Source: Balanoglossus misakiensis (Eukaryota > Animalia > Hemichordata). Taken from it: 64,000 nucleotides of DNA. This document shows positions 1 through 64,000 of the stretch, one piece after another. The number at the start of each line of letters is the position of its first letter. Position 1 is the first letter of the stretch. The position numbers and the translations under genes are program-made. The notes under the pieces are model-generated. The model ran no database searches. It was not told the DNA's origin and saw only the letters and a list, made by a program, of their open reading frames with translations. The DNA is taken from assembly GCA_040954595.2 (NCBI GenBank), contig CM082576.2, positions 2,702,760 to 2,766,759 on the forward strand, in the 5' to 3' direction.

Positions 1-226
1 TATTGTGCAAGTTTTGGATCAGACCGAAGATGTTGATCAGCCCGAGTCCTATGAACACCGATATCCAGGCGCTGACCTCGGGCAGTGACGGTAAAACATA
101 TATGCCCAACAGGGTCCATACTCCTCGCCAGTATCCCAGCACACTTGGTAAAATGATGCACAGCGTTATCACAAGTTCAAGGCTGTGGAAGAGCAGCAAC
201 TTCAATGTACTGGGGAGTTTCAGCAT
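1..226 (-). CDS. Fuseless-family multipass membrane protein, paralog 2; 5' portion only, continues beyond the left edge
   Basis: Manual translation from the ATG at 226-224 (context AAAATG, in-frame TGA upstream at 244-242) gives MLKLPSTLKLLLFHSLELVITLCIILPSVLGYWRGVWTLLGIYVLPSLPEVSAWISVFIGLGLINIFGLIQNLHN. It has the YWRGVW motif followed by S-x-W-x-S, matching repeat 1 of the neighbouring fuseless protein (FFWRGAW...ASGWLS). It is missing from the ORF track because there is no stop inside the window. Confidence 0.85.
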   Translation of the reverse strand, partial: MLKLPSTLKLLLFHSLELVITLCIILPSVLGYWRGVWTLLGIYVLPSLPEVSAWISVFIGLGLINIFGLIQNLHN

Positions 227-2299
227 TTTGGCAGCCAGTACTCATGACATCACGTATAGATTTGTACTAAGTTCGTTCAGGTGTACATGTATATATACAA
301 ACGGCGATGGGTCAGGGGTTAAGGACACATTAATGCGGGCCTTCGGTTTAGAAATGCCCAATAAGGGACTTTACCATTGTTCCATTGTGCGGCCTTCGTC
401 GTGTTTTCCCCTACACTGCCACGTCATGTGACCGAATCGTAACTTCTATGAGTCATAGTGCGAATAAAACGAGTCTAGTTACATATTATTCATGTTATTT
501 GCAGCTCTTCAGTTGGGTTGTCAAGCTGCCAGTGGTTCTGAATATGAAACTCCAACATTTATTTCGCGCTGGCTCGATCTCAGCATGATATCAGTTATCC
601 GTCTGTCTAGTCTTTCCCCTGACTCTTCTCGGAATTTTTGGCCGAGCCAAGAAAAAACCCTGACCACTGTTCAATGAATGACGAAACCACTGGCGCAATT
701 GACGTCAGATCACACTTCAGATCCTAAGATCGAAATCTCGTTATAAATGACTTTCTTGTTTCATGATTGTGTAGGGGACGGGAGGGCCGAATGACCCAAC
801 CGTCGCCAACTTCGAAACAGTCATTTATTGGTCACCTTTATCTGCTGATATATGGCGCAACTCGGTGGCTTCTATGATCTCATTTCGAAACTTTGAGCGC
901 ATGATTGTTGCGTGGCGTGAGCAAATATGATATTCTAGATATATTATTTGTTTTACAGTCTTTTTATGTTTATTTGGTTGAACGTCAGATTTTGAAGGCG
1001 TTTGTGGGAATACAGATTACAAAGGTAAATCTGCCGGAATTTAAGACTTATCGACCTTGCATCAAATAGTCACGAGGGTGGGGGTGGTATGATGTGGGTG
1101 TATATATTTCATTGTTCATAGATAAAGGCAAATTTAGACTATATGGAAACAGGTCAAATTCTAAAATTTAATCAAGAATTTGGGTTTGTATGCGAAATGG
1201 TCCCTTTCCCGAGAAATCTCGGTCTCCTTTTACCCATCTAAAGTGGTGAGCGAATTTTGAGAGCTAAACGAAATTGTGTCATCCGTTAATTACGGTATTT
1301 TGGAGAGATGTAGGTTAACAAAACGTATGCGATAAGTTCGGGTGCCACAGAACAGACAGTCAAACAATTAATTCTCTAAACCCAAATTGATTGAAGTGAT
1401 TTTTATAACATTTTCACACGACGGTACTTGCTTTTCGTACACAAACTGTTATGTTGTTGCCAAGATGGAGTGCGCAATGCCTCCGAGGCAGTCCGAGTCA
1501 AGTCTGACCACCAAAAGTGGCACCATGTTCGCATCATGCGGTAGTCAAATGAGAGGAAAAGACTGATCAGATTTTTACCGAATAGTGTTTGTAAAATACC
1601 CTCTAACACGTCGTCATCGATCAAGGTTTAGTTTTTTATTCCAAAATCCACTGAGGTCGACAGGCAGTCTTTTTTGTTCGTTCGATTTATTGTTCAGTGT
1701 TTTTCTGTGCAATGTGCGTCATTGGTCCGGTCACGTTCCGCTCACTCTTTCTGGTGTTTCAAAGGACATCCATAGACTGTACGAATTAAGACACGTATAC
1801 GTGAACAATTGAACATATCAGGGCAAGGATTTGTATGAAAACGATTTATAACGCGATATAGCAAATTATTTCTTTCAATAATCACACGACCAAGTCCACG
1901 ATAGCGCATACTGCATCGCTAGCACATATCGATCCTGTTTTATGGCCCTCATCTATAGGCAGCGATGGAGGCAGCAGCAACAGCCGGGGTTATGCAATCG
2001 CATTATTATTTTGCAGGGTACCCGTGCGTTCAATGTGGCTTGCATCCACGGTCTCGGTATTATCACCTAAACTCGTATGAATAGATACTAGAAATTAAAA
2101 CCCTTCGCTATTACATCATGTCATTTATAGATGTAAAGAACTGCTGACATAGAATTGCCACTTTATTCAGCTTGTGCAATGCCATCATTAACACCCCACC
2201 CCCATCAAACATCGAAATTCGTTAATGGTGGGAAATATGATCTCCTCAAAGAAACGTGGATGGCTATTTGTAAAAAAATGACAAAAACAACACAATTAC

Positions 2300-2372
2300 T
2301 GGTAGTATTATCTGGATTTGAACTGTCGACCTTTGGCACACATTCGCAGCAAACAACACTATTAAACCAAGG
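2300..2372 (-). mobile_element. Possible degenerate tRNA-derived SINE head
   Basis: The minus strand has an A-box-like TGGTTTAATAG (2369-2359) and a B-box GTTCAAATCC (2323-2314), about 35 nt apart. No cloverleaf forms. Confidence 0.3.
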
Positions 2373-5300
2373 AAAAACAGCTATTCAAATAACGTGGTAT
2401 GACGTCACAGCTAGTCCCCAAGTCAAAAGAAGTACAGTATCACGTCAATAATTAGAACCCAGGTGTCGGGGGGAATCATGCAGGGGTTCAACAAGCCATC
2501 GATGTCCAGTCGCACGGGTCGGCTCAACCAGTCTCAGAGAGCAACTGAGCCTGTGAAACGGTGCAAGCGGTACTCCGTTTGTAAAAGCTTTCGAAACCGA
2601 TACATACATAGCTTCGTTTTTTTCGGTCCTAATATTCAAAATTCTCCATCAGCGTGAAATTAAAATCACATCTGATGTTATATCGAAACGTCTGGCATGT
2701 CACGGACTCTCACCTCCGCAGATAGAAATACAAAGTTAAGGAAAATGCACAGCGCTACCACACGGCAAGCAGAGTTACACAGATACAGACCCAATCTTCA
2801 ACTTGAACACACTGTGACTTGAAGAACCGACTTTGGTTCGCGTCTTTATCAACAGCTGTGGCTCCAATGGAAACCTAAAATCTCTGCTTGCAGGTTTGAC
2901 GTCGCGAAATCCAGCATTTATCACAAACGCCCCCAGCGTTTTTCTGCATTTCTTTATTCGTTTGTGAGCTCCATCACGGAGAATTTCGTTCCGAAAGAAA
3001 CGCGTTTGAATGGGGAAATGGTTTTAACACAGAGCCTTCTGCAGTGAATTTTGTAAGGGAATGAGAATGCAAGGAAAACTCATGTCGAGTTCATTATATG
3101 AAAGATCTATTTTTTTTAAAAAAAATAGCTCCGATTCCGTGACGCTACAGCATAAAGAGGCACGTTTTGCCACAAAATTTTGATGATGACACAATTGCGT
3201 GGGTTGTAGTCATCACGAACTAATACTTTTATTTTTTTTATATTTAATTCTTAATATGATATTTCTTACCAAACATTACCGCCTTATAGCTTACCACAGA
3301 AAAATGATGGATCATAGCAGGGTGACGAGAAAACTTTTCCTTGGAATTTAAGAAATATCGTATTTATCGCGGCCTTAAAATATTTTATCAGTTCTGACAC
3401 AGCATTCGAAATATTTCCTACAATTATATTCTTTTTCTAAGACTTCCCTTTGAATATCTTTTGATGTTTTGAAGTGTATGACGTCACGCACGGTATTTTT
3501 TGTAACTGGTAAATAAGTTGGTAAAAGAGTCACGCACGGTAGCCCTGCATTCGAACTGTACGAGAGTCATTCACAAATCAGGAGAATACGTTCTCGTTTT
3601 CGTTGAAGAATAGAAGCTGAAGTAAACCACACACATTTCCTGTAACCGGCGAGGGAAGGATCTCTCTCGTATCCAGTAGACGTGTAAATCTAATTCCCTT
3701 TGACTTCTTGATCAGAATTTACATTTCTGCGGTATAAGTTGTCTGTTTTTGTCTGATAAACTACAGACAGTAGAAAGAGACTCCTTCTACCGTCAATGGT
3801 TAAAGGACATATGTTCGTGATGTCTCTCGGTAGACTTCCGTAGAGGTTATTTCAACCTCACAGTGATGCATACTGCAACTAGCAAATGATAATTACTGCA
3901 CGTACGTTGTAAATCTGATTTCGTTGTTTTCACCAAGAATTGACGTCCTTTTAGCTGAAATGGCTCTAGGGAAACGTCATTTTTCTGCGAACGATTTGAT
4001 TGTCACGTATTTGCACGTAATCGTGGGACCGGGCAAATATCAGTGCGTTGTAGGAAAATGCCACCAAGTGAGGTAAAATGGAATCTGTCCAACGGCAGTT
4101 GCAGTTGAAACTTGCATTGGCCAGCACAAGTAAACTTGTACGTGCGTCTCCGTGAAAACTCGACCATCCCGTGTATTTCTTGTGCAATAACGAGAACATG
4201 GCCACTGTATGTTTACCCGATAACTTCTATGGAAGTGAATACTATTTTAGTGGGTGGCACACGCGAAAACACGAGCGCCACCAGATGTTCTTTAAAGCAA
4301 TACTATGGTGATCATCCCACAGAACGCAAAAATATCCAAATACCAGTACCTCGCAAATTATATCGGCAATAATTATCATCATTTGCCTGGCTAAATATGT
4401 ACCGTTCCTCCTTGCTATTTTTCTGACGTCGAAAGGATTACAGTTTTGAACAAAATGAAGATTCCCATTATTATGCCCCAGTCTGTTGTTGCACGTCTTA
4501 ACCATTAATATAACACGTCAATGACGGGAAGACGACGATCGAAAACTTCTCCATGGCGACACGATAATAGCTTCTGCATGGATGTTGAACGACACTGACG
4601 TCGGCACTTGAAAGGAAGAAAAATTACCACTGTGAAATTTCATATCACGGACCAATCGATACAAATAATAGTCATTTTGGTAAATCTATACTTTGCTACA
4701 GAGGACGCCACTAATGAGTATATATTTTTTTTCTAAAGAGCTTCGTACTCCACGATTTTCTCCAAATAATCAGCGAAAACCTATTTTTTCATAATCGCCC
4801 ATAATTTCGCCCACTGGTAATCATCGCCCAGTAATCCGAGTGATTTGCAATTAACCAATAAAACGACCGTGAAATGTTTAAAAAATAAAGCCGGTTTTGT
4901 TCCTTTTTGAACACATTCGTCTGTTAAAGCTCCTCAGGTGTGCGTGCGGTGGTGACGGAAAAGAACAATCTGTTGAAACCGCAAAATGCCGGGAAACGTC
5001 CTCGTCACGCACTCTAATCTCCGAGTATCATACAGCAAGCTGTGGGATTTCTTCGCAAGGATTTTGGGTGTAAGCTGGATATCGATTCCACAATTTGTTA
5101 AATGCTGTCATTGAACTTAAACTCATGTTGCAGTGGTACGTTTCGCATACATGTATTATCATGTCTAATATCGATGTAGAAAACATCAGGCAAAACGAGA
5201 TCCCCCGAGATGACTTCCTCAGAGACTCCTGTCACTGTTGAAACTTCAGTCAATCCAAAACCAGAAAACATCGAAGCTCTGTAATTCTGTCAATTAGATT

Positions 5301-8300
5301 AGAACGCCGAAGAAGAGACTTTTATTAAGTGTTGACCGCCGACGTTAATCACTGGATGTAACGTCACGTCACATCTCGTCAGCTGGCGTGTTTCAAGTGT
5401 TTGACGAGCATGACCTAATACTATTTCTAGAAACAATACTGACAGACTAAAATTAGGAATATCAACAAATGTAACATCAGTTCATGTTTGTTTTTCAGTG
5501 TGAATTTATCCTGGTGTTTAAGTTCCCATTCAGGGCTTGGAAAAACAAACAGCTGTTTGTACAAGGCAAACGAATTCTGTTTTTATCGCATTCACATTTT
5601 TCTCGCAACTCCGTTTTAACAAAACCTTCCTTTAAAGTGATAATGTTAACTTTCATTTCAATAATAGAGAAATGACATTTCAATTGTTGGTAATTGTTCA
5701 GCTCTCCAAACCAACATTAATTGACGGGCCATTTTGATTTCGACCGGCATTTAGGACCGAATGGTATAATAGATTACTTTAAAATAGGACTGTAACTATG
5801 AATAACTCTGACAATAGAAATGGCCTGGGGACTTGAAAACTAATGCCACCTTATTCTATCTGAACTTTATTATTATATCGAATGGGGATAATTGTCAAGA
5901 TTCCATTACTCTCTGTTGCCATGGCAGTGGCTATGCTCCTCTGAGTCTTATGATTGCAGTACAGACTCAGAATTTTCCCCAGCAACGGTGACATGAACTT
6001 GTGAATTTAGTCTTGCATATTTCCATCCATATGTTACATTGTTGGTGACAGTGCTGTAGATATCATTCCGCCTAGACTGTGTAAACCTTCCACGTAAACT
6101 GGCTGTACTACCTGGCGTGGAAAAAACACGAACTACAAATATTACGATCTCAGGGAATGTACATATTTGGTTTGTTGTTCAAGTCTATCGCTGCTTTCCC
6201 GGCCGTGATGATGCGTTTGACATCAATTCAGGATCAGGTGTCCATAGTAACAGCAATTTCCAATCATCCATTAAAGAAATGGTCGCACTATAAAAAGACA
6301 AGGTTGCAGTGTATTCATTTTAGTTGAGTTTAGTTGTGTTGCAATTAGAAGAGTATCTGTAGGGACATACCATTTTAATTTAAAGGGGTGTGAAAATTTA
6401 CCTACCGAATAATGAAATTCACAGCTATTAGTCTTTTGAAGATTGCACCAAGAATTATGCTCTTAAAGTTGCTTTTGCAGAGTACAATATCATCACTGCA
6501 TCCTGTTAACCATAGACCCTGGAGAAATAGAAAATGACGCTTCTTGAATTAAAACGTTGTAAACAATTTTCTCCCCTAAAAATGGTTTAAACCAAAATTT
6601 CTATTTTTAACGCCATCAAATTTCTAATTAAAACTCGTGACATTAAAAGATTCTGTTCAATGTAATGGGTTTATCCATTTTCACGGACAAAGGCAACAAT
6701 GTTTGCAAATTTAAACAAGAATCAAGAATCGAGTTATTAGAGTAAAAAACACGGCCGCGTGCAATTATTCCAAATATTCGAGTCACAAACCTTCAATGTA
6801 ATACTGATATCAAATTTTACTGGTCAAAGATCATTTATGATAGGAATTTCACATATTTTCTCCTAACTATTCACACTTCAAACCCAATATTTATGGCTAA
6901 AGAGAGTGAAGTATTAATCTACCTGCCAATGAGTCTATCCTGCCAGTGACAAACGATCAGGCCGAAATCAACAGGTGGTCCGACTTACAACATGCTAATG
7001 TCTCTACAACCACATACACTCGAATCGTCACGCGTTGTGAAGATTGGCGCATCCAGACACCATGCCAAAATTGACGGAGCAAAAATAGCTTCATATTATG
7101 TACAGCTCGAAAACCTCCAGGAAATCAGAAAGTCAAGGGGAGAGAACTGAAAAGTCCCATTGTGTGGCAACTGAAAATAATGAAGATTTGTTTTCCTTTC
7201 CAGGTACGTGTTGAATATATCGTGGTAAAACGCCTCCGCTGAAGCCGTTCGGACACATAAATGGCAACGTTTATCGTAATTCTAGATTAGAGCGTTGGAT
7301 ATGTTGAAGCTTGTATACCCATCACGAAGCACCAAACAACATTAATCTAATCATCGGTTTTCTTTTAAATTCCTGCAGTGACGGAATTCATCACGATGTT
7401 GATGTGAGCTGAGATTGTAACTAGTGATTACAGACGTTTATGCACCGCCGTTATCGCGTGCAAACGTATGCCTATTTACATCAATAAGGTGAGATAAAAG
7501 GACTTTCATTTCGTCAGAGATGTGGAACAAAGCACACAAACGCATAAAAATGCCACTTGTGGGGCACACGACTCGCTGTCTTTATTAGATATTGCGCGAA
7601 AATGACTGCAACACAGGATATTGGAAGGCTGGTTGGAGATCGACAGCGCGTTGAGCGATATGAAGTCTTTGTGCCACAAAACAAACTGTAAAAGTATATT
7701 GCGTTGACACGAACAATATGGCGCCTTTGGCGGTGACTCAGTCCATACGCTTGGCGAGCCTGCCCTTCAGTTTTTCAGAGAAAAGTTCAAAGACCCGCGG
7801 GCTGCGTCTTTTCACATTATTTTCATGTACATGGATTTAGTTTCAAACTAAAATTATGCCGTGTTATTGCGCTCGGAGATGTCTTCTTATTTACACTTGT
7901 AAGAAAACTGTGTCAAAATAGTGCCACCGCTGTAAAAATCCATACAGACATCATGAATATTATAATATTCGTGCTCAGTGAAAGTAATGCCAAATTAATG
8001 TAATAAACCAGTGTTCGAATTTAACTTTTGTAAGTTTAGCGAGGAAATAATTATTTGGTTTATTTTTTACCGGGGTCCAATGCAAAGTCGATGACAGTAT
8101 TCCTGTCGATAATTTGTTGAGCAGAAGTACAGCGCAGGAAACTGCCAAAATGATCCTAATCTGTGTGTTTTTTCTTCACCTTTCCGGGGCACGCATAAAA
8201 AGACGTAAAGATCTCCGTTTAGAGATTCGAAAGGGAGGTGAACGTAATCACAGACAGTCGCTTTTACCGTCTAATGGCGTAACTGGATAATCATTTGCGG

Positions 8301-11300
8301 TCGAGTGATTACTAGACATCATTGCACACTCACACAAAAATAAAACATCGAAAATCGATCAGTTGCCTCTAAAAACCTGGCGTTAAGTGCCGTGGGCAAA
8401 ACCCGTTCCCGACGCGCCCTGTTCAAGGTTTATGACTTGGCACCTGGTGACCTTTGACATTGGACCCCAATTTCCATCCTTGCAACCTCGCTATCATAAA
8501 ATTGCTGATCAGATATTTTCTTGTGAAGTGACCTTGATTCTTGCAACATCTGGCAGTCGGTATGCCTTTACACTTTGAGAGTAATCTTCTAAAATGTTAT
8601 CTCAAGTGAAATTGGTTTGGCGTGGTTTTTCTAGACGTTTTCTTCTCTGCGATAAAACTAAAATAAGGGTGATTGGGCGCTGAAACTGTTTGTAAAGAAA
8701 ACATGTCATTAACACAGGTGAACCCACAAACCATTTTATTCGAAATAAACTACAAGCCCGGGGTTTCCTCCATCGTGTATTGAAACTTTGACAGAGTACA
8801 TCTCATGTGAACATGATGATAACAGTTTTAACACATAAGTGAACGTGCATTGAAATCTGCTTTTCAAAATCCTGGTACATGGTATGTCGGTAAACACACT
8901 CCGCTGACACCCAAAATCAAGGCCTGTTATTTTCATCCAGTCCATCAAACTGATACTCTCGCTTAATTGCCAGATCTCGGATCTGCGCACGCATCCATAA
9001 TGAGTGTGGCGAAGCAGTGAGAAAAGCGTCAGAAATCGTAGGTTGTATGTATGCTTCGCCGATTGCGTTATTAAAGCCCAGGTTCGAGGTCTGGCCAGCA
9101 GACCAACCAATCAAATCAATACACAGAGGCATCTTCCACACAAATGTAGCCATGACGACATCTGCCATCTTGCCAGTTAGGAATACAAATTGAAAGTACT
9201 GGTATTCGATTTTTTTTACAGCGTACGCGGTAGAATCTGCAGTTTCATCATAAGAAGCAGGTTTGTCTTCTGTGCAGCATTGTTTTCAGCTGACCTTGCT
9301 GTGAAGTACTTGAAACTCCGATTCAAACCTATTTTTCGATTAAAAACGTGCAGCTCATCTCATTCACTCAAGGTTTACCTTTATGATACATCACTAATAC
9401 CCTTCAATGCGGCACTGCAAGTTGTTACCGCTTCTGCAACCCATCTTTTCCCCCATTCAATTCACGACGGCACGACCCACCTTGCCAATTCACTTGATAT
9501 ACGTTTCCCTCATTCACTTAATCCCAGAATATCACCGTCATTCAGTAATACGGAAAGGCTTGTTCAACATTATTACTTTTCAGATCTGATGATAAAAGAA
9601 ATCTTGGGAATTCTTGGCTGTCGTCGACAAAAGACTTTAAGCCGCATAAAGCCTTATTGTTCACAGTGGACTTTTGAGATTGAGATTATCCCTTGCCCAC
9701 CTGTGTGTGATTAAAAAATGTCCGATGAAAGTCTCGTGTTATTGAAAGACACCAATGTTCCATGCAGGTTATATAAAATGATAAGGCCTGCTAATGAGGC
9801 AACTTTTCCCCGAGGTGACATTGGTACATTTAATCAGTAGAAAATACCAGAACTCTGATTTATTTAGCATTTTTCTGAAAACACAAACCAAACACGCATA
9901 TCGCACTCGTCTGGCGGGAAGCTTTGACAAGATAACACTGCAAAATCACCATGGCAACGCCGCCAGGACTGGTTGAATTTGCTCCTGGGGGTGTGTTCGC
10001 TAACTGCAAGTGTGATGGAGCAAATAAAATCTACTCGGAAACTGAAAGAGCTGGTGACATGTGCAGGTCCCACATAAGTTTTACCATTATCAACGATCCC
10101 CACTGACTCTCGTTTCTTGAGGGTCAATGATCTAGTCGACTGCACATCAGCAGGTTAAATCACAGACCCTCCGAGTTCCTCGAGGGTCTATGGTTTAAAT
10201 ACAAATGACATTTTAGTGTCAACTGGCATCCACCTTGTGATCATATGCAGCACATTCTAATAATACCCGCATTATCCCCGCATTTTTCTCTTCAACCAAG
10301 AAGTCGCGAAGTTCAATATTCCTTAGCTATAATAGTAATCGTGAACGAAATTATATAAAAATCTCACATTGTTTGGGAAGATGAAGGGATGGGCGGAGTT
10401 GAGGGGAAAAGTAAAGGAGTTCACATTCATCTTTGGACAAGAGCATTCATTGCGTTGATTTAAAATACTAATCTGCGATGAAGTCGGAGGGTCTGCACGC
10501 CATCCATTTTAATAATCCGAGGATTTTGGCCTTTGGCGGGAAAATCAATCACATTTTGTCGGTTCTATTTTCATTTAGTGACCACAGGTGACTTTCGGCA
10601 CGGATGAAGATTTCGGGGTTATGGCAATTAAAAGCAAAGATCAGTGTGTATAAACCAGATATTCTGGATGCGGATCTGTGCCTAAGTACGATTGGGTTTG
10701 TCTGGATGTGTCACCAATGAATGGTGATGTGATTCGTTTTAGGATTTGCGGGAGGCTGTTTGATGAGCTTGCCGTGACTCAGTTGTCAAGTCTATTGCAG
10801 AAAAACTTGAAATGATCAGCATAATGACACTTGCCCGACAGTGGCCTTTCATCAATTGTAACCGAATCAAACAAACCATTAACAGACAGCTTGTCTGGTC
10901 GAAAAGGCAGAATCTAACAACAGAATGTGAATTCGCGCGGACTGCCTTTTTGTAAAAATGTTGTGCATTTAATCATATTCCATGCATGCCTCAGCGGTAA
11001 AAGATGATTAGTGCTTCACCGTGGGTTGCTCAATGCCGTTGAAAAGTCTCCCTTTCGATTTTCCTGGCACAAGATGAATTCAACGTTGGCGACTGAATCA
11101 TCGCCTCCTTCTGGCAACTGCGTATACTTGCGTTAAAACCGAAAAAAGCGCGTTGCATCGTGGAGCGGAAATCATGTATTGCACGTGCCTCGGGTTGTTT
11201 TTGCAGCCACATTTGCCGACAAAGCAGTCAAGACCTTAGATTTCCGTACTTGGAGGAAATGTAGTCATATTAAAGTTAATGTGTTGAGATTAAAGTAGAA

Positions 11301-13245
11301 ATGAAGGTCAATGTTATGGTCATGAGTATTTATCTGTTTGAGGCTGATGCGAAGTTTAAAGCCGCTTACGCAGTAAGGTAGAACTGAGGTTAATATGCGT
11401 TGATTTCCTCTCTCGCTCCAATTACCTACATCATTTGGTTTGACAAAAATTGCGAAAATTACCGCTTTCCATTCCCAATTCGATCGTATCTTCTTCTGAT
11501 AATTATGTATTCTGCCCTCACAAATTATCACAATACTGAGAGCTTCTGAAGTTGAACCACTCGGATAGCATGTCCGTATTTCAAAGAAAACTCGCAGAAA
11601 AAAAGATTGAGCGGATTCCAAAGAAATCGATTGACTGGTTTCGACAGAGAAGATTTTTAAAAAGCAATAGTGAAGTATTTTGCAAGAGAACTCCATCATT
11701 AAATCAATATCTTTATTGATTCAGACACAATGACTGTTCTACATGTGTAGTTCGCAAGGCTTTTTGAAAACATCTCTGTGTTCAGATTGATCACGACTTG
11801 CAGACAGAATTGACACGTCAGGTGCGCACGCGCACATACACAAACAATACGTTTGTATTATCATTATCAAAGATATTACTCACGCCTAGTCTAGGTGTCG
11901 TGAAAAAAAAAACAAATATGGTAGACAAAATTGACAGCTTTTTGCTCGTCTAACGAAATTTTGAATGCCCAGTGTTATCATCTTTTTACATTCTTTTTCA
12001 TGTTTTTACGAAGTTTTAAACTAAAGTTTCTACATTATTGTAATCCCCATTACCTGTATGTCCACCTGTTACACAGAACACAACAGATTCACACAGATTT
12101 GTACAATACTTTTTTTTAATTATCATTGATAAAAAGTGAACTTAGAAATGGAAATGACACACTCTTGCAGTTCTATATGTAAAAACTGTCTCCACTGTAC
12201 CTCCAATAGATCAAAAGTGCAATGGTGAAAATTTCTGTAATGTTGAAAAAGTTCTGTATTAAAGATAGCATGATACCAATTTTTATAAACTACCAAATGA
12301 TTATTTTACATAGCATTTCATAGGAATTGATTAAATAACTATACTTCCCACTGAAAAATGCATTCGTTCTGGGGGCAATATTCTACTTGTATTCAGAAAG
12401 TACCCAGCTCAAATAGACATTATATTTTATGGTATGAAGGATAGAATAAGTCTTGGTTCAATTATTTAGAAACAAGTGAAAAAATCCCTATGTACACAGT
12501 ATAAAGATAATGCCCATTAAACTTCTATAAAATGGTGGGTTTGGATAGAATATAAACTGTTTTATTTGGTATTGCTTTTTTGAGAGATCTTTTCTATCTC
12601 AAAGTTGTCAGCATTCATGACATAGTCGTGCGTTCTTTACACTGGAAGATAGTTATGATCTCCTTGTATTGCCAAATGGATATGCGTGTGTACCGGTACA
12701 TGTGCATGTTTGTCTGGGAACATACAATTGTTTAATAACATAAACTACATTACGTGCTACGAGAAGTATAAATTCAAAGTTTTGAAATCCATGATTAAAT
12801 CCTTCTGTGACATGCGTCGCTCCACAGTACTTACCTAACGAAATACTGAATAAATATAAAATGACTTCACAAATATGCTTTGATAAAGCTGACCTTAATG
12901 ATACACCCATTAAACCATCTACATGTATACCATTTGTATGGACCAAATGTTCTGTTGCCTCTGGCTGGTATTTTTAACTAAAGAATTAATATATTCAGGG
13001 AATGCTGGTATGGCATGTACGGTCACACAGTCCGCAAAAGACTTTCCATACGGTAATTATTCCCAATATACAGGGCAGTTCTGAGTATATTCAAAGACAT
13101 GCCACTGAATCCACTCTCATGACTCAGCGGTCTAAATACACTACAAGTCAAGTAGCCGGTACAATCCTTTTGACAAAGACAATTATTGTTTTTCTTTATC
13201 AGTAATTATAGGCACTCTGGGTATATTGATTAGATTACTTTTGAG

Positions 13246-13455
13246 CTAAAAGTACCAGACTTTGAAATGTGAAAGCCACCAGGGGCTGGCGTATCGGTTG
13301 GCCGATCTACGACCACCTCGTATTTCTACTTCTGCCGTCTCTACTTCATCAAGCAGGTCTTCTTCTCTGTCATCTGATAGATGGTCTTGGGAGTTCATGT
13401 CCAGCGCCGCACCATTTGGACTTTCCTCGTACGGACTCCTGATTGTTTTGTCAGC
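13246..13455 (-). CDS. Fuseless-family gene, terminal coding exon (acidic tail)
   Basis: Acceptor ttttcgttttctcctag, then 69 open codons in phase 0 to a TAG, followed by AT-rich 3' UTR-like sequence. Confidence 0.75.
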   Translation of the reverse strand, partial: ADKTIRSPYEESPNGAALDMNSQDHLSDDREEDLLDEVETAEVEIRGGRRSANRYASPWWLSHFKVWYF

Positions 13456-16400
13456 CTAGGAGAAAACGAAAATAACCATTTTTAGATCGTACAGTATGAC
13501 CTTGCAGATGAGGTACTCTGTTCGCTCACGTGCATAACCTGGCAACCCACCAGCTGTGGTTTTAGAACGGAGATCGAGCATCATGTGCATGATGTACGTT
13601 CTTGATGTGATCGATAAACCACAGCCTGGAATAATCTGCACTATATGTTCCCAATTTTTAGGTAGCATTTTATGCAAATGAGTAGAACACCTGTGATTGC
13701 ATATCATGAATATATAATATCAGTTAGATTCTGATGCCATTAGACCAGTTTCTGATATTTCACATATAGCAGCTACATGTAATTTACCTGGCATACAGGC
13801 TTTGGTAGAAATTGACTTCAAGAACACGCACACCACAGCCTGGCCAGTGTAGCCTTTACACTTTCTGTCAGATATTGCTCAAATGTCATAATGTAATGAT
13901 CAACACTGTTTGAAATGATCGATATACCATACTGTCAATGCACAGAATTTCAGTATAAAGCTTGAAGATGATTGGTAGCAGTTTTGGCCGGCCACGACAG
14001 ATATAGCACTCGCTTAATATCCTAGGAACACACCATGAATTAGTATCTTTACCCCCAGGGGGTAATCCGCAAATTAGTACCAATTTCCGTATGCCTCAGG
14101 AATAGAAAAAATAGCATTTACTTCTGGGCCAGTAAAATGATGTTCTTTGATCATGTGAGTCTGAGAAACAGCTGGCGTGATTATTTCCCCCGGAGGAAAA
14201 TAGTTGATCCTTTTTGGTTATATTTGTACATTCAAGTCGATCATGGCACAGCTTTAGCATGTGTGATGACTGTAAGTAGTGTTCTATGGACACTGGACAC
14301 TGTGTAGAAGCCTTAATTGTCATCCATTAAAAGTTAAGTTTGATCACCTATCCCCATTTGTGTAAAATGTAAACAAATTTCAATTTTTAATTTCTATGGA
14401 TTTACAGCAGACCACACATCCCAGCAACTTCAAAAGCCAAATCAACTATTAAAGTTAAATTTTGTGAAGCACAGAAGCTTGAATTATGATTTTTTTTCTT
14501 GCATTGAACTCAGCAACATGTAGGGCATACTGGACAAAGTACCATACAGATAATCTTCTGCGGATCTAAAACATGAATTTCCATGATTGAGGCATTTGGG
14601 CTCATTTTCGGTAAAGTTTCCAGGTGTGTCTCATCAGCAAGGTTAACTAACTGTAAAGTAGGACAAGAAATGATGGGCGGCCATCTCATGCTGAATACCA
14701 AGTAGCTTACTGTGTTCATGCAGTAAGGCGAATTAGAAACGATCAAAACTCATCAAGAACTGAACACTAATTGGAATAGTTGTCTAACAATCCATACACC
14801 ATGACCTATGTTATAAAGAGCTCCAAACCCACACTGTTCCTTTTAAGTCGACTCACTGTCAGATGACCGTGTAAAAAAAAGAGAAAGAAAATAAATCAAA
14901 AGATGTTTATACAGTGTTACATGTACATTTTCAGAAACTTAGGAGACATATTTTGAACCACACCAAGAACTGCATGCCACTGACACAAAGCTAATTGACC
15001 ACATCCATTTTAAAATAAATTACCGAAAATAAAGGAGAGTGAAGAGGCGTACATGATGTAGACAGACAATTTTCCCTGTCTCCCGAACAACAGCCTCAAG
15101 TGCATCTGCTTCCACAAGTAATTACTTGGTCCCTGCGGTGTGTACACTCTGTTTTCTTTGCTCAATCTAATCTATACTTTGAGTGGGTAGAGTTATAATG
15201 ACAGAGGCATAAAATAAATGTCACCAAACCAAACTGAGCTTCTTACAAATTTAGGTTGTCATGAACCTGACTACAGTAGTGATACCTCCCCCCCCCCCAC
15301 CCCACCCCCACCCACCAAACATCTGCGTAGGGGACCTGGATAATTTAAGATATGCATGCTACAAAAAAAAACTTTCACATACCAACAGAAATGTTTAAAA
15401 AGGTTTGATTTTAAGAATGAAGTAATGGCTTAATTGATATTGTCATCAATATTAATTATGGCAGTTTTTACACATGAAATGTGTAAGCTTCCAAAGCAAA
15501 GTGATTTATGGGTAATAAGAACTTCACAATGGATTAATTCTGACTCCTAGCAATGAGGATATTAGTACTTCAGTCGTGAAACTTCTCAAGTACATAAGTA
15601 AACCTCCCACAGCTAGCTTTTGAGTGTTTGAAGCACCACCTATCATTCTCAATTCTCATCAGACTACTATACATTCAATGATCACTTCTTTGCGGATCAA
15701 AATCCAAAGGTTTTCAGAAACTGATGGAAAGACTCAGCCATGGCTTTTCAAGGTGCAAACCTTTGCTGACAAATGCACCACAGCTTGAGGTTTCTTATAG
15801 TTATCAATTGGTGCAAAAGTTTTCAGAGAACAGTTCCAGCAAACAAATCAAAGACGTACTTAGTTAGTCCGAGTCTATTGTGAGTAAATATTACGTGTCA
15901 GATATTTTACGAACGGATTCTGATTATATGCGGATATTGATGCTTCAACTGTGAAAATGATCAGATAGGCAAAGAAACCCCCCACAGCACTCTGCTGTCT
16001 GAAACGACATCAATCTAAATTCTCAGTTCAAAACGCGGGCTTTGATCAATTCTCTGTGGATAAAATCAACACTCTTTCAGAGAACTTGATGGGTGCAGGT
16101 TGCCGTGTCTTAGATGCGATGGCTGCAAGAACTAAGGGGTGTTATTACATTCGTCAATTTCCCTAAACCACCACTGGGTATTAACTGAAAATTAGAGTAC
16201 CGTTATCACATTTAGCAGACCTGATAAAAGATAGCTGATTCCGGAAAAATCCACTTTCCACAGAAAAAGACTCCACTCTATACAGCCCATTTGGCATTTA
16301 AATCAAATAAAGTTCAAATTTGTGTTTGACGCCTGAAAGAGCTGCAGGTTGGCGCACAAAGGGAAATTTAATTTTTTTCCGGAGTAATCAAATGACAGCA

Positions 16401-19400
16401 ATGCCGTTTTCCACCAAGTACAAAGCTCCCCAATGGCCCTGTACAGCACACACTGATAACGTTCCTGACTACATGTACCTATAACCTTAAATTTCCTTTA
16501 AGGTAGTATGCGCCTCCAAAATCAAAGTCTCAAACTTTTTCATATTTTGCTCTGGGCAATTATAGATTATTCTCACCTAAAATTAAGAATAAAAATTGGG
16601 GGTCACTGTGCAAAATTTTGAATGAGAGAGCCAAACTGTCTAAAATTTGAAATCTCCATACAGAAAACTAAAATGGTGATTTTCATGACATCTTTTGACA
16701 TTGCTTAGACTATTTTTGTGACACATGATTATTTATTTTGGTCTACTTTTGCCAATTAATAGCTTGACAGGTGATCACGGTCTTGTTTGTGAGGATTTTC
16801 TTTGGCATGCGTGGGTTTGTGAGATGAGACCACAGCTAGCTCACTTGCTTGACTTCTGATGAAACGACTTGTATGCCTTGAGAACAGCTGAAGAAACAGA
16901 GAAGACAGGTGAAGGGTTTCTTTTCAATATTCCTCATCTCGATCTAAATACCGTGTATGTTTTAATTGGATGGGCAGGCAGGCTGCAATTATCACAGTGT
17001 CAATTTTCAGAGTCATTAAAAATGACTAAAAAGATTGATGGATCAATACACTGTTTTTCATGAGTACTGTTCATGGCTGCTATTTGAACACGAGAAATAC
17101 CGTAGTTTGCTTGAGGAATGTGTGTTAATTATCACGGTCACGTCATTATGCCTTGCTAGTAACTCACTGGCTTTGTGGAAGTCCACCGCACTACAGTAAG
17201 CATCGACAGGGCATTGAAAGCTGTGAAACAGTTGATTACACGTGACAATGTGTTGGTAAAAGATTACACTGAACTGGAAAAAGTGGCACCTACTTTCATT
17301 CTGATGTAATGCGGGTAGAGAACTCCTCGGCCATCTCCCAGGTCTCCATCGATTGCACATCCTATAGTGAGAAGTGATCTGCCAACGCCCATGGCAAAGA
17401 TGACTGCACATCCTGAAACCACAGAGAAGAGAGAAAACAGAACACATAAAATATCGCTGTCACAGACACGTTTGATTTACTGCTAATCTTGCCTACGGTA
17501 CACCTCGTAATAAGTCACCCGTATTTTACGTCAAATTGAAAATATATTGTGCGCAAAGTTCAACTGGTATTTTCTTTCTTTTGTTATATCTTCTCTCTTC
17601 TCTTTATATTAGATTTACAGTGTTTGTATTACAATACAGATGATATGCCGGTTGTAATGTAATAAAGTTGTTATTAGCAAAATTACATGCAAGGGAGATT
17701 CTGGATGACAACGAAATAGTAGGGCTTTATTTCCGTACTCAGGCAGGAAGATCAAGTTTCATTTTTATCTTTCTATACGAACATATGCAACCAACAAAAT
17801 GAAGGCAATTTTGGGCTAGCTACCAATTTAAGCCACAAGGCGCAGTTTCTGCCCTCACCATTCTGATAAAAAACAAGAAAAAAGGACACACAAACAATGG
17901 CAAGTGTCCACGTCTGGGTGAATATAGACATGCTGCTTTATTTGAAATTGACATGCAAATCAAGCTTAAAAGAATTAATGTGAGTATGATCAATTCTTTA
18001 AACAAATAAACTGAACCATACTATTTCTTAATTGTAGGAAGATTCAAGTAAGTAGTTTTGATTCTTGAAAGTTCAGTCTGGGTCCATCAGAGAATAAACA
18101 GATACTATAAGTTTGAAAAATGAGAGTAAAGGCAGATGATAAAGAAAACAAGGAATAACAAGAGATAAGAAATTCCCATTTGCAGATTTGACAAATGTAC
18201 ACATGCATCATACGATTGTTTGTAAACCATGGAATGAAAGTAAAGGCTGGTGATAATCTTGCCATTTGACTCAATGTTTCCACGGGCATGGCATGGCTTT
18301 AAAGTTGAAGATCTCAGTTGCTGATCCCTTCACTGAAAGCTTTCCCAGATCAGAGAATGATGTGACAAATGAATCAACGGCTGTTACAATCCCTCCGAAA
18401 TGCATTAAACTTATCAGCTGATATGTTACCGAGACATGTCTACGAGCTCGAGTGTACCGTACATCGGGTAATTGCCTGCAATAGGTCGGTCTCGGTAATA
18501 CCTATAGCTGGACTGACAAATAAGCTGTATTTGGTTGCTGTTATCTGCTGAAACTTTGCAAAACACTGAAAGCAGCAACTTTTTGTTTCTATCAGAACTG
18601 GATCACTCTCAATTGTGTGACAGCTATGATGATGAGAGCACTCGGAATTTCAATAAGAAATAGATTCATATTAGGTTCTCCACAGGCAGCCAACAACAGC
18701 TGGAGGAGGATGATTGTGATGAGACGCTGATTCTTATGAACTTCATCATACTTTAATAATACACTGACAGCATGGGTGACTGCCTTTTATTATTAAAACT
18801 GAGCAACATTGATGGAAGTAGCTTTTCATATCTGATGGCATATATACATCATGTGTAATGTAGGTAGAGTAGGATGTCCTCGTTGGTTGGGAGAGTGCTT
18901 GATGCAATTCTGCATAGCGGTTTTTGTTGAGGTGACTGGTGGGGTGGTTGTGACTCTGAGATTCACGCAGACGCGATCATCAGACAACCTGTATGTGTAT
19001 ATATGTGTATACCAGATTGCAGTTGATGAGTGTACATGATAGTTTAGTGGGCTAGCTGAGACACTTTGTACAGTTTATCAATATCTGGTTCAGTAAATAA
19101 ACATCTCATTCAGTAAAATTTCAATAAAAGGGATAAGCTATCCAGTATACTAAAAGTATACATGTGAAAATTTATGATACATTCTTCCAGGTCTACAAAT
19201 GGAATATTCAAGCAGTCATACAATTACAAAACAAAATTTCAACGCAGAAATTTTACGCAGCCCACCCTTCTTATATGACAATAAATGTCAAAATGTCACA
19301 CGAAATTGTTCGTGCAGAAAAATTCAAATCAACCATACATGCTTGTAACTTTTCACTTAAAACTTTTAATTGAAATCTGATATCGCTGAATCAGCAAAAA

Positions 19401-22400
19401 AACCTGAGGTTATCAGAGTGACATTTAAGAATTGACTGATAAAACAGGAAATATTTCCTTGTATGTTTTACCAACTTCATGCCCCAAAGGCTTTTATATT
19501 ATTATTTAATTTTTTTTGTTTTTGGAACGTGTACAATTTCACGAAAGACGAACTGGCAATTCTGTACAAGGGTTTAAAGTGCCAAAATTTAATATCTGAC
19601 ATACCAGTATATTGAAGCCCAATTTGGCTGTTTCCTTTTAGGAAATAACAATGACCATGTGGCATGGGTGAAAATTTACTCAAATTTTCAACATCCCATG
19701 GTGGAAATATTTTCAGCTGTGGACAAAATACACACACACAACCCTATGGTAGATGTTACTGAGTCAGAAAATGAAACCATTTGCAGTACTGGTAGGTCGA
19801 CGCACGGAAGACCTATTATAAACATCAATCAAAAAGTCTAAATTAATTGACTTTTTTGTTTATGGGCTAAGCATGTAATTAATTACGTGTACATCTGCTA
19901 ATGATGGACGTTCACGCTTTCATCATTCCAAAGTGTTTAATTAAATATTTCAGCACGGATCGTAACATTCTTTTACACCACAGCGTCAATTCACAATGAC
20001 AGCAACAGCAACTGTAAACTATTGCACATTAAATTTTCTGACACATTGAGAGTGAAAAATAGCCACATTTAGAGGTGCCTGATAAATTGTCTTGTCACTA
20101 TAATATCTAAAATTCAATGCCTGCACTGGAGCAGATTGATATCATTCTGTAATTTCAAATTTATCACTTCAGGCTCCACTGATCAAAATATGGGCAGTCA
20201 CGTAAATGTTTATCCACTCCTCATTTTATCACTCGGGTGGAAAGCTCGTTGTCACGGCAAAACTGAATACTTTGCTAAATTGTCACATGCACCATGGAGT
20301 CTGGGATTCCTTTGCAGAGTTGGTTGTATTCAAGTCTTAAATTGTTTAATGGAAAATGTCAAAACGCAGAATAATGTGTTTTGTATCAATTAAATTGTTT
20401 TCATACAAATTCTTCCCTTTTCATGGTCTTCAGAGGTGGCATAGAAATAAAATTTACATTGTCATGATCAGTCGACTTTTTTGGCAATTTATTTGTAGAT
20501 GTTGTGGTTGTAATTTATGGGTATATCTACTATCGATATTGAAATTGAGTTATTCAGGTATGTTCTGGTTTAATAGCTGACATAATTACCACGAAAGAAC
20601 TATTATTTTGAAAAAGCAATATATACCAAGCAACCCCATAAATGTCAGCTTACAGTGGCACCTCATTTCACACAAAAAAAACAATTTACAACAAGACAAA
20701 TGAGTGTCATAAAATTTTAACATTCATCGTTTGATCACGCAAAAAACAAGCAGTTGAGTGATTTTCAGTGTACATGATGTAACATATGTACTGCACACAA
20801 CTATTTAGTAGCTCAGCAGTATATTCTGTACTCTCATAAATATTGCCTAGATCATCTTAGCCCCCGGGCCGTGTCTCAAGACATGATCTCTGGATACAAT
20901 ACAGCCATATGGCCAAATTGTGTTTAAGATGCGTGACTACAGCAACTTTCAGTACTGAAATTGTTATATAAATAACTATTTCAGGATGTAGTATCCTGCC
21001 ACTGTATTGTGTTGGCTCAACAGAATTGGCACTCTGAACAAAAAGATTGTTCCTCTCAGCTGCTAATGTTGGTACTGGTAGAACATAAAACGTACTGTCA
21101 GGTACATTTTCAACCACCGGTATACATACATGTAGTGTGAATTCATACTGACAGAATTTTCCTGGAGCTTTTCAAGAGACTTAGAAAGGATGGCAGATAT
21201 AATCTGATCTTATTTTTAAGTCAATCAAAAGATGCAACTGCAAGGGCTGTAAATTTGCACCTTCATTCTAATTCTCTCATGGTGAGTCCAAACGCTGTCT
21301 ACTGGTGAAGCCAAAGAAAAGACCACACTCTAGGCTTTTTTAATCAATATGGTTTGTAATTTCAATATCAGAGGCTCGCACATCCATAAGAGACGTTGCT
21401 TACAATGTAAAGGTTTTCATGAAACACCTGTAATGATGAGAGCACCCGCCTGAAGTACTTTTATCAGTCGGCGAAAAAACAGAGATATGCGCAATCAAGT
21501 ATTATGATCACTGTAATATCACATCGCTTTAAGGTAAGTCTAGGATGAAGCTGAAGATTATTCACTTGGATGGAACCAAAGTGTCATCTTCCTCAGCATG
21601 TGTCGCTAGTCTTTTTTTTATTCTATTAAGTATTTTGTTGGGTATTCAATGTAATCATCTTTCCGCTGTGCCTCTTTCCAGTTTTTCTATAGATAGATAG
21701 AGAGAGAGAGAGCAGAGCAACTAAAATGCCACAGCTAAGTGTATCTCTCCATTCAAGTGCAAATGATTTCATTCAAAGTTAACCCACACGACAAATTTTC
21801 CTGTGAACAGAATTCATAAACAGGCCGAAAATGGACTGAGTCACTACTGTGGGATTTTTTAGACCCAGTGATATCGTCTCTATCTAGTGGAGTTTTTTTA
21901 ACAGCATGACAATTTTAACTGATCATCTTGAAGCACTGTACTGGTAGTATAAGATAGCTGAGAACCTGTATATTGAAGTATGTATAATTCAAGTACCGGT
22001 ATATGTATGGAATCATAGCAATACGTTCAGTTTGAAATAAGAGTTTAAAATGTGGACTCGCAAGAAATTGCACATTGTCTACAAATGTATGTGGTACATT
22101 CACCTTTGACAAGTATACCGTAATGCTAATGACAAAATTTTCTTCTTGAGATATATTATCACCCACAAAAGTAGTAACATTACCATTTACCAATCTTTAA
22201 TTTCCCATGGGGACATAGGTTTTAAATAACTATGAGGAATGTGCTTTAAAATGCTGAAAATCATATCTTTTTTGTGTGTAAAATTCCAGATTAGAAAATG
22301 TTCCATTGAATGCACAATCGGCAGATATTCTTTTCAACCGTGTTGCAGCAGTCCCTGAAGATTTTGCAACAAAAAAAAATCACCGTGGGAGTAGAAACGA

Positions 22401-25400
22401 ATATGCAGAACTTTTTACTGAGCATTTTACCGGTATAAGAAACTTGGTAGTGTTTTTGCTAAAGGTTAAAAGGAAAATTGGCGAATGATTTGGGGACCCT
22501 GGTAGAATCTCTGATACTTATTTATATTGATATATCAAAGGGAAACCTGCAGGTAAAATGGTACACAGATTCATTTCATATCTGACAATCCATTGTATAT
22601 CTTGTAAACCCTTAGAGCAAGTTATAGGTTTGTAGTATTGAAAGTTTTTCTTTAGCATCATTTTATATTAAAAATAAACTGCTGGATCTATTGTGTTTGC
22701 TCTAAAAATGTTGTAACTGTACACGAAACTGGATCAGCTACTCATATTGAGCACAACCAGAAGAACTGTGATGGTTTGTGCGAATTAGGTTGCCGGCCAT
22801 ATGATAATCATCTCTCCATAAATGGCTAACAACAGAAACGTCTGTTCCCATCGCGAGCTGATCTCATTCCATCGTCAACAATTTCCAACATGGAATCGCA
22901 TTTCATGATGTCAGTCAGATCATTTCATTGCTTTGATATTAAAATTTCAGTACCGTATCCTACAGGTTATACTATGTATAAACTCACCTTGAACTTTTAA
23001 AGCAATTTCGGTGTATCTCGACAGTTAAACATGAGTTGTGTAAACTGTAACAACTCAACTCAAGATTATAGACTGTGTTGGAGAATTAACCTGCATGTAT
23101 GGAATAATACAAACTGACATGAATGAAGACTTTGGAAAAATTTTATTCGGAGAATTAAAAAAAATCAAGAACATAATACAAGAGACCAAAACTTATAACA
23201 ACAATTCATGAAAATTGTTTGCAGTTTAATATCCTAATCAAATACAACAAAAAAGCTAGATCAATGTTCATTGAAATCTGTACTGACATCAAATATAATT
23301 TGAGATGATCTAGGTCAATTCATAGTTGAACTCAGGTTCAAGAAGATCTGCTATATATTGCTTGAGGGGGATATCAGAATGTCAAGAGTTATTGAAATGA
23401 CCTTTGAACCCTGAGGATTAATGGAAAGATTAATCCTTCTCCTTTGTACCCTATAACTTGGCAATATCTATCAATAGAGAAATCTAATCCAAGTTCGCGA
23501 CAAGGGAATTGTTCGGTGGAATCACTACTGAAATCTGTCTTTAATCGGCGTGTTTTCCATGATGTATCAATGGTGAAAATCTCTTGTTCGCAGGATTGTT
23601 GATTGGAACAGAGCCCACACACTATAATACCTGTACAACAGATGATTTTATCAACTGCACAGATCTAGAAGCCTGATCGATTCACCATTTTTGATAACAC
23701 AATTTAACATGTCACAGTTGTTTTTTTGCAAAGTATTTGCCCATTTACCCGAGATGACCCTAAAAGTTTTATAGTCCTCACGAGCTGATCACACAGACTG
23801 TTACATTTTAATAGCTTCCATTCCAATCCCTATGACCTATTTATCTTTCAATTTTATCATCACTGACAGTACCGTATGTGTCATGAATGTAACTGTTCAT
23901 ACGCCAAGTATTGATTTCAGCAAGTCTAGGAAGAAATGACTCGGGCTGTGAAATACAATCTCACTTTTAAATTGATTTTTATCAGTGTTTGCAGAGGAAT
24001 TGAGTTGGTGCATTACAGTTTACATACACTGGCTGCAACTCCAGGGAAGAAAACATTTCAAATCAATCAAACCCAATATGTCCATGTCTGCATGACTATG
24101 ATGGGACTGTGGTAAAATGAGAAGCATGATTAAGATTTCAATGGAAGTCTCGCATTGCTGCATGCATGTGTGCATTGCAAGCTTGTAAACACGTCAGAGT
24201 ATAAATGTTTCCTCATGATAAACACAGTTTAAAGCCCTGTGCATTCATCTTCAGTTTTTGTAGAAAATTATCACTATTTTCACTATGCAGAAGTTTCACT
24301 TCCAGCCACATTGCCTATGATACTTATTACTGTTAGCTAAAGGGAAAAAGTCTACAAAGGTTCTGCTCTTTGAGTACAGGTGGGTAATTGGGAGTTGATG
24401 ATCCACCTACCTGCAGGGAATAAAACTTAATGCATGGCAAACCAGCAGGCTAAAACTAGCAGATATATTACATTCTTTTTATCATTTTAATCAGGATTTC
24501 TACAAATCTCTAATTCAATCTAAAAGAGTATGATCTTATTGAAAAATGTAACATGCAGTCTGATTTAACAATTTAATGATTGGTATTTTCTATTGGCGGG
24601 CAGATGAGTCCCTAAAGCACTGTTTACGTCTTTTTCATGTGATCCCAAAAGAGATGAGAAGAAATTGAGCATGAAGATGGCAGAATAGTTATTATAATTT
24701 CTTAATATTCATTCAGATTTAATGACCAGTGTAGTGCTTGGAATTAAGTTTGGTTTATATGGGAAGAACGTACAGTTCGCCAGTTGATTTGATTATAGCA
24801 GTCCCGATGCCAGTATTCCTGACTTTATAATGCAGATTTCTCAAAAAAAGAAATATTAATCTGTGTCAGTTTATGAATTTTAAATTGAACTCTACGACCT
24901 TCATGTAGCATGTAATGCTTGCTAAGTTTTGTCTTCTGTTCATATTTTTGTGGGGATGGAAAAGGAAGGAAATTTTTTTTAATTGTTAATTTAATAGTCC
25001 GAGCGGAAAATTCCCTTACTTTATCCATTGAAATGCTAATGCCAAGTTTTGTCTTCTATTAATATTTTTGTGGGGATGGAAAAGGAAGGAATTTAAGAAA
25101 GTCCAAATGGAAAATTCCCCTTCCTTTATCCGTTCGTCATGGCCCTGATGATCCCAGTTTTAAGCAGGTGTTAAGAAGAGAGATGAGACAGGACTATCAA
25201 CAAAGGAGATGTTGTAATGTCAACTCCGCTGGGAAAACACCAAGCTGACAAGCTGATTGATCGGAATTAAGTGGAAATATAATTACTTGCACTCTCCATT
25301 GTCCAGATGATAGCACTCTTCACTCAGTGGGAATTTTTAATAAATTGCCAAGCCACCATGGGACAAAAAAGATGGACCCAGCAATTCATTAAGTGTTGAA

Positions 25401-28400
25401 CTGGCGAAGTACTTTCTGTCCACACATGAACTGCAATCCTTCAATGGAATTATCATCCTTAAAATTGGCAGATAACTTGACTTTCAGTCACCACGAGAAG
25501 TCATTTCTTGATCTCCAAGGGTTAGCTTAATCAATTATTGGGTGATGAATTGAAAGAAGTGAAAAGAAGCACGGGTCTCACAGGGCTGATTGGATTCCAA
25601 TGAAACTACTCGTGATAGTGTGATCCGACGTGCTGATCAAATTAATAATTTTGACACGCATAATCTTTGTGAACCCTGAGTAAATTTACCAAGCTAACCA
25701 CATCAAACCAAATGACAATTAACACCGGTCATGCAAGCTGCATTTATGAATGGTGATCGTTCAGTTAAAGGCAAGCAAACTTGTCAAGGTTTGACACGAA
25801 AAACATTCTAATCATAAGATTGATGTAGAATCCTCCCTCCAGTCAGGGTTCTGATGAGGATGACTGGCTTTGAACTGAAGGTTCTAAAACCTCATATCTC
25901 AGAGGGCTTTGTGGTCTGAAAAGTGAATATTTTGTACCCTTAGCTATAGCTCTCTCTAATGTGCAGTACATTTTCACAATATGCAACCCTGCTTTTGCGC
26001 TATACCACTACAATTCCCCCTCCCCTCCCTCCATAATGCCGAGGTGATTGGTCCTGTTTGGTTCCATCAGGACAGCAATTGACAATAAAAACAGTGAGTT
26101 AGCTAGATCTCGACTTTCACAATTTTTCTTCGAAACAGTGGTTTTGGTTCTCCTCTGGTGCCAGTATAATTTCCCCTGAAGGGAAGGGAAAAAGCCAGCG
26201 TATGATTCAATGTGCATAGATTCTGGTCGTCTCCATACAGCTTACCAGGCCACCAAGATATGCTTGGCTTGGCTTCTAGTCAGAAGGAGGCATTTGAGAC
26301 GCCTGTGAGAGGGTTGTGAGGAAGTCTAGACAGTGAGTCTGCAGTTAGTCGCTTCTGCAAATAATCCTGCTCTTCTTGGTCAATCATGCCTAAATAATAC
26401 ATTGTTCTTGGCAAACTTACAAAATGTAGATTGCCGCGGGCCCAGAAGATTACAATTATAACAACGGTTGCTCAACATACACCAGAATCAATGTTTTGCC
26501 ATTTGAGAACAATTTAGGAAAGAGATACCCACAAATCAATTGGCACAACTGCATTAACCATCATCAGTAATTGCATGGCTCTGATATAATCTACTGATAT
26601 TAAACCTGGTCCAGTACGGAAAAAAAAGCTGGCCATTACATTAAGAGAATATTTCATGCATGGCCATGGATTCTGAGAATTATTATCTGATTGATTGAAA
26701 TATGTGACCATGCATTTCTCTCATTATAATCTTTCATCAGGTTCTGGCTCAGGATGACATTTAAGATTGACCAATCAGTGGCACAGCTTATTGGGGTCAT
26801 CAGGTTTATGCCCCGGGTCACCATCGTTAGGTAAGTTTGCATTAATAACGCACTGATTAATCAAAAGATAATCAAATAGTGATTGCGGTTCACAATATAT
26901 TTTGCTTGTATACAAAATGTATAACCTGCAAGAGTGTTGTCAATAGTATAATACAACAGTACTGCATTTGAATGTGCATGCACTTAATTTACATCATATA
27001 CCGGTATAGCTATACTTTGCAAAAAGAGGAGTGACAGTAAAAGCATCGACACTCAAGAATGTTCTCATTCGGGTCTACTGGTATGATAAAATACAGAAGC
27101 AACCACAGAAATGCAAATACAAAACCTCAGAATTGATTAATTTTGGAAAGAATCACCCATGTGCATGTTGTTCAGAGTGTAGCCTTGTAACAGGCTAATT
27201 GAAGTGAAAGCTACTTCAGAGCATAGATCCTGCTTCACAATATATGTACACATTTCAAACACAAAAGGCGTACATGTTACCACTAGCCCTACTGCTGAGA
27301 TGAGTCAATTGATGGATGATCATAAAGTAGTATTTTGGTCTGTGCAACAACTAGCCTTTTTGTCTACTCACTATAAAGCATGAGTAAATGTATAATGATT
27401 CACCACCAATGTTGATGTTGTTAAGCCGATTCTAATAGGGTTCATTTGGACGAGCAAACATGCCCCCCAAACTGCGATGATGGACCTACATTGTGGATAA
27501 CATTAAGCTGTCAACGGAGCATTAAATATTGATACTTGCAACAGATCACTGAATTCAGCACTTATCAATGGGATAATAGAGGAATGGTTATTGATAGTCG
27601 TAATTAGCTGGTTTGAGACATAGCTACTGGGTAAATATTTAAAAAAAAGTATCAGTCAGTTATGGAAAAGTGAAAGTAATTTTCTGGCCAAAATGATTAA
27701 TAATTGTGTGGTATCAAATGAACTGGGGGTGTGATATCTCTCGCAAAACTAAATTGGCTGTATTTTTATGAAATACTGACGAGGTTTCTTGTATTGATCC
27801 AGTTTTTTTTTGCTAAACATCTTGTGGGTATATTTTTTCCTGTCCTATCGTAAATCCCTCGGAAGGTGCAGCAAAGAAGTTATTGTCAATTTCCTAAGAC
27901 CTTCCATAAAATGCGTTATGGCTTCAATAAAAACTCATGGTGCGTTATTAAACAGAAACTGGTTTTCATGGTAACACTGGAGCCTATTGATCAATTTAAT
28001 AATGAGACTCTCAGTAGGGTGATGAATATTTGCTTTGCTGTCTGACGATCATAGTAGTTTAGCAAGATGGTGAAGTGTAAATTCACAATTTACAGTGTGA
28101 GAAAACGGATATTCTTTGTGCCAACCATTATGTGAAAATTACCACTAGATGTGTATTCTAATTGGTACAGCTTTGCCAGTCCTCGTGAAGAAAAAAAAGA
28201 GACAAAATTGGAACTTAATCATGTAAATCGCCGTGAAATTGTCATTGAGAGCATATATCATGGATGTATCTTTTACAGGTTGAATACAAAACTGTTCTGC
28301 CCCCGCTATTATATTCAAAATTCTGGCTCCATCAGCTACAAGTGTGTGATAAGTATTTAAACTGTTATATGGATTCAATGTACAATGTACTTTGTTTGCT

Positions 28401-31400
28401 TGAGTAGCCGAGATATACACTAATGCTTACAATCATGTAGAATAGGATTTTAAACTAATGTTTCTGAAATTTGAAGACATCTATTCAGGCTGAAAGTGTT
28501 TTGTTAGCCTCATTGACAGACTGATTTATTCTTGTATTAGCAGCATGCATATATTGTTGATAACACGAATTTGTGTGTAATGGTATGTGCATGGGGCTGT
28601 ACAAGTCTTGCTGATGTCATGTCTAGAAAACTATACTCGAAAAATACAACTTGATCTGAGACGCTCCATAAGGTATACAGTGTATAAAATTTTACAGTCC
28701 TGATACAGATTTTGCGGCCCTTGGTCATAGCCATCACATCCTCCCAAGGTCATCAGCTTCTGCTGCACAACCCCAGTAGATGGAATTATCTTGCATCAGG
28801 GTCGTTGATGCTAATACGTATAGGGCATAATCCCAAGATACATACATCATGTATATAATAACCGACTGTGTTCATTAGTAGTGAATTGATATCATAAAAA
28901 TTTCCCATTTCACTCAAGCGTTTTGGCATTATTACGTACCTTGAAACCTCTATAAGTATTGTGAGAATTAACATGTGTGAAGCCAATCGTGATATCCAGC
29001 TGATGAGTATACATGTACCTTTTCTAACTGCACAATAGCAGTGATTATATCAGCTTATATTGTTGAGAAGGTGGCAGCTGATTGTGTCCTTCAAAAAATT
29101 GAAACTGCTTATGGGAGTCTAATCCATCTACAGTACGTATTATACCAAGTGATGAAGGTATACATCCGGGGCATCGTTCTAGACCCTTGAGTGAATCCTC
29201 ACAACATGTCCCTGAGAAATGAAAGTGACAATGTTGCAACTGCTGTAAGGGGCATTGGCACTCAACATGCACGTTGTGAAAATGTAATGCAATATTTCAA
29301 TATTATGAAGGAACAACACTTGATTCAGCTTTTTTCTGTAGCATGAAGAAACTGTACTGGGAACTTTTTAGTAGACATTGTATTCTTAGATTATCTGTAA
29401 ATACAAAATAGAGAATTTTATTTTTATTCATTTTTTTTCCAGAGAGCCTAAAGTAAACGTAAATTGCCCTTTTAAAATTTTAATTAACACAGAACTTCAA
29501 TAAAACTGCCTTCTTGTATGCTGGCATTTACACACGCAGTCTGTCATAATCGTATTTTCACACAAGCTGCAATACTGGTTGCCATAAATCCAATTTCACC
29601 CATATCTCATTCCTGTAAAAGCCAATACAATTTCACCGTTGCCAGAGAAATGTTGTATTTCTCTGTGAAATTTATTTCCAGATTTATGTATACTTGTCAT
29701 TTAGCTGGGAATTAAATCAAACTGCAAGTGAATATTTAAAAGCCACGCATGTTTATGATAGTGTCTGCTATTATACGTTGCAGAGCAACAGAGCCAGGAC
29801 ATATTGTCTGGATAACCTTTCACATTGTGTTTCATTTTGTGTGTCGATCTGTAAACTGAAATCAAAGATCATGCATTTTAACAACAGCAAAAGAAAAACC
29901 CTGTGGAATATACAGTTACAAAACTTTACAATGCAAACACTGTTAGGAGAAAATGCCATGTGATGTGAAAATGGTCTCTAAACGTAAGCAACACTTGGGC
30001 TACTTGGACTTTTATTTGCACCCACTTTCGATTCCCAGCTTACATGTACCCCCCCCCCCCCCTCCCATAACCAATGTGACAATTATTAAACATGAACAGT
30101 GCAGATCTCAATGAGAGCCTGGCTGCATGGCTGCAGAAACGTGACAACAAGAGTTCACTTTGGCACTTTCAATAAGTGGCTGCAGCAATGATTCATATCC
30201 TGAGCTGTTCCTTGGTTACCACGAACGCCAGACATTGTCAGAATAACTGCTACTATTTACAAGGTGTAATATCAAGCTGAAACTCCATTTCCTGCGCAAA
30301 AGTGCAGTCATGGAAACCTTACGGCATATGGCACCCTGGTATACAAGTACATGTATCTCAGTAAGGCCAGTCAGGAAAAAAAAAGAAATTTCTTCTTCAG
30401 TTTTTTTCATAATTACATCATATGACGTTATGGTGATACCAGAGGATTCAATTGCTAGGCAACAGTTGCTAGAGAGAATTTTCAAAATCAATAAAAATGC
30501 AGGGTTTTCTCTACAAATCAGAAAGAATATAGATACAAATCGAAGAGATGACAGGGCACATTGTATTTTGTGTAGGTGTCTGAGCTGAAATCAATCCCTC
30601 CCAACAATCAGCTATTTTAAATATGAATGTACTTTCTTCTCGATACAATATGTCTTTTCTTTTAAGATACTATCATATTTTCCTAGGTGCTTTTCTCATA
30701 TACAACATACCAATACGTGTACTTGATGATAGGCTAATTTTATCTCTTGTAATACAGAGATAAAGCAGTGAAAAATTGATAAAGGTATTAATTGCCTGGC
30801 ACCACATGATAATTTAATTTCCTTTGAGCCAGTTATAAACTTACTGCTCTGTTAGGAGTACCAGCATTTCAATTTTACTTGAGATAATTGGTTTTGCCTG
30901 AAACAAAAAAACTTTCACCTGAACTATTTTGACCTGCCATATTGTAAATGCAATGTACATACCGCCAGATATTTTAATTTAGTACACAGATTACCATGAC
31001 ACGATTTTGCTTAATACATAGCTTAATCTGAGTGAAGAGTGTGGCCACGGGAAGGTACTGGTATTCAGGCATTGCTTCATGCAAAAAAGTACTGAAAAAT
31101 TTATTCATATTTCAATGTAATAGGTATTAATATTAAACAGCAAACTGTTTTCCATTGTTGTATGATTGATGGTGGAAAGTCCCACTGTGCATAGAATTCC
31201 CAGCACCATACGGAAAGAGACCAGCATCTGAAATTCAAATACCTGCTGTGCTCACCAGTACAGGTACATGTTACATGCAAATCCTACGATAACACCTGCC
31301 TGTTTGATTGTTGTATTCACCCAGAAACATTGATTGATAACAAAACAGGGAATTGTACCCGTCAATGTTTTTTTTTGCAAAGTTCTGCAATGAATGATGG

Positions 31401-33724
31401 GGCCATTGTAGCAAAATCATACAATACCCATGCAACCAGCAATATCTGAAAAATATACCCTTACAAAAACGATTTCATTTGCATAAATTAAATTGCATGT
31501 TTTGAGCTGGAACATATGCGGGTGTACTCACAAAAGTCTACTTTGCAACGCACCATAGAAAGTAAATCTTGCTTAATATGTTTAAATCTCCATTACCATG
31601 ACTGGTAACATAGTTTCTTTTATCAGACTGCACTTACTTCCAAAGATGAAAGCTAAAGCTCGGTCTGCGTATTAAATGATGTATGGCGCACTGATGCAGG
31701 TGGTGCGATATTTACATAGTTTTTCTTCTGTTTACGACTCTACTCTGGCAGGCTGAGAACTATCAAGGATCCATTATCACAAACCCTTGAAATTGAGTTT
31801 CCTACTTTGATGCACTGAGATTACTACACTTGCCAGTTCTTGCCAAGTAACAACTCAACCGTTTGAGAGAACAAACTTTTTATTCAGTTGAATCTATTCC
31901 TCAGTGATCATTAGAAATTTGACAGTGGACGTAGTATTGGTCTAAAACTTAGTATTTAATATTCTGTGATGAATAAAAATTCAGGATGAATCACAGCTCC
32001 AGAATTCATGTCATGACTAATGTAACTGTTCAAAATATCATCCATCCATCATAATCATCATCATCACCACCCCCACCATCATCATCTTCACAATTTTTGT
32101 ACAGCCTTCCAGCTCCAAAAGTTCAAAATATCATCCTTCCAGCTGCATGCATTTTCTGGTGAGTCATATAAAAAAAGCTGCAGTAGACTTCATCTGGTAT
32201 TATTCTCGTATCCTCTTTATTTAAAAAATGCATGTACAGGAAATAAAGAGAACGAAAAATGTAGTCTGTACGAACACAGAAAAAGTAGCGGTAAAAAGTT
32301 CCACATGTTCAGATACTGGAACCCCAGAATAAATTGAAAGTAGCCTGACAGGAAAGACAAGCCCCTTCAATTAGAAGGAAATCAGAACCATTTTTCTGTC
32401 ATGGTTTTGTCCTGTTCCCTCATTAAAACAGGCAAGAATTGTGCCCGTTTCAAATTACACTCATGGGTAAACCAAGTTTTACACTACTCAGGTGTCTTGA
32501 TGTGTGTACAATCAATGCACGGAAGACAGCATTACGCTTTAGGGCAACAGCACGTCATAAATTTATCTATACCTTTCAGAGTCCATTAAATTCTTCGTTC
32601 CTGTCACATTTCAATTTTAGCAGATGCACTTTAACAGCTAGCAGAACACATTATGGTTCTTGTTGGGATTTTAACAGTAGTGTGATAATGACTACTGTAA
32701 ATATATCTACTGTTATAGTTATCATTGAATGGCACAAAAAATAGAAATTGTGTGTAATACAAGGAGGACAACACTTACCGATGCAATGTGTGAGCCATCC
32801 ACTGTGCGCTACTTGATCAGGCATGATATAGACGTCACTAAGGTACCAGATTCCTCGCCAAACATTAATCACTCCGAAACTCACCACAGACAGATAAATG
32901 TCTTCAAAGATGATCCGTGAGACTTTCTTGAGCCTCCTGGTAATGTACGCTGTGCAGTGTTGCATGAGATAGCTGGCTAGAGTTATTCCATAGCCGATAC
33001 TCAGAGAAGTCCATCCAGACATTTCCATGTCTGCTGGAAACAGCGTGTTATCCAGAAGGGTCCACGTTCCTCGCCAGAAGGAGACTATTGCCGACCCAAC
33101 CACAATCACTGTGAAAAGCAAATCTAATATGTACAAGTATACGTCGTTTGAGATATCTGTCCTGAACCTTGTCAAGAGAGTAAACCTGTGATTGCTGTCA
33201 AAGTGTAAATAGAACGGTGGTCTTAAGGCATTTCTGCTGCTTCTCAGCAGCCACAGAACCACTAAGGACACAAACGTGCAAACGAGAGCGCTCATCAACC
33301 CATCTCCTGTGTAGTTGTCCCACACATGCCAGACCCCTCGCCAGTAACTGACGCACCCAATAGCCAGGATGTACGTGTGCACCCGGCTCACCACATGCCA
33401 CAGGACGCGGCGCTCCCGGCTGACGAAGCGCTTGAGCGTCGACTGCCACATGTGCATGACCAGCATGATGAGGAAGCCCAGCACGAAGGAGAGCCATCCA
33501 CTGGCCTCGTAGTTGTGCGGGTTCACCATGGTGTCCATGATGTACCAGGCGCCGCGCCAGAAGAAGATCACCGCCGTGGTGGTCAGCGTCAGAAGCGCCA
33601 TCACGTCCAAGAGACACAGGCACGCTCCCTTGCACAAATGCCTCTTCTTCGATCCCTGCGTCCCATTTTCACTCGGATCGTGCAGGGGTTCCAACGCAGT
33701 TTCTGAATCGCGATCATCGGCCAT
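13246..33724 (-). CDS. Fuseless-family multipass membrane protein (424 aa, 3 coding exons)
   Basis: Coding exons are 33724-32779 (946 nt, ends HCI-G|gtaagt), 17412-17294 (119 nt, GCAVIFAMGVGRSLLTIGCAIDGDLGDGRGVLYPHYIRMK|gtaggt) and 13455-13246 (210 nt, ADKTIRSPYEES...KVWYF*). All junctions are GT-AG with polypyrimidine tracts, the phases match, and the total is 1275 nt. Four repeated WRG-x-W motifs (FFWRGAW, SYWRGVW, SFWRGTW, NVWRGIW) lie in hydrophobic helices, typical of the Drosophila fuseless family. Confidence 0.88.
16498..16685 (+). mobile_element. Possible truncated TTAA-flanked non-autonomous DNA transposon fragment
   Basis: It begins TTAA-GGTAGTATGCGCCTC, resembling from recall an abundant TTAA-flanked MITE end in marine invertebrate genomes. 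The opposite TIR was not found in the window. Confidence 0.3.
17294..17412 (-). CDS. Fuseless-family gene, second coding exon
   Basis: Strong acceptor (ttctctcttctctgtggtttcag), phase-1 start matching the upstream exon, open frame, and a gtaggt donor in phase 0. Confidence 0.82.
24914..25131. repeat. Tandem duplication of a ~115-bp unit, each copy containing an imperfect inverted repeat
   Basis: AAGTTTTGTCTTCT-TT-ATATTTTTGTGGGGATGGAAAAGGAAGGAA...GGAAAATTCCC-T-CTTTATCC occurs in units starting at 24914 and 25032. Confidence 0.85.
32037..32088. repeat. Imperfect (CAT)n/(CAC)n simple repeat in the fuseless intron
   Basis: The sequence reads atcatccatccatcataatcatcatcatcaccaccccaccatcatcatc. 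Confidence 0.7.
32779..33724 (-). CDS. Fuseless-family gene, first (main) coding exon
   Basis: ORF 32651..33724 trimmed at the GTAAGT donor (32778-32773). The acceptor ttgtcgtttcag lies just upstream, so the exon starts at 33746. Confidence 0.9.
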
Positions 33725-36700
33725 AGTAGCTGTGCTTTGATGCTCGCTGAAACGACAAATGTTACTTTTACTGGTACTTTTTCCCCTTTTATGTAGCTAC
33801 TAGGAATTCTGTGACAGAAGCATGGTCACCCTGGTTACCATGGTAATCATAACTGTGATAGAGAATCCTAAGCGTGCCATTGTGTGTTTGGTTCCACTCT
33901 ACTTGTCTGTGGGTTGGTCATTCATTTTGATTCCTGAAAATGAGAGAGAGGAGCAGATAAGACATAAGTCATCAGTCTGGAAATCTGACTGTAATTTATA
34001 CATGTACAGATGTGTAAATTTTAAAGAAACTTCAGGCACAAACATGTGACTAAAAGATCCCACCACTAGCAATTCTATGATCTGCACCAAAGAACAATTG
34101 AGCAAATATCATTTACTGAAAACTTACTAATGATGGCAATGATTCAAAACTGCAGGTACCCACTTCCTTTGAATATTCATTTTGTGATAAAAATCCGCTT
34201 CCATTACAGAAAACATTCCTCAGCAGGCTACCTGGTTGTGTGACTGACGGTTTCACCCATCAGTGAACATAATGCATTCACCCGAATCCAGGTACATCTT
34301 TTCATCAGAACCATTTACTATCAGACAATATCCATACAAGTGCAAGCCTCTTTTCATTGCATGCAGTGCTATTCAAATTGCCGGAACCCATTAATGCCTA
34401 CAAGCACAGCCTCTATGTCATTATTATGCCATGCCACGGATTCTCTGCACAGTATCAGTGACAATGACTTGGATATCAGCTATCAAAAAAAGTGGGACAC
34501 AGATTGATTAAATAAATTAGATAAACCTGATAGTTACATTTAGATGTGTTTTCTAATAGCTATTTGGTGAAAAACAATTCCCTTAAGAGTCTATGGTTCC
34601 CACTGTTTTGTATTGTCAATGAAGAAATCTGCCATATAAAACTGATTTCTTTTTTTTATTGAAAATATACATGTACCAGTAGGGGTGTTATTAATCAAAG
34701 TATAGTGATGAGGCGATATGATTATCTATTTAAGCACATGTGACATTAAACACCTTTGTATATTCTTTTTCAACTTTTGTAAGATTCACAATGCCTGAAA
34801 TATAAATATGGCACTGCAGTGGAACCAAAAAATTGCTCACTCCCCATAATTCATTACACTGACACATTTTCCATCTATGTAGTGACTGTGTATGATCATG
34901 CAGGCATACATTAATGATTTTGCCTTTTATTCTGCTATTATCGAACGAAACTCTGAAGATACCTATAATTTAACAAAACACTGATTTCAAAATAGCTGGA
35001 AGTTACAGTAGATGACTAGCAATGGGTGCACCCATAAACTGCCTGATGACCACGAAACACAAAGTGCCTTGGGCTTTGTATGCGTGGAAGTTTGATGTTT
35101 CACTCTCATTAGAAACATAATTTCAGACAATATAAAGGGAACATATTCAGTCCTAGTAATCTCTGACATTTTCCTTTACTACAGTACACCATCATTAGCT
35201 CTTCTGTCCTCAGGTAACAAGAAATCTTGACTAAAAAAGACGGATAAGATTTGCTTTGTATGGTCAATGTGAAGATCGACCGAAAAACTAATTCTGGGGG
35301 AATATCTGCTCTAGATCTCTAGGTCAAAACAAATTTTACGCATTACGCATCCTCTGGGTGATCTGTTTTAAATAACATTTTATTTCTCATCATATGGCAT
35401 TTCTATAAAAAAATGGTAAGAACGAAAACAAGCTTGAAAAGACCTGCGAGTTGTGCTCAAAGTAAATTATGTAGTATTATTTGGGTATATACCGGTATAA
35501 TGTGAAAGGATCGAACACAGATGGTGTACTTTTGGACATTAAAAAATTACTTTTGCTCTAGTTAATTTGTTTACTAGGCTGTAGTTAGTTTGTGTCAGTG
35601 AGATATCAGGCTTTTGGAGGCATAATCGATTCAGGAGCACTATATCAGAAATGTATGTGCTGTAGATGTGTTCACTTGAATTAAAACTTGACAATGCACT
35701 GTGAAACCTGTGTCCAAGGAAGTAATACAAGCACCCACATACTATCGGATGAACTTTATATAAACCCAGATAAACGAAATTAATAATAAAGCACGTTTAC
35801 CAATAATCCAAAATGTAATCAGATAGTATTAAAGTATTCTTTCAGGTTCAATAATTAATTTTTTTTCATTACGTACAGTAAAATGATAGGAATGATATCA
35901 ATGGCATAGTGTGGGTGACAAATACCATAATCCAGGCATCACGCTCTCAATCGGAACAAGAAGCAAAATGGCTGAAGATGTAGTGTTTTTGTGCAGAACA
36001 ATTACATTTAATGTGCTTTACAAGAGCACAACTACATATTAAACACATTAAGTCACCCTTCATAAATATGGATATAAACATAGATACATGCAATGCCTGA
36101 TTAAAAAGTGGAAAAGCATGGAAAAGTAGGACTGACAGAGTAAATGATCCATTCAGATCTGGTTCACTGGTCACTATGAATTCTCACTATGACAGTCCAA
36201 TATAAACATGTGTACGTGTAGCTCACTCTCTCTGAGGAGAAAGTTGGCAGTTTCAAGTTTAAAGTGCTAAAAGCAGAAGTTTGTTAAATATGCAAATTAG
36301 AAGTTAATTAAAATCCACCACACTAAATATTTCCTAAAATATGCAGATGATTATAAGTCTCAATACCTGTACAAAGTTCCATCCAATTTGGTAGTGTAGT
36401 TTTAAAAATATGCCATTAATTAGAAAAGTTCATTAAATATGCAAATTAGCAATTAATTGGTGTGACACCTTATACCACCATAGTCAAGTAGGCCTAAAAT
36501 TTGGTGTGGTAATTCTCTATATATGCAGATGCTGTCATGGTGCACTCCATAGACAAACCACTATCACAAAAATGTTGATCTTTGTTAATTTCATCAATAT
36601 GCAAGACACACCCACCAAATGCTAATCTAATGTTAGGGAGGGTACTATGTGGCCAAGGATGCAACATATAAAACAGAAACTTTCAGGAATAAATTGCTGT

Positions 36701-38026
36701 TTTCTGTCAAGAATTATTGAATTCCTAACTCCCAAAAGTAGTAGGAAATTTACCCCATCATATACTAACAAGGAAACAACCAGTATTTATATGGTGGTCA
36801 CATGATATTGATTTTCATAGACCTATGAAACAATCAATTTTTACCATATTTTGTAAAATGGAGTAAAGTTTGATTGATCCTCAATCCTACATCATAAGCT
36901 CATTTAGACCCAAATGAACAATCCATAATCCTAGCTTTCATACTTTAAAAACACATATGTTTGTACAGTCCATATCCATGCACACAGGGAATTTTATTCA
37001 CAATTCACTAAGTCACTGACTTTCAAGTAACTCTGTAATCTGCAGTGGATTCCAGTAGTCACCCTCGACCCACAGCCTGTGATTTGACAACCGTCATCAT
37101 TTATTCTCTAAATGTTGAATGCACAAAGGTTATAGCTGTCCTCTCTGCCTTGCTATTTAGGAGCTTGTAAATGCCCATATTGTAAAGGAATACAATGGGT
37201 AAACAACTCCAGTCTTTGACTAGTATCACTGCATTGTGTGGGATTTGTGTCATCAGACACATTCATCTGTAACCCTGGCAGAGGCAACCTTCCAATAGGC
37301 AACATTTTCGAAAGGTTGAAATAACAATAATTTTTTTAAAGAGAGCTCACAACAAGGTCCCTTTACTCCTTTAGTAACCTTCCAAATGGTAGAAAACTGA
37401 ACGACCGACAAAACAGTGCTATTAAAACCAAACAATCGAATTGATAAACTTTAGAATGGACTATCATATTGAACAATGTGCATTGAATTCATTTCACTAC
37501 AAACACTTGTAAGACTGTGTGGAATATGTTAAAACTGATAGTGGTACCACCAATCATACTAAAATTAAGTCTGCGTCTGATAGCGTTGTGACACGTTAAT
37601 AATGTCGGACAAGGATTATAATTTGTAACATCAAAATAGATCACAACGAAGTCGTGAATATAATTCCATGCACACTGCACTAACACTGCGCTGACCACTC
37701 TATTTGTTGTTGTTACAAACTGAAAGAAATGTACATGTCCTAAACTGTGGTACGTGTAACGGACGTAGATTCTTATATTAGATGGAATTATCGATATGCA
37801 TAAAACTGAAATGGTATTTCTTCCCAACAAATACGTCCAACAGATATATTACAACACATCAAAATAACGGAACTATGACTCTTGCCACTATCTGAAAAGC
37901 GCGGGTAAGTGAATTAATTTAGCAGTCGACAAAAATTACTTCATCCACCACTCACCCCCCGGCAAATTTGTCAAGTTTGGGTTGTTGAATCATAGATAGT
38001 AGGAGAAGACTTTACTTTAAACTTAC

Positions 38027-38987
38027 CGCCACGTATTCCAGCAACACGACAGATACGTCCATATGTGCTAAACTATCAACTATGTGAACACCACTCTGTT
38101 ATTTATTATTTTTTGCTAGCTGTTCTTTCGGAGAGCATCATTCCCACCGGAATCACGACTAGATTTTTTTATAGAGGTGGTAGAGGGCGCACGTCTCCCC
38201 GTAGTACTATCTTCGTGTAATCCATGCTCTACTATGTACAATGATTTTCCCGATATGTTAGTTATGTTTCAAGTATATTCCAATTCAGGACATTAAATTC
38301 ATTCGACAAGGGAAGTGCACATTTTGCGTATCAAATCGCTTCTTGCAGCACTCACGGACGTTGTAATTTTCAACTGTGGATTGTGGTCATACACATTTTG
38401 CGGGCGTTTCGGGGACCGCTTTTAATATTTTCTGACCCTTTTTTGGGTGGGGTTTTTTTCTCGATAAATGTTACCAAAAGCTATGTATGTTAACTCCAAT
38501 ATATAAGGTGTTAGGCAACTATATCGAAAATGAACGTTTTATTATACTTGTGCAAAAATCGGTCATTTACATCGATGTTTAATTTACGCTGAAACAAACC
38601 CATTTTGTGGGCGTTTCTGGGACCGCTTTATTTTCTGACACTTTTTTCGATGTTTTTCTCTCTCGATAACTGTTTCCAAAAGCTATGTATGTTAACTCCA
38701 ATATATAAGATGTTAGGCAACTATATCGAAAATGAACGTTCTATTGCTTTACAAACTGAATCATTTTCTCACTTAAAACCATTTTTTTATTTTTCTCACT
38801 TTGGACGTCAAACATATTTTTGGTATCTCAAACATCTATCGACAGAGCCCTCCTAATAAACCTAGGGGGTCCTGTCTTGAGATAGGGGCTTGATTACTTT
38901 ACCCCCAGCGAACTGTAAATATAAACTTGACTGTCTTCTGGAAACATGGCGACGTTTGTGTCAGTAGGGTTGTAAACGAGCTAAAGG
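38027..38987. promoter_or_regulatory. Putative bidirectional promoter with divergent non-coding first exons of the fuseless gene (-) and the TPC-like gene (+)
   Basis: Minus-strand donor GCG|gtaagt at 38027/38026 and plus-strand donor AGG|gtaagg at 38987/38988. The region is CpG-richer than the flanking introns and has a YY1-like AACATGGCG at 38943-38951. Both first coding exons have their own acceptors upstream of the ATG (33746 and 41735), so upstream 5' UTR exons are required. Confidence 0.55.
38394..38750. repeat. Direct duplication of ~150 bp (38394-~38545 and 38601-~38750)
   Basis: Both copies read CATTTTG-GGGCGTTTC-GGGACCGCTTT...CTCGATAA...CCAAAAGCTATGTATGTTAACTCCAATATATAAG-TGTTAGGCAACTATATCGAAAATGAACGTT. 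Confidence 0.92.
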
Positions 38988-41812
38988 GTAAGGCAACATT
39001 TCCATCAAACGATTTACGAGTTTTATTCGAAAGGCTTTACAAATGTATACTCAAAAGACAAATTGCTGACCAATCTGGAGTGTGGCAGTGTGTGGTGTGA
39101 GGCTGTTAAGTTTGCAAGCCGATCACTTAAAGTTTGTTCATATAGATTTTGTAATAAGATAAAGAATATTGATCGAGAAGGTGCATGGCGACGTATCTGG
39201 TAATATTTTAATGTTGATGGGGATTCGGGTTGATCTCAGTAGACGGGCCAACAATTGCATCTTATATCTTTGTTTTTAAGTAATAGAAATGTACTTATAA
39301 AACCATAGATAGATGATCGACGTCGTACAACCAAAAACGTCCTTTGTTTCGTATGTCCGTGTGTGAGTAAACCTCAAACGTTTAGTCTAGCTGTACCGTT
39401 ACGTGTCACTGCATCGTGTACAACAAAACGGTTAACTTGTCCAGGCGTTACCTTTCTAAATACTGTCTATACATCATGGTTGTGTCTGGTCGGCCTTGAC
39501 AGCTAGCTGGTCACGCCATTGTATACTACCCCCCCCCCCCCGTCTTCCATTGTGTACACCCGTTGTCACCATCACTGTATGTTATGATCATGCAGCCATG
39601 ATTCAGTCAGAATGCATTTGTACACAAAGTGTGCATAGCAGTGTACTCACACATTTGACTCGGATGTGTGAAAAGTACATGTAATAAGGAACTTGATCAG
39701 TCTCAGAATAATTCTTTGATTGAAATAAGACCTTCTTGTGATTAATGAGGTGTCTGTTTTCCTTTTTGTCCAAATGCCAATAATTTATAGATATTTTACT
39801 GAATTTAGTTTGGAAACTAAAACCTCAGGTGATTCAACCTTGAAAAACAAATGCCGGTTTTAGATGGTATGTGTTTTAACCAAATACTATTGCGATATCA
39901 TCATCTGCATGCTTTGAAAATCAAAAACAAAGCCTTCTGCTTGATTGTCCTCATCGACAAGTGTGTTTGTGTGTTTTCACAACTATGAAGCTTGTGCAGG
40001 TATGAGGTAGTGCACATTTTAATGAAGTTAAATGTTAATTTGGTTTTGTTCAATTAAAAACAATTGCACATGTTGAATTATATAATGGCGGTGTCTCTAC
40101 CAGAGTTGATGGAATGGACAATGCCAAGATTAAGTCGCCAAGTCGTCTCTATTGTCATGGTAAACAATCCCCCTTGCTTTTTAAGGCGGTGAGTGTCTTG
40201 ACCACGGTTCTATTGTTCCGGCATTGTCGCCTGAAAAAAAACTTGTACCGCTTCTGTCACTGTCAGAATGCTGCGTATTGGTGACTAGGCCCCGAAAACG
40301 ACAATCCCTGTCCACATGTTCCCTAACTATTTTCTGAGTACATTTGGGTTGTTAAGAAAAAGTTGAGTCGTGATTTCGGATATTGGTGATCGACTGTAGC
40401 ATGTTTTTGGTTGCCAGTGAGGCTTATCAGCACAACTAAAGGTATGTACACTCAGAGAACTGCCTTATAGCAGGGTAACAAATGACCATTATGGCTGTCG
40501 TGTCTTGTATATCGTACGAACAATCAATGCGACTGAATATTCCTGCCTCGTCACCAGGTTGAATTATTCATCATTTGACATCGTGCTGTTGTAGTCTAGT
40601 GTCTGGTGTATTTTATGCAGCGGGGTGTAAAAGAGTCTGAGGCAAGTATATTGCTGATGATTGTTATGAAGTTAATATTAATGGACTGTTCTGTACGGTT
40701 TGTGTGGGAACAAACCTGTACATTGTGTGGATGGTCTGGAATGGTCCGTTTTACTTGTGTTGGTGTAATTTTATAATACTGCATTTAAGTACATACCTGA
40801 TGAAGAAAGACATAAGCAGGGCTTAGGTTTCACTGAGTTGTTGGTTCTTGACGCTAAAAATTATTGGACTTGCAAATGGTAAAAACCACACCAATAACAA
40901 TAACAATACATGTGTTGAATCTCGGGCATCAGATTTGAAAATGAAAAATGAAAACCATCGGGCAGAAAGAATCACATTGCAGCAGTTTGGGATCTTTCAT
41001 TGAGCATTTTAGCATTTACAGGAAAAAAAATCGACAACAGTGTGAATGATACATGTGGTGTTATAATGTTGAGCCATAAATCTTATTTTTTGTGGTTCTT
41101 ACGGGACTTTTAAGAGGTCATTCACTCAATGGTACTTCATTATCAATCGCATTTTTACTTCTCCCATGTCTCAGTGACAGCCGTAATAAGATACAGCCAG
41201 CCATACACTTTCACATCACCAGTGTTTCCTTGTTTCTATGGCAATTACCTAAAAGTCGAGGGCTTTACTTCAGATGCATGTGTCTTGGCTTTTGATTCAA
41301 TAAAATTTATGGTATGTTTTTTGTGTGAAATACAACATATTTCCTCCTGTTCTGTGAAAAATGAAATGTTCCTGTGTGTATATACTTTTAATAGCAGAGC
41401 AAAGTTGCAGTTTCTGTAGATTGGCTTGATTTGAGTATCATTAAATTAATACCCACCCACTTGAGTTCTTAAGTTGCCAATGAAACATTCAAGTACCCTC
41501 AAATGCTCAGATAACCTCTGACCTTGGGATTGATTAGTGTGGTACTGCAGATTGAGCAGAATTGACTCGTGTTGTCAACGGTATGAGAATTTTTTACAGG
41601 TATTCCCTACTTTTTCTGGTGAGCAACCTCGAATGGAACAGAATACCACATAGTCTAGTGGTATATCTTAGCATATTCCATACTTGTGGATCACTTTGTA
41701 TGTCACGATAATTGGTTCTTTTTGTCGTTTGCAGAGAGTGGTTGGACCATTCGTGTGAAGTCTGGCATGCCCGGATAAAAGAGATGTCAACACGGACCTC
41801 AGAGACCACATT

Positions 41813-44800
41813 ATGTCCAACCAAAGCACCGTGATACACGTTGGAAGTCAGGAAAACATCGGGGACAGTGAGACTCTCTTGATACCGACCACCAAAGAGA
41901 AAAAGACTGGGGAGAATACGCTGACGGAAGTGGAAGCGACTGAAAGAACACGCGAGATCAGCGATGTCAACAAAAACGACTGCATCGCACCTGAGCAGCT
42001 GACCAAAGAGAAGTTAAATGACTTTGATAAAAATGAAACCCTTCAGAATGGGGGAAAACAGGATGATTGGACAAAACCTTTCAAAAGGAGATCATCCATT
42101 GAAAACTTTGGAAGATTCGGTCTGCTGACCCCGGCACTTATTCTTGTGCCTCAGATTGATGGGGTAGGTGGCTTACAAGTTGATGTCAGGCAGTTCTCGT
42201 ATGTAGGCGTCTTGATTGCATGCCGTCATTGTAGTGGCAAATTAAAAATGGTCAGGGTTTCACTTTCAATAGAATTTCCAATCAAGTAAAATCAATTTGC
42301 TGCTAAATTTAACCTGATAGTACTTAATAGAGTGTGTTAAATAACTGCGTCCAGTGCTTGGCTTTAATTCAACAACTTCAGCATATGCTGTGACGTGAAT
42401 CAGCCTCTTTGAAGAGTGCGTCGGCAAAGTTTAGTGCCCGGTGAAATGAATCCTAGGTACCATTTTTGGGTTCAGAACCACATACCATGCATCTACATTA
42501 TGCTTGTGAGTTGAAGAAACTGTCCAAAAGAGATGTGACAAAATGTAAAAGGTGGCTTAAATAAGCCACTGTGAAGATGCTGTTGTGCATGAATTGTGTA
42601 TACATGTATGTATGTATACACTGATTGGTGACTTTGTGTTCATCATTACCTACATCTATACATGTACGATGTATGTGTATGCATTGTGAGTTATTTCTGT
42701 ACTGTGACATCTGTTAATTCAGGTCAGTTTAATAATACATGTATGTGGGCTGATGACAACTAAAAATAATTTTTCACGATGTTCTCATATTGAATGAGGT
42801 GTAGATTTCGCTTGGCTCTTGTTGGTAGCTTTCTATAAAGAAGGTTAATATATTACATGTACGTGTGTTGCATAACTTCACTGAAGTGTTTTCATTTAAC
42901 GCTGTGTAACTGTTTTATTCCACATTAATTGTGTTACCAGGTGGTTCAGAAACTTAATACTTGGCATACCAATGGCGATTTCCATGGAATGTGTCGTGTT
43001 ATGTTTTGACTGGGTAGTGAATATGAGATTCCAAAATGTGACTGTGAGGTCAAAGTTCAAACCAACAATACGACCAATACCAGCCCCTATTTATAGCAGT
43101 GCAGTATCCCATCCCCCAGCATAATTCCATATGCTGAAAATAAGTCAAGGCCATTCCGCTGAAATTAATGCAATTTGGAATTAACATTGGCTCTAATTCA
43201 ATTGCTGTGTGAACAAAGGGTCTCTGATTATTGATTCCCATGTCCATCTCTCAGAAGCTGTCGTAGTTCAAGTTCAGAGCTTTATTCTTTCCTTGATTTG
43301 GACTTCTTCAAACATGACAAAACCTTAAGTTCTGTACTGCTATTGCAGTTAGATGGAGTTTAAAATTTGAAAGCTTTAGTCGGGAGTGAGTGAAAATTTA
43401 AGTGCCTTAAAAAACAGTTTCGGTGATCGGGTGATGATATCATTCGATGCATTGAGCCCCGAGGCACAGTTTTGTGAAAACAATTGTCAAAATGACAGTT
43501 ATAAAATTTATGAAGTTAACAATTGTGCATTACTGCAAAAATTTAAAGAATCATTTGACTATATTAGTGAATTGTTAACACCCAATCAGTAAATGAAAAA
43601 TAAACTCAGAAGCCACGTTTTGTACCTGCATTGTAATTAGCGTACATTGTGATAGCTTCGACTTAATTGCATGGGTCAACATGAAAATGATACTGTCAAG
43701 CATTTAATAGCGCAACAGAAAAAAGTATTGATCATTTCTCTGTTGATATTGCTGCACATGTTGCTTGATGTCTGTCTACAGTATGTTTGAATTGTTTCAA
43801 AGCCCTTGCATACTGGTATTTGGGAAATAAATGGCATCTTAAGCACTTCTGTGTGTATTTCCAGTTGCCTGTGGTACAAAATTTGAATAGACTGGAGTCA
43901 GGTTACTGTATTGGACGTGCTGTGACTATTTAAAAAAAGTATGACGTGAAGTAGTAAGAGATGACCTACCGTACCTCTGTCGTCAACGCTGGCTTGTTCT
44001 GTTTGGTCAGTGGGTTCGTCAAGTCCACTCTTGATAGTCAGGTTAAATTGATGGCCAAGCTGTCAATCATCATTAAGGTATTGAGCCAATTACAATACAC
44101 TAAATAACAGTTGAGCCGAGTATCGATTGAGATCAGGATGCCATCCCTGTGTGTCGGTCGTTCGCAGTGTTGATGACACTCCAATAGTTTGAAGCCGCAG
44201 AACATAAGTGATGAGTGCTGATGCCAAATGGTGCCCCCTGGTGGTGATGGATGGATTGATGTTCCATACATGGTAGTTTATGTGCGGAATGGTGTCCATT
44301 GCATTGCTCACTTTGTTACAGTGGTAGTCATAATAATTGTGTTAGCCATACGCCAGAGAGCAGGACGGCTGACTGCTATTAAAACTGTCAATATAAATGC
44401 ACTTATAGATCTTATGTATGACATGTGAAACGTTTATAAATACATCTCAGAAATTATTTTTATTGTATCTGTTTGTGAATTGTAATTATTTCTGGTAACT
44501 TTGTGGATTTCCAGTTATTGTTATTCGTAACTGCTGTGAGTTATGGAGGGCTAGACAGCTGTGGAAAATATTTGCAAGAAAGTTTAGACATTTCCCCATT
44601 TTCTTTTTCGCTGGCTGTTCTCATCTCTCACACAACACTGGGTGGTCTTGGGACACATTGATATCATTTGAATTTGTGCCAAGTTTTGAAGAAATGTGAA
44701 AGTTCATATTTTGACAGCTGAAGTATATGATGCCCAACATTTCAAGCTGATGCAGGATTTTGTATCATGGCATTCCAATGATGAGTACTGGCAATCCATA

Positions 44801-47800
44801 TGGATTACATGTGAAAATTACCAGTACCGGTACTAAGAGTTTCTTTGTTTTTCTAACTTCAGAATGATGCTTTGACGCAGAGATTCCCAGACCTTCAAGG
44901 TGAAAACAGGGAGCTGATCCTAGCTGCAGCTCACATCGATGATGCAATCAACGGTAGAGGTCGATACGGAAAAGCCAGGGCGATATTCAAGCCAAGAAAG
45001 GCTCAAACGTAAATTTCTCATTTTGTCTTGTCAGTTTTTAAAACAGGAATGAAAGTTTCTGAAATCAAGGTGTTGCAGATAAACTATGTTATTGAGAAGA
45101 GGAGCAAAATCATATTTTTAAAAAAAATTATTTGGAAATCTGTTAATCTTGGCTCTTACAGAACGGAGACAAACCAACATCGTATTTGTCTTTTATTATA
45201 TCTTTCAGATGTTTTGCAATTCTGGACAGCAGGTGGTTTAATAAGATAGTTTTAATTGCTATCATCATACACACTTGTCTTATATTCTTTGAACCTCCAC
45301 CTGTCAATGGGTAAGTGGGGTGTAATTTGTTGTGAGGAGCGGCTACCGTCTTCTGTCTTCAAAAAGCCATTAAAATAGTTTGCACTTGGATACCAGACGA
45401 GTTGTCAAAGAAGTCACACTTCTCTTGTGACTGAAATGAATTACTGAAAAAAACAAAACAATGTATCACTATCATTGAATCTAACTTAGGCTTCTGAGAG
45501 AAGTAGCGAATCTTATAAAATAGGGGAAAAAAGAAGCTTTCATAAAATGAACTGATATGTGCTTGGTAATGTCATAAACTAACATGACTATTATTTTTTT
45601 GTTTTCATCTTTTTTGTAGGACTTCCCCAGCAGTCTTTGCCCTTACAGCAGTTTGTTTACTTGTTTATTTACTGGATGTTTTGCTTTATATTACATTTTT
45701 AACGTGGCCAGTGTTTTGGTCCATAGCAGAGAACAGATGGATGAGGTGAGTTTGGCAGGATTTTTGTGTGTATAGTTCTGATATCCTATTGTCTGCTAGT
45801 ACAGAGTCAATACGAAATGAACTTTGACATGTTTCACTTTTTTTCCATTCCAGAGTGGAGTTTGTGTTTCTGTGTATGTTTACAGTGGATTTTATTTTTT
45901 TGATAATTCAAGAGAGTATACAAATGGTGAGTCAGAATTTCTTTTCAATGAATGAAATATTATAAGCTCTCTGGAATCTTTTCATGCGATGTTTTACTCT
46001 GCAAACGTAAAATCACTGTCTAGTGCATCTGTATGCATCTTGTTTTTCTCAACACACAATTACCCAAATACCTGGTGGGTACATGTCTGGCTGTACAAAA
46101 CAAACAAAAGAGTTTGTCATGTTACATGTACAGGCTTTAGAAACTTAGGCATGGTAGAGGTTAATGACCTGAGGCACTTGTGGCCAAGTTGCCATGACAG
46201 CCGTCGTGTTTATTTTCTTCAGGTACTTGAGAGTGCGGTAACGCGATTCTAAAAGTACGAACAGTTTTAAAGGTTCTTTTCTCACCGAAGTCTGTCCAGT
46301 CATATTAGGTGACCCCCTGACCCCTTGATAAGAAGGAGACAGGGAAACTCTCTGAGTGTGCTCGTCTGTGTGTTTCAAGATGTTGAGTTTTAGCTGTGAT
46401 GTTAATTTGTGGTGAGAAAGTTAGCAACAAGGTCCTCACATGGCGACGTTGAGTGAAATAAAAACAGGATTTCAGTTTGTCTGCAAACCACCAAACAAAA
46501 GTGAAATTGACACTTGCATTCAGAGGGTATAGAATGTACAGGTACCCTAAAAAGTGAGAGTAGATGTTTTGTCATATTGTTTGTGCCATTGATCTGCACA
46601 GCTATTGACCTACTGGGCAATGAGAATGGTTTGGAAATCTTTACACTAGAGTTTGGAAACTTCCATTAACTGACATTTATGCCCAGCGGCTTAAGTCTGA
46701 ATGTATTGTTGAGAGGTGTTGTGCTCCCTAGTGGGGAATTTGGATGATAAAGGAAGTAAAAGAGAGAAACTACATGTAAATGCAAACCGTGGTTGTTGAG
46801 TCTTTGCCATGCCAACGTCATTGTTTTATTAGTTTTGTCCTACACTGAGTTGATGTGTTTTTATGTAGCCTGTGATTTCAGTACTACATGTATATGTACC
46901 TGTTAATGGGTTGTGAAATGTGTAGACTGGTCATTGCAAGCAAAATATGAACAGTAGTTTGCAGGTTGTTCCAAATGAAAGATGTACTCAGTAGTTTTTG
47001 TTTTTCATCATCTAAAACTTGATTTTTGTATGTCACTTTTCCCATGAATTTGTTACAGTTGGTGATCATTTTACTTTTCAGAGACTAGCGCAACCTTTCA
47101 GATGTCTTCGAGCTGCTTTGCTACTGTGTAAATTAAATAATGTTGGTCACATTTATGACGTTGTTTTATCCATTGCTGTGAAAATGGCAACAGTGAGTAC
47201 AACATCCCTTTCATCATTGTAACATTTTAAAATACAACTTTTAGGTCCAGTTTGAGTACAGGTGACCATCCTCAGTAATCAATCTTGTTGACCCCTGACC
47301 TTATTTGTATAAAAAAGTGTGATTCAAGATATGAAAACCCCAAAATGGACAGTGTCAAATCCATAACTGTTGTTCTTCAACACGACGGATTGTATATTGT
47401 GTACATGTACATGTATGTAACAGTGCAGCTTATCCATGTCTATACTGCATATTATATTATTGTCTGTCTTTTTATCTTTTTGACAGATTTTCTTCATAAT
47501 CACCCTGTTCATTATTCTCTATGCTGCCATTGGTCTACACCTTTTTGTTATGGACTATCATTACATCGGCTGCAACAACACAGGGCTGGTGAACTGCACA
47601 GAAGATGCTGATAATATCTATACTGGGTAAGTTGTTCTCACTCAAACCTTTGCACCTAAAGCTTTCTGTGCCTAAATTTCTTGACAAAAATATTGTCATC
47701 TTGATGTTATTCTTTTGTTTTATACAAATATGTTGTGTTTTGTGGCAAACTTTGTGGCAAAAATGTTGATTCTTATTGTTTTATTGAAATTCTGTTTCAG

Positions 47801-50800
47801 TGCATTTGATCATGTTGGTATTGCTTCATTGAGGCTGTTTGTTCTGCTTACAACTGAAAATTACCCAGTGAGTACCACTACCCATTTTCATGTAGAATTT
47901 TTCAACAGAAGTCTGCCTTACATGCAATTAGATTCGACTGAGAGCGTGGTAAATCTTCACTCACATTTTACAGAAACTGCATGAAAAGACAGGTTCGGAA
48001 TTTGCAAAGCGTGTACTCTTCTCACCATCTTTGTATTTACTGAAACTCAAATATTAAGTAAGTTCTAATTACCGATATAACAGATGCTACTCAGCATTGT
48101 TCAATGGCTTGGATGCAAATATGTTTTAACTATGTTTTTTATAAAACTTAAATTTTCAATTTTTTTTTTTTACCTCATCCAGGCATTCATATTACCAGGC
48201 TATGCAAAGAGTGCATACAGCTTCTTCTATTTTGGAATATTTATTTACGTTGGTGTGTTTATCTTACTGGCAATTATGCTTGCTGTCATAGTTGATGGAT
48301 ATTGGTACGTATTTCCTCAGTTATGAAGTATATTGAAGTAAGGACCAGGATTAACAATTTCATCGTGCACATTTATGGTTGTCAATTGACACACTACATG
48401 TTGGTTTCTCAGAGTATCGTACATATAGTCACTATGACTTCCACCAAAGAAACTTATTACCATAAAAATCATCATCATCATCACCACCATGATCACCTGA
48501 ACTACATGTATCCTATCGCCAGGGTGTTTGCCAAGAAACATGTCAAACTGGAAAGGAGCAGGGAGAGAGCTGAACTGGCCAAAGCATGGAATCTACTGGA
48601 TCCACTAGGAGCTGGCATCCTGGAAAGGAGCGATCCCAAATTCTTGACTTTATTCCGGCTTCTAAGACCAAAGGTATACAAGCTTATGCTGAGTCTATCT
48701 GAATAAATTATAAATTCTCACCTGCCAAATTATGTGTACAAAGCAGGATTTGGCGAAATTCTTCAGTGTGAAATTGTTCAATGTTCAAAAACAATCTCTC
48801 GTTTTACTTCTCTGGCCAATCTCAAGTGACATTCATGGTTCATTTATCCCATATTTTTTTTGTTACAAAATTCAGAACACGGATGACATGAACCAGCAAC
48901 TGATTGATTACCTAGATGGAAATGATGATGGACACATTGACTCCTTTGAGTGGACAACAAGGCTGAATGAAACTCTGAGTTTTGAATTTGAAGAGGATGA
49001 AATGCACCTGCAGGTATGCTGTCTTTATTGGCAATTAACAGTTCCTAATTATACATGGTCACTAGAGGAAAATGTTCCTAAAAATGTGAATGTATTGATT
49101 TTGGACATTTAAATTAAAAATAGAAACACAGTACACCGAGTATCCAGCCTGTCCCAAGTCTCACTGTAACTATATATTAAAACAAAAACCATTTTCTTGT
49201 TTGACAGAGGACTTTTCCCAGATGTTTCCAGGTGATCAGAGATGGAGCTCACCGATTGATCAACTCTAGAGTGTTCTCCATAGCCATTCTCATCTTAATC
49301 ATTGTACATAGGTGGGTTAAAGGGCAGATAGCTGTATATGTAATAGCTTGATATTTGAAACATATGCCTAAAAATGCATCTGAAAGGTTTTAGGATTATT
49401 CCCAACCGCTGGGGTGGTTTAAAGGTGTATTGTAGCCTTCACAGTGAAAGCAATGTACAACCAGGTTGACATTTCGAGTTACTGGCTGTCTTACAGTTCC
49501 TGGTGGTCGATATGTATTTTGTCTTCAAAAAGATGTTTGCTTCATGCAGCATGGAGAAGGGGGAGATCAATTGAACGCATGGTGGTCGTTCACTGACGGC
49601 AGATCCTGAAGTGTCTCTCTTTGTGTTTCAGTGTCTTGTTTTGTGTGAGATGGTGGGGAATGAGTTACATGCAAGAACTTATCATTCAAGCAATCAGAAC
49701 CGTCATTGTGTCCATCTTTGTGGTAAGTTTATCATTATTCATGAAATGGATCATAAACTATCAAATGTGCATGTACATGGTCAGTGTCAAAGTTTTTGTT
49801 AGAGGTATCCTTTTCGAATGTTTTTTGTTAGTTTGAAGGATTTTTAACATCACCTCCATGAAAGTATGAAAATGAAACTTGTGTTATTTGTTTGCTGATT
49901 ATTACAGTTTGAGATTATTCTGAGAATGATGGGAGAGGGGCGTGGCATGTTACAAATCTTGGAGATACTGGACCTTGCGCTGGTCATCATAGCGTTTGTA
50001 GCCAATCTTGTTTGGTATGTGTTCATCGATAACACCATACACAGAGGAGCATGTGTTGTGACATCCTCGCTGGCTGTTGCTCTCCGAATGGGGTTTAATT
50101 CAGCTCAGGTGAGTCTATGTTTTCCATTGTTTTCCATTGTAATCATCCCTCAGGTGTATGAGTCAACATTTGTGATGTTGCATTGGAGATTTGGAGGAGT
50201 AACCAAGTACATGTAATAATATACAGAATCTTGTAAAATAGAAGGAAGTTGTGATTTGCTGTGTTTTCTTTTCCTTCTGTGATAAAAAAAGCACACAATT
50301 AATTCATATTTTGATATTTATTGTATGTTTATTGTAGACAAAGAGGCTGGTCAGTCTACTTATGAAGATTTTCCCTGTCATGTTCGACCTTACTGTGCTG
50401 GTGGTTATTATATTGTAAGTATATTTGAGATTTAAGATTTTGCCTGAGATTTGTTTGTGAATATTGTGATGAAGGAATGTGGAATTTCTAACATGTATCT
50501 TGGATTATCTGTGCCACAAAACTCAAATGCAGGCAGAGACATAGTTGTAGTCCTGTACTACCCATTACCTGTTTTCCCTTGTAGTTATTTCTTCTCCGTG
50601 GTCGGCTGGGAATTGTTCTACGGTTCAGCCCCTGATCCCACCTTTCAGACGGACTACTATCAGTATAACTGTGGACTTGGATTTCAGTCATTTCCGTAAG
50701 TGAGAAATCCGTTATCTTGTGAAGCAAAAGGTGGGGATATACATTGAAAAAAAGTTGCAAGATATGTACACTTTGCAAGATTTTGTAGAAGTGAGGAGAC

Positions 50801-53800
50801 TTACAATTCAACAAAATTTAGAGATTTGTTGATAGAACTGTGGGTTTGGGATGTACCTTGTTCCAAGTTTGTTTCAGTCCATATGTGCATGTCATGCGTC
50901 CATTATTGATAACCAAATCTTTTTTATTGTATATGATATTTTTTTATTCTATAATCAGATGTTCAGTGCTGGTGATATTCCAAGTCATGACGACCAGTAA
51001 CTGGCATGAAATCATGAATGCTGTAAGTTGTGGATTTCCATTAAATGAAAATGTACCGTAAAGAAAAGCTATTTTGTTTTGTAACTTCTGAATCATCGAT
51101 GTAAAAAATGGAATTATTCCAAACAGAAAAATTCCTATCATTAACTTAAAACAAGTTATAACACAGTGCTTTAATTCATTGTGCTTTCTGTTTCAACTTG
51201 CTAGGCCATGCTGTCGACCAGTGAGTGGGCGTGCCTTTATTTCATCACCTGCTTCTTTGTGATGGAGTTGATGGTTATGAAGTAAGTGTTGGAAATTCAG
51301 GGAGATTTGTGGTATTAGTATTAAAACATGAGAAATACTGAGAGTCCAAAACTGTTCCAATGGATAAAATGATTTGTTCATCTCACATGAAAGGTTTCTT
51401 GAAACTTTCTCTAAGATCTTGAAGCAATGTCAAAGCTGACATTTATGTGTTGTTACTATTGTAGTGGTGAGATTTTAATACAATCTGTTTCCTTCCCTCC
51501 AGTATATTTGTTGCCATAGCGATTGAAGCATTCAACAAATTAGGGAGTGAGAAAGAGATGGAACAGATGATCCAGGGAGATGATGTCAGCACAGAGGATA
51601 AGGTGAGAGGCAATCAGTGTCTGCAGACAATGTTGAAGTGTCACGATGCAGTTACTGTAACATCTTTACAGTTTCTACTCCGACTTTAAAAGACCTGGCT
51701 TGACATTTTGTGGAAAGTTGTGCATCATAATTTTACTACGATGACTTTTTTTTCAGGGCACGTTGGCGTCCACTGCCAAGAACTTCATCTCAGATATGTT
51801 TGAAAGCTCAAGGGTAAGTACGTCACGGAAGGTCACACATCGTTTTTTGACTCATCATTTATACCAAAATTCTTCTCCATCTTTGACTAATTCCTTTGTA
51901 TCATGGAAACTTGTAACTTTAATATCATCATGAACGTTTCAGTATGATTTAGTTATTTGTGAAGAGGTGTGTCTTTTACAATTAAAGAGGTTGACATCTA
52001 TTGATTGGTTTATTGAAATTTTGTTGAACAATTTAATGAGTATTTGGCTTTGATTTCCCTTTATCTCCTTCGCTGTAATTTTTGCAGAATGAGCCCGAGA
52101 GAAAACATGTTGCTGCAAGAAGAGGCAGTCACATTGTAAGTACATGTAGTCTTTGGAGGATCCAAAATCATTGAAAATAGCTGGATAATTTCACCATCAT
52201 GTTTAATGGAAAATCTCCCCCAGCTGATGTGGTATTCCCGAAATCTTCCAAATATAAAAACAACATTTTTTTCATCTTTTCAGAGTGCCATTAGCACGCT
52301 GCACATATCAGAGAAAGGAAGCAGTGTAAGCGTTCGTCCTGAGGAGGTTGGTGCAGTTTTGAACTCTACATATTGGAATGATGTTGTAATTGTCTGTATG
52401 GTGTGGTCAGTCAAAGGAAAACAAAGTACTTCTTACATTATTGAAAAAGCCATTTTTTATTTGAGACAAATGACTGATAAATTGATACCACATTCTTTAT
52501 TATTGAAATAATGAACAAATTAAGACAATTTCAACATTTCTTTCATAAGGGAAAGGACGACTTCTCTGACCTGCCAGCACAACTGAGACGAGAAAAAATG
52601 CTGAAACAGAAGATGGCACAGAGGAAGAAGAAACATGCCAAGTCAGCCATGACCAAGATTATTGTGATGACAGCATTCAAAGCGGACAGAGAAAATGAGA
52701 TTGACCTGAATGTTGGTGAAGAGGTCAATGTCATGGAAAAGGTTGGCAGACTCTTGTGAATTTTGACCCAAGATATTTCAAATCCAGTTGCATTGATTTG
52801 TGTTCGTTTGTCAAATCATGATCTCTGCAATCTTGCCTTAACATTGTCACCATAACTATTTGCTTGTTCCCCCCAGAGAAACGATTGGTTGTTGGGATCT
52901 GTGGGCGAGAAAACTGGATGGCTTCCAGCATCGCATGTCCGAGAGATGAAGAGGACTCACTCAGTGGAAGAGTCCGGCCATTCCGGCAGTGCCAGTCCTA
53001 AACCAGCATGGAACAGAAAAAGTATTGAAAAGTCAGATCAGAAGACGCAAGAGTCAAAGGTATGAGATGTAGGAATGTTTGTGCTCCTGTTGACATCATT
53101 TTTGGGGATCATTATCTGCCTGTTCCATTCACTCTTAAATAAACCTCATGACCTCTCATCACCTCTGGCCCATTTCACCAGGGTGACAAGAAGGGAGGCG
53201 ATCACACATCCTTTCACAATGCCGCCTTGGCCGCAGCTGCGACAACCCATCTACAGGTTCAGCAGGCGTCGTCACAGCAACCAAAACTGAAAATCAAGAA
53301 GAGGGAAACGGATTGGAGGAAGAGTATTCTTGGTGACATCACTGTCATGAATCCAGAAGAGGTAAAAGTCATGGCTGTTTTTCTGGGTTCTCTGTTTGTT
53401 TGATCACATTTGTTTGTCCCTTACCCCTGGTGACCCTTGACATCACATGGAGAATTGTCCCATAACATAATGCAATTACTGTTGTAGGTCCGAGAACTGA
53501 ATAAGATCATGAAATCTGAATTGAAATACCGCGGTAGGATGGTAGCTGGAGAGGTGAGTGCATAGTCTTCATAATCCACAAGGATTTGAATTTGGCATTT
53601 GATTATTTGCCTTTGCCTTGAATTTTCAAAAGTGACTTGATGTTTGCAAAATCTCATTTTATGTTAAATCACTAGTGTGGAACTAATTATTGTTTTATGA
53701 TTATTCTTCTCCATTTTTCAGTCTTCTGGATCCTTGCCAGGAACAATGAAGTTTGCATCAACTCTGTGAGTATATAAAGTTCGGAAAATTTTTCACCAAA

Positions 53801-55045
53801 AGTGACAATTCTGTGTCATGTGTACATTCTGGCCACACCAATCAGTGCCCGTTGCTCATTCTGAAAGTCTGGCAGGGGTACTGTGGAGGTCTCATCCTTT
53901 GACAGATAAAATTTATTTTTGGAGACAAACTTTTTAACCTGCATTCTCCTATTTTCACCAGAGATGGCAGTATACAGGAAGAAGACGGAGAAGCTGAAGC
54001 AGCTAGGTTGAACTTGACAGCACCTGGTCAAGTACGTTTCAAAGCTTTGGTGTTGTTAGTTTATGTCCTAAAGACCATTCACTGATCAATTGTGTATTGG
54101 TCACAAATTAAACACAGATTACTGTATCTTGACAGTGGGGTCACTATTTTCAGTTGTGATTTCTTGGGGGCCAACTCAGACTACATAAAGACAATAGAAC
54201 ACTCATAAAATCTCTGATTTTGCTTTGTGTAGATCAGAAGTGAAAAAGTGCCTTCCATCTCACTCGACAAAGTTGATGAAGGACAAGGAGAAAGTGGCAA
54301 AGGTAAGATCAACCCTTGTGCAGATGACTTTCTTTCCGAATGATATTGCGGGTTCCTGCTTGGTCACTCCACAAGTGGATGTGACCGTGGTTCCTGACAG
54401 AAAGTCATCTGCGACCGCTCACCGTTTGTGACCATTTCCATCATGTCTGAGGTGCACCTCGACCATGAGAATTACACGGTGAACTTTGATTGGCCAAGTG
54501 TGCTGTACACTAGGTACATGAGAGCATTTCATAAGACTGATGATCATTACTCTCTCCGAAGTAATACTGCAGTTGTACTTTTCATTTTCAGAAAACTCGG
54601 GGAGGAAAGAAAGTGGGGAGATGCCATCGTGGATGATGAAATTTGCCGAGACTCACAACATCAGCGTGACGGAAGATGTCAAAATGGAAAAACCGAGTGA
54701 AGAAAATGAGGAGTATGTTGTCTTTACTTTTTGTCATTGTGTGGGAATCAAAATACTAGTGGATTAATGTGAAGATTCTTTTTGATGTGAAAGAAGTATT
54801 TTTTGAATTCATGAATATTTCAGAGCATGTGTATGTCGGTGAAAGAATTGTGCTGTCAGATCTGTTTAGTTTGAGGCAATGATAGCGCCATCACTGGTCA
54901 AACTCCAAATTTCTGCTGTTTTCCCTGGCGGTTTAATTTTTCAAACATGGGACATCAGTTCCTAGATTTAATCATTTTTTGACTTCTATTACCTCACAGA
55001 CAATCGCTACCAGGAAAAACCAATATCCAGACAACAGAGCTGTGA
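41813..55045 (+). CDS. Atypical two-pore channel (TPC)-like cation channel with linker EF-hands and a C-terminal SH3 domain (~1156 aa, 31 coding exons)
   Basis: Exons, all GT-AG and phase-consistent, summing to 3471 nt: 41813-42163, 44863-45008, 45209-45310, 45620-45745, 45854-45926, 47082-47192, 47487-47626, 47801-47867, 48183-48304, 48523-48673, 48876-49013, 49208-49311, 49632-49722, 49908-50108, 50338-50414, 50585-50695, 50959-51022, 51205-51281, 51503-51602, 51757-51813, 52088-52135, 52284-52325 (or 52346), 52550-52741, 52877-53059, 53182-53361, 53488-53553, 53722-53765, 53962-54031, 54233-54302, 54592-54712, 55000-55045. TPC hallmarks: N-terminal LAAAHIDDAINGR, IS1 LIFFEPP, IS4 PFRCLR, pore I LFVLLTTENYP-AFILPGY, IS6 LAIMLAVIVDGY, IIS5 FSVVGWELF, pore II FQVMTTSNWHEIM, IIS6 MNIFVAIAIEAF. 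An in-frame TGA at 41756 supports the ATG at 41813. Junctions in the tail are less certain than those in the channel core. Confidence 0.88.
48523..49013 (+). other. EF-hand pair in the interdomain linker of the TPC-like channel
   Basis: Degenerate loop AWNLL-DPLGAGILERSD and canonical loop YL-DGNDDGHIDSFE-W (48915-48950; D1, N3, D5, G6, I8, D9, E12). Confidence 0.85.
52655..52948 (+). other. SH3 domain split over two exons of the TPC-like channel
   Basis: The spliced translation KIIVMTAFKADRENEIDLNVGEEVNVMEK|RNDWLLGSVGEKTGWLPASHVREM aligns with the SH3 pattern (ALYDY-A---DELSF--GD-I-V----WW-G----G-FP-NYV). Confidence 0.85.
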
Positions 55046-56222
55046 AGAAACATGACATCCAGTGTGTCGCTGGTAAAGGAGGTGTCAGAGGGTCACTCTT
55101 CCCGAGCAATATGACATCCACCTAGTGTTCATAGAAACACACACATCTCTCAGGTCTCTCTTGGAAGTATTGGTAAAACGTCCCAGAATGCACCTCTCAC
55201 ATGGTTATTCAGGAATGCCCAGTAGCATATCACAATCATCAGTCGATAATCAATGTCACCTCCGCCAGTCGGTTCGTGGTGGATTCAGACAATGAAACAT
55301 TCCTGTTTATCTTCTGAGTGTAGGAAATTCTGGACCAAGCATGTGGAGATGATTCCTGTCGAGTGCTCCAAGTTAAGTAATTGATAAATTTCAATGATGT
55401 TCATCTTGTGAATAATCATTTAGACACATTCCATGAATTCAAATGCAAATAATTTTTCTACTTAACATTTTGAAAGAATACATCATATATCAATCCTTAA
55501 GAATGTAAACATTTTAACGTTTTTAATGAATTTATTACAGTAACTCATGTGCAATTGTTTTTTTTTTATTTTTAAAATGTAAGAGCAAATGCTAAAACGT
55601 ATCATTTTATTTTGAAAACAATTTAATTTTTTAATTGAGAATATGAAATAAAGGAAGAAATAAAATAAATGTTAACATTTTCTAAATATGCATTTTCAAT
55701 AAAATAATTTACCGCACTCTAGAAATTATTACACAAGCAGGTTTATGATGAATCTGGATTGATACATGCAGTTTCCACCCTGCTGTGATTGCCAAGGGGG
55801 CAACTATGCTGAACAAACCACACACACTTCCAAGAACTGGATTGAACTGGTCGAGCAAACCTTTGTTTTATTGTCTAAAGTGACAATGGGATGGACAGAG
55901 TATAAACTTTCAAAATTATTACAATTTCAGTACAGTTTTATCAAAAATTTTCAACAATATAAAAAAGTGATGATCACATGATCCTCGAGATCTGAGTGAA
56001 ATTATTTCATCAATGCAGTGGAAGATTTGCTTGAAGCTGGCAGTGACTGCGTATGAAAAAGGCAATAGTTGACATTGTGTAACCATTTTTTTCATATATA
56101 TTTCAATTCCAACATCAATTGGCTATTATAAAAAAAAAAGACTGAAATATGAAAGAAGTCTGTTTCCAAGTCCCTGGGGAACAAACATTTTTCGTGTTGT
56201 CGGTTGTTGCGAACGACGGCCA

Positions 56223-59200
56223 TCACCTTCTCTTGGTTCTTCGTCCTGAACGCGTTGTCGGTGTGCGACTCCTGCTGTGGTTGCTGGTGTCCGAGACATC
56301 AGTACAACTCTCGCACGCCCATTTCCCTGCAAGAGGTGAAAAAGGTCAATAATGTTGAATCAGGGTACAACAGAGATCGAGGTCACAATGTACAGGTTTG
56401 ACAAATACTGAACAAGTACCGGTAGTTGGTGACATAAAACTTGAGGTCACTGTACACATGCACATACATGATCATGCAGTGTAGAAAAATGACCTTTCCG
56501 GGGTGAGGAATGTATCCAAGTTGTGACCTGCACTGTGATCAGCAAACGATAGTTGTCCTGTGTTTCTATGCCACTTACTTGTCTGAAGTATAAAAATACG
56601 CGTGAAGGAAAAGAAAAGAAAAGTATGGGTACCTGTTGGAATGCTCTTAAGTCCCACACAGAAAGTATGGTATCCTCTGTCACACTCGTCACAAAACATC
56701 ATCTTGTCCTGCGAGTTATAAAAAGAAGGGTCAGAGTTCAAAAGGCAAAGGTGAAATATCAAATGCAAAAAGCTGAAGGTGTTTTTGAGAAACACTGGAA
56801 CTAGGTATGTCTGCACTGAAGTAAATAAGCTGTTTCGCACAAAAGGTGCATTGGAGGTTTGATGACTGTGTGACAAGGCTTGCTGTTTTTTATTTGGAAA
56901 GTTCATCACTTTGAAATTTGCCAGCAGTCTCTACATGGGACTCACCTCGTGTGTAGGATCACCGCAGAGTGTACAGGTCTTGCATTCCATGCACTGCCAC
57001 GGATACGTCTTGATCACCTTCACCAGGTCGTCACTCATTTCCAGACATGTTGGATGACCTGAAATCCAGTTTGTGAGTTTTAAAGTCAGATGATTTTAAG
57101 TCGAAATGTGGAGGCATTGTGGTCTAACGGCAAGGGTATCAAATTTGCTATTGCAGGATTGTAGGTTCGACACCTAGACATGGTTGTGGATTCATTATCA
57201 GAGAATGGGGAGTTTTTGAGACCTGGACATATGGCCATGATGGGCATATCATATGAGGTTTTGCTCTTGAACAGCCTTCAAATGGTTTTAAAATGCATGA
57301 AGAGAATTTCAGTGGTTGTGTATGCAAGTACGTGAAGAATCCATGCCGCGTTGTAGACACTACAAAGGATTTGATCAACAACTCACCGCTGTTGTCGCAC
57401 TGCGAGCAGTGAACCAAGATTTCCTGGAAACCCTTCTTGTTCGACTGCTCGCCCTTCAGGCAGATCCCACATATTGCATCCGGAATATCCTTAGCCTGCT
57501 CATGAAGAAAAAAGATGGACATTTAGTGAAGGAGTCCCCAAAAATACCTGTAAGAGGGATGGCTGTTGTGATGTCTACACAGTACTGTAACACACAACTC
57601 AGATTACATCAGGCACCCAGAACTTTCCTAGTGAATGGAACACTTTTCAGCTCTGTTGCATAATACCACTGGTCGTGTTTTCTCGTACACTGTGCTGGGC
57701 GAATGACTTCACATGCACACATCACTGCACTGATGGTAAACAACATGTAATGTGTGATTCATGTTTCATGCGATGTGCACAATGCTACCAGTAAAGTTTT
57801 TTTCCTTTTGTTTAATGATACATTACCTATACACCACAGGTAATACTCAGCACCATACAACATGTTTCATGAAAAACAAGACTCGATGGCAAGGTTTGCG
57901 ACAGAGACGGGGCATGCTGATGAAGGGAACAACAGCAGTGAGGCTGATGTCAGAGGTGAAAGGTCAAAGGTGACCACACGCGCACAGCCACAGGAACAAC
58001 ATTTGCAGACATGACACGACAGCTTACACACAACATAGGGACTTTAAGTACACAACACAAAGCACAAGTCAGCAGCGCTGGCGGAAGGTTAAACAGGGAA
58101 TTTTTTTTTTCTTTGAAAGAAAAATGAAGAAGGTAACAAAGTCCAAGGTGTAAAAGGGAAAGATTTGGACACCTCTTTGTTGACTGTGTCCTCCTCCTTC
58201 GCCTTCTCATCCTCAGTATCCTGCTCACCCTGCTCAGCAGGCTGTGACTGCGTTGCGTGTTACAACGGCAACAATTCAAAGAAAAAAAAGACAGAAGAAA
58301 GAGAAGAGAATCAATAAATATTTATACATTAATATTTAAAAGCTGGGGGGGGGGGGTAAAATCACTCTAGGCTTGAAAATCTCTCAAGCAGGTGAACAGA
58401 TTGTTGTTGCCCGCTTCCAAATTGTTGGACAAAATGCAAATTTTGGAAATTTTCTCATGTGTTTGGGGTTGCCCTGTCAAAGAGGTTGCCTGCCATTTTG
58501 TTGGCTGCCAGCCAAGTCTTTGGTTTTATTCAAGAGAGCTGGGGGAGCTTTCCACTGCTGGCTCTCACCTCATTGGCTAACAGTTCTGACTTCGACTGGA
58601 AAGAAATCTAAGATCAGAGAATTTGTCAAGCCATGTGATACTGGAAGAAAATGAAACAGTTTCCTGCAGTATGAGTCTTTTAGAGCTGTAATGTCAGAAT
58701 GTTTTTTTAGGACAATAAGATTTGAGTCCAGTTGGTATAGTTTTCAGTTGTGTCATCAGAGCGACTTTAAAAAAAGGAAACCAAGTCCTTTTCCCCCAAC
58801 ATGGAAGATCAGCTAAATCTAACAACTCTGACTAAACAGCTTTAAAGTTTCAGATTTGTTAACTCACAATAGGTGAGGTATTAAGTCTCAGAAACCTGAT
58901 GTCAGTATAAAGTTCAATAATACTATTGACTGTTAATTTGAGATAATTTTAGTTATTTCTATTGTATGAGCAGACTTAAGTATAATTGAATACAGTTTAA
59001 GAAAGTATAAACAAGTAGAAAGAAACACCATTCTTCTGGGGTTTGGTGTACATCTGTTTCACCTTATATCCCTTCTTGCTCTGTTTGTTTGCTTTATCTG
59101 ACTCGTTTTCGGCATCAGATTCTTTGGAGCCACTCTCACTGCCACTGCTGCTGTCAGATCCAGATCCATCACTTGATTCACTGTCCTGATGATGAATGTA

Positions 59201-62200
59201 AAAATTGAGCGAGACAGAGTGAGAATGAAATGTTGATTTTAACATGTTCTACCTTTTACACGAACACAACAGCAGATTGGCTGTAACAAAATGGCCACTA
59301 TATAGAGGCGGCCACTAACACAGGTTTGACTGTAATACACAAAAGCACATGTACTTGACCTCTGATGTCAATTTCAGTACCATATTTGGAATTGGAAAGT
59401 GTTCCTCATTACCTCTGCACTGCTATCTACTGACGAGTCCTCTGACTCAACCAAAGCTCCTGGAGGCAACTCATTGGCTGAAACAGGCGGACCATACACA
59501 GCTGTGTTCAACGGAAAGTATTTCATTTCATCTGACGAGTACCTGGTCAAGAAGAGATAAATAAACTGGTTTACGATAAAGCAAACAAGTAAAAATGTGC
59601 TATAAATCAAAGGGAAGTTAAGAGAGATGAAAATATTTGAAATTGTGCTGTGAAACTATATCTTCGCCATAGAATCCAACTTGGCTAAAATGTTAGGAAA
59701 TGGGAATTCTTACACTACTTACTTTCGGTAATATTCCTGGAACTGACCGGGAATCAACATCACAGGGTATGCTCCGACTTTGGTCTCTTCTTTTGGCAGT
59801 TTTAACATTTTGCCCTGAGGTACGTGCACAATCTGGGACAAACACAAACAACAGTATTTGGGATTCTAGTATTGTGAGTAAGTGATGAATCACCAGTTGT
59901 AAACATTGTAAACAGAGGGACCTAAAGCTTGCTGGGGGAGGGTCCCACAGCCTGATACGATGAAAAAGTGAACTCACCGAAGTCTGCAAATCGAAGTATG
60001 CCTGTCTTTCTTCTCGTCTATCTCTGTTGAACAGCATATTGTACTCTGATGCCTGCTTCACCGCCTTTTTGATATACTCTTTGATTTTACTGGCATCAAC
60101 AGCAGGCTGCAATGAAAGTCATAAACTTATACAGATATGTCTCTGTGAGTATTCTGGGAGATTTTCTTGTTCAAATTTAGTAATGAAGAGATATATCAAA
60201 TCGTATCACAGCATGCTACATCACTGCTCACCACTTCATACTCTTTGTGTTTCTCTGTTATACTGAGTCTTTCTCTCTCGTGCAGCACGGCCGCATAGTC
60301 CTTGTATTTCTCTGGGTAGTCCTTGGCCATCAAGTCCAACACTTCATCCGTCTTCAAAGCCGTCAAACCTGAAACGCACAAAAGAGTCACCAGACAATTC
60401 ATTTCACGACACTAACTTTATTCAGAATTTTCCATTTCAATGTTGATAGCAAGGAAATTATTACTGTTATTACCAGGTAACCTTACCTATCATGGTTGAT
60501 TTGTCAAATGGGTTCACACATATTCTCCAATTTGGAGGTTTGCTGACTACATTGTCTTTTTCACCCAAATTCCCAGTTCTGATCTAATCTGATCTGCAGT
60601 GGTGAATTGAATTACATGTAGTCCATAATACAGAAGCACTCAGACAAAATTACACAGACCTGCTTAAATTGAAACCTTAATCTTACGACCTTGATGAAAT
60701 TATTCCCTTGAACTTCATTCTTACCTAGATTTACTTGCATTTCAGTCACTGCCCCCTTTTCACGAAGATAGTTCCTTTCCTTCATGTCCAATTCTCTCCT
60801 CTCCAGATCTGTTGAAAAGCAAAGACATAATTTTTTACGATAGCACCAGTCCAAGCTGAATCAAGACAGAGAGACGATTTTTGCACTCTATAATTTCCTG
60901 CTTTGCCTTGACTGTCTTTGTTTAATCATGTGTTTCAGAATCATTATTTCTTTGGGGAAATGGCTACAGACAGATTGATTGCTAAGGTTGTGTGATAGGT
61001 TTGTGACAACATATATGTGTAAGTGTGAATTTTCCGGCCAAATAAGTTGCTGGGTCATCATTCATGTTGACATGTTGATGATTTATAAACACCATTCACC
61101 AACCTGGGTATTTTCTCTTGAAAGACTTGACTCCCAAAAATTCACTGACTTGCTCTTGCAGCATGTACATTTCGCTGTCTTTACAATTCGGCGGCCAATG
61201 GTATTCAGAGAGATTCTCTGCCGGAAAGAATGTGTCACTAAAAAAAGGAAGATGTATGTAAAGTTAAATGTGTCATTGCGATGTGGCAAATGTTTACAAA
61301 TAATCAAGGAGGCCTAAACATTACTTACAATGTAGGCATTTAATGCCAACCGAATGCCTATACCAATCACTCTGTAGGAATGCATTTTTGAACATGTTGC
61401 ATAAAATTCCACATTCAAGACTGCGAATATGGTATCAGTCCTTTTAGTGTGTCTGTAATGATCTCAAATTACTTACCCGGCGGGCACCTCATCGCCTAAA
61501 TCGCTACTTTTATTGCTTTCACGGGATCCTGTTCTGCGTCGCTTAGCTGGCATGCGCGGTTCATCGCCCAAATCAATGCAATCAACATCTTTCTGTAGTT
61601 AAAGAAAATAATCCTAATGAACAATACAGGTACAAATTATGTGTACATGGTGAAACAATCCCAAAACATTTTTTTTACCATATGTGTGTGGTACATCATA
61701 TGTGTTATCTTACTGTATACAGTTTATGAGAGGCCTCTACAAGGTATGACCACACTCCACTAAAATTCAGACAATTCAGACATGTTTCAAAGCCAGAACT
61801 CAATAGACGTATATGAAAAATCAAGCATGTTTTAACAATGCTGCACTAACAAGGTCAAAGTGATCTGTCTTTCCATAGATTTCTGACCAAATTAGGTATG
61901 AAATTTGCTTTATTTTTTTGTCAAAATTACACCCGTTTCTATGGTGACAAAAACATTTCAATGATAGTCTAGAAAGGTGCTGATGCAATTTACACTACAA
62001 CTACGTCAAAATCACCATGGTAACAAATCATCAGATGAATAGTGAGGAAACCTTTTTGAATGATACATGTTCTATTCTTTCCCACAGGAAAGAACAGAAT
62101 ACTAGTAATTGAGAAAGAAAAAAAATATGCTATTCAATAAATAGATGGGTCAAATACACACAAAGTGTGTGAGAATATTGACCACATACGGGCTTGGCAA

Positions 62201-62563
62201 TGACTGTGCACACCATCTTCGCTCGCCAAAGTCTTGCTCGGGAGACTGTAGTGTGGTCGAGCCAACGACCCGTGCGAGCGGACGATGGTGCACACGTCTA
62301 GCGAACTTCTCCATCATCAGTCGCCGCGCCGATCACAGTGGTCGCCGCGCCGGCCGGTGAGGTGTAAACAACAAAAGATCCTACTTGCACTCGAAAGGCT
62401 CAAATGACAATCCCAGCATTGTTCCATAAATACATCAAACAACGACGGAAAATCGCAAAATATTCCACCACCCAACGACAGACCGATATATTTGTATCAG
62501 TGCGTGCACTGCGTCGAAAAAAATACAATTAACGTATCCTACCTGGAGTACGGTGGTCGCCAT
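56223..62563 (-). CDS. PHF10: PHD finger protein 10 (BAF45A, PBAF chromatin-remodelling subunit), ~495 aa, 15 coding exons
   Basis: Exons: 62563-62543 (MATTVLQ), 61592-61477, 61237-61104, 60808-60725, 60368-60232, 60106-59978, 59832-59723, 59542-59413, 59185-59063, 58595-58569, 58247-58173, 57495-57387, 57058-56946, 56708-56633, 56326-56223 (sum 1488 nt). SAY-domain motifs ([75 protein letters not shown]) and the double PHD finger (AICGICLKG...[14 protein letters not shown]...[11 protein letters not shown]...[18 protein letters not shown]...GKWACESC) closely match vertebrate PHF10. The two small linker exons are less certain. Confidence 0.95.
57111..57185 (+). mobile_element. Degenerate tRNA-like sequence (probable SINE head or tRNA pseudogene) in a PHF10 intron
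   Basis: A-box TGGTCTAACGG (57120-57130) and B-box GGTTCGACACC (57164-57174), with a T-arm TAGG-TTCGACA-CCTA. The anticodon and acceptor stems do not pair well. Confidence 0.45.
59291..59334 (-). mobile_element. Probable terminal remnant of a Tc1/mariner/pogo-type MITE
   Basis: The minus strand reads TA-CAGTCAAACCTGTGTTAGTGGCCGCCTCTATATAGTGGCC. The TA plus CAGT terminus and the repeated AGTGGCC motif resemble pogo-like TIRs. No matching second end was seen. Confidence 0.4.
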
Positions 62564-63027
62564 TTTCACTGAGCGTCGTCGATTACTTCACTTAAAATTA
62601 GCTTGCGATTCAGATTGCTGTCAGCGTTCTCTTCGGATGGAGGCATTGCACTTGGTTCAGACTTCCCTCCCTCGCCACTACTCTCAAATAATTCAACCAG
62701 GTACCGTAGACAACAATGAGATAAACTTTTCCTTGACTGTTGGAACCTTGCCACAGATAATTGATAAATACACTAAAGTTATCGACACTATCTTTACCCG
62801 AATGCGAATCTGAAACCTATGTAGCAAAATCATAAATATCATGCTCATTTCGCTTTGTTTCCGCATGTTCCATGTAAATATCAACACGCTAATAAGAACG
62901 AGCTGATCACGAGTGTCATTTTAATTTTGGAAAAACTTCATTCCACGTGAAACTAGTACAATACAATGAAGCAATTTAATCATCAGTAAAAAATACCATA
63001 AAATGAAATGAAATTCATAAAAACATA

Positions 63028-63078
63028 AATCAATCAATCAATCAATCAATCAACCAACCAACCAACCAACCAACCAAC

Positions 63079-63108
<30 letters not shown>
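63028..63108. repeat. Compound tetranucleotide microsatellite (AATC)n-(AACC)n-(AATC)n
   Basis: Read directly from the sequence, between the CNTD1 3' end and the PHF10 promoter. Confidence 0.95.
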
Positions 63109-63109
<1 letters not shown>

Positions 63110-63455
63110 AAGTATCAGATTGATGTGAGCTTGGCCAAAGGACATTTTATTACATTTTCTCCATAACTTACAATAAGAACAAACTACAACGCAACTAAAT
63201 ACATTAAGGAAAGTTTGTTGTTGTGTGAAAACATTTCATTTTCTGTTACCAATATCAAGTAATCATCGTGGCAATTGCACAGACTTGTTTCTTATAAATA
63301 AATTATTTAAATATCATAAAATAATTTCTTAATAAATAATTGTTACAAATATAATAAATATATCAAAAAAACTTTTCATTGTACTGTGTGGGATCTTTGC
63401 ACATCTGATAGAATGATGGGAGTCAACTTTCAAAAGTCTGATGCACGTGATATTT

Positions 63456-64000
63456 TTAAGATGACTTGGTTCCTCTGGCCAATACACACTCCTGGATCAG
63501 TATGTTGGAAAAATCAAGAATGTCTTCACAGGGAATTCGTGTAATTTTAGCAATGTGCTCAACCACTCTTTGCAGCAAATCTTGATCAATGATGTAGGTT
63601 GCTGCTCCAATGACAGCAACTGCCAGAAACATCAAGTCTTGTTCAACAGTTGCAAACTGCTCCAGATCTTCTTCTGAGACATCCATGCTGTTGGTGGCGA
63701 GAGCACGCAGTTTGCCATACACTGCCTGCCTCTCCAGGATTGTCACATCCAGAACATCCAGGCAGGTGGCGTGTAGCACCTTCACATTTGCGCAGTTATC
63801 GTTGTAGCCAAGAATTTCCAAAAGGGCTTCAATATAGGTGAGTGCTGAAGTAGACGGCACTTGGAAATCCAGTGTTTTGAGGATGCTGAGTTCAGAAAGC
63901 AGGATACTGTCAGTTGTATATCTGTGGCCAGCCTCTGATAAAAAGCGCTGGCACTTTCTCAGTGTTAGAACCTTGCTGTGAGAACACAGTTTGCTTGCGA
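63456..64000 (-). CDS. CNTD1: Cyclin N-terminal domain-containing protein 1 (CNTD1/COSA-1 family meiotic crossover factor); 3' portion, 5' end beyond the right edge
   Basis: The frame is open from the window edge: ASKLCSHSKVLTLRKCQRFLSEAGHRYTTDSILLSELSILKTLDFQVPSTSALTYIEALLEILGYND...LHATCLDVLD...EQFATVEQDLMFLAVAVIGAA...VVEHIAKITRIP. This matches recalled CNTD1 motifs (ASKL, SEL-VLK-L-F, YVETLLEVLGYN, LHATCL, EDFMLLAVGII). A minus-strand AATAAA lies at 63151-63146. Confidence 0.9.
   Translation of the reverse strand, partial: ASKLCSHSKVLTLRKCQRFLSEAGHRYTTDSILLSELSILKTLDFQVPSTSALTYIEALLEILGYNDNCANVKVLHATCLDVLDVTILERQAVYGKLRALATNSMDVSEEDLEQFATVEQDLMFLAVAVIGAATYIIDQDLLQRVVEHIAKITRIPCEDILDFSNILIQECVLARGTKSS

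Follow-up and report, generated by a model that had tools for sequence, protein, structure and literature searches.

The hemichordate Balanoglossus misakiensis encodes, in the window analysed here (a 64,000-nucleotide stretch of DNA), a two-pore channel (TPC) whose tail contains an SH3 domain, and this protein belongs to an undescribed, old, and widespread subfamily of a known kind of channel. The original prediction of a new channel class was overstated, because the modelled amphioxus member has the TPC fold and the subfamily is already present in the databases under other names. These names include sodium channel, P/Q-type calcium channel, TPCN1, and "two pore calcium channel protein 1-like", and they probably explain why the family has been neglected. 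The expectation that the architecture is undescribed was borne out by a literature search, which found no description of an SH3-tailed animal two-pore channel family.

The channel gene is real and its 31-exon model holds (Table 1). The translated exon model encodes 1163 amino acids in an uninterrupted reading frame, and every intron is of the GT-AG type. Searches by tblastn with five relatives as queries matched 31 of 31 exons with their order kept, and the Ptychodera flava protein P0001 is 80% identical to the model over 937 residues, in an alignment that reaches the final residue; the single phase-consistent model first proposed is thereby confirmed. A candidate micro-exon at 46223-46237 (15 nt, in frame, with good splice sites) had zero matches in tblastn with the five relatives and was rejected, so the exon total remains 31.

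Table 1. Features of the SH3-tailed channel gene (positions in the window; residue numbers of the 1163-aa protein in brackets).
Feature	Position	Strand	Basis or remark
Coding span, ATG to TGA	41813..55045	+	31 exons, 1163 aa; homologue alignment and tblastn
Exons 1-8	41813-42163, 44863-45008, 45209-45310, 45620-45745, 45854-45926, 47082-47192, 47487-47626, 47801-47867	+	
Exons 9-16	48183-48304, 48523-48673, 48876-49013, 49208-49311, 49632-49722, 49908-50108, 50338-50414, 50585-50695	+	
Exons 17-24	50959-51022, 51205-51281, 51503-51602, 51757-51813, 52088-52135, 52284-52346, 52550-52741, 52877-53059	+	
Exons 25-31	53182-53361, 53488-53553, 53722-53765, 53962-54031, 54233-54302, 54592-54712, 55000-55045	+	
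Cytosolic N-terminus	41813..45008	+	Acidic variable part, then ~75 residues conserved in the animal family, pre-S1 helix included; helices from amphioxus model
Repeat I, S1-S6 (about 168-417)	45209..48304	+	Final few residues fall in the following exon
Repeat-I S4	47082..47132	+	Arg273 and Arg276 in 32/32 rows; Arg267 in 21/32; Lys/Arg at 283 in 32/32
Filter I (367-370)	47850..47861	+	Glu369 in 34/34 rows
First EF-hand loop (439-450), degenerate	48599..48634	+	Asp at position 1 in 34/34; Leu at position 3 in 28/34
Second EF-hand loop (477-488), canonical in the Balanoglossus gene; predicted Ca2+ site	48915..48950	+	Alignment
Repeat II, S1-S6 (about 524-764)	49208..51602	+	
Repeat-II S4	50040..50099	+	Single invariant arginine, Arg634 (33/33), without every-third-residue array
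Filter II (715-718), Thr-Thr-Ser-Asn type	50990..51001	+	Ser717 in 27/33 rows
Lys/Arg-rich helix preceding SH3	52586..52657	+	Alignment; amphioxus model
SH3 domain (877-927), with intron 52742-52876 inside	52658..52945	+	P0001 Pfam E 4.7e-7, over cut-off
Conserved post-SH3 motif (about 1009-1034), spanning intron 53362-53487	53311..53514	+	Conserved in animals; in choanoflagellates by eye
Further conserved motif of the tail, short (about 1117-1134)	54592..54712	+	Conserved in animals, also choanoflagellates
Three polyadenylation-signal hexamers	55647..55703	+	~600 nt 3' of stop

The protein features two tandem six-transmembrane (6TM) repeats joined by a cytosolic linker, as in the two-pore channel superfamily, with an EF-hand pair between the repeats and an SH3 domain in the tail. 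The order of these domains is conserved. Of the two EF loops, the second alone is canonical. Pfam places two Ion_trans domains and the SH3 domain over the cut-off in P0001 and five further relatives, whereas the EF-hand pair scores under the cut-off in the animal members scanned. The tail measures about 400 residues, close to the ~390 originally given. A search for endolysosomal dileucine signals matched the N-terminal region in 14 of 34 alignment rows, but at unaligned positions, and is uninformative.

The predicted amphioxus structure was compared with 17 TPC entries and gave Z scores of 30.4-33.1, whereas four-repeat channels reached at most 23.1. The best Foldseek match is plant TPC1 (E 7e-17, 19% identity), and the nearest ESM Atlas clusters, obtained without a structure search, are one of protist channels and one of plant TPC1. 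As modelled, the amphioxus protein has a two-pore-channel fold and is not half of a four-repeat channel. Plant TPC1 (the Arabidopsis SV channel; PDB 5e1j, 5dqq, and 7fhn) is also the best two-repeat sequence match (87-89 bits), however, at 16-20% identity it differs in being voltage-gated, with arginines arrayed along the S4 of repeat II, in its filter-I Ser, and in having no SH3 domain. Animal TPC1, TPC2, and TPC3 share the fold (Z 30-33) but have other filters and are about 750-820 aa long, compared with 1100-1900 aa and an SH3 domain in the SH3 family. Cav3 (T-type) and other four-repeat channels share the glutamate at the filter-I site and give the top phmmer score (99-113 bits), but the Cav3 score is a sum over several repeats, whereas the SH3 family has two, and the structure Z is at most 23. 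The suggestion that the family is closer to Cav than TPCs are is unsupported; the trees, with their unresolved base, do not place it nearer to four-repeat channels than TPC1 is, and two-repeat rows separate from four-repeat halves at 100/100.

The sequences tip the balance modestly toward a two-repeat subunit of TPC fold, belonging to a fourth subfamily in animals that choanoflagellates have as well, that would likely form a homodimer, pass Ca2+ and other cations, be opened by cytosolic Ca2+ at the second EF hand, and be under little voltage control. At filter-I position 369 the SH3 family has Glu, compared with Ser in plant TPC1 and Ala in coral TPC1, and filter-I residues 369-370 and 372 as well as the filter-II Trp are invariant from sponges to tunicates. 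Filter-II position 717 is acidic in 0 of 33 animal rows. The Na+-selective filter, with reference residues taken from coral TPC1 and the plant mutant 5tua, has Ala-Asn in repeat I and Asn-Asn in repeat II, whereas the SH3 family has Glu-Asn and mostly Ser-Asn, in agreement with the non-canonical filters noted at the outset; the differences between 5tua and wild type fall on the same filter columns. A homodimer, expected from all solved TPCs, would place two glutamates where calcium channels have an acidic ring, and these glutamates, together with a filter II that has no Na+-selective residues, lead to the predicted passage of Ca2+ and other cations. A second Lingula paralogue has Ser instead of the filter-I Glu. 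Unnamed protist channels that fall outside the 33-row clade described below also have the Glu, so it is not an exclusive mark of that clade.

The EF hands of plant TPC1 bind activating Ca2+, as stated in a passage of PMC12839299, and both EF loops of the SH3 family, which occupy the same place between the repeats, align with them. Across 34 rows the second loop features Asp at position 1 (32/34), Asp or Asn at position 3 (26/34), Asp at position 5 (30/34), and Glu or Asp at position 12 (27/34). By analogy with the plant channel, cytosolic Ca2+ bound to the second EF hand would act on the linker helix after IS6 and open the pore, making Ca2+ the predicted activator here as well. Position 1 is Ser in two tunicate rows and position 12 is Gln in 6 of the 34, so the predicted Ca2+ binding is not universal in the family. 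The voltage-gated unit in TPCs is repeat II only, according to the same source (PMC12839299), and the repeat-II S4 of the family retains one invariant Arg in 33 rows, whereas Arabidopsis has an array. Because this helix is stripped of arginines, the channel is predicted to be largely independent of voltage.

A channel of the same subfamily may instead be gated by a phosphoinositide (or through NAADP partners) like TPC2, with EF hands that are structural or modulatory; this is possible but clearly less probable than opening by Ca2+. TPC2 likewise has no working repeat-II sensor and, in a passage of PMC12839299, needs PI(3,5)P2 alone to open, its repeat II being locked on. For the SH3 family, lipid gating is conceivable given the invariant basic residues that follow IS6 (Lys417, Arg424, and Arg428, each in 34/34 rows) and those in the repeat-I S4; the N-terminus has a conserved basic stretch, and tunicates and some further rows have an eroded second EF loop. 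The arginine cluster of the S4-S5 linker has a role in lipid binding, however, the animal family, inspected by eye, does not have the cluster seen in coral TPC1. Additionally, most rows from sponges to amphioxus retain the acidic residues of the second EF loop, which coral TPC1 has lost. Both observations speak against the phosphoinositide alternative.

The SH3 domain is predicted to fold as a beta-barrel in the amphioxus model, with a pLDDT of 93-96 across the domain, and no other TPC known to us carries an SH3 domain. Superposition of the model on mouse TPC1 extends to model residue 1077 and places the post-SH3 motif on the mouse C-terminal region. From the range of this superposition, the motif is likely the TPC C-terminal domain and the SH3 domain is likely an insertion within it, which would tether the channel to a putative partner. 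The ligand surface mostly retains the Trp and Pro of the SH3 proline-binding consensus and is altered at two Tyr positions; the Balanoglossus protein contains no PxxP motif. It is improbable that the subunit is non-conducting or constitutively open and acts as a scaffold through its SH3 and tail motifs, or as a heterodimer partner. The missing voltage sensor, the long, conserved tail, and the departure from the proline-binding surface at two tyrosines were counted for such a role, but the invariance of the residues named above in both filters fits a working pore.

The comparisons of sequence support a family distinct from TPC1-3, from TPC1 by tree and score and from TPC2 and TPC3 by score. Coral TPC1 (P0204) scores 634 bits against mouse TPC1, whereas the SH3 channel that the same coral species carries alongside it scores 50 bits against mouse TPC1, 70 against zebrafish TPC3, and 31 against human TPC2; the amphioxus member scores 55, 70, and 29 bits, respectively. 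A 33-row clade (animals, two choanoflagellate clades, Sycon, and a haptophyte pair) excludes coral TPC1 with support of 99.1/100, and 100 in a second tree. Support is moderate for the animal clade (96.7/91) and the SH3 clade (96.9/87), with 89 and 88 in the second tree. The nearest non-animal relatives in the trees are choanoflagellate two-repeat channels, which upholds the divergent clade proposed for the gene. The trees include one canonical TPC, the long-branched coral TPC1 that was the yield of a targeted search for canonical TPC2, TPC3, and plant sequences, and the comparison with TPC2, TPC3, and plant TPC1 is one of scores; the HHalign comparison of the family with coral TPC1 covers filter I to IIS6. 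A fast-evolving paralogue of TPC1, TPC2, or TPC3 that gained its SH3 domain in animals would suit the database names that refer to TPCs, and the trees are without TPC2 and TPC3, but this origin is very unlikely. Scores of 29-70 bits are on the order of ten-fold under that of a true orthologue, AU tests reject trees that hold the 17 animal rows together with TPC1 (p-AU 0.00014 and 0.0025), the end branches inside the SH3 family are short, and choanoflagellate relatives already possess the SH3 domain and tail motifs. The protein is thus not a TPC1/2/3 orthologue, as had been anticipated, with TPC2 and TPC3 judged by score.

The same layout of 6TM, EF-hand pair, 6TM, and SH3 tail was found in sponges, cnidarians, a brachiopod, an annelid, nemerteans, echinoderms, amphioxus, tunicates, and choanoflagellates, with spliced transcript assemblies among them, and members include LOC115929441 of sea urchin and LOC100179610 of Ciona as well as genes of amphioxus and Nematostella. 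The homologue searches showed no member in vertebrates, molluscs, arthropods, ctenophores, or placozoans. Of 41 animal family rows, 34 have a called SH3 domain, as do 4 of the 6 rows that make up the choanoflagellate sister clade; the remaining two of these 6 stop inside repeat II. The SH3 domain is absent from the full-length row P0049 and from four short database models that end before the tail. Channel and SH3 stand together in complete ORFs of transcripts from Oscarella and from four choanoflagellates, and also in contigs of 3.2-5.1 kb that encode 1026-1327 aa, so the single transcript predicted is seen in relatives. A fusion of two adjacent genes (a channel and an SH3 protein) by the gene model is extremely unlikely: the Balanoglossus junction was read from genomic DNA, the Glandiceps annotation is divided into two models, and two models from corals end early, but the Glandiceps C-terminal model holds the repeat-II pore and SH3 together, the channel-to-SH3 introns measure 148-274 nt, and the transcript ORFs carry both parts.

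The TPC-related (TPCR) clade is described as a group of unicellular eukaryotes (Rahman et al. 2014, as cited in passages of PMC4278181, PMC6259924, PMC8490419, and PMC12839299). In the passages concerned, the TPC homologues of S. rosetta carry Glu or Asp at the filter site of repeat I or II (PMC6259924), and reviews give three TPC paralogues in animals and confine TPCRs to protists (PMC12839299, 2026; PMC7312350). The SH3 family resembles TPCRs in its two 6TM repeats, in its position outside TPC1-3 (for TPC2 and TPC3 by score), in its choanoflagellate members, and in a Cav-like acidic filter residue, a trait known from secondary passages, which is Glu in repeat I (34/34 rows) with a non-acidic repeat II (33/33 animal rows). 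It differs in that the 2026 review states TPCRs to be absent from animals (PMC12839299), and the passages on TPCRs mention neither an SH3 domain nor an EF hand. Neither Salpingoeca rosetta nor Thecamonas is named among the homologue matches. Compared with the published description of TPCRs, the SH3 subfamily is somewhat more probably the animal branch of this protist group than a lineage apart from it. The taxon range of CatSper, as given in part of PMC2572835, overlaps that of the SH3 family, and this overlap is the only hint at a possible role in sperm or cilium; the literature search on such a role returned nothing about the SH3-tailed family. A fuller picture can be drawn tentatively, and we consider it rather unlikely as a whole: an animal TPCR of pre-animal origin, Ca2+-permeable, opened by Ca2+, free of voltage control, and anchored by its SH3 tail in the flagellated cells of marine invertebrates or in their gametes, which was lost in vertebrates and moulting animals and is an uncounted fourth TPC in sea urchin.

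If this picture is true, the sea urchin, a classic system for NAADP calcium release, has an extra, fourth TPC. A fourth conserved subfamily alters the TPC count in organisms of calcium-signalling work (sea urchin, Ciona, amphioxus, and Nematostella). Because the family offers a naturally occurring two-repeat channel whose glutamate is of the calcium-channel type, it is testable whether such filters predate the duplication to Cav/Nav. If the predicted gating is correct, an animal TPC would be opened by Ca2+ as in plants, yet without voltage control.

The 31-exon model of the channel gene was obtained by splice-site scanning and translation, and every intron is GT-AG. Over 937 residues the encoded protein shares 80% identity with P0001, its relative from Ptychodera flava, and it is 71% identical to a Glandiceps model, so that an acorn worm is the probable source of the window. 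Five relatives match 31 of the 31 exons in order, which confirms the gene model of the original prediction. The seven matches outside the model are all weak (E 0.02 or worse), and a candidate 15-nt micro-exon, matched by 0 of 5 relatives, was rejected. As no RNA run is listed for this genome, the predicted splicing rests on homology. Three polyadenylation hexamers lie ~600 nt 3' of the stop. The first intron measures 2.7 kb and the other introns 108-1155 nt; no relative compared has a match inside the first.

Features of the window around the channel gene
Position	Strand	Feature
32651-33796	-	Fuseless-family membrane protein (PF15993, E 2.5e-78), one large exon, divergent from the channel gene
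41813-55045	+	Channel gene, 31 coding exons from ATG to TGA, 1163 aa
42164-44862	+	First intron of the channel gene
about 56300-60900	-	PHD-finger gene resembling PHF10, arranged tail to tail relative to the channel gene

The channel and the SH3 domain had also been proposed to share one transcript, and in relatives they do: both repeats and an SH3 match lie within complete transcriptome ORFs of the sponge Oscarella pearsei and of four choanoflagellates, Hartaetosiga, Salpingoeca infusionum, Mylnosiga, and Codosiga. Three contigs (4996, 5120, and 3176 nt) code for proteins of 1327, 1026, and 1026 aa, respectively, each with channel and SH3, and are too short to have room for a comparable intron set. 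The tail motifs are visible by eye in the choanoflagellate proteins too.

A first search with one exon as query gave 25 matches among 56 candidates, and a profile built from 12 of these matched 46 proteins among 7997 scored. They comprise 41 animal family members, assigned on their names or on close similarity, two more distant proteins (P0050 and P0051), and three four-repeat channels. Members are named from sponges (Corticium, Oscarella), cnidarians (Nematostella, corals, Hydractinia, Rhopilema), Lingula, Owenia, Lineus, echinoderms, hemichordates, amphioxus, and tunicates. Of the 41, 34 have an SH3 call; the other seven are four short models that stop before the tail, one with a weak SH3, one that can be aligned but has no Pfam call, and one without SH3. 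The best 150 matches of a wider profile search of 1.84 billion representatives contain a further tier of two-repeat channels. Of 30 proteins looked up, ten are choanoflagellate, one falls into a cluster with the haptophyte Prymnesium, and about a third have no species. Sycon, Ephydatia, Tubulanus, and Sanderia also contribute, as do second paralogues in Lingula and Owenia. Vertebrates, arthropods, nematodes, and molluscs were not seen among the named family members, a negative that is limited by unnamed rows and by the 50% clustering. In P0120, an unnamed representative, a two-repeat channel with EF hands is fused to a cyclic-nucleotide-binding domain, and P0057 from the choanoflagellate Barroeca has glutamate in both filters.

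Compared with solved structures, the family member from amphioxus reaches 89 bits with Arabidopsis TPC1, 70 with zebrafish TPC3, 55 with mouse TPC1, and 29 with human TPC2. As a control, a true TPC1 from Oculina scores 634 bits on mouse TPC1 and the Oculina SH3 channel 50. The tree started from 68 screened proteins, of which two had a broken repeat and were set aside along with five four-repeat channels; 20 of 72 rows were then dropped (12 four-repeat halves, 8 near relatives), leaving 52 rows and 469 columns with the two repeats joined. The 17 animal rows group at 96.7/91 under LG+F+G4 and 89 in the mixture model. Adding six choanoflagellate-type rows, P0050, and Owenia's second paralogue gives a group supported at 96.9/87 and 88, respectively. 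A 33-row clade that leaves out coral TPC1, the one canonical TPC in the tree and on a long branch, receives 99.1/100 and 100; the base of the tree is unresolved. Forcing the animal rows together with TPC1 is rejected (p-AU 0.00014 in a fast constrained search, and 0.0025), which, with the low bit scores, upholds the claim that the protein is not a TPC1/2/3 orthologue. In the sister choanoflagellate clade 4/6 rows have the SH3, in the other choanoflagellate clade 0/5, and the domain was therefore likely acquired before the animal/choanoflagellate split. P0071, a Sycon ciliatum two-repeat channel without SH3, lies inside the 33-row clade and outside the SH3 group, and is possibly a second animal lineage of such channels. 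A haptophyte-containing pair (P0200/P0076 and P0104) sits on a long branch inside this otherwise animal-choanoflagellate clade; old retention, transfer, and artefact are readings between which the tree does not decide.

A full-text literature search, with most subscription journals outside its reach, did not turn up any account of an SH3-bearing animal TPC or of a fourth one. PMC12839299 gives animals three TPC paralogues and reports TPCRs, the TPC-related clade of unicellular eukaryotes, as not found in animals. PMC7312350 lists three TPCs in sea urchin and six homologues in a sponge, and these six may include the SH3-channel family.

The AlphaFold2 model of the amphioxus protein (65 sequences) has a mean pLDDT of 73, with the channel mostly >85, the SH3 at 93-96, and a post-SH3 motif at 68-90 flanked by disordered stretches. 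Its top Foldseek match is plant TPC1, and VIA-align gives Z 30.4-33.1 for 17 TPC entries and Z <=23.1 for four-repeat channels. Superposed on mouse TPC1 (Z 31.3, rmsd 4.4, 654 aligned), the model is matched as far as its own residue 1077 and residue 795 of the mouse chain; these end points suggest that the post-SH3 motif is the TPC C-terminal domain, with the SH3 inserted ahead of it.

Residues were counted over 34 animal rows, the window protein among them. Filter I features Glu369 and Asn370 in 34/34; in filter II, position 717 is Ser in 27/33 and Asn in 6/33, and position 718 is Asn in 30/33 and Asp in 3/33. These columns are the ones altered in the Na+-selective Arabidopsis mutant 5tua. 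The first EF loop is probably empty, because position 3 is Leu in 28/34. The second loop has Asp at positions 1 (32/34) and 5 (30/34), Asp/Asn at 3 (26/34), and Glu/Asp at 12 (27/34), and is eroded in tunicates. S4 of repeat I has two invariant arginines; S4 of repeat II has one, and in 21/33 rows another basic residue lies 14 positions upstream of it. PMC12839299 assigns TPC voltage sensing to repeat II only and describes Ca2+ bound to the EF hands as a co-activator of plant TPC1. Because of this background and of the EF, S4, and filter residues, we predict that Ca2+ binding to the second EF hand would open a dimeric pore carrying two glutamates, free of voltage control. TPC2-like lipid gating stays the main rival, since the basic residues after S6 of repeat I are invariant.

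The second paralogues P0055 (Lingula, which retains the SH3) and P0073 (Owenia) evolve faster and replace the filter-I glutamate with serine, which makes them natural controls for selectivity. Apparently undescribed so far, and probably, if not provably, the animal TPCR, the SH3-channel family to which the window protein belongs is an old, conserved two-pore channel subfamily with a new domain layout.

Follow-up and report, generated by a model that had tools for sequence, protein, structure and literature searches.

What kind of channel, and with what ion selectivity, is encoded by a two-repeat channel gene in which both pore filters depart from those of the characterised two-pore channels (TPCs)? 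The canonical TPC filters, T-A/S-N in repeat I and V-N-N (animals) or M-G-N (plants) in repeat II, are absent from the gene found in the 64 kb window (the whole stretch of DNA that was analysed), with T-E-N and T-S-N present instead (Table 1). The product is probably a two-repeat (2x6TM), SH3-tailed, TPCR-like channel, the Glu/Ser pore of which, as a predicted dimer, would not be Na+-selective in the manner of TPC1-3 and is likely to be Ca2+-permeable.

Table 1. Features of the two-repeat channel gene (positions in the window)
Feature	Positions	Strand	Basis
Complete gene (two channel repeats, linker with putative EF-hands, SH3 domain, long tail)	41813..~55045	+	tblastn with P0001 and P0023
S4 exon of repeat I (FRCLR with two Arg, plus one Lys)	47082..47192	+	exon model, S4 comparison
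Pore exon of repeat I (helix and filter)	47801..47867	+	sequence, tblastn, exon model
Filter I codons TTENYP; Glu at 47856-47858	47850..47867	+	ACA ACT GAA AAT TAC CCA
Exon with repeat-I S6	48183..48304	+	sequence, tblastn, exon model
Exon with post-S6 helix and degenerate first EF-hand loop DPLGAGILERSD	48523..48673	+	aligns with AtTPC1 EF-hand 1
Second EF-hand loop DGNDDGHIDSFE, canonical 12-residue pattern, in exon 48876-49013	48915..48950	+	aligns with AtTPC1 EF-hand 2
S2-S4 exon of repeat II; one Arg in S4	49908..50108	+	sequence, S4 comparison
Pore exon of repeat II (helix and filter)	50959..51022	+	sequence, tblastn, exon model
Filter II codons TTSNW; Ser at 50996-50998	50990..51004	+	ACG ACC AGT AAC TGG
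Two exons (51205-51281, 51503-51602) with repeat-II S6 and start of tail	51205..51602	+	tblastn, exon model
Two SH3 exons (~52550-52741, 52877-53059)	52550..53059	+	tblastn to P0001 residues 602-730

Both filter motifs are located in exons with canonical splice sites, and a GTGAGT donor at 47868 directly follows the TTENYP codons. The earlier note had read the two filter intervals as LTTENYP and MTTSNWH; TTENYP and TTSNW are exact but the flanking residues lie outside, with Leu at 47847-47849, Met at 50987-50989 and His at 51005-51007. Among the family rows that cover filter I, the Glu and the following Asn are each present in 43 of 43, whereas TTSNW is found in 35 of 46 rows and the Asn after the filter II Ser position is retained in 41 of 46 (these counts include same-species isoforms). 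Given this degree of conservation, the motifs are not a chance match. The window gene fits the family pattern, [ST][ST]EN[YF]P in filter I and a TTSNWHEIMN-like filter II, and conservation of E406, N407 and W765 of the amphioxus protein P0008 in A3 is complete or reaches at least 90%. Conservation of both motifs extends from sponges to chordates, and the orthologues do retain the filter I Glu on which the initial interpretation of this locus depended.

In HMMER alignments, the filter I Glu (TTENY) falls on the domain I glutamate of Cav3.1 (TLEGW) and on Ser265 of AtTPC1 (TTSNNP), and it also aligns with the DI/DIII TxExW motifs of four-domain channels (n=46 four-domain channels), in agreement with the original assignment of this residue to the position of the Cav acidic ring. 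The filter II Ser falls on the domain II glutamate of Cav3.1 (TQEDW) and the glycine of AtTPC1 (VMGNW), a column that corresponds to Asn653 of HsTPC2. Domain II indeed lacks the Asn-Asn pair, as had been proposed, with Ser-Asn here versus Asn-Asn in TPC-type sequences and Gly-Asn in AtTPC1. The animal TPC filter residues had been quoted correctly as well: the available text of PMC6424560 gives Thr271-Ala272 and Val652-Asn653-Asn654 for HsTPC2, and describes Asn653 as key to Na+ selectivity in TPC1/2, with glycine as the plant equivalent; a change of the plant filter MGN to VNN is reported in the accessible part of PMC11085791. The designation of the window filters as unusual is valid only against the characterised TPCs, because the Glu/Ser filter is the norm in its own clade and in most of the sampled relatives. 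An acidic filter I is found in 46 of the 54 rows of sampled tandem and four-domain channels, with three changes, on both sides of the main split of the tree, and TTSNW likewise occurs on both sides in this 54-row tree; the acidic filter I being the commonest among the sampled channels, it is the characterised TPCs that are the outliers.

The combination of a Cav-type Glu in filter I with Ser in place of the TPC Asn in filter II leads to the prediction of a Ca2+-permeable or non-selective channel. In a dimer, Glu and Ser would alternate in an E-S-E-S ring, with four Asn arranged in a ring above it, and the two carboxylates, with no constriction of the Asn653 type, would promote the binding of divalent ions and the passage of Ca2+ or a mixture of cations. 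A Glu ring alone is not sufficient for Ca2+ selectivity, and the predicted dimer would have only two carboxylates; bacterial Nav channels contain four Glu and yet are Na+-selective. The same family with the same pore could, then, be selective for monovalent cations (Na+ or K+/Na+), the Glu forming either a high-field-strength Na+ site or a site of divalent or proton block. Apart from the Na+-selecting Glu rings of the bacterial channels, this alternative is compatible with the presence of only two acidic residues per pore, as deduced from the filter alignments, and with the TPC-like retention of Asn after Glu or Ser in both filters (43/43 in filter I and 41/46 in filter II). We nevertheless regard it as rather unlikely, given that Asn653, the residue described as decisive for the Na+ selectivity of TPC1/2 in the available text of PMC6424560, is Ser here, and that a plant channel with Gly at this position is reported to be non-selective in the accessible parts of PMC6424560 and PMC11085791.

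In repeat I, the S4 residues R308 and R311 of P0008 show almost no variation in A3. A series of evenly spaced Arg in the repeat-II S4 makes up the working voltage sensor of TPC1 and TPC3; no such series exists in the window protein, which has one Arg in this segment compared to three or four in the TAN/VNN-type rows P0192, P0227 and P0228, and R677 in the repeat-II S4 of P0008 is invariant in A3. With this single Arg, voltage sensing is probably weak. The strict EF-hand loop pattern is found in 23 of 42 family rows, and the second loop of the window protein scores 16.6 bits against Pfam EF-hand_5, below the cut-off of 25.9; with its canonical pattern, this EF-hand would point to probable control of the channel by cytosolic Ca2+, as for plant TPC1. 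Pfam Ion_trans matches two stretches each in P0001 and P0008, and residues 639-689 of P0001 match SH3_1 and SH3_2, with scores above the cut-off in P0001 and P0008; an intron splits the domain in the window gene, and neither SH3 exon yields a Pfam match alone. Precomputed SH3 domains are listed for most of the family matches. Together with the C-terminus of the gene product, ...TTEL followed by the stop codon (tblastn), the SH3 domain may tether partner proteins.

The phylogeny does not uphold a reading of the gene as a TPC1-3-type channel with an odd filter: the tree assigns it to a separate, Holozoa-wide clade of two-repeat channels that carry a putative EF-hand between the repeats and an SH3 domain on the C-terminal side, and which are not orthologous to TPC1-3. 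Members of the family were identified in about 30 named animal species from eight phyla, from sponges to amphioxus, among 54 matches, and the next relatives come from nine named choanoflagellate species, Sycon and a Prymnesium-containing cluster. The metazoan clade is supported at 100/100, and its grouping with choanoflagellate group A at 97/96; the 30-row clade is split at 100/100 from the TAN/VNN-type rows (100/100) and from the four-domain halves (100/100), the TPC-type rows of this tree being one Palpitomonas protein and four unnamed ones recognised by their TAN/VNN motifs, rather than named animal TPC1-3 or plant TPC1. A homologue search for named TPC1-3 seeded with the TAN/VNN-type proteins returned only six proteins, none of them TPC-named. 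The closest relatives being choanoflagellate, the placement is consistent with the 'TPCR' clade. In the literature searched (papers available without subscription, among them PMC12749960, PMC7312350 and PMC12412391), we found no description of an animal TPCR, of an SH3-bearing two-pore channel or of a 'TPC4'.

Structure prediction brings the amphioxus orthologue close to the TPCs. In the AlphaFold2 model of P0008, a monomer of the amphioxus orthologue rather than of the window protein, the core has pLDDT mostly of 85-97, and the top Foldseek matches are AtTPC1 (TMt 0.78), HsTPC2 (0.75-0.77) and MmTPC1, so that the predicted fold is closest to the solved TPC structures. This resemblance, and the database names 'two pore calcium channel protein 1-like' or 'TPCN1' attached to some family members, would fit an orthologue of TPC1, TPC2 or TPC3 with a lineage-specific change in the filter. 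Such orthology was rejected on the filter, S4 and tree evidence and appears very improbable: the family is separated from the TAN/VNN-type two-pore sequences by the fully supported split; the filter, the single-Arg repeat-II S4 and the SH3 tail characterise the whole family, sponges included; and the phmmer scores against the solved TPCs are low (AtTPC1, 82 bits; MmTPC1, 62; HsTPC2, 45).

The gene itself is intact. Its product has two Ion_trans repeats, joined by a linker with a putative EF-hand pair, and carries a C-terminal SH3 domain. The channel part consists of 19 exons (41813-51602, 784 aa), with GT-AG at all 18 introns and an open frame; the exon ends beyond 51602 are approximate. The gene begins with a start Met and a conserved N-terminal region, conservation of the tail continues as far as the stop codon, and the closest protein, P0001 from Ptychodera flava, is 86-87% identical. 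A six-frame profile scan of the 64 kb window covered profile positions 74-779 once and in order and detected no further channel repeat in the window; instead of four tandem repeats in one polypeptide, there is a single collinear two-repeat unit with its own start codon and tail. In view of these observations, the least probable of the readings considered is that the locus is a pseudogene, an erroneously joined model or part of a four-domain Cav/Nav gene, the last being rejected on the result of the scan.

As for the origin of the pore, the occurrence of TTSNW and, with only three changes, of an acidic filter I in both parts of the tree points to a possible scenario, which we put forward tentatively, in which the asymmetric pore, with Glu-Asn in repeat I and Ser-Asn in repeat II, would be ancestral for eukaryotic tandem two-repeat channels. 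Cav/Nav-type channels would then have added acidic residues in repeats II/IV and TPC1-3 would have lost the Glu, whereas marine invertebrates might have kept a Ca2+-regulated, weakly voltage-dependent, SH3-scaffolded and Ca2+-permeable channel that was lost in vertebrates, insects and nematodes. The relevance to the origin of four-domain Cav/Nav channels that the earlier note had suggested is preserved in an indirect form only, because the family is not sister to the four-domain channels in the tree. Among the two-pore channels with electrophysiology or structure, no acidic filter residues were seen in the available texts of the literature searched or in the solved structures; in these texts, the TPCR are the sole two-repeat channels to which Cav-like acidic filters are ascribed, and they are said to be confined to protists.

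Many animals retain a conserved two-repeat channel that has a Cav-type Glu in one filter and lacks the Asn that selects for Na+ in TPC1/2, and this animal family is apparently unstudied. It offers a natural, expressible test case for the number of carboxylates required for Ca2+ selection in a pseudo-tetrameric pore and for the possible pore of the two-repeat ancestors of Cav and Nav channels. For sea urchin, amphioxus, tunicate and cnidarian models, it is an unstudied candidate Ca2+ entry or release channel.

The nearest counterpart among known systems is the TPCR ('TPC-related') clade of unicellular eukaryotes, reportedly introduced by Rahman et al. 2014 (Sci Signal 7:ra109). Judging by the available descriptions (PMC4278181 and PMC6259924; the clade is further covered in PMC8490419), TPCR are two-repeat channels outside TPC1-3 with an acidic, Cav-like filter residue, and the window gene, compared by description, shares these features. 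Its nearest non-animal relatives are choanoflagellate proteins; they come from species other than those of the published TPCR sequences (Salpingoeca rosetta, Monosiga, Capsaspora, Thecamonas), which do not appear among the named matches. Unlike the TPCR, which are described for unicellular species only and, in the accessible text of a 2026 review (PMC12839299), are 'not found in animals', the clade identified here includes a large branch of animal proteins. In these, Glu is present in filter I only, with Ser or Asn in filter II, in contrast to Glu in both filters of the choanoflagellate Barroeca protein P0045; they also possess an SH3 tail that is not mentioned in the available parts of the published TPCR descriptions.

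Plant AtTPC1 (7fhn, 5dqq, 5e1j) is the best structural match and, of the two-repeat channels with solved structures, also the closest in sequence (E 2e-22). It shares with the window protein the Asn that follows the central residue in both filters, and its EF-hand pair lies after repeat-I S6, at the same site as the putative pair of the window protein. It differs in having Ser instead of Glu in filter I and Gly instead of Ser in filter II; identity is about 18%, and the solved chains, at 723-741 residues without tags, have no counterpart of the long SH3-bearing tail. The animal TPC1-3 (HsTPC2, 6nq0; MmTPC1, 6c96; zebrafish TPC3, 6v1q) have the same two-repeat fold (TMt 0.66-0.77), and a dimeric pore is expected for the window protein by homology, but their filters are Thr-Ala and Val-Asn-Asn (PMC6424560, available text) versus Thr-Glu and Thr-Ser-Asn here, and sequences of the TAN/VNN type form a separate clade. 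The four-domain Cav channels differ in having four repeats rather than two; filter II here lacks an acidic residue, and the four-domain halves form a clade of their own on the opposite side of the main split. The T-type channel Cav3.1 (6kzo/6kzp) ranks first by phmmer E-value in the comparison with solved structures (2e-32 over four summed stretches), the filter I Glu aligns with the DI and DIII glutamates, and repeat I resembles DI/DIII while repeat II resembles DII/DIV.

The exon at 49908-50108, used as a query, matched one longer protein, P0001, an uncharacterised 937-aa protein of Ptychodera flava with Ion_trans and SH3 domains (79% identity across the exon). In the window, a eukaryotic DNA of ~38% G+C with many introns, tblastn with P0001 and its Glandiceps homolog P0023 recovered collinear exons, and both filter stretches are carried by short exons. 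The model of the channel part, with exon boundaries set by eye from flanking sequence and then script-checked, comprises 19 exons, GT-AG termini in 18 of 18 introns and a 784-aa open frame. A six-frame scan of the 64 kb with the family profile matched only the plus-strand channel exons, which together span profile positions 74-779 in order and without duplication, and no other match in the window had E below 0.8; therefore, the window contains one complete two-repeat unit. A piece of a four-repeat gene is ruled out by this single, in-order coverage.

The C-terminus ...QTTEL (about 55031-55045, plus strand), which resembles a PDZ-binding end, is common to the window protein and those of Ptychodera and Glandiceps (C-termini of P0001 and P0043). 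The strand opposite to the channel gene carries, about 8 kb upstream of it, a Fuseless-like frame.

Features of the channel gene and its neighbors (window positions)
Feature	Position	Strand	Remarks
Frame resembling an intronless gene for a Fuseless-family membrane protein	32651-33796	-	381 aa uninterrupted; Pfam Fuseless E 2.5e-78, 264 bits
Collinear channel gene exons	41813 to about 55045	+	tblastn, queries P0001 and P0023
Filter I, TTENYP	47850-47867	+	residue 367 of the 784-aa model; Leu codon immediately 5', GTGAGT donor immediately 3'
CAT/CAC triplet run	48470-48495	+	His tract in one frame; non-coding, within intron between exons 9 and 10 of the model
Degenerate EF-hand loop DPLGAGILERSD		+	linker; aligns with AtTPC1 EF-hand 1
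Canonical EF-hand loop DGNDDGHIDSFE	48915-48950	+	linker; aligns with AtTPC1 EF-hand 2
Filter II, TTSNW	50990-51004	+	residue 715 of the model; Met and His codons on either side
SH3 domain exons	about 52550-52741 and 52877-53059	+	tblastn with P0001; downstream of channel part
Tail end ...TTEL, then stop	stop at 55043-55045	+	tblastn and flanking sequence
PHD finger frames, probably a double-PHD-finger gene	56472-57522	-	exon-sized; Pfam PHD E 1.1e-6; second Cys/His-rich stretch; downstream of channel gene

Of the 54 proteins retrieved with residues 1-540 of P0001, the top 46 have two repeats and in most cases SH3, and the last 8 are T-type-Cav-like (19-29% identity). The animal members come from about 30 named species: hemichordates, echinoderms, amphioxus, tunicates, an annelid, a brachiopod, a nemertean, cnidarians and sponges. 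Orthologs from vertebrates, arthropods, nematodes or molluscs were not among the 54 matches of this word-based search (7992 candidates scored), which is not proof of their absence. When 1.84 billion representatives were searched with a profile, the family came first, followed by about 25 more single-stretch two-repeat proteins and then by four-repeat channels. According to cluster look-ups, the nearest non-animal members are those of choanoflagellates (Barroeca, Salpingoeca infusionum with two proteins, Hartaetosiga, Mylnosiga, Microstomoeca, Codosiga, Choanoeca, S. urceolata and Didymoeca), and Sycon and a Prymnesium-containing cluster are also among the related proteins; one S. infusionum protein has an SH3_2 match of 22.2 bits, just over the cut-off. 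The automatic names of family members conflict (two pore calcium channel protein 1-like, TPCN1, sodium channel protein type 11/7 alpha, and P/Q-, R- or T-type calcium channel alpha); the family evidently lacks its own model in annotation pipelines. Lingula (P0056, named 'sodium channel protein type 4 subunit alpha') and Owenia (P0074) encode second, divergent two-repeat paralogs without the filter-I Glu (TTSNYP), with TTAGW and IGSIW, respectively, as filter II.

Across the window protein and P0001-P0046 (isoforms counted), the filter-I Glu and the next Asn are each present in 43 of 43 covered rows. Filter II is TTSNW in 35 of 46 covered rows; its central place is taken by Ser (37 rows), Asn (7), Glu (1) or Phe (1). 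Asn occurs in four sponge or sponge-like sequences and in three tunicates (Ciona P0024, Styela P0027 and Clavelina P0028), whose TTNDW has, with the Asp one residue on, a second acidic residue close to the filter that is specific to this lineage; Phe comes from an Apostichopus isoform whose end diverges. The Glu row is P0045 of the choanoflagellate Barroeca monosierra, whose filters TSENYP and TTEDW both contain Glu and make its pore the most Cav-like of the clade; xxEDW as filter II also occurs in the relatives P0115, P0137 and P0149. In the 46-row family alignment (P0008 numbering), N407 and P409 do not vary, and conservation reaches 90% or more at E406, T761 and W765.

We aligned two-repeat units from 44 two-repeat proteins, plus the two halves of each of 5 four-repeat channels, with MAFFT and constructed a careful IQ-TREE tree (54 rows, 606 columns); a quick tree of 82 rows is in agreement. 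Long branches lead to several rows. The window protein is sister to Ptychodera (100/100), echinoderms come next (100/98), and the 15 animal rows are monophyletic (100/100), with choanoflagellate group A as their sister (97/96). Together with a second choanoflagellate group that includes Sycon and a haptophyte-like group, these form a 30-row clade, separated by a 100/100 split from the remaining 24 rows: a TAN/VNN-type two-pore clade (100/100), other two-repeat lineages of protists, and a clade of the four-repeat halves (100/100), in which first and second halves are each monophyletic. In this tree, where the TPC type is represented only by Palpitomonas P0192 and proteins recognized by motif, the split indicates that the family is neither of TPC1-3 type nor the sister of four-repeat channels. 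The acidic filter-I residue, present in 46 of 54 rows, requires only 3 changes, and filter II requires 16. Within this sample, which comes from the top of a family-seeded search and leans to look-alikes, rows on either side of the main split have the filter-I Glu as a rule, and the TPC-type clade stands out by lacking it. The earlier note was right on the residue positions, which proved codon-exact on re-reading, and on the conservation of the Glu among orthologs; its view of the protein as a TPC with odd filters is contradicted by the position outside the TAN/VNN-type clade.

TPCR has been described, in the accessible text of PMC4278181, PMC8490419 and PMC6259924, as a two-repeat clade 'in unicellular organisms' with filters reminiscent of Cav; the accessible part of a 2026 review describes TPCR genes as 'not found in animals' and calls it unclear whether TPCR repeats contain true voltage sensors (PMC12839299). 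With TPCR known here by such descriptions, the channel gene falls among the animal members of an SH3-tailed, TPCR-like family. This family is apparently undescribed: in the literature searched, with subscription journals outside its coverage, we could not find any description of a TPCR in animals, of a two-pore channel with an SH3 domain or of a 'TPC4', and the accessible portions of broad channel-evolution papers mention no such animal channel.

The repeat-I S4 retains FRCLR and one Lys, and the repeat-II S4 has one Arg, compared to 3-4 in TPC-type rows and 4-5 in four-repeat channels; voltage dependence is probably weak. The strict EF-hand pattern is present in 23 of 42 family rows, with Pfam scores under the cut-off, and the second EF-hand could confer Ca2+ regulation; the SH3 domain and the C-terminal end might serve in scaffolding. 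An AlphaFold2 model of the amphioxus protein P0008, built with the family alignment, is confident over the core of the channel and over the SH3 domain; disordered ends bring its mean pLDDT down to 69.5. The best Foldseek match of this model is AtTPC1 (TMt 0.78), followed by HsTPC2 (0.75-0.77), MmTPC1 and TPC3, with Nav and Cav chains behind.

By homology with TPC, a dimer would line the central level of the filter with Glu, Ser, Glu, Ser and have four Asn one residue beyond. The two carboxylates would bind divalent ions, and without a constriction of the Asn653 type the pore would lack the means by which TPCs select Na+. The most likely prediction, in line with that of the earlier note, is a Ca2+-permeable or non-selective cation channel; the main rival is a monovalent-selective channel with divalent block.

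The filters were compared, column by column, with those of solved structures through HMMER alignments of P0001. The filter-I Glu is aligned with the Glu of Cav3.1 domain I (TTENY on TLEGW), whereas AtTPC1 has Ser in this column (TTSNN). Filter II, TTSNW, is aligned with Cav3.1 domains II (TQEDW) and III (SKDGW), with Cav3.3 domain IV (TGDNW) and with AtTPC1 VMGNW, so that the family Ser falls in the column of the Cav Glu/Asp and the plant Gly. In 46 four-repeat channels these columns contain TxExW-type motifs, and in TPC-type proteins TANYP/VVNNW. As given in the accessible text of PMC6424560, filter I of HsTPC2 is Thr271-Ala272 and filter II is Val652-Asn653-Asn654, of which Asn653 forms the constriction that sets Na+ selectivity, and plants have Gly at this place and a non-selective channel; conversion of the plant filter MGN to VNN is reported in the available part of PMC11085791. 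These pairings and the consulted portions of both papers bear out the TPC reference motifs given in the earlier note and its placement of the Glu at the acidic position of Cav channels.

Follow-up and report, generated by a model that had tools for sequence, protein, structure and literature searches.

Introduction

Cav channels obtain an SH3 domain in trans, from the beta subunit or from STAC proteins, and a channel of the voltage-gated superfamily normally meets SH3 domains either through proline motifs of its own that SH3 proteins bind or through subunits that bring the SH3. To our knowledge, a pore-forming subunit with an SH3 domain of its own is unusual among the channels of this superfamily that have been studied. 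The two-pore channels TPC1-3 of animals and TPC1 of plants carry two 6-TM Ion_trans repeats on one chain, and plant TPC1 has in addition a pair of EF-hands in the linker; TPC1-3 are further characterized by an endolysosomal location and by gating through NAADP or PI(3,5)P2.

A further group of two-repeat channels lies outside TPC1-3: the TPCR (TPC-related) clade of Rahman et al. (2014, Sci Signal 7:ra109), for which we draw on parts of three sources (PMC4278181; PMC8490419; PMC12839299). According to these parts, TPCR is present in choanoflagellates and has a filter said to recall that of Cav channels (PMC4278181), and a 2026 review, in the part used here, describes it as a clade of unicellular organisms, 'not found in animals'. 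SH3 domains are unmentioned in these partial descriptions of TPCR. The diatom channel 'TPCL' (PMC11085791) is, by the part of its description used here, different from the channels reported below, being devoid of both EF-hands and SH3.

The window analyzed here is the whole of a 64,000-nucleotide stretch of the genome of the hemichordate Balanoglossus misakiensis; all coordinates below are window positions, on the plus strand. We propose, with a probability of roughly 0.55, that window positions 52655-52948 encode a real SH3 domain, split by a 135-bp intron, in the tail of a 31-exon gene for a two-repeat channel with putative EF-hands, and that this domain probably docks a non-classical ligand and not a plain PxxP peptide.

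Results

The channel gene extends from a start ATG at 41813 to a stop TGA at 55043-55045. The homology-guided model (41813-55045; guided by P0033 and P0001, as homologous proteins that are themselves mostly predictions) has a complete CDS of 3492 nt and 1163 aa in 31 exons, with GT-AG borders at 30/30 introns and no internal stops, and its product is a two-repeat cation channel with a putative EF-hand linker and an SH3-bearing tail. The nearest gene is the orthologue in the acorn worm Ptychodera flava. The P. flava protein used throughout (P0001, 'uncharacterized protein isoform X2') is an N-terminally short isoform from a related but different genome; the window protein is 79.6% identical to it over 937 aa, and the window gene is colinear with P0001, P0033, P0002, and P0008.

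Two exons encode the SH3 domain. Exon A (52550-52741) has AG at 52548-49 and GT at 52742-43, and exon B (52877-53059) is bounded by AG at 52875-76, which follows a pyrimidine tract, and by GT at 53060-61. The lengths of both exons are divisible by 3, and they are joined in phase 0 across the 135-bp intron 52742-52876 (GT...pyrimidine tract...AG), unspliced read-through of which would reach a stop after five codons (VGRLL-stop). The junction (...EK/RND...) is identical in the annotated P. flava orthologue, and the assignment of the 52741/52877 junction rests on homology and on that annotation. Upstream, the exon with the end of S6 of repeat II (51503-51602) is connected to the SH3 exons by small linker exons (51757-51813, 52088-52135, and 52284-52346). 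Downstream, the next exon after exon B is 53182-53361.

Joined, exons A and B yield an SH3 domain of 53 residues (52655-52948, from the first K of the SH3 through the M after HVRE). The N-terminal half (aa 876-904; 52655-52741) contains the first strand, the RT loop, and the next strands, ending ...MEK; the C-terminal half (aa 905-928; 52877-52948) contains the conserved W, GWLP, and ASHV. An earlier note on this DNA, made from the letters alone, had read here an SH3 encoded in cis in an ion-channel tail, visible only after splicing 52550-52741 to 52877-53059, with VMTAF at the place of ALYDY, a DRENE RT loop, the conserved W, GWLP, and SH for NY, and with a basic helical segment in front of it. 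Each of these elements is borne out: the splice sites are clean and in phase, the P. flava annotation uses the same junction, the listed features are present in the joined reading, the domain lies in the one reading frame of the 31 exons, and the basic segment is a helix in the orthologue model.

The results of profile searches support the identification. Exons A and B taken alone match complementary halves of the Pfam SH3 models, each below threshold: exon A matches SH3_1 positions 3-27 (11.8 bits, E 0.19), and exon B matches SH3_2 positions 32-54 (15.3 bits, E 0.016). On a profile made from 25 family SH3s of non-hemichordates, the spliced window SH3 reaches 79.6 bits, as compared to 7.4 for the best of 500 shuffles. 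The threshold-passing Pfam matches and the predicted SH3 fold come from the P. flava orthologue domain, which is 90% identical to that of the window (6/62 positions differ): residues 639-689 of P0001 score 29.7 bits with SH3_1 (cut-off 22.9) and 29.6 bits with SH3_2 (cut-off 21.8).

The AF2 model of the 62-aa orthologue SH3 stretch (pLDDT 86.7) is a confident SH3 barrel with five predicted strands, at stretch positions 4-8, 27-34, 37-42, 45-50, and 54-56. In Foldseek, each of the best 50 of 202 matches (E <= 0.001) to this model is an SH3 domain or a protein that contains one. TM values among the top matches go up to 0.90-0.95, and the best match has TM 0.90 and rmsd 0.6 A. A PDB sequence search with the same stretch returns intersectin-2 (3.9e-8), p47phox (7e-8), and NCK2 (8e-8). 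The best sequence and fold matches are with SH3s of adaptors (NCK2, intersectin-1/2, p47phox, beta-PIX, CIN85/CD2AP, and Gads/Mona), which sit in soluble proteins, whereas the family SH3 sits in a channel tail; the NCK2 SH3 has 41% identity and TM 0.83 with the family SH3, and the SH3 of E. histolytica myosin IB has TM 0.90. The better Foldseek and PDB matches include SH3s solved with non-standard peptides, namely those of beta-PIX, CIN85/CD2AP, Gads/Mona, and STAC. We conclude that the tail domain of the window channel is a genuine SH3, as judged by its profile matches and by the fold predicted for the orthologue domain.

Classical PxxP-binding SH3s build their first proline pocket from the aromatic residues of ALYDY and SNY, and the Trp, the Pro, and the acidic RT loop constitute the second pocket and the specificity zone. 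We tallied the corresponding residues in 32 animal members of the family, assigning ALYDY and SNY positions through HMMER alignments to solved SH3s. The position of the first ALYDY Tyr is occupied by T in 16 members, A in 4, S in 3, and other residues in 9, and is aromatic in none (0/32); the position of the SNY Tyr is occupied by H in 26, N in 3, and C in 3. In the printed alignments, intersectin-2 and NCK2 retain the ALYDY-type aromatic residue and the SNY tyrosine, whereas the family SH3 has both replaced. The second ALYDY Tyr position is F or Y in 31/32, an acidic RT-loop residue is present in 29/32, the Pro in 32/32, and the Trp in 26/32, members without it including those of Owenia, Lingula, Tubulanus, and tunicates. 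The window SH3 has T at the first ALYDY Tyr and H at the SNY Tyr, and retains the Trp, the Pro, and the acidic RT loop. The altered groove that had been noticed in this single sequence is accordingly a property of the whole set of animal members: by their residues, they appear to lack the aromatic first pocket of classical PxxP-binding SH3s and to keep the second pocket and specificity zone.

For the channel that carries this domain, Pfam Ion_trans matches P0001 in two stretches (4.9e-45). The pore filter of repeat I is LLTTENYP (47844-47867), with a Glu in the filter that, as (S/T)TENYP, only two of the aligned members covering the stretch lack; the pore filter of repeat II is MTTSNWH (50987-51007). 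The second putative EF-hand loop of the inter-repeat linker reads D-x-N-x-D-G-x-I-D-x-x-E (48915-48950). The EF-hand exon scores only 14.1 bits with Pfam EF-hand_5, and orthologues score 17-25 bits with EF-hand_7, under the cut-off of 30; some choanoflagellate relatives pass Pfam EF-hand cut-offs. When 27 channel exons were compared singly to Pfam, two weak matches only were obtained; the exons are short.

Several cytoplasmic motifs accompany the SH3. The N-terminal region has a conserved motif (...KRRSS.ENFG.FGLLTPAL.LVP; 42074-42151). Exon A begins with an acidic motif of D-x-S-x-L type (52550-52576), followed by a polybasic helix (aa 852-871; 52583-52642) that is conserved across the family, lies directly before the SH3, and is predicted as helix 612-634 in the orthologue model (pLDDT about 77-81). 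An HR1_TOCA match on this helix (E 0.036, 14.8 bits versus a cut-off of 27) was rejected as compositional. About 70 aa after the SH3 lies a strongly conserved tail motif (...DWRKSILGDITVMNPEE/VRELNKI...; 53281-53514), which is split by the intron 53362-53487 and is predicted as helix 795-815 in the orthologue model (pLDDT about 60-69). A second conserved tail motif, EMPSWMMKFAE, is encoded at 54618-54650, and the C-terminus (55004-55042) contains SLPG and ends T-E-L, which looks like the ending of a PDZ ligand.

To place the channel, we used trees made with quick methods and left unrooted. In a FastTree tree of 55 proteins and 655 columns, the family and choanoflagellate clades are split with support 100 from 25 canonical-type rows, only one of which is named (P0099, a sea-urchin 'TPC2-like' protein), and the animal clade groups with choanoflagellate sequences. 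A repeat-level tree, likewise quick and unrooted, gives the same split and puts both repeats with TPC repeats (support 99 and 100). That tree gives no support to a candidate reading in which four-domain channels would be closer kin of the family than of the TPCs. In a PDB sequence search with the channel, Cav3.1 ranked first (2.3e-32), but over 3 stretches. In Foldseek, the best matches of the full-length model are mouse TPC1 and AtTPC1, at a TM of only about 0.24, which reflects a loose domain arrangement in the monomer model and supports channel type only. The family shares with TPC1-3 and plant TPC1 the two repeats on one chain, and, as in plant TPC1, its linker has a putative EF-hand pair; in contrast to TPC1-3, to which its identity is only about 25-27%, it has the filter Glu, long N- and C-terminal tails, and the SH3. 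The trees place the host channel in the TPC superfamily of two-repeat channels, not with Cav, and place the family outside the TPC1/2/3 clade.

The SH3 is widespread among relatives. An SH3 Pfam family is present in 38/45 of them, from sponges, cnidarians, annelids, brachiopods, echinoderms, amphioxus, and tunicates, and in 16 of the 17 members scanned the SH3 is above cut-off, single, and always after repeat II. P. flava P0001 has the same layout as the window protein (repeat I, a putative EF-hand pair, repeat II, and then the polybasic helix, the SH3, and a long tail), as do unnamed orthologues from echinoderms, amphioxus, tunicates, an annelid, a brachiopod, a nemertean, cnidarians, and sponges. 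The order of acidic patch, polybasic helix, and SH3 is fixed and lies some 110 residues beyond the gate helix S6 of repeat II; this module is conserved in animals from sponges to chordates, and choanoflagellates have the SH3 at the same tail position. Channel and SH3 are on one EukProt ORF labelled 'type:complete' in Oscarella pearsei and, as transcriptome ORFs, in four choanoflagellates. This distribution makes the channel-plus-SH3 arrangement an old one. The database names of the relatives are automatic only ('uncharacterized', 'TPCN1', 'two pore calcium channel protein 1-like', 'sodium channel protein type ...'), and a literature search found no paper on an SH3-bearing two-repeat channel or on the SH3 tail.

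Discussion

According to the reading that we prefer, the channel would be anchored through its SH3 to a partner of scaffold, cytoskeletal, or regulatory type. The animal SH3s would use the half of the groove that they keep (second aromatic, Trp, Pro, and acidic RT loop), with small or polar residues and His in place of the tyrosines of the first proline pocket, and the ligand would probably be a motif that contains Arg/Lys or is atypical in another way. Further anchoring may come from the polybasic helix and the PDZ-type C-terminus, and the putative linker EF-hand would make the channel Ca2+-sensitive. Against this reading stand the missing Trp of some animal members and the fact that, among the conserved motifs of the N-terminus and tail, we noticed no classical PxxP motif that is conserved.

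An unlikely, though not negligible, alternative is that the ligand lies within the channel itself: the SH3 would act as an intramolecular clamp, binding a conserved motif of its own polypeptide and thereby regulating gating or exposing the tail. Candidate partners would be the N-terminal motif ...FGLLTPAL.LVP, the basic segment that precedes DWRK, or the helix with EMPxW. Several of the cytoplasmic linear motifs roughly equal the SH3 in degree of conservation, the EMPxW-type motif is found in animals and in 3/4 SH3-bearing choanoflagellate members, and the acidic RT loop adjoins polybasic segments, all of which a clamp would accommodate. However, the candidate motifs match no recognised type of SH3 ligand, and the Pro of the 'PRLK' stretch is confined to ambulacrarians and amphioxus.

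Degenerate SH3s elsewhere serve as packing or dimerisation modules. It is rather improbable, in our estimate, that the SH3 fold of this family is likewise a structural or assembly domain of the tail and not a peptide reader, and here animals and choanoflagellates point in different directions. In the four choanoflagellate SH3s, the Trp, the Pro, and both tyrosines are absent, and only a G, the G-W, and the core pattern are invariant. The loss of Trp and Pro in choanoflagellates favors a structural role, in that the ancestral role may not have been peptide binding. In contrast, the retention of the Trp, the Pro, the aromatic residue, and the acidic RT loop in the animal members, at the frequencies given above, points to selection on a binding groove, and the linkers on either side of the SH3 are predicted to be disordered in the orthologue model (pLDDT < 50), which also argues against a packing role.

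Docking of a non-classical ligand, as we propose, has to be distinguished from a more specific analogy, raised in the earlier note, in which the SH3 would do in cis what the SH3 of beta or STAC does in trans for Cav channels; this we consider very improbable. The likeness to Cav-beta (SH3-GK) and STAC (C1 plus tandem SH3) is that a voltage-gated-superfamily channel has an SH3 at its cytoplasmic face; the difference is that the SH3 is on a separate protein in those systems and within the pore-forming polypeptide in the family. In favor of the analogy are the Glu in the repeat-I filter of the host channel and the presence of STAC SH3s among the significant PDB sequence matches, mid-list at E 5.8e-5 to 3.9e-4, with STAC SH3-1 at TM 0.88 to the family SH3 model in Foldseek. 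Against it, the host channel has two repeats, which in the trees fall with TPC-type repeats and outside the four-domain channels, Pfam scans of P0001 and 17 members detect no GK, C1, or second SH3, and the best 60 PDB sequence matches of the SH3 stretch include no Cav-beta chain. By this search, the SH3 has no special likeness to Cav-beta: its best sequence matches come from adaptors, and neither from beta nor from STAC.

That the SH3 exons are a separate downstream gene, joined to the channel by an artefact of annotation or modelling, is scarcely credible: the gene model did lean on homologous proteins that are mostly predictions, but the reading frame runs without a break through four linker exons whose splice sites are canonical, the same order recurs in the 38/45 relatives of many phyla and in the 'type:complete' EukProt ORFs, and no start codon or promoter is needed between S6 and the SH3.

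The family is already in public databases, under its automatic names. By description, it resembles the TPCR branch, whose named sequences are those of Salpingoeca rosetta, Monosiga, Capsaspora, and Thecamonas: it has a Cav-like filter feature, the repeat-I Glu, and it groups with sequences of other choanoflagellates, and it carries an SH3, which the partial TPCR descriptions leave unmentioned. Tentatively, and at somewhat less than even odds, we suggest that animals except vertebrates and ecdysozoans keep a TPCR-type two-repeat channel, of a branch that recent reviews regard as a possible image of the Cav/Nav ancestor. Its defining trait would be a scaffold module within the pore subunit, made up of the polybasic helix, the atypical SH3, and, in deuterostomes, the PDZ-type C-terminus, which would supply in cis what Cav channels get from accessory proteins.

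Recent reviews call the TPCR branch absent from animals, and this suggestion, if true, would contradict them. Two-repeat channels are used for reasoning on the origin of four-domain Ca2+ and Na+ channels, and an animal TPCR-type clade, if true, would provide tractable species for testing the conductance and location of such a channel, candidate species being Nematostella, sea urchin, amphioxus, Ciona, and acorn worms. For the SH3 itself, the conserved replacement of the two pocket tyrosines would be a clear mutational handle.

Predicted splicing of the SH3 exons and structure of the channel gene

Inspection of the sequence at 52300–53300, together with a script, delimits two exons on the + strand. 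Exon A (52550–52741) is flanked by AG on its 5' side and GT on its 3' side; so is exon B (52877–53059), where a pyrimidine tract leads up to the AG. Each exon has a length divisible by three, which puts the predicted A/B junction in phase 0; read-through from exon A into the intron meets a stop five codons on. The joined exons encode ...VMTAF.ADRENE...MEK/RNDW...GWLPASHV... (slash, junction), reproducing the features of the spliced SH3 domain that the earlier note had read from these two intervals, and the domain's first through last residues correspond exactly to the stretch assigned there, 52655–52948.

A word search with exon A retrieved P0001, a 937-aa Ptychodera flava 'uncharacterized protein isoform X2' with 89% identity across the exon and with precomputed Ion_trans and SH3 families. 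Matches by tblastn of P0001, P0033 (an N-terminal fragment from Glandiceps talaboti), and two full-length relatives were colinear on the + strand from 41813 to ~55042. A homology-guided splice-site search gave a gene model of 31 exons (ATG, 41813; TGA, 55043–55045) with a 3492-nt CDS encoding 1163 aa, GT-AG boundaries at 30 of 30 introns, no internal stops, and 79.6% identity to P0001 over 937 residues. The SH3 domain occupies residues 876–928; S6 of repeat II ends in the exon at 51503–51602 (+), and four small exons at 51757–51813, 52088–52135, 52284–52346, and 52550–52741 (all +) join this S6 to the SH3. The intron at 48296–48522, before the exon at 48523–48673, contains a low-complexity run that reads as seven His in one of its frames and does not look like coding sequence.

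Two annotations of orthologues bear comment. The P0001 isoform X2 as annotated begins inside repeat I, at the exon matching 45854–45926, so that the N-terminal motif and S1-S2 would be missing; this short form may be a real isoform or an annotation variant. The Glandiceps talaboti orthologue is annotated as two proteins, P0033 (N-terminal, 610 aa) and P0017 (C-terminal, 542 aa), which are probably one split gene model.

Several frames flank the channel gene. A single open frame of 381 aa at 32651–33796 (−), which lies in a GC-richer block at 32–34 kb, ~8 kb upstream of the channel gene and on the opposite strand to it, matches Pfam Fuseless (2.5e-78). Drosophila fuseless is linked to presynaptic Ca2+-channel localisation, which makes this frame beside a channel gene a curiosity. 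Downstream lies a PHD-finger gene, with exon-like frames at 56472–56930 (−; PHD, 1.1e-6) and 57148–57522 (−; a Cys/His pattern and no Pfam match). A 180-aa frame at 63456–63998 (−), open at the window end and with no Pfam match, probably represents an exon from another gene.

The spliced domain is an SH3

Singly, the two exons give sub-threshold Pfam matches to complementary halves of SH3 models: exon A to SH3_1 positions 3–27 (11.8 bits) and exon B to SH3_2 positions 32–54 (15.3 bits). The window's spliced SH3 scores 79.6 bits on a profile of 25 family SH3s from other phyla, vs. 7.4 bits for the best of 500 shuffles. The strongest tests (Pfam thresholds, fold) were made on the orthologue P0001 rather than on the window's joined protein, from which it differs at 6 of 62 residues around the SH3. 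Residues 639–689 of P0001 exceed the curated cut-offs of both SH3_1 (29.7 bits; cut-off 22.9) and SH3_2 (29.6 bits; cut-off 21.8), and Ion_trans matches two stretches of the same protein (4.9e-45). In a sequence search against solved structures, the 62-residue P0001 stretch matched intersectin-2 (3.9e-8), p47phox (7e-8), and NCK2 (8e-8). Its fold, predicted with a 34-row family alignment, has five strands (mean pLDDT 86.7); every entry listed in the best 50 of 202 Foldseek ranks (E <= 0.001) is an SH3 domain or a protein containing one, led by a match with a TM of 0.90 and an rmsd of 0.6 Å. We conclude that the window domain is a genuine SH3.

Distribution of the SH3-bearing channels

The SH3 is shared across the family: a Pfam SH3 family is recorded on 38 of the 45 relatives retrieved with P0001, and a fresh scan of 17 members found one SH3 above cut-off in 16, always C-terminal to repeat II, the seventeenth being an N-terminal fragment. 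In a protein atlas the P0001 cluster has 70 members, 96% with SH3_2. The taxon range, drawn from the named fraction of matches, includes echinoderms, hemichordates, amphioxus, tunicates, Owenia, Lingula, Tubulanus, corals, Nematostella, Hydractinia, jellyfish, and sponges; vertebrate, arthropod, nematode, and mollusc names do not occur among the 45 relatives, which is no proof of absence. An exhaustive HMMER search gave 3219 matches at E <= 0.001 and 39 at <= 1e-30. The next tier under the animal members consists of choanoflagellate transcriptome ORFs, four of which carry SH3_2 above cut-off (Codosiga hollandica, Mylnosiga fluctuans, Salpingoeca infusionum, and Hartaetosiga balthica); a ctenophore fragment has a sub-threshold SH3 match.

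Position among two-repeat channels

Repeat I has the pore filter (S/T)TENYP, and repeat II has TTSNWH. Across the family, the Glu-bearing filter of repeat I (47844–47867) is conserved, as is an EF-hand loop of canonical appearance in the inter-repeat linker (48915–48950). In repeat II, S4 is sparsely charged. In a quick, unrooted FastTree of 55 two-repeat proteins (655 columns), the 16 animal members form a single clade (98). Its neighbour is the choanoflagellate clade that bears SH3s (95), beyond which come an SH3-less choanoflagellate clade and haptophyte-type sequences; all these are separated (100) from 25 canonical-type rows, including one sea-urchin 'TPC2-like' protein. Placement inside the four-domain channels is countered by a quick, unrooted IQ-TREE of 77 repeats (253 columns), where each family repeat groups with the matching TPC-type repeat (99, 100).

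No paper describing a two-repeat channel with an SH3 turned up in a full-text literature search. As summarised in PMC4278181, Rahman et al. (2014) named as 'TPCR' a clade of two-pore channels (TPCs) of unicellular organisms with a filter recalling Cav channels, and TPCRs are recorded from Salpingoeca, Monosiga, Capsaspora, and Thecamonas (PMC8490419). According to a 2026 review (PMC12839299), TPCR genes 'are not found in animals' and may give a picture of the two-domain channel ancestral to Cav and Nav. From the filter Glu and the grouping with choanoflagellates, we infer that the animal SH3-channel family is TPCR, matched by description rather than by named TPCR sequences.

Tail architecture and binding surface

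A fixed order precedes the SH3: an acidic stretch, a D-x-S-G-L-T-like motif, and a ~20-residue polybasic segment. The full-length P0001 model has a mean pLDDT of 68, with ~90 for the SH3 and <50 for the linkers on either side; the basic helical segment noticed earlier is predicted as a helix at 612–634 (pLDDT ~77–81). The SH3 sits on flexible linkers ~110 residues past the inner gate. At the C-terminus, the window protein ends T-E-L (55034–55042), and ambulacrarian and amphioxus orthologues end S/T-x-V/L or similar, with D/E-x-V in sea urchins; this ending looks like a PDZ ligand limited to deuterostome members.

When aligned to solved SH3s by HMMER, VMTAF falls at the ALYDY-type residues and ASH at SNY. 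Counts over 32 animal members show no aromatic residue at the first ALYDY tyrosine position (T in 16, A in 4, S in 3, and other residues in 9); at the second, 31 have F or Y. Of the 32, 29 retain the acidic residue of the RT loop, 26 the Trp, and all of them the Pro; the SNY tyrosine position holds His (26), Asn (3), or Cys (3). Neither the Trp nor the Pro is present in the four choanoflagellate members. By these counts, the altered surface remarked on in the earlier note holds as a family-wide trait, not one of the window alone. In SH3 domains, the positions counted here are assigned to the two proline pockets. One half of the classical SH3 groove is retained and the other half is replaced.

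Alternatively, the SH3 ligand could be a motif of the same channel, which the SH3 would clamp; the family strongly keeps two tail motifs, ...DWR(K/R).ILGD.TVMNPEE...LN.. and (E)MP.W..(K)F, and has a conserved motif at the N-terminus. A second alternative is that the SH3 binds no peptide at all and is a structural domain. The earlier comparison with the SH3s of Cav-beta and STAC, an argument by analogy, has no specific support. We prefer a reading in which the SH3 would dock a ligand of non-classical type, a partner protein being the likeliest.
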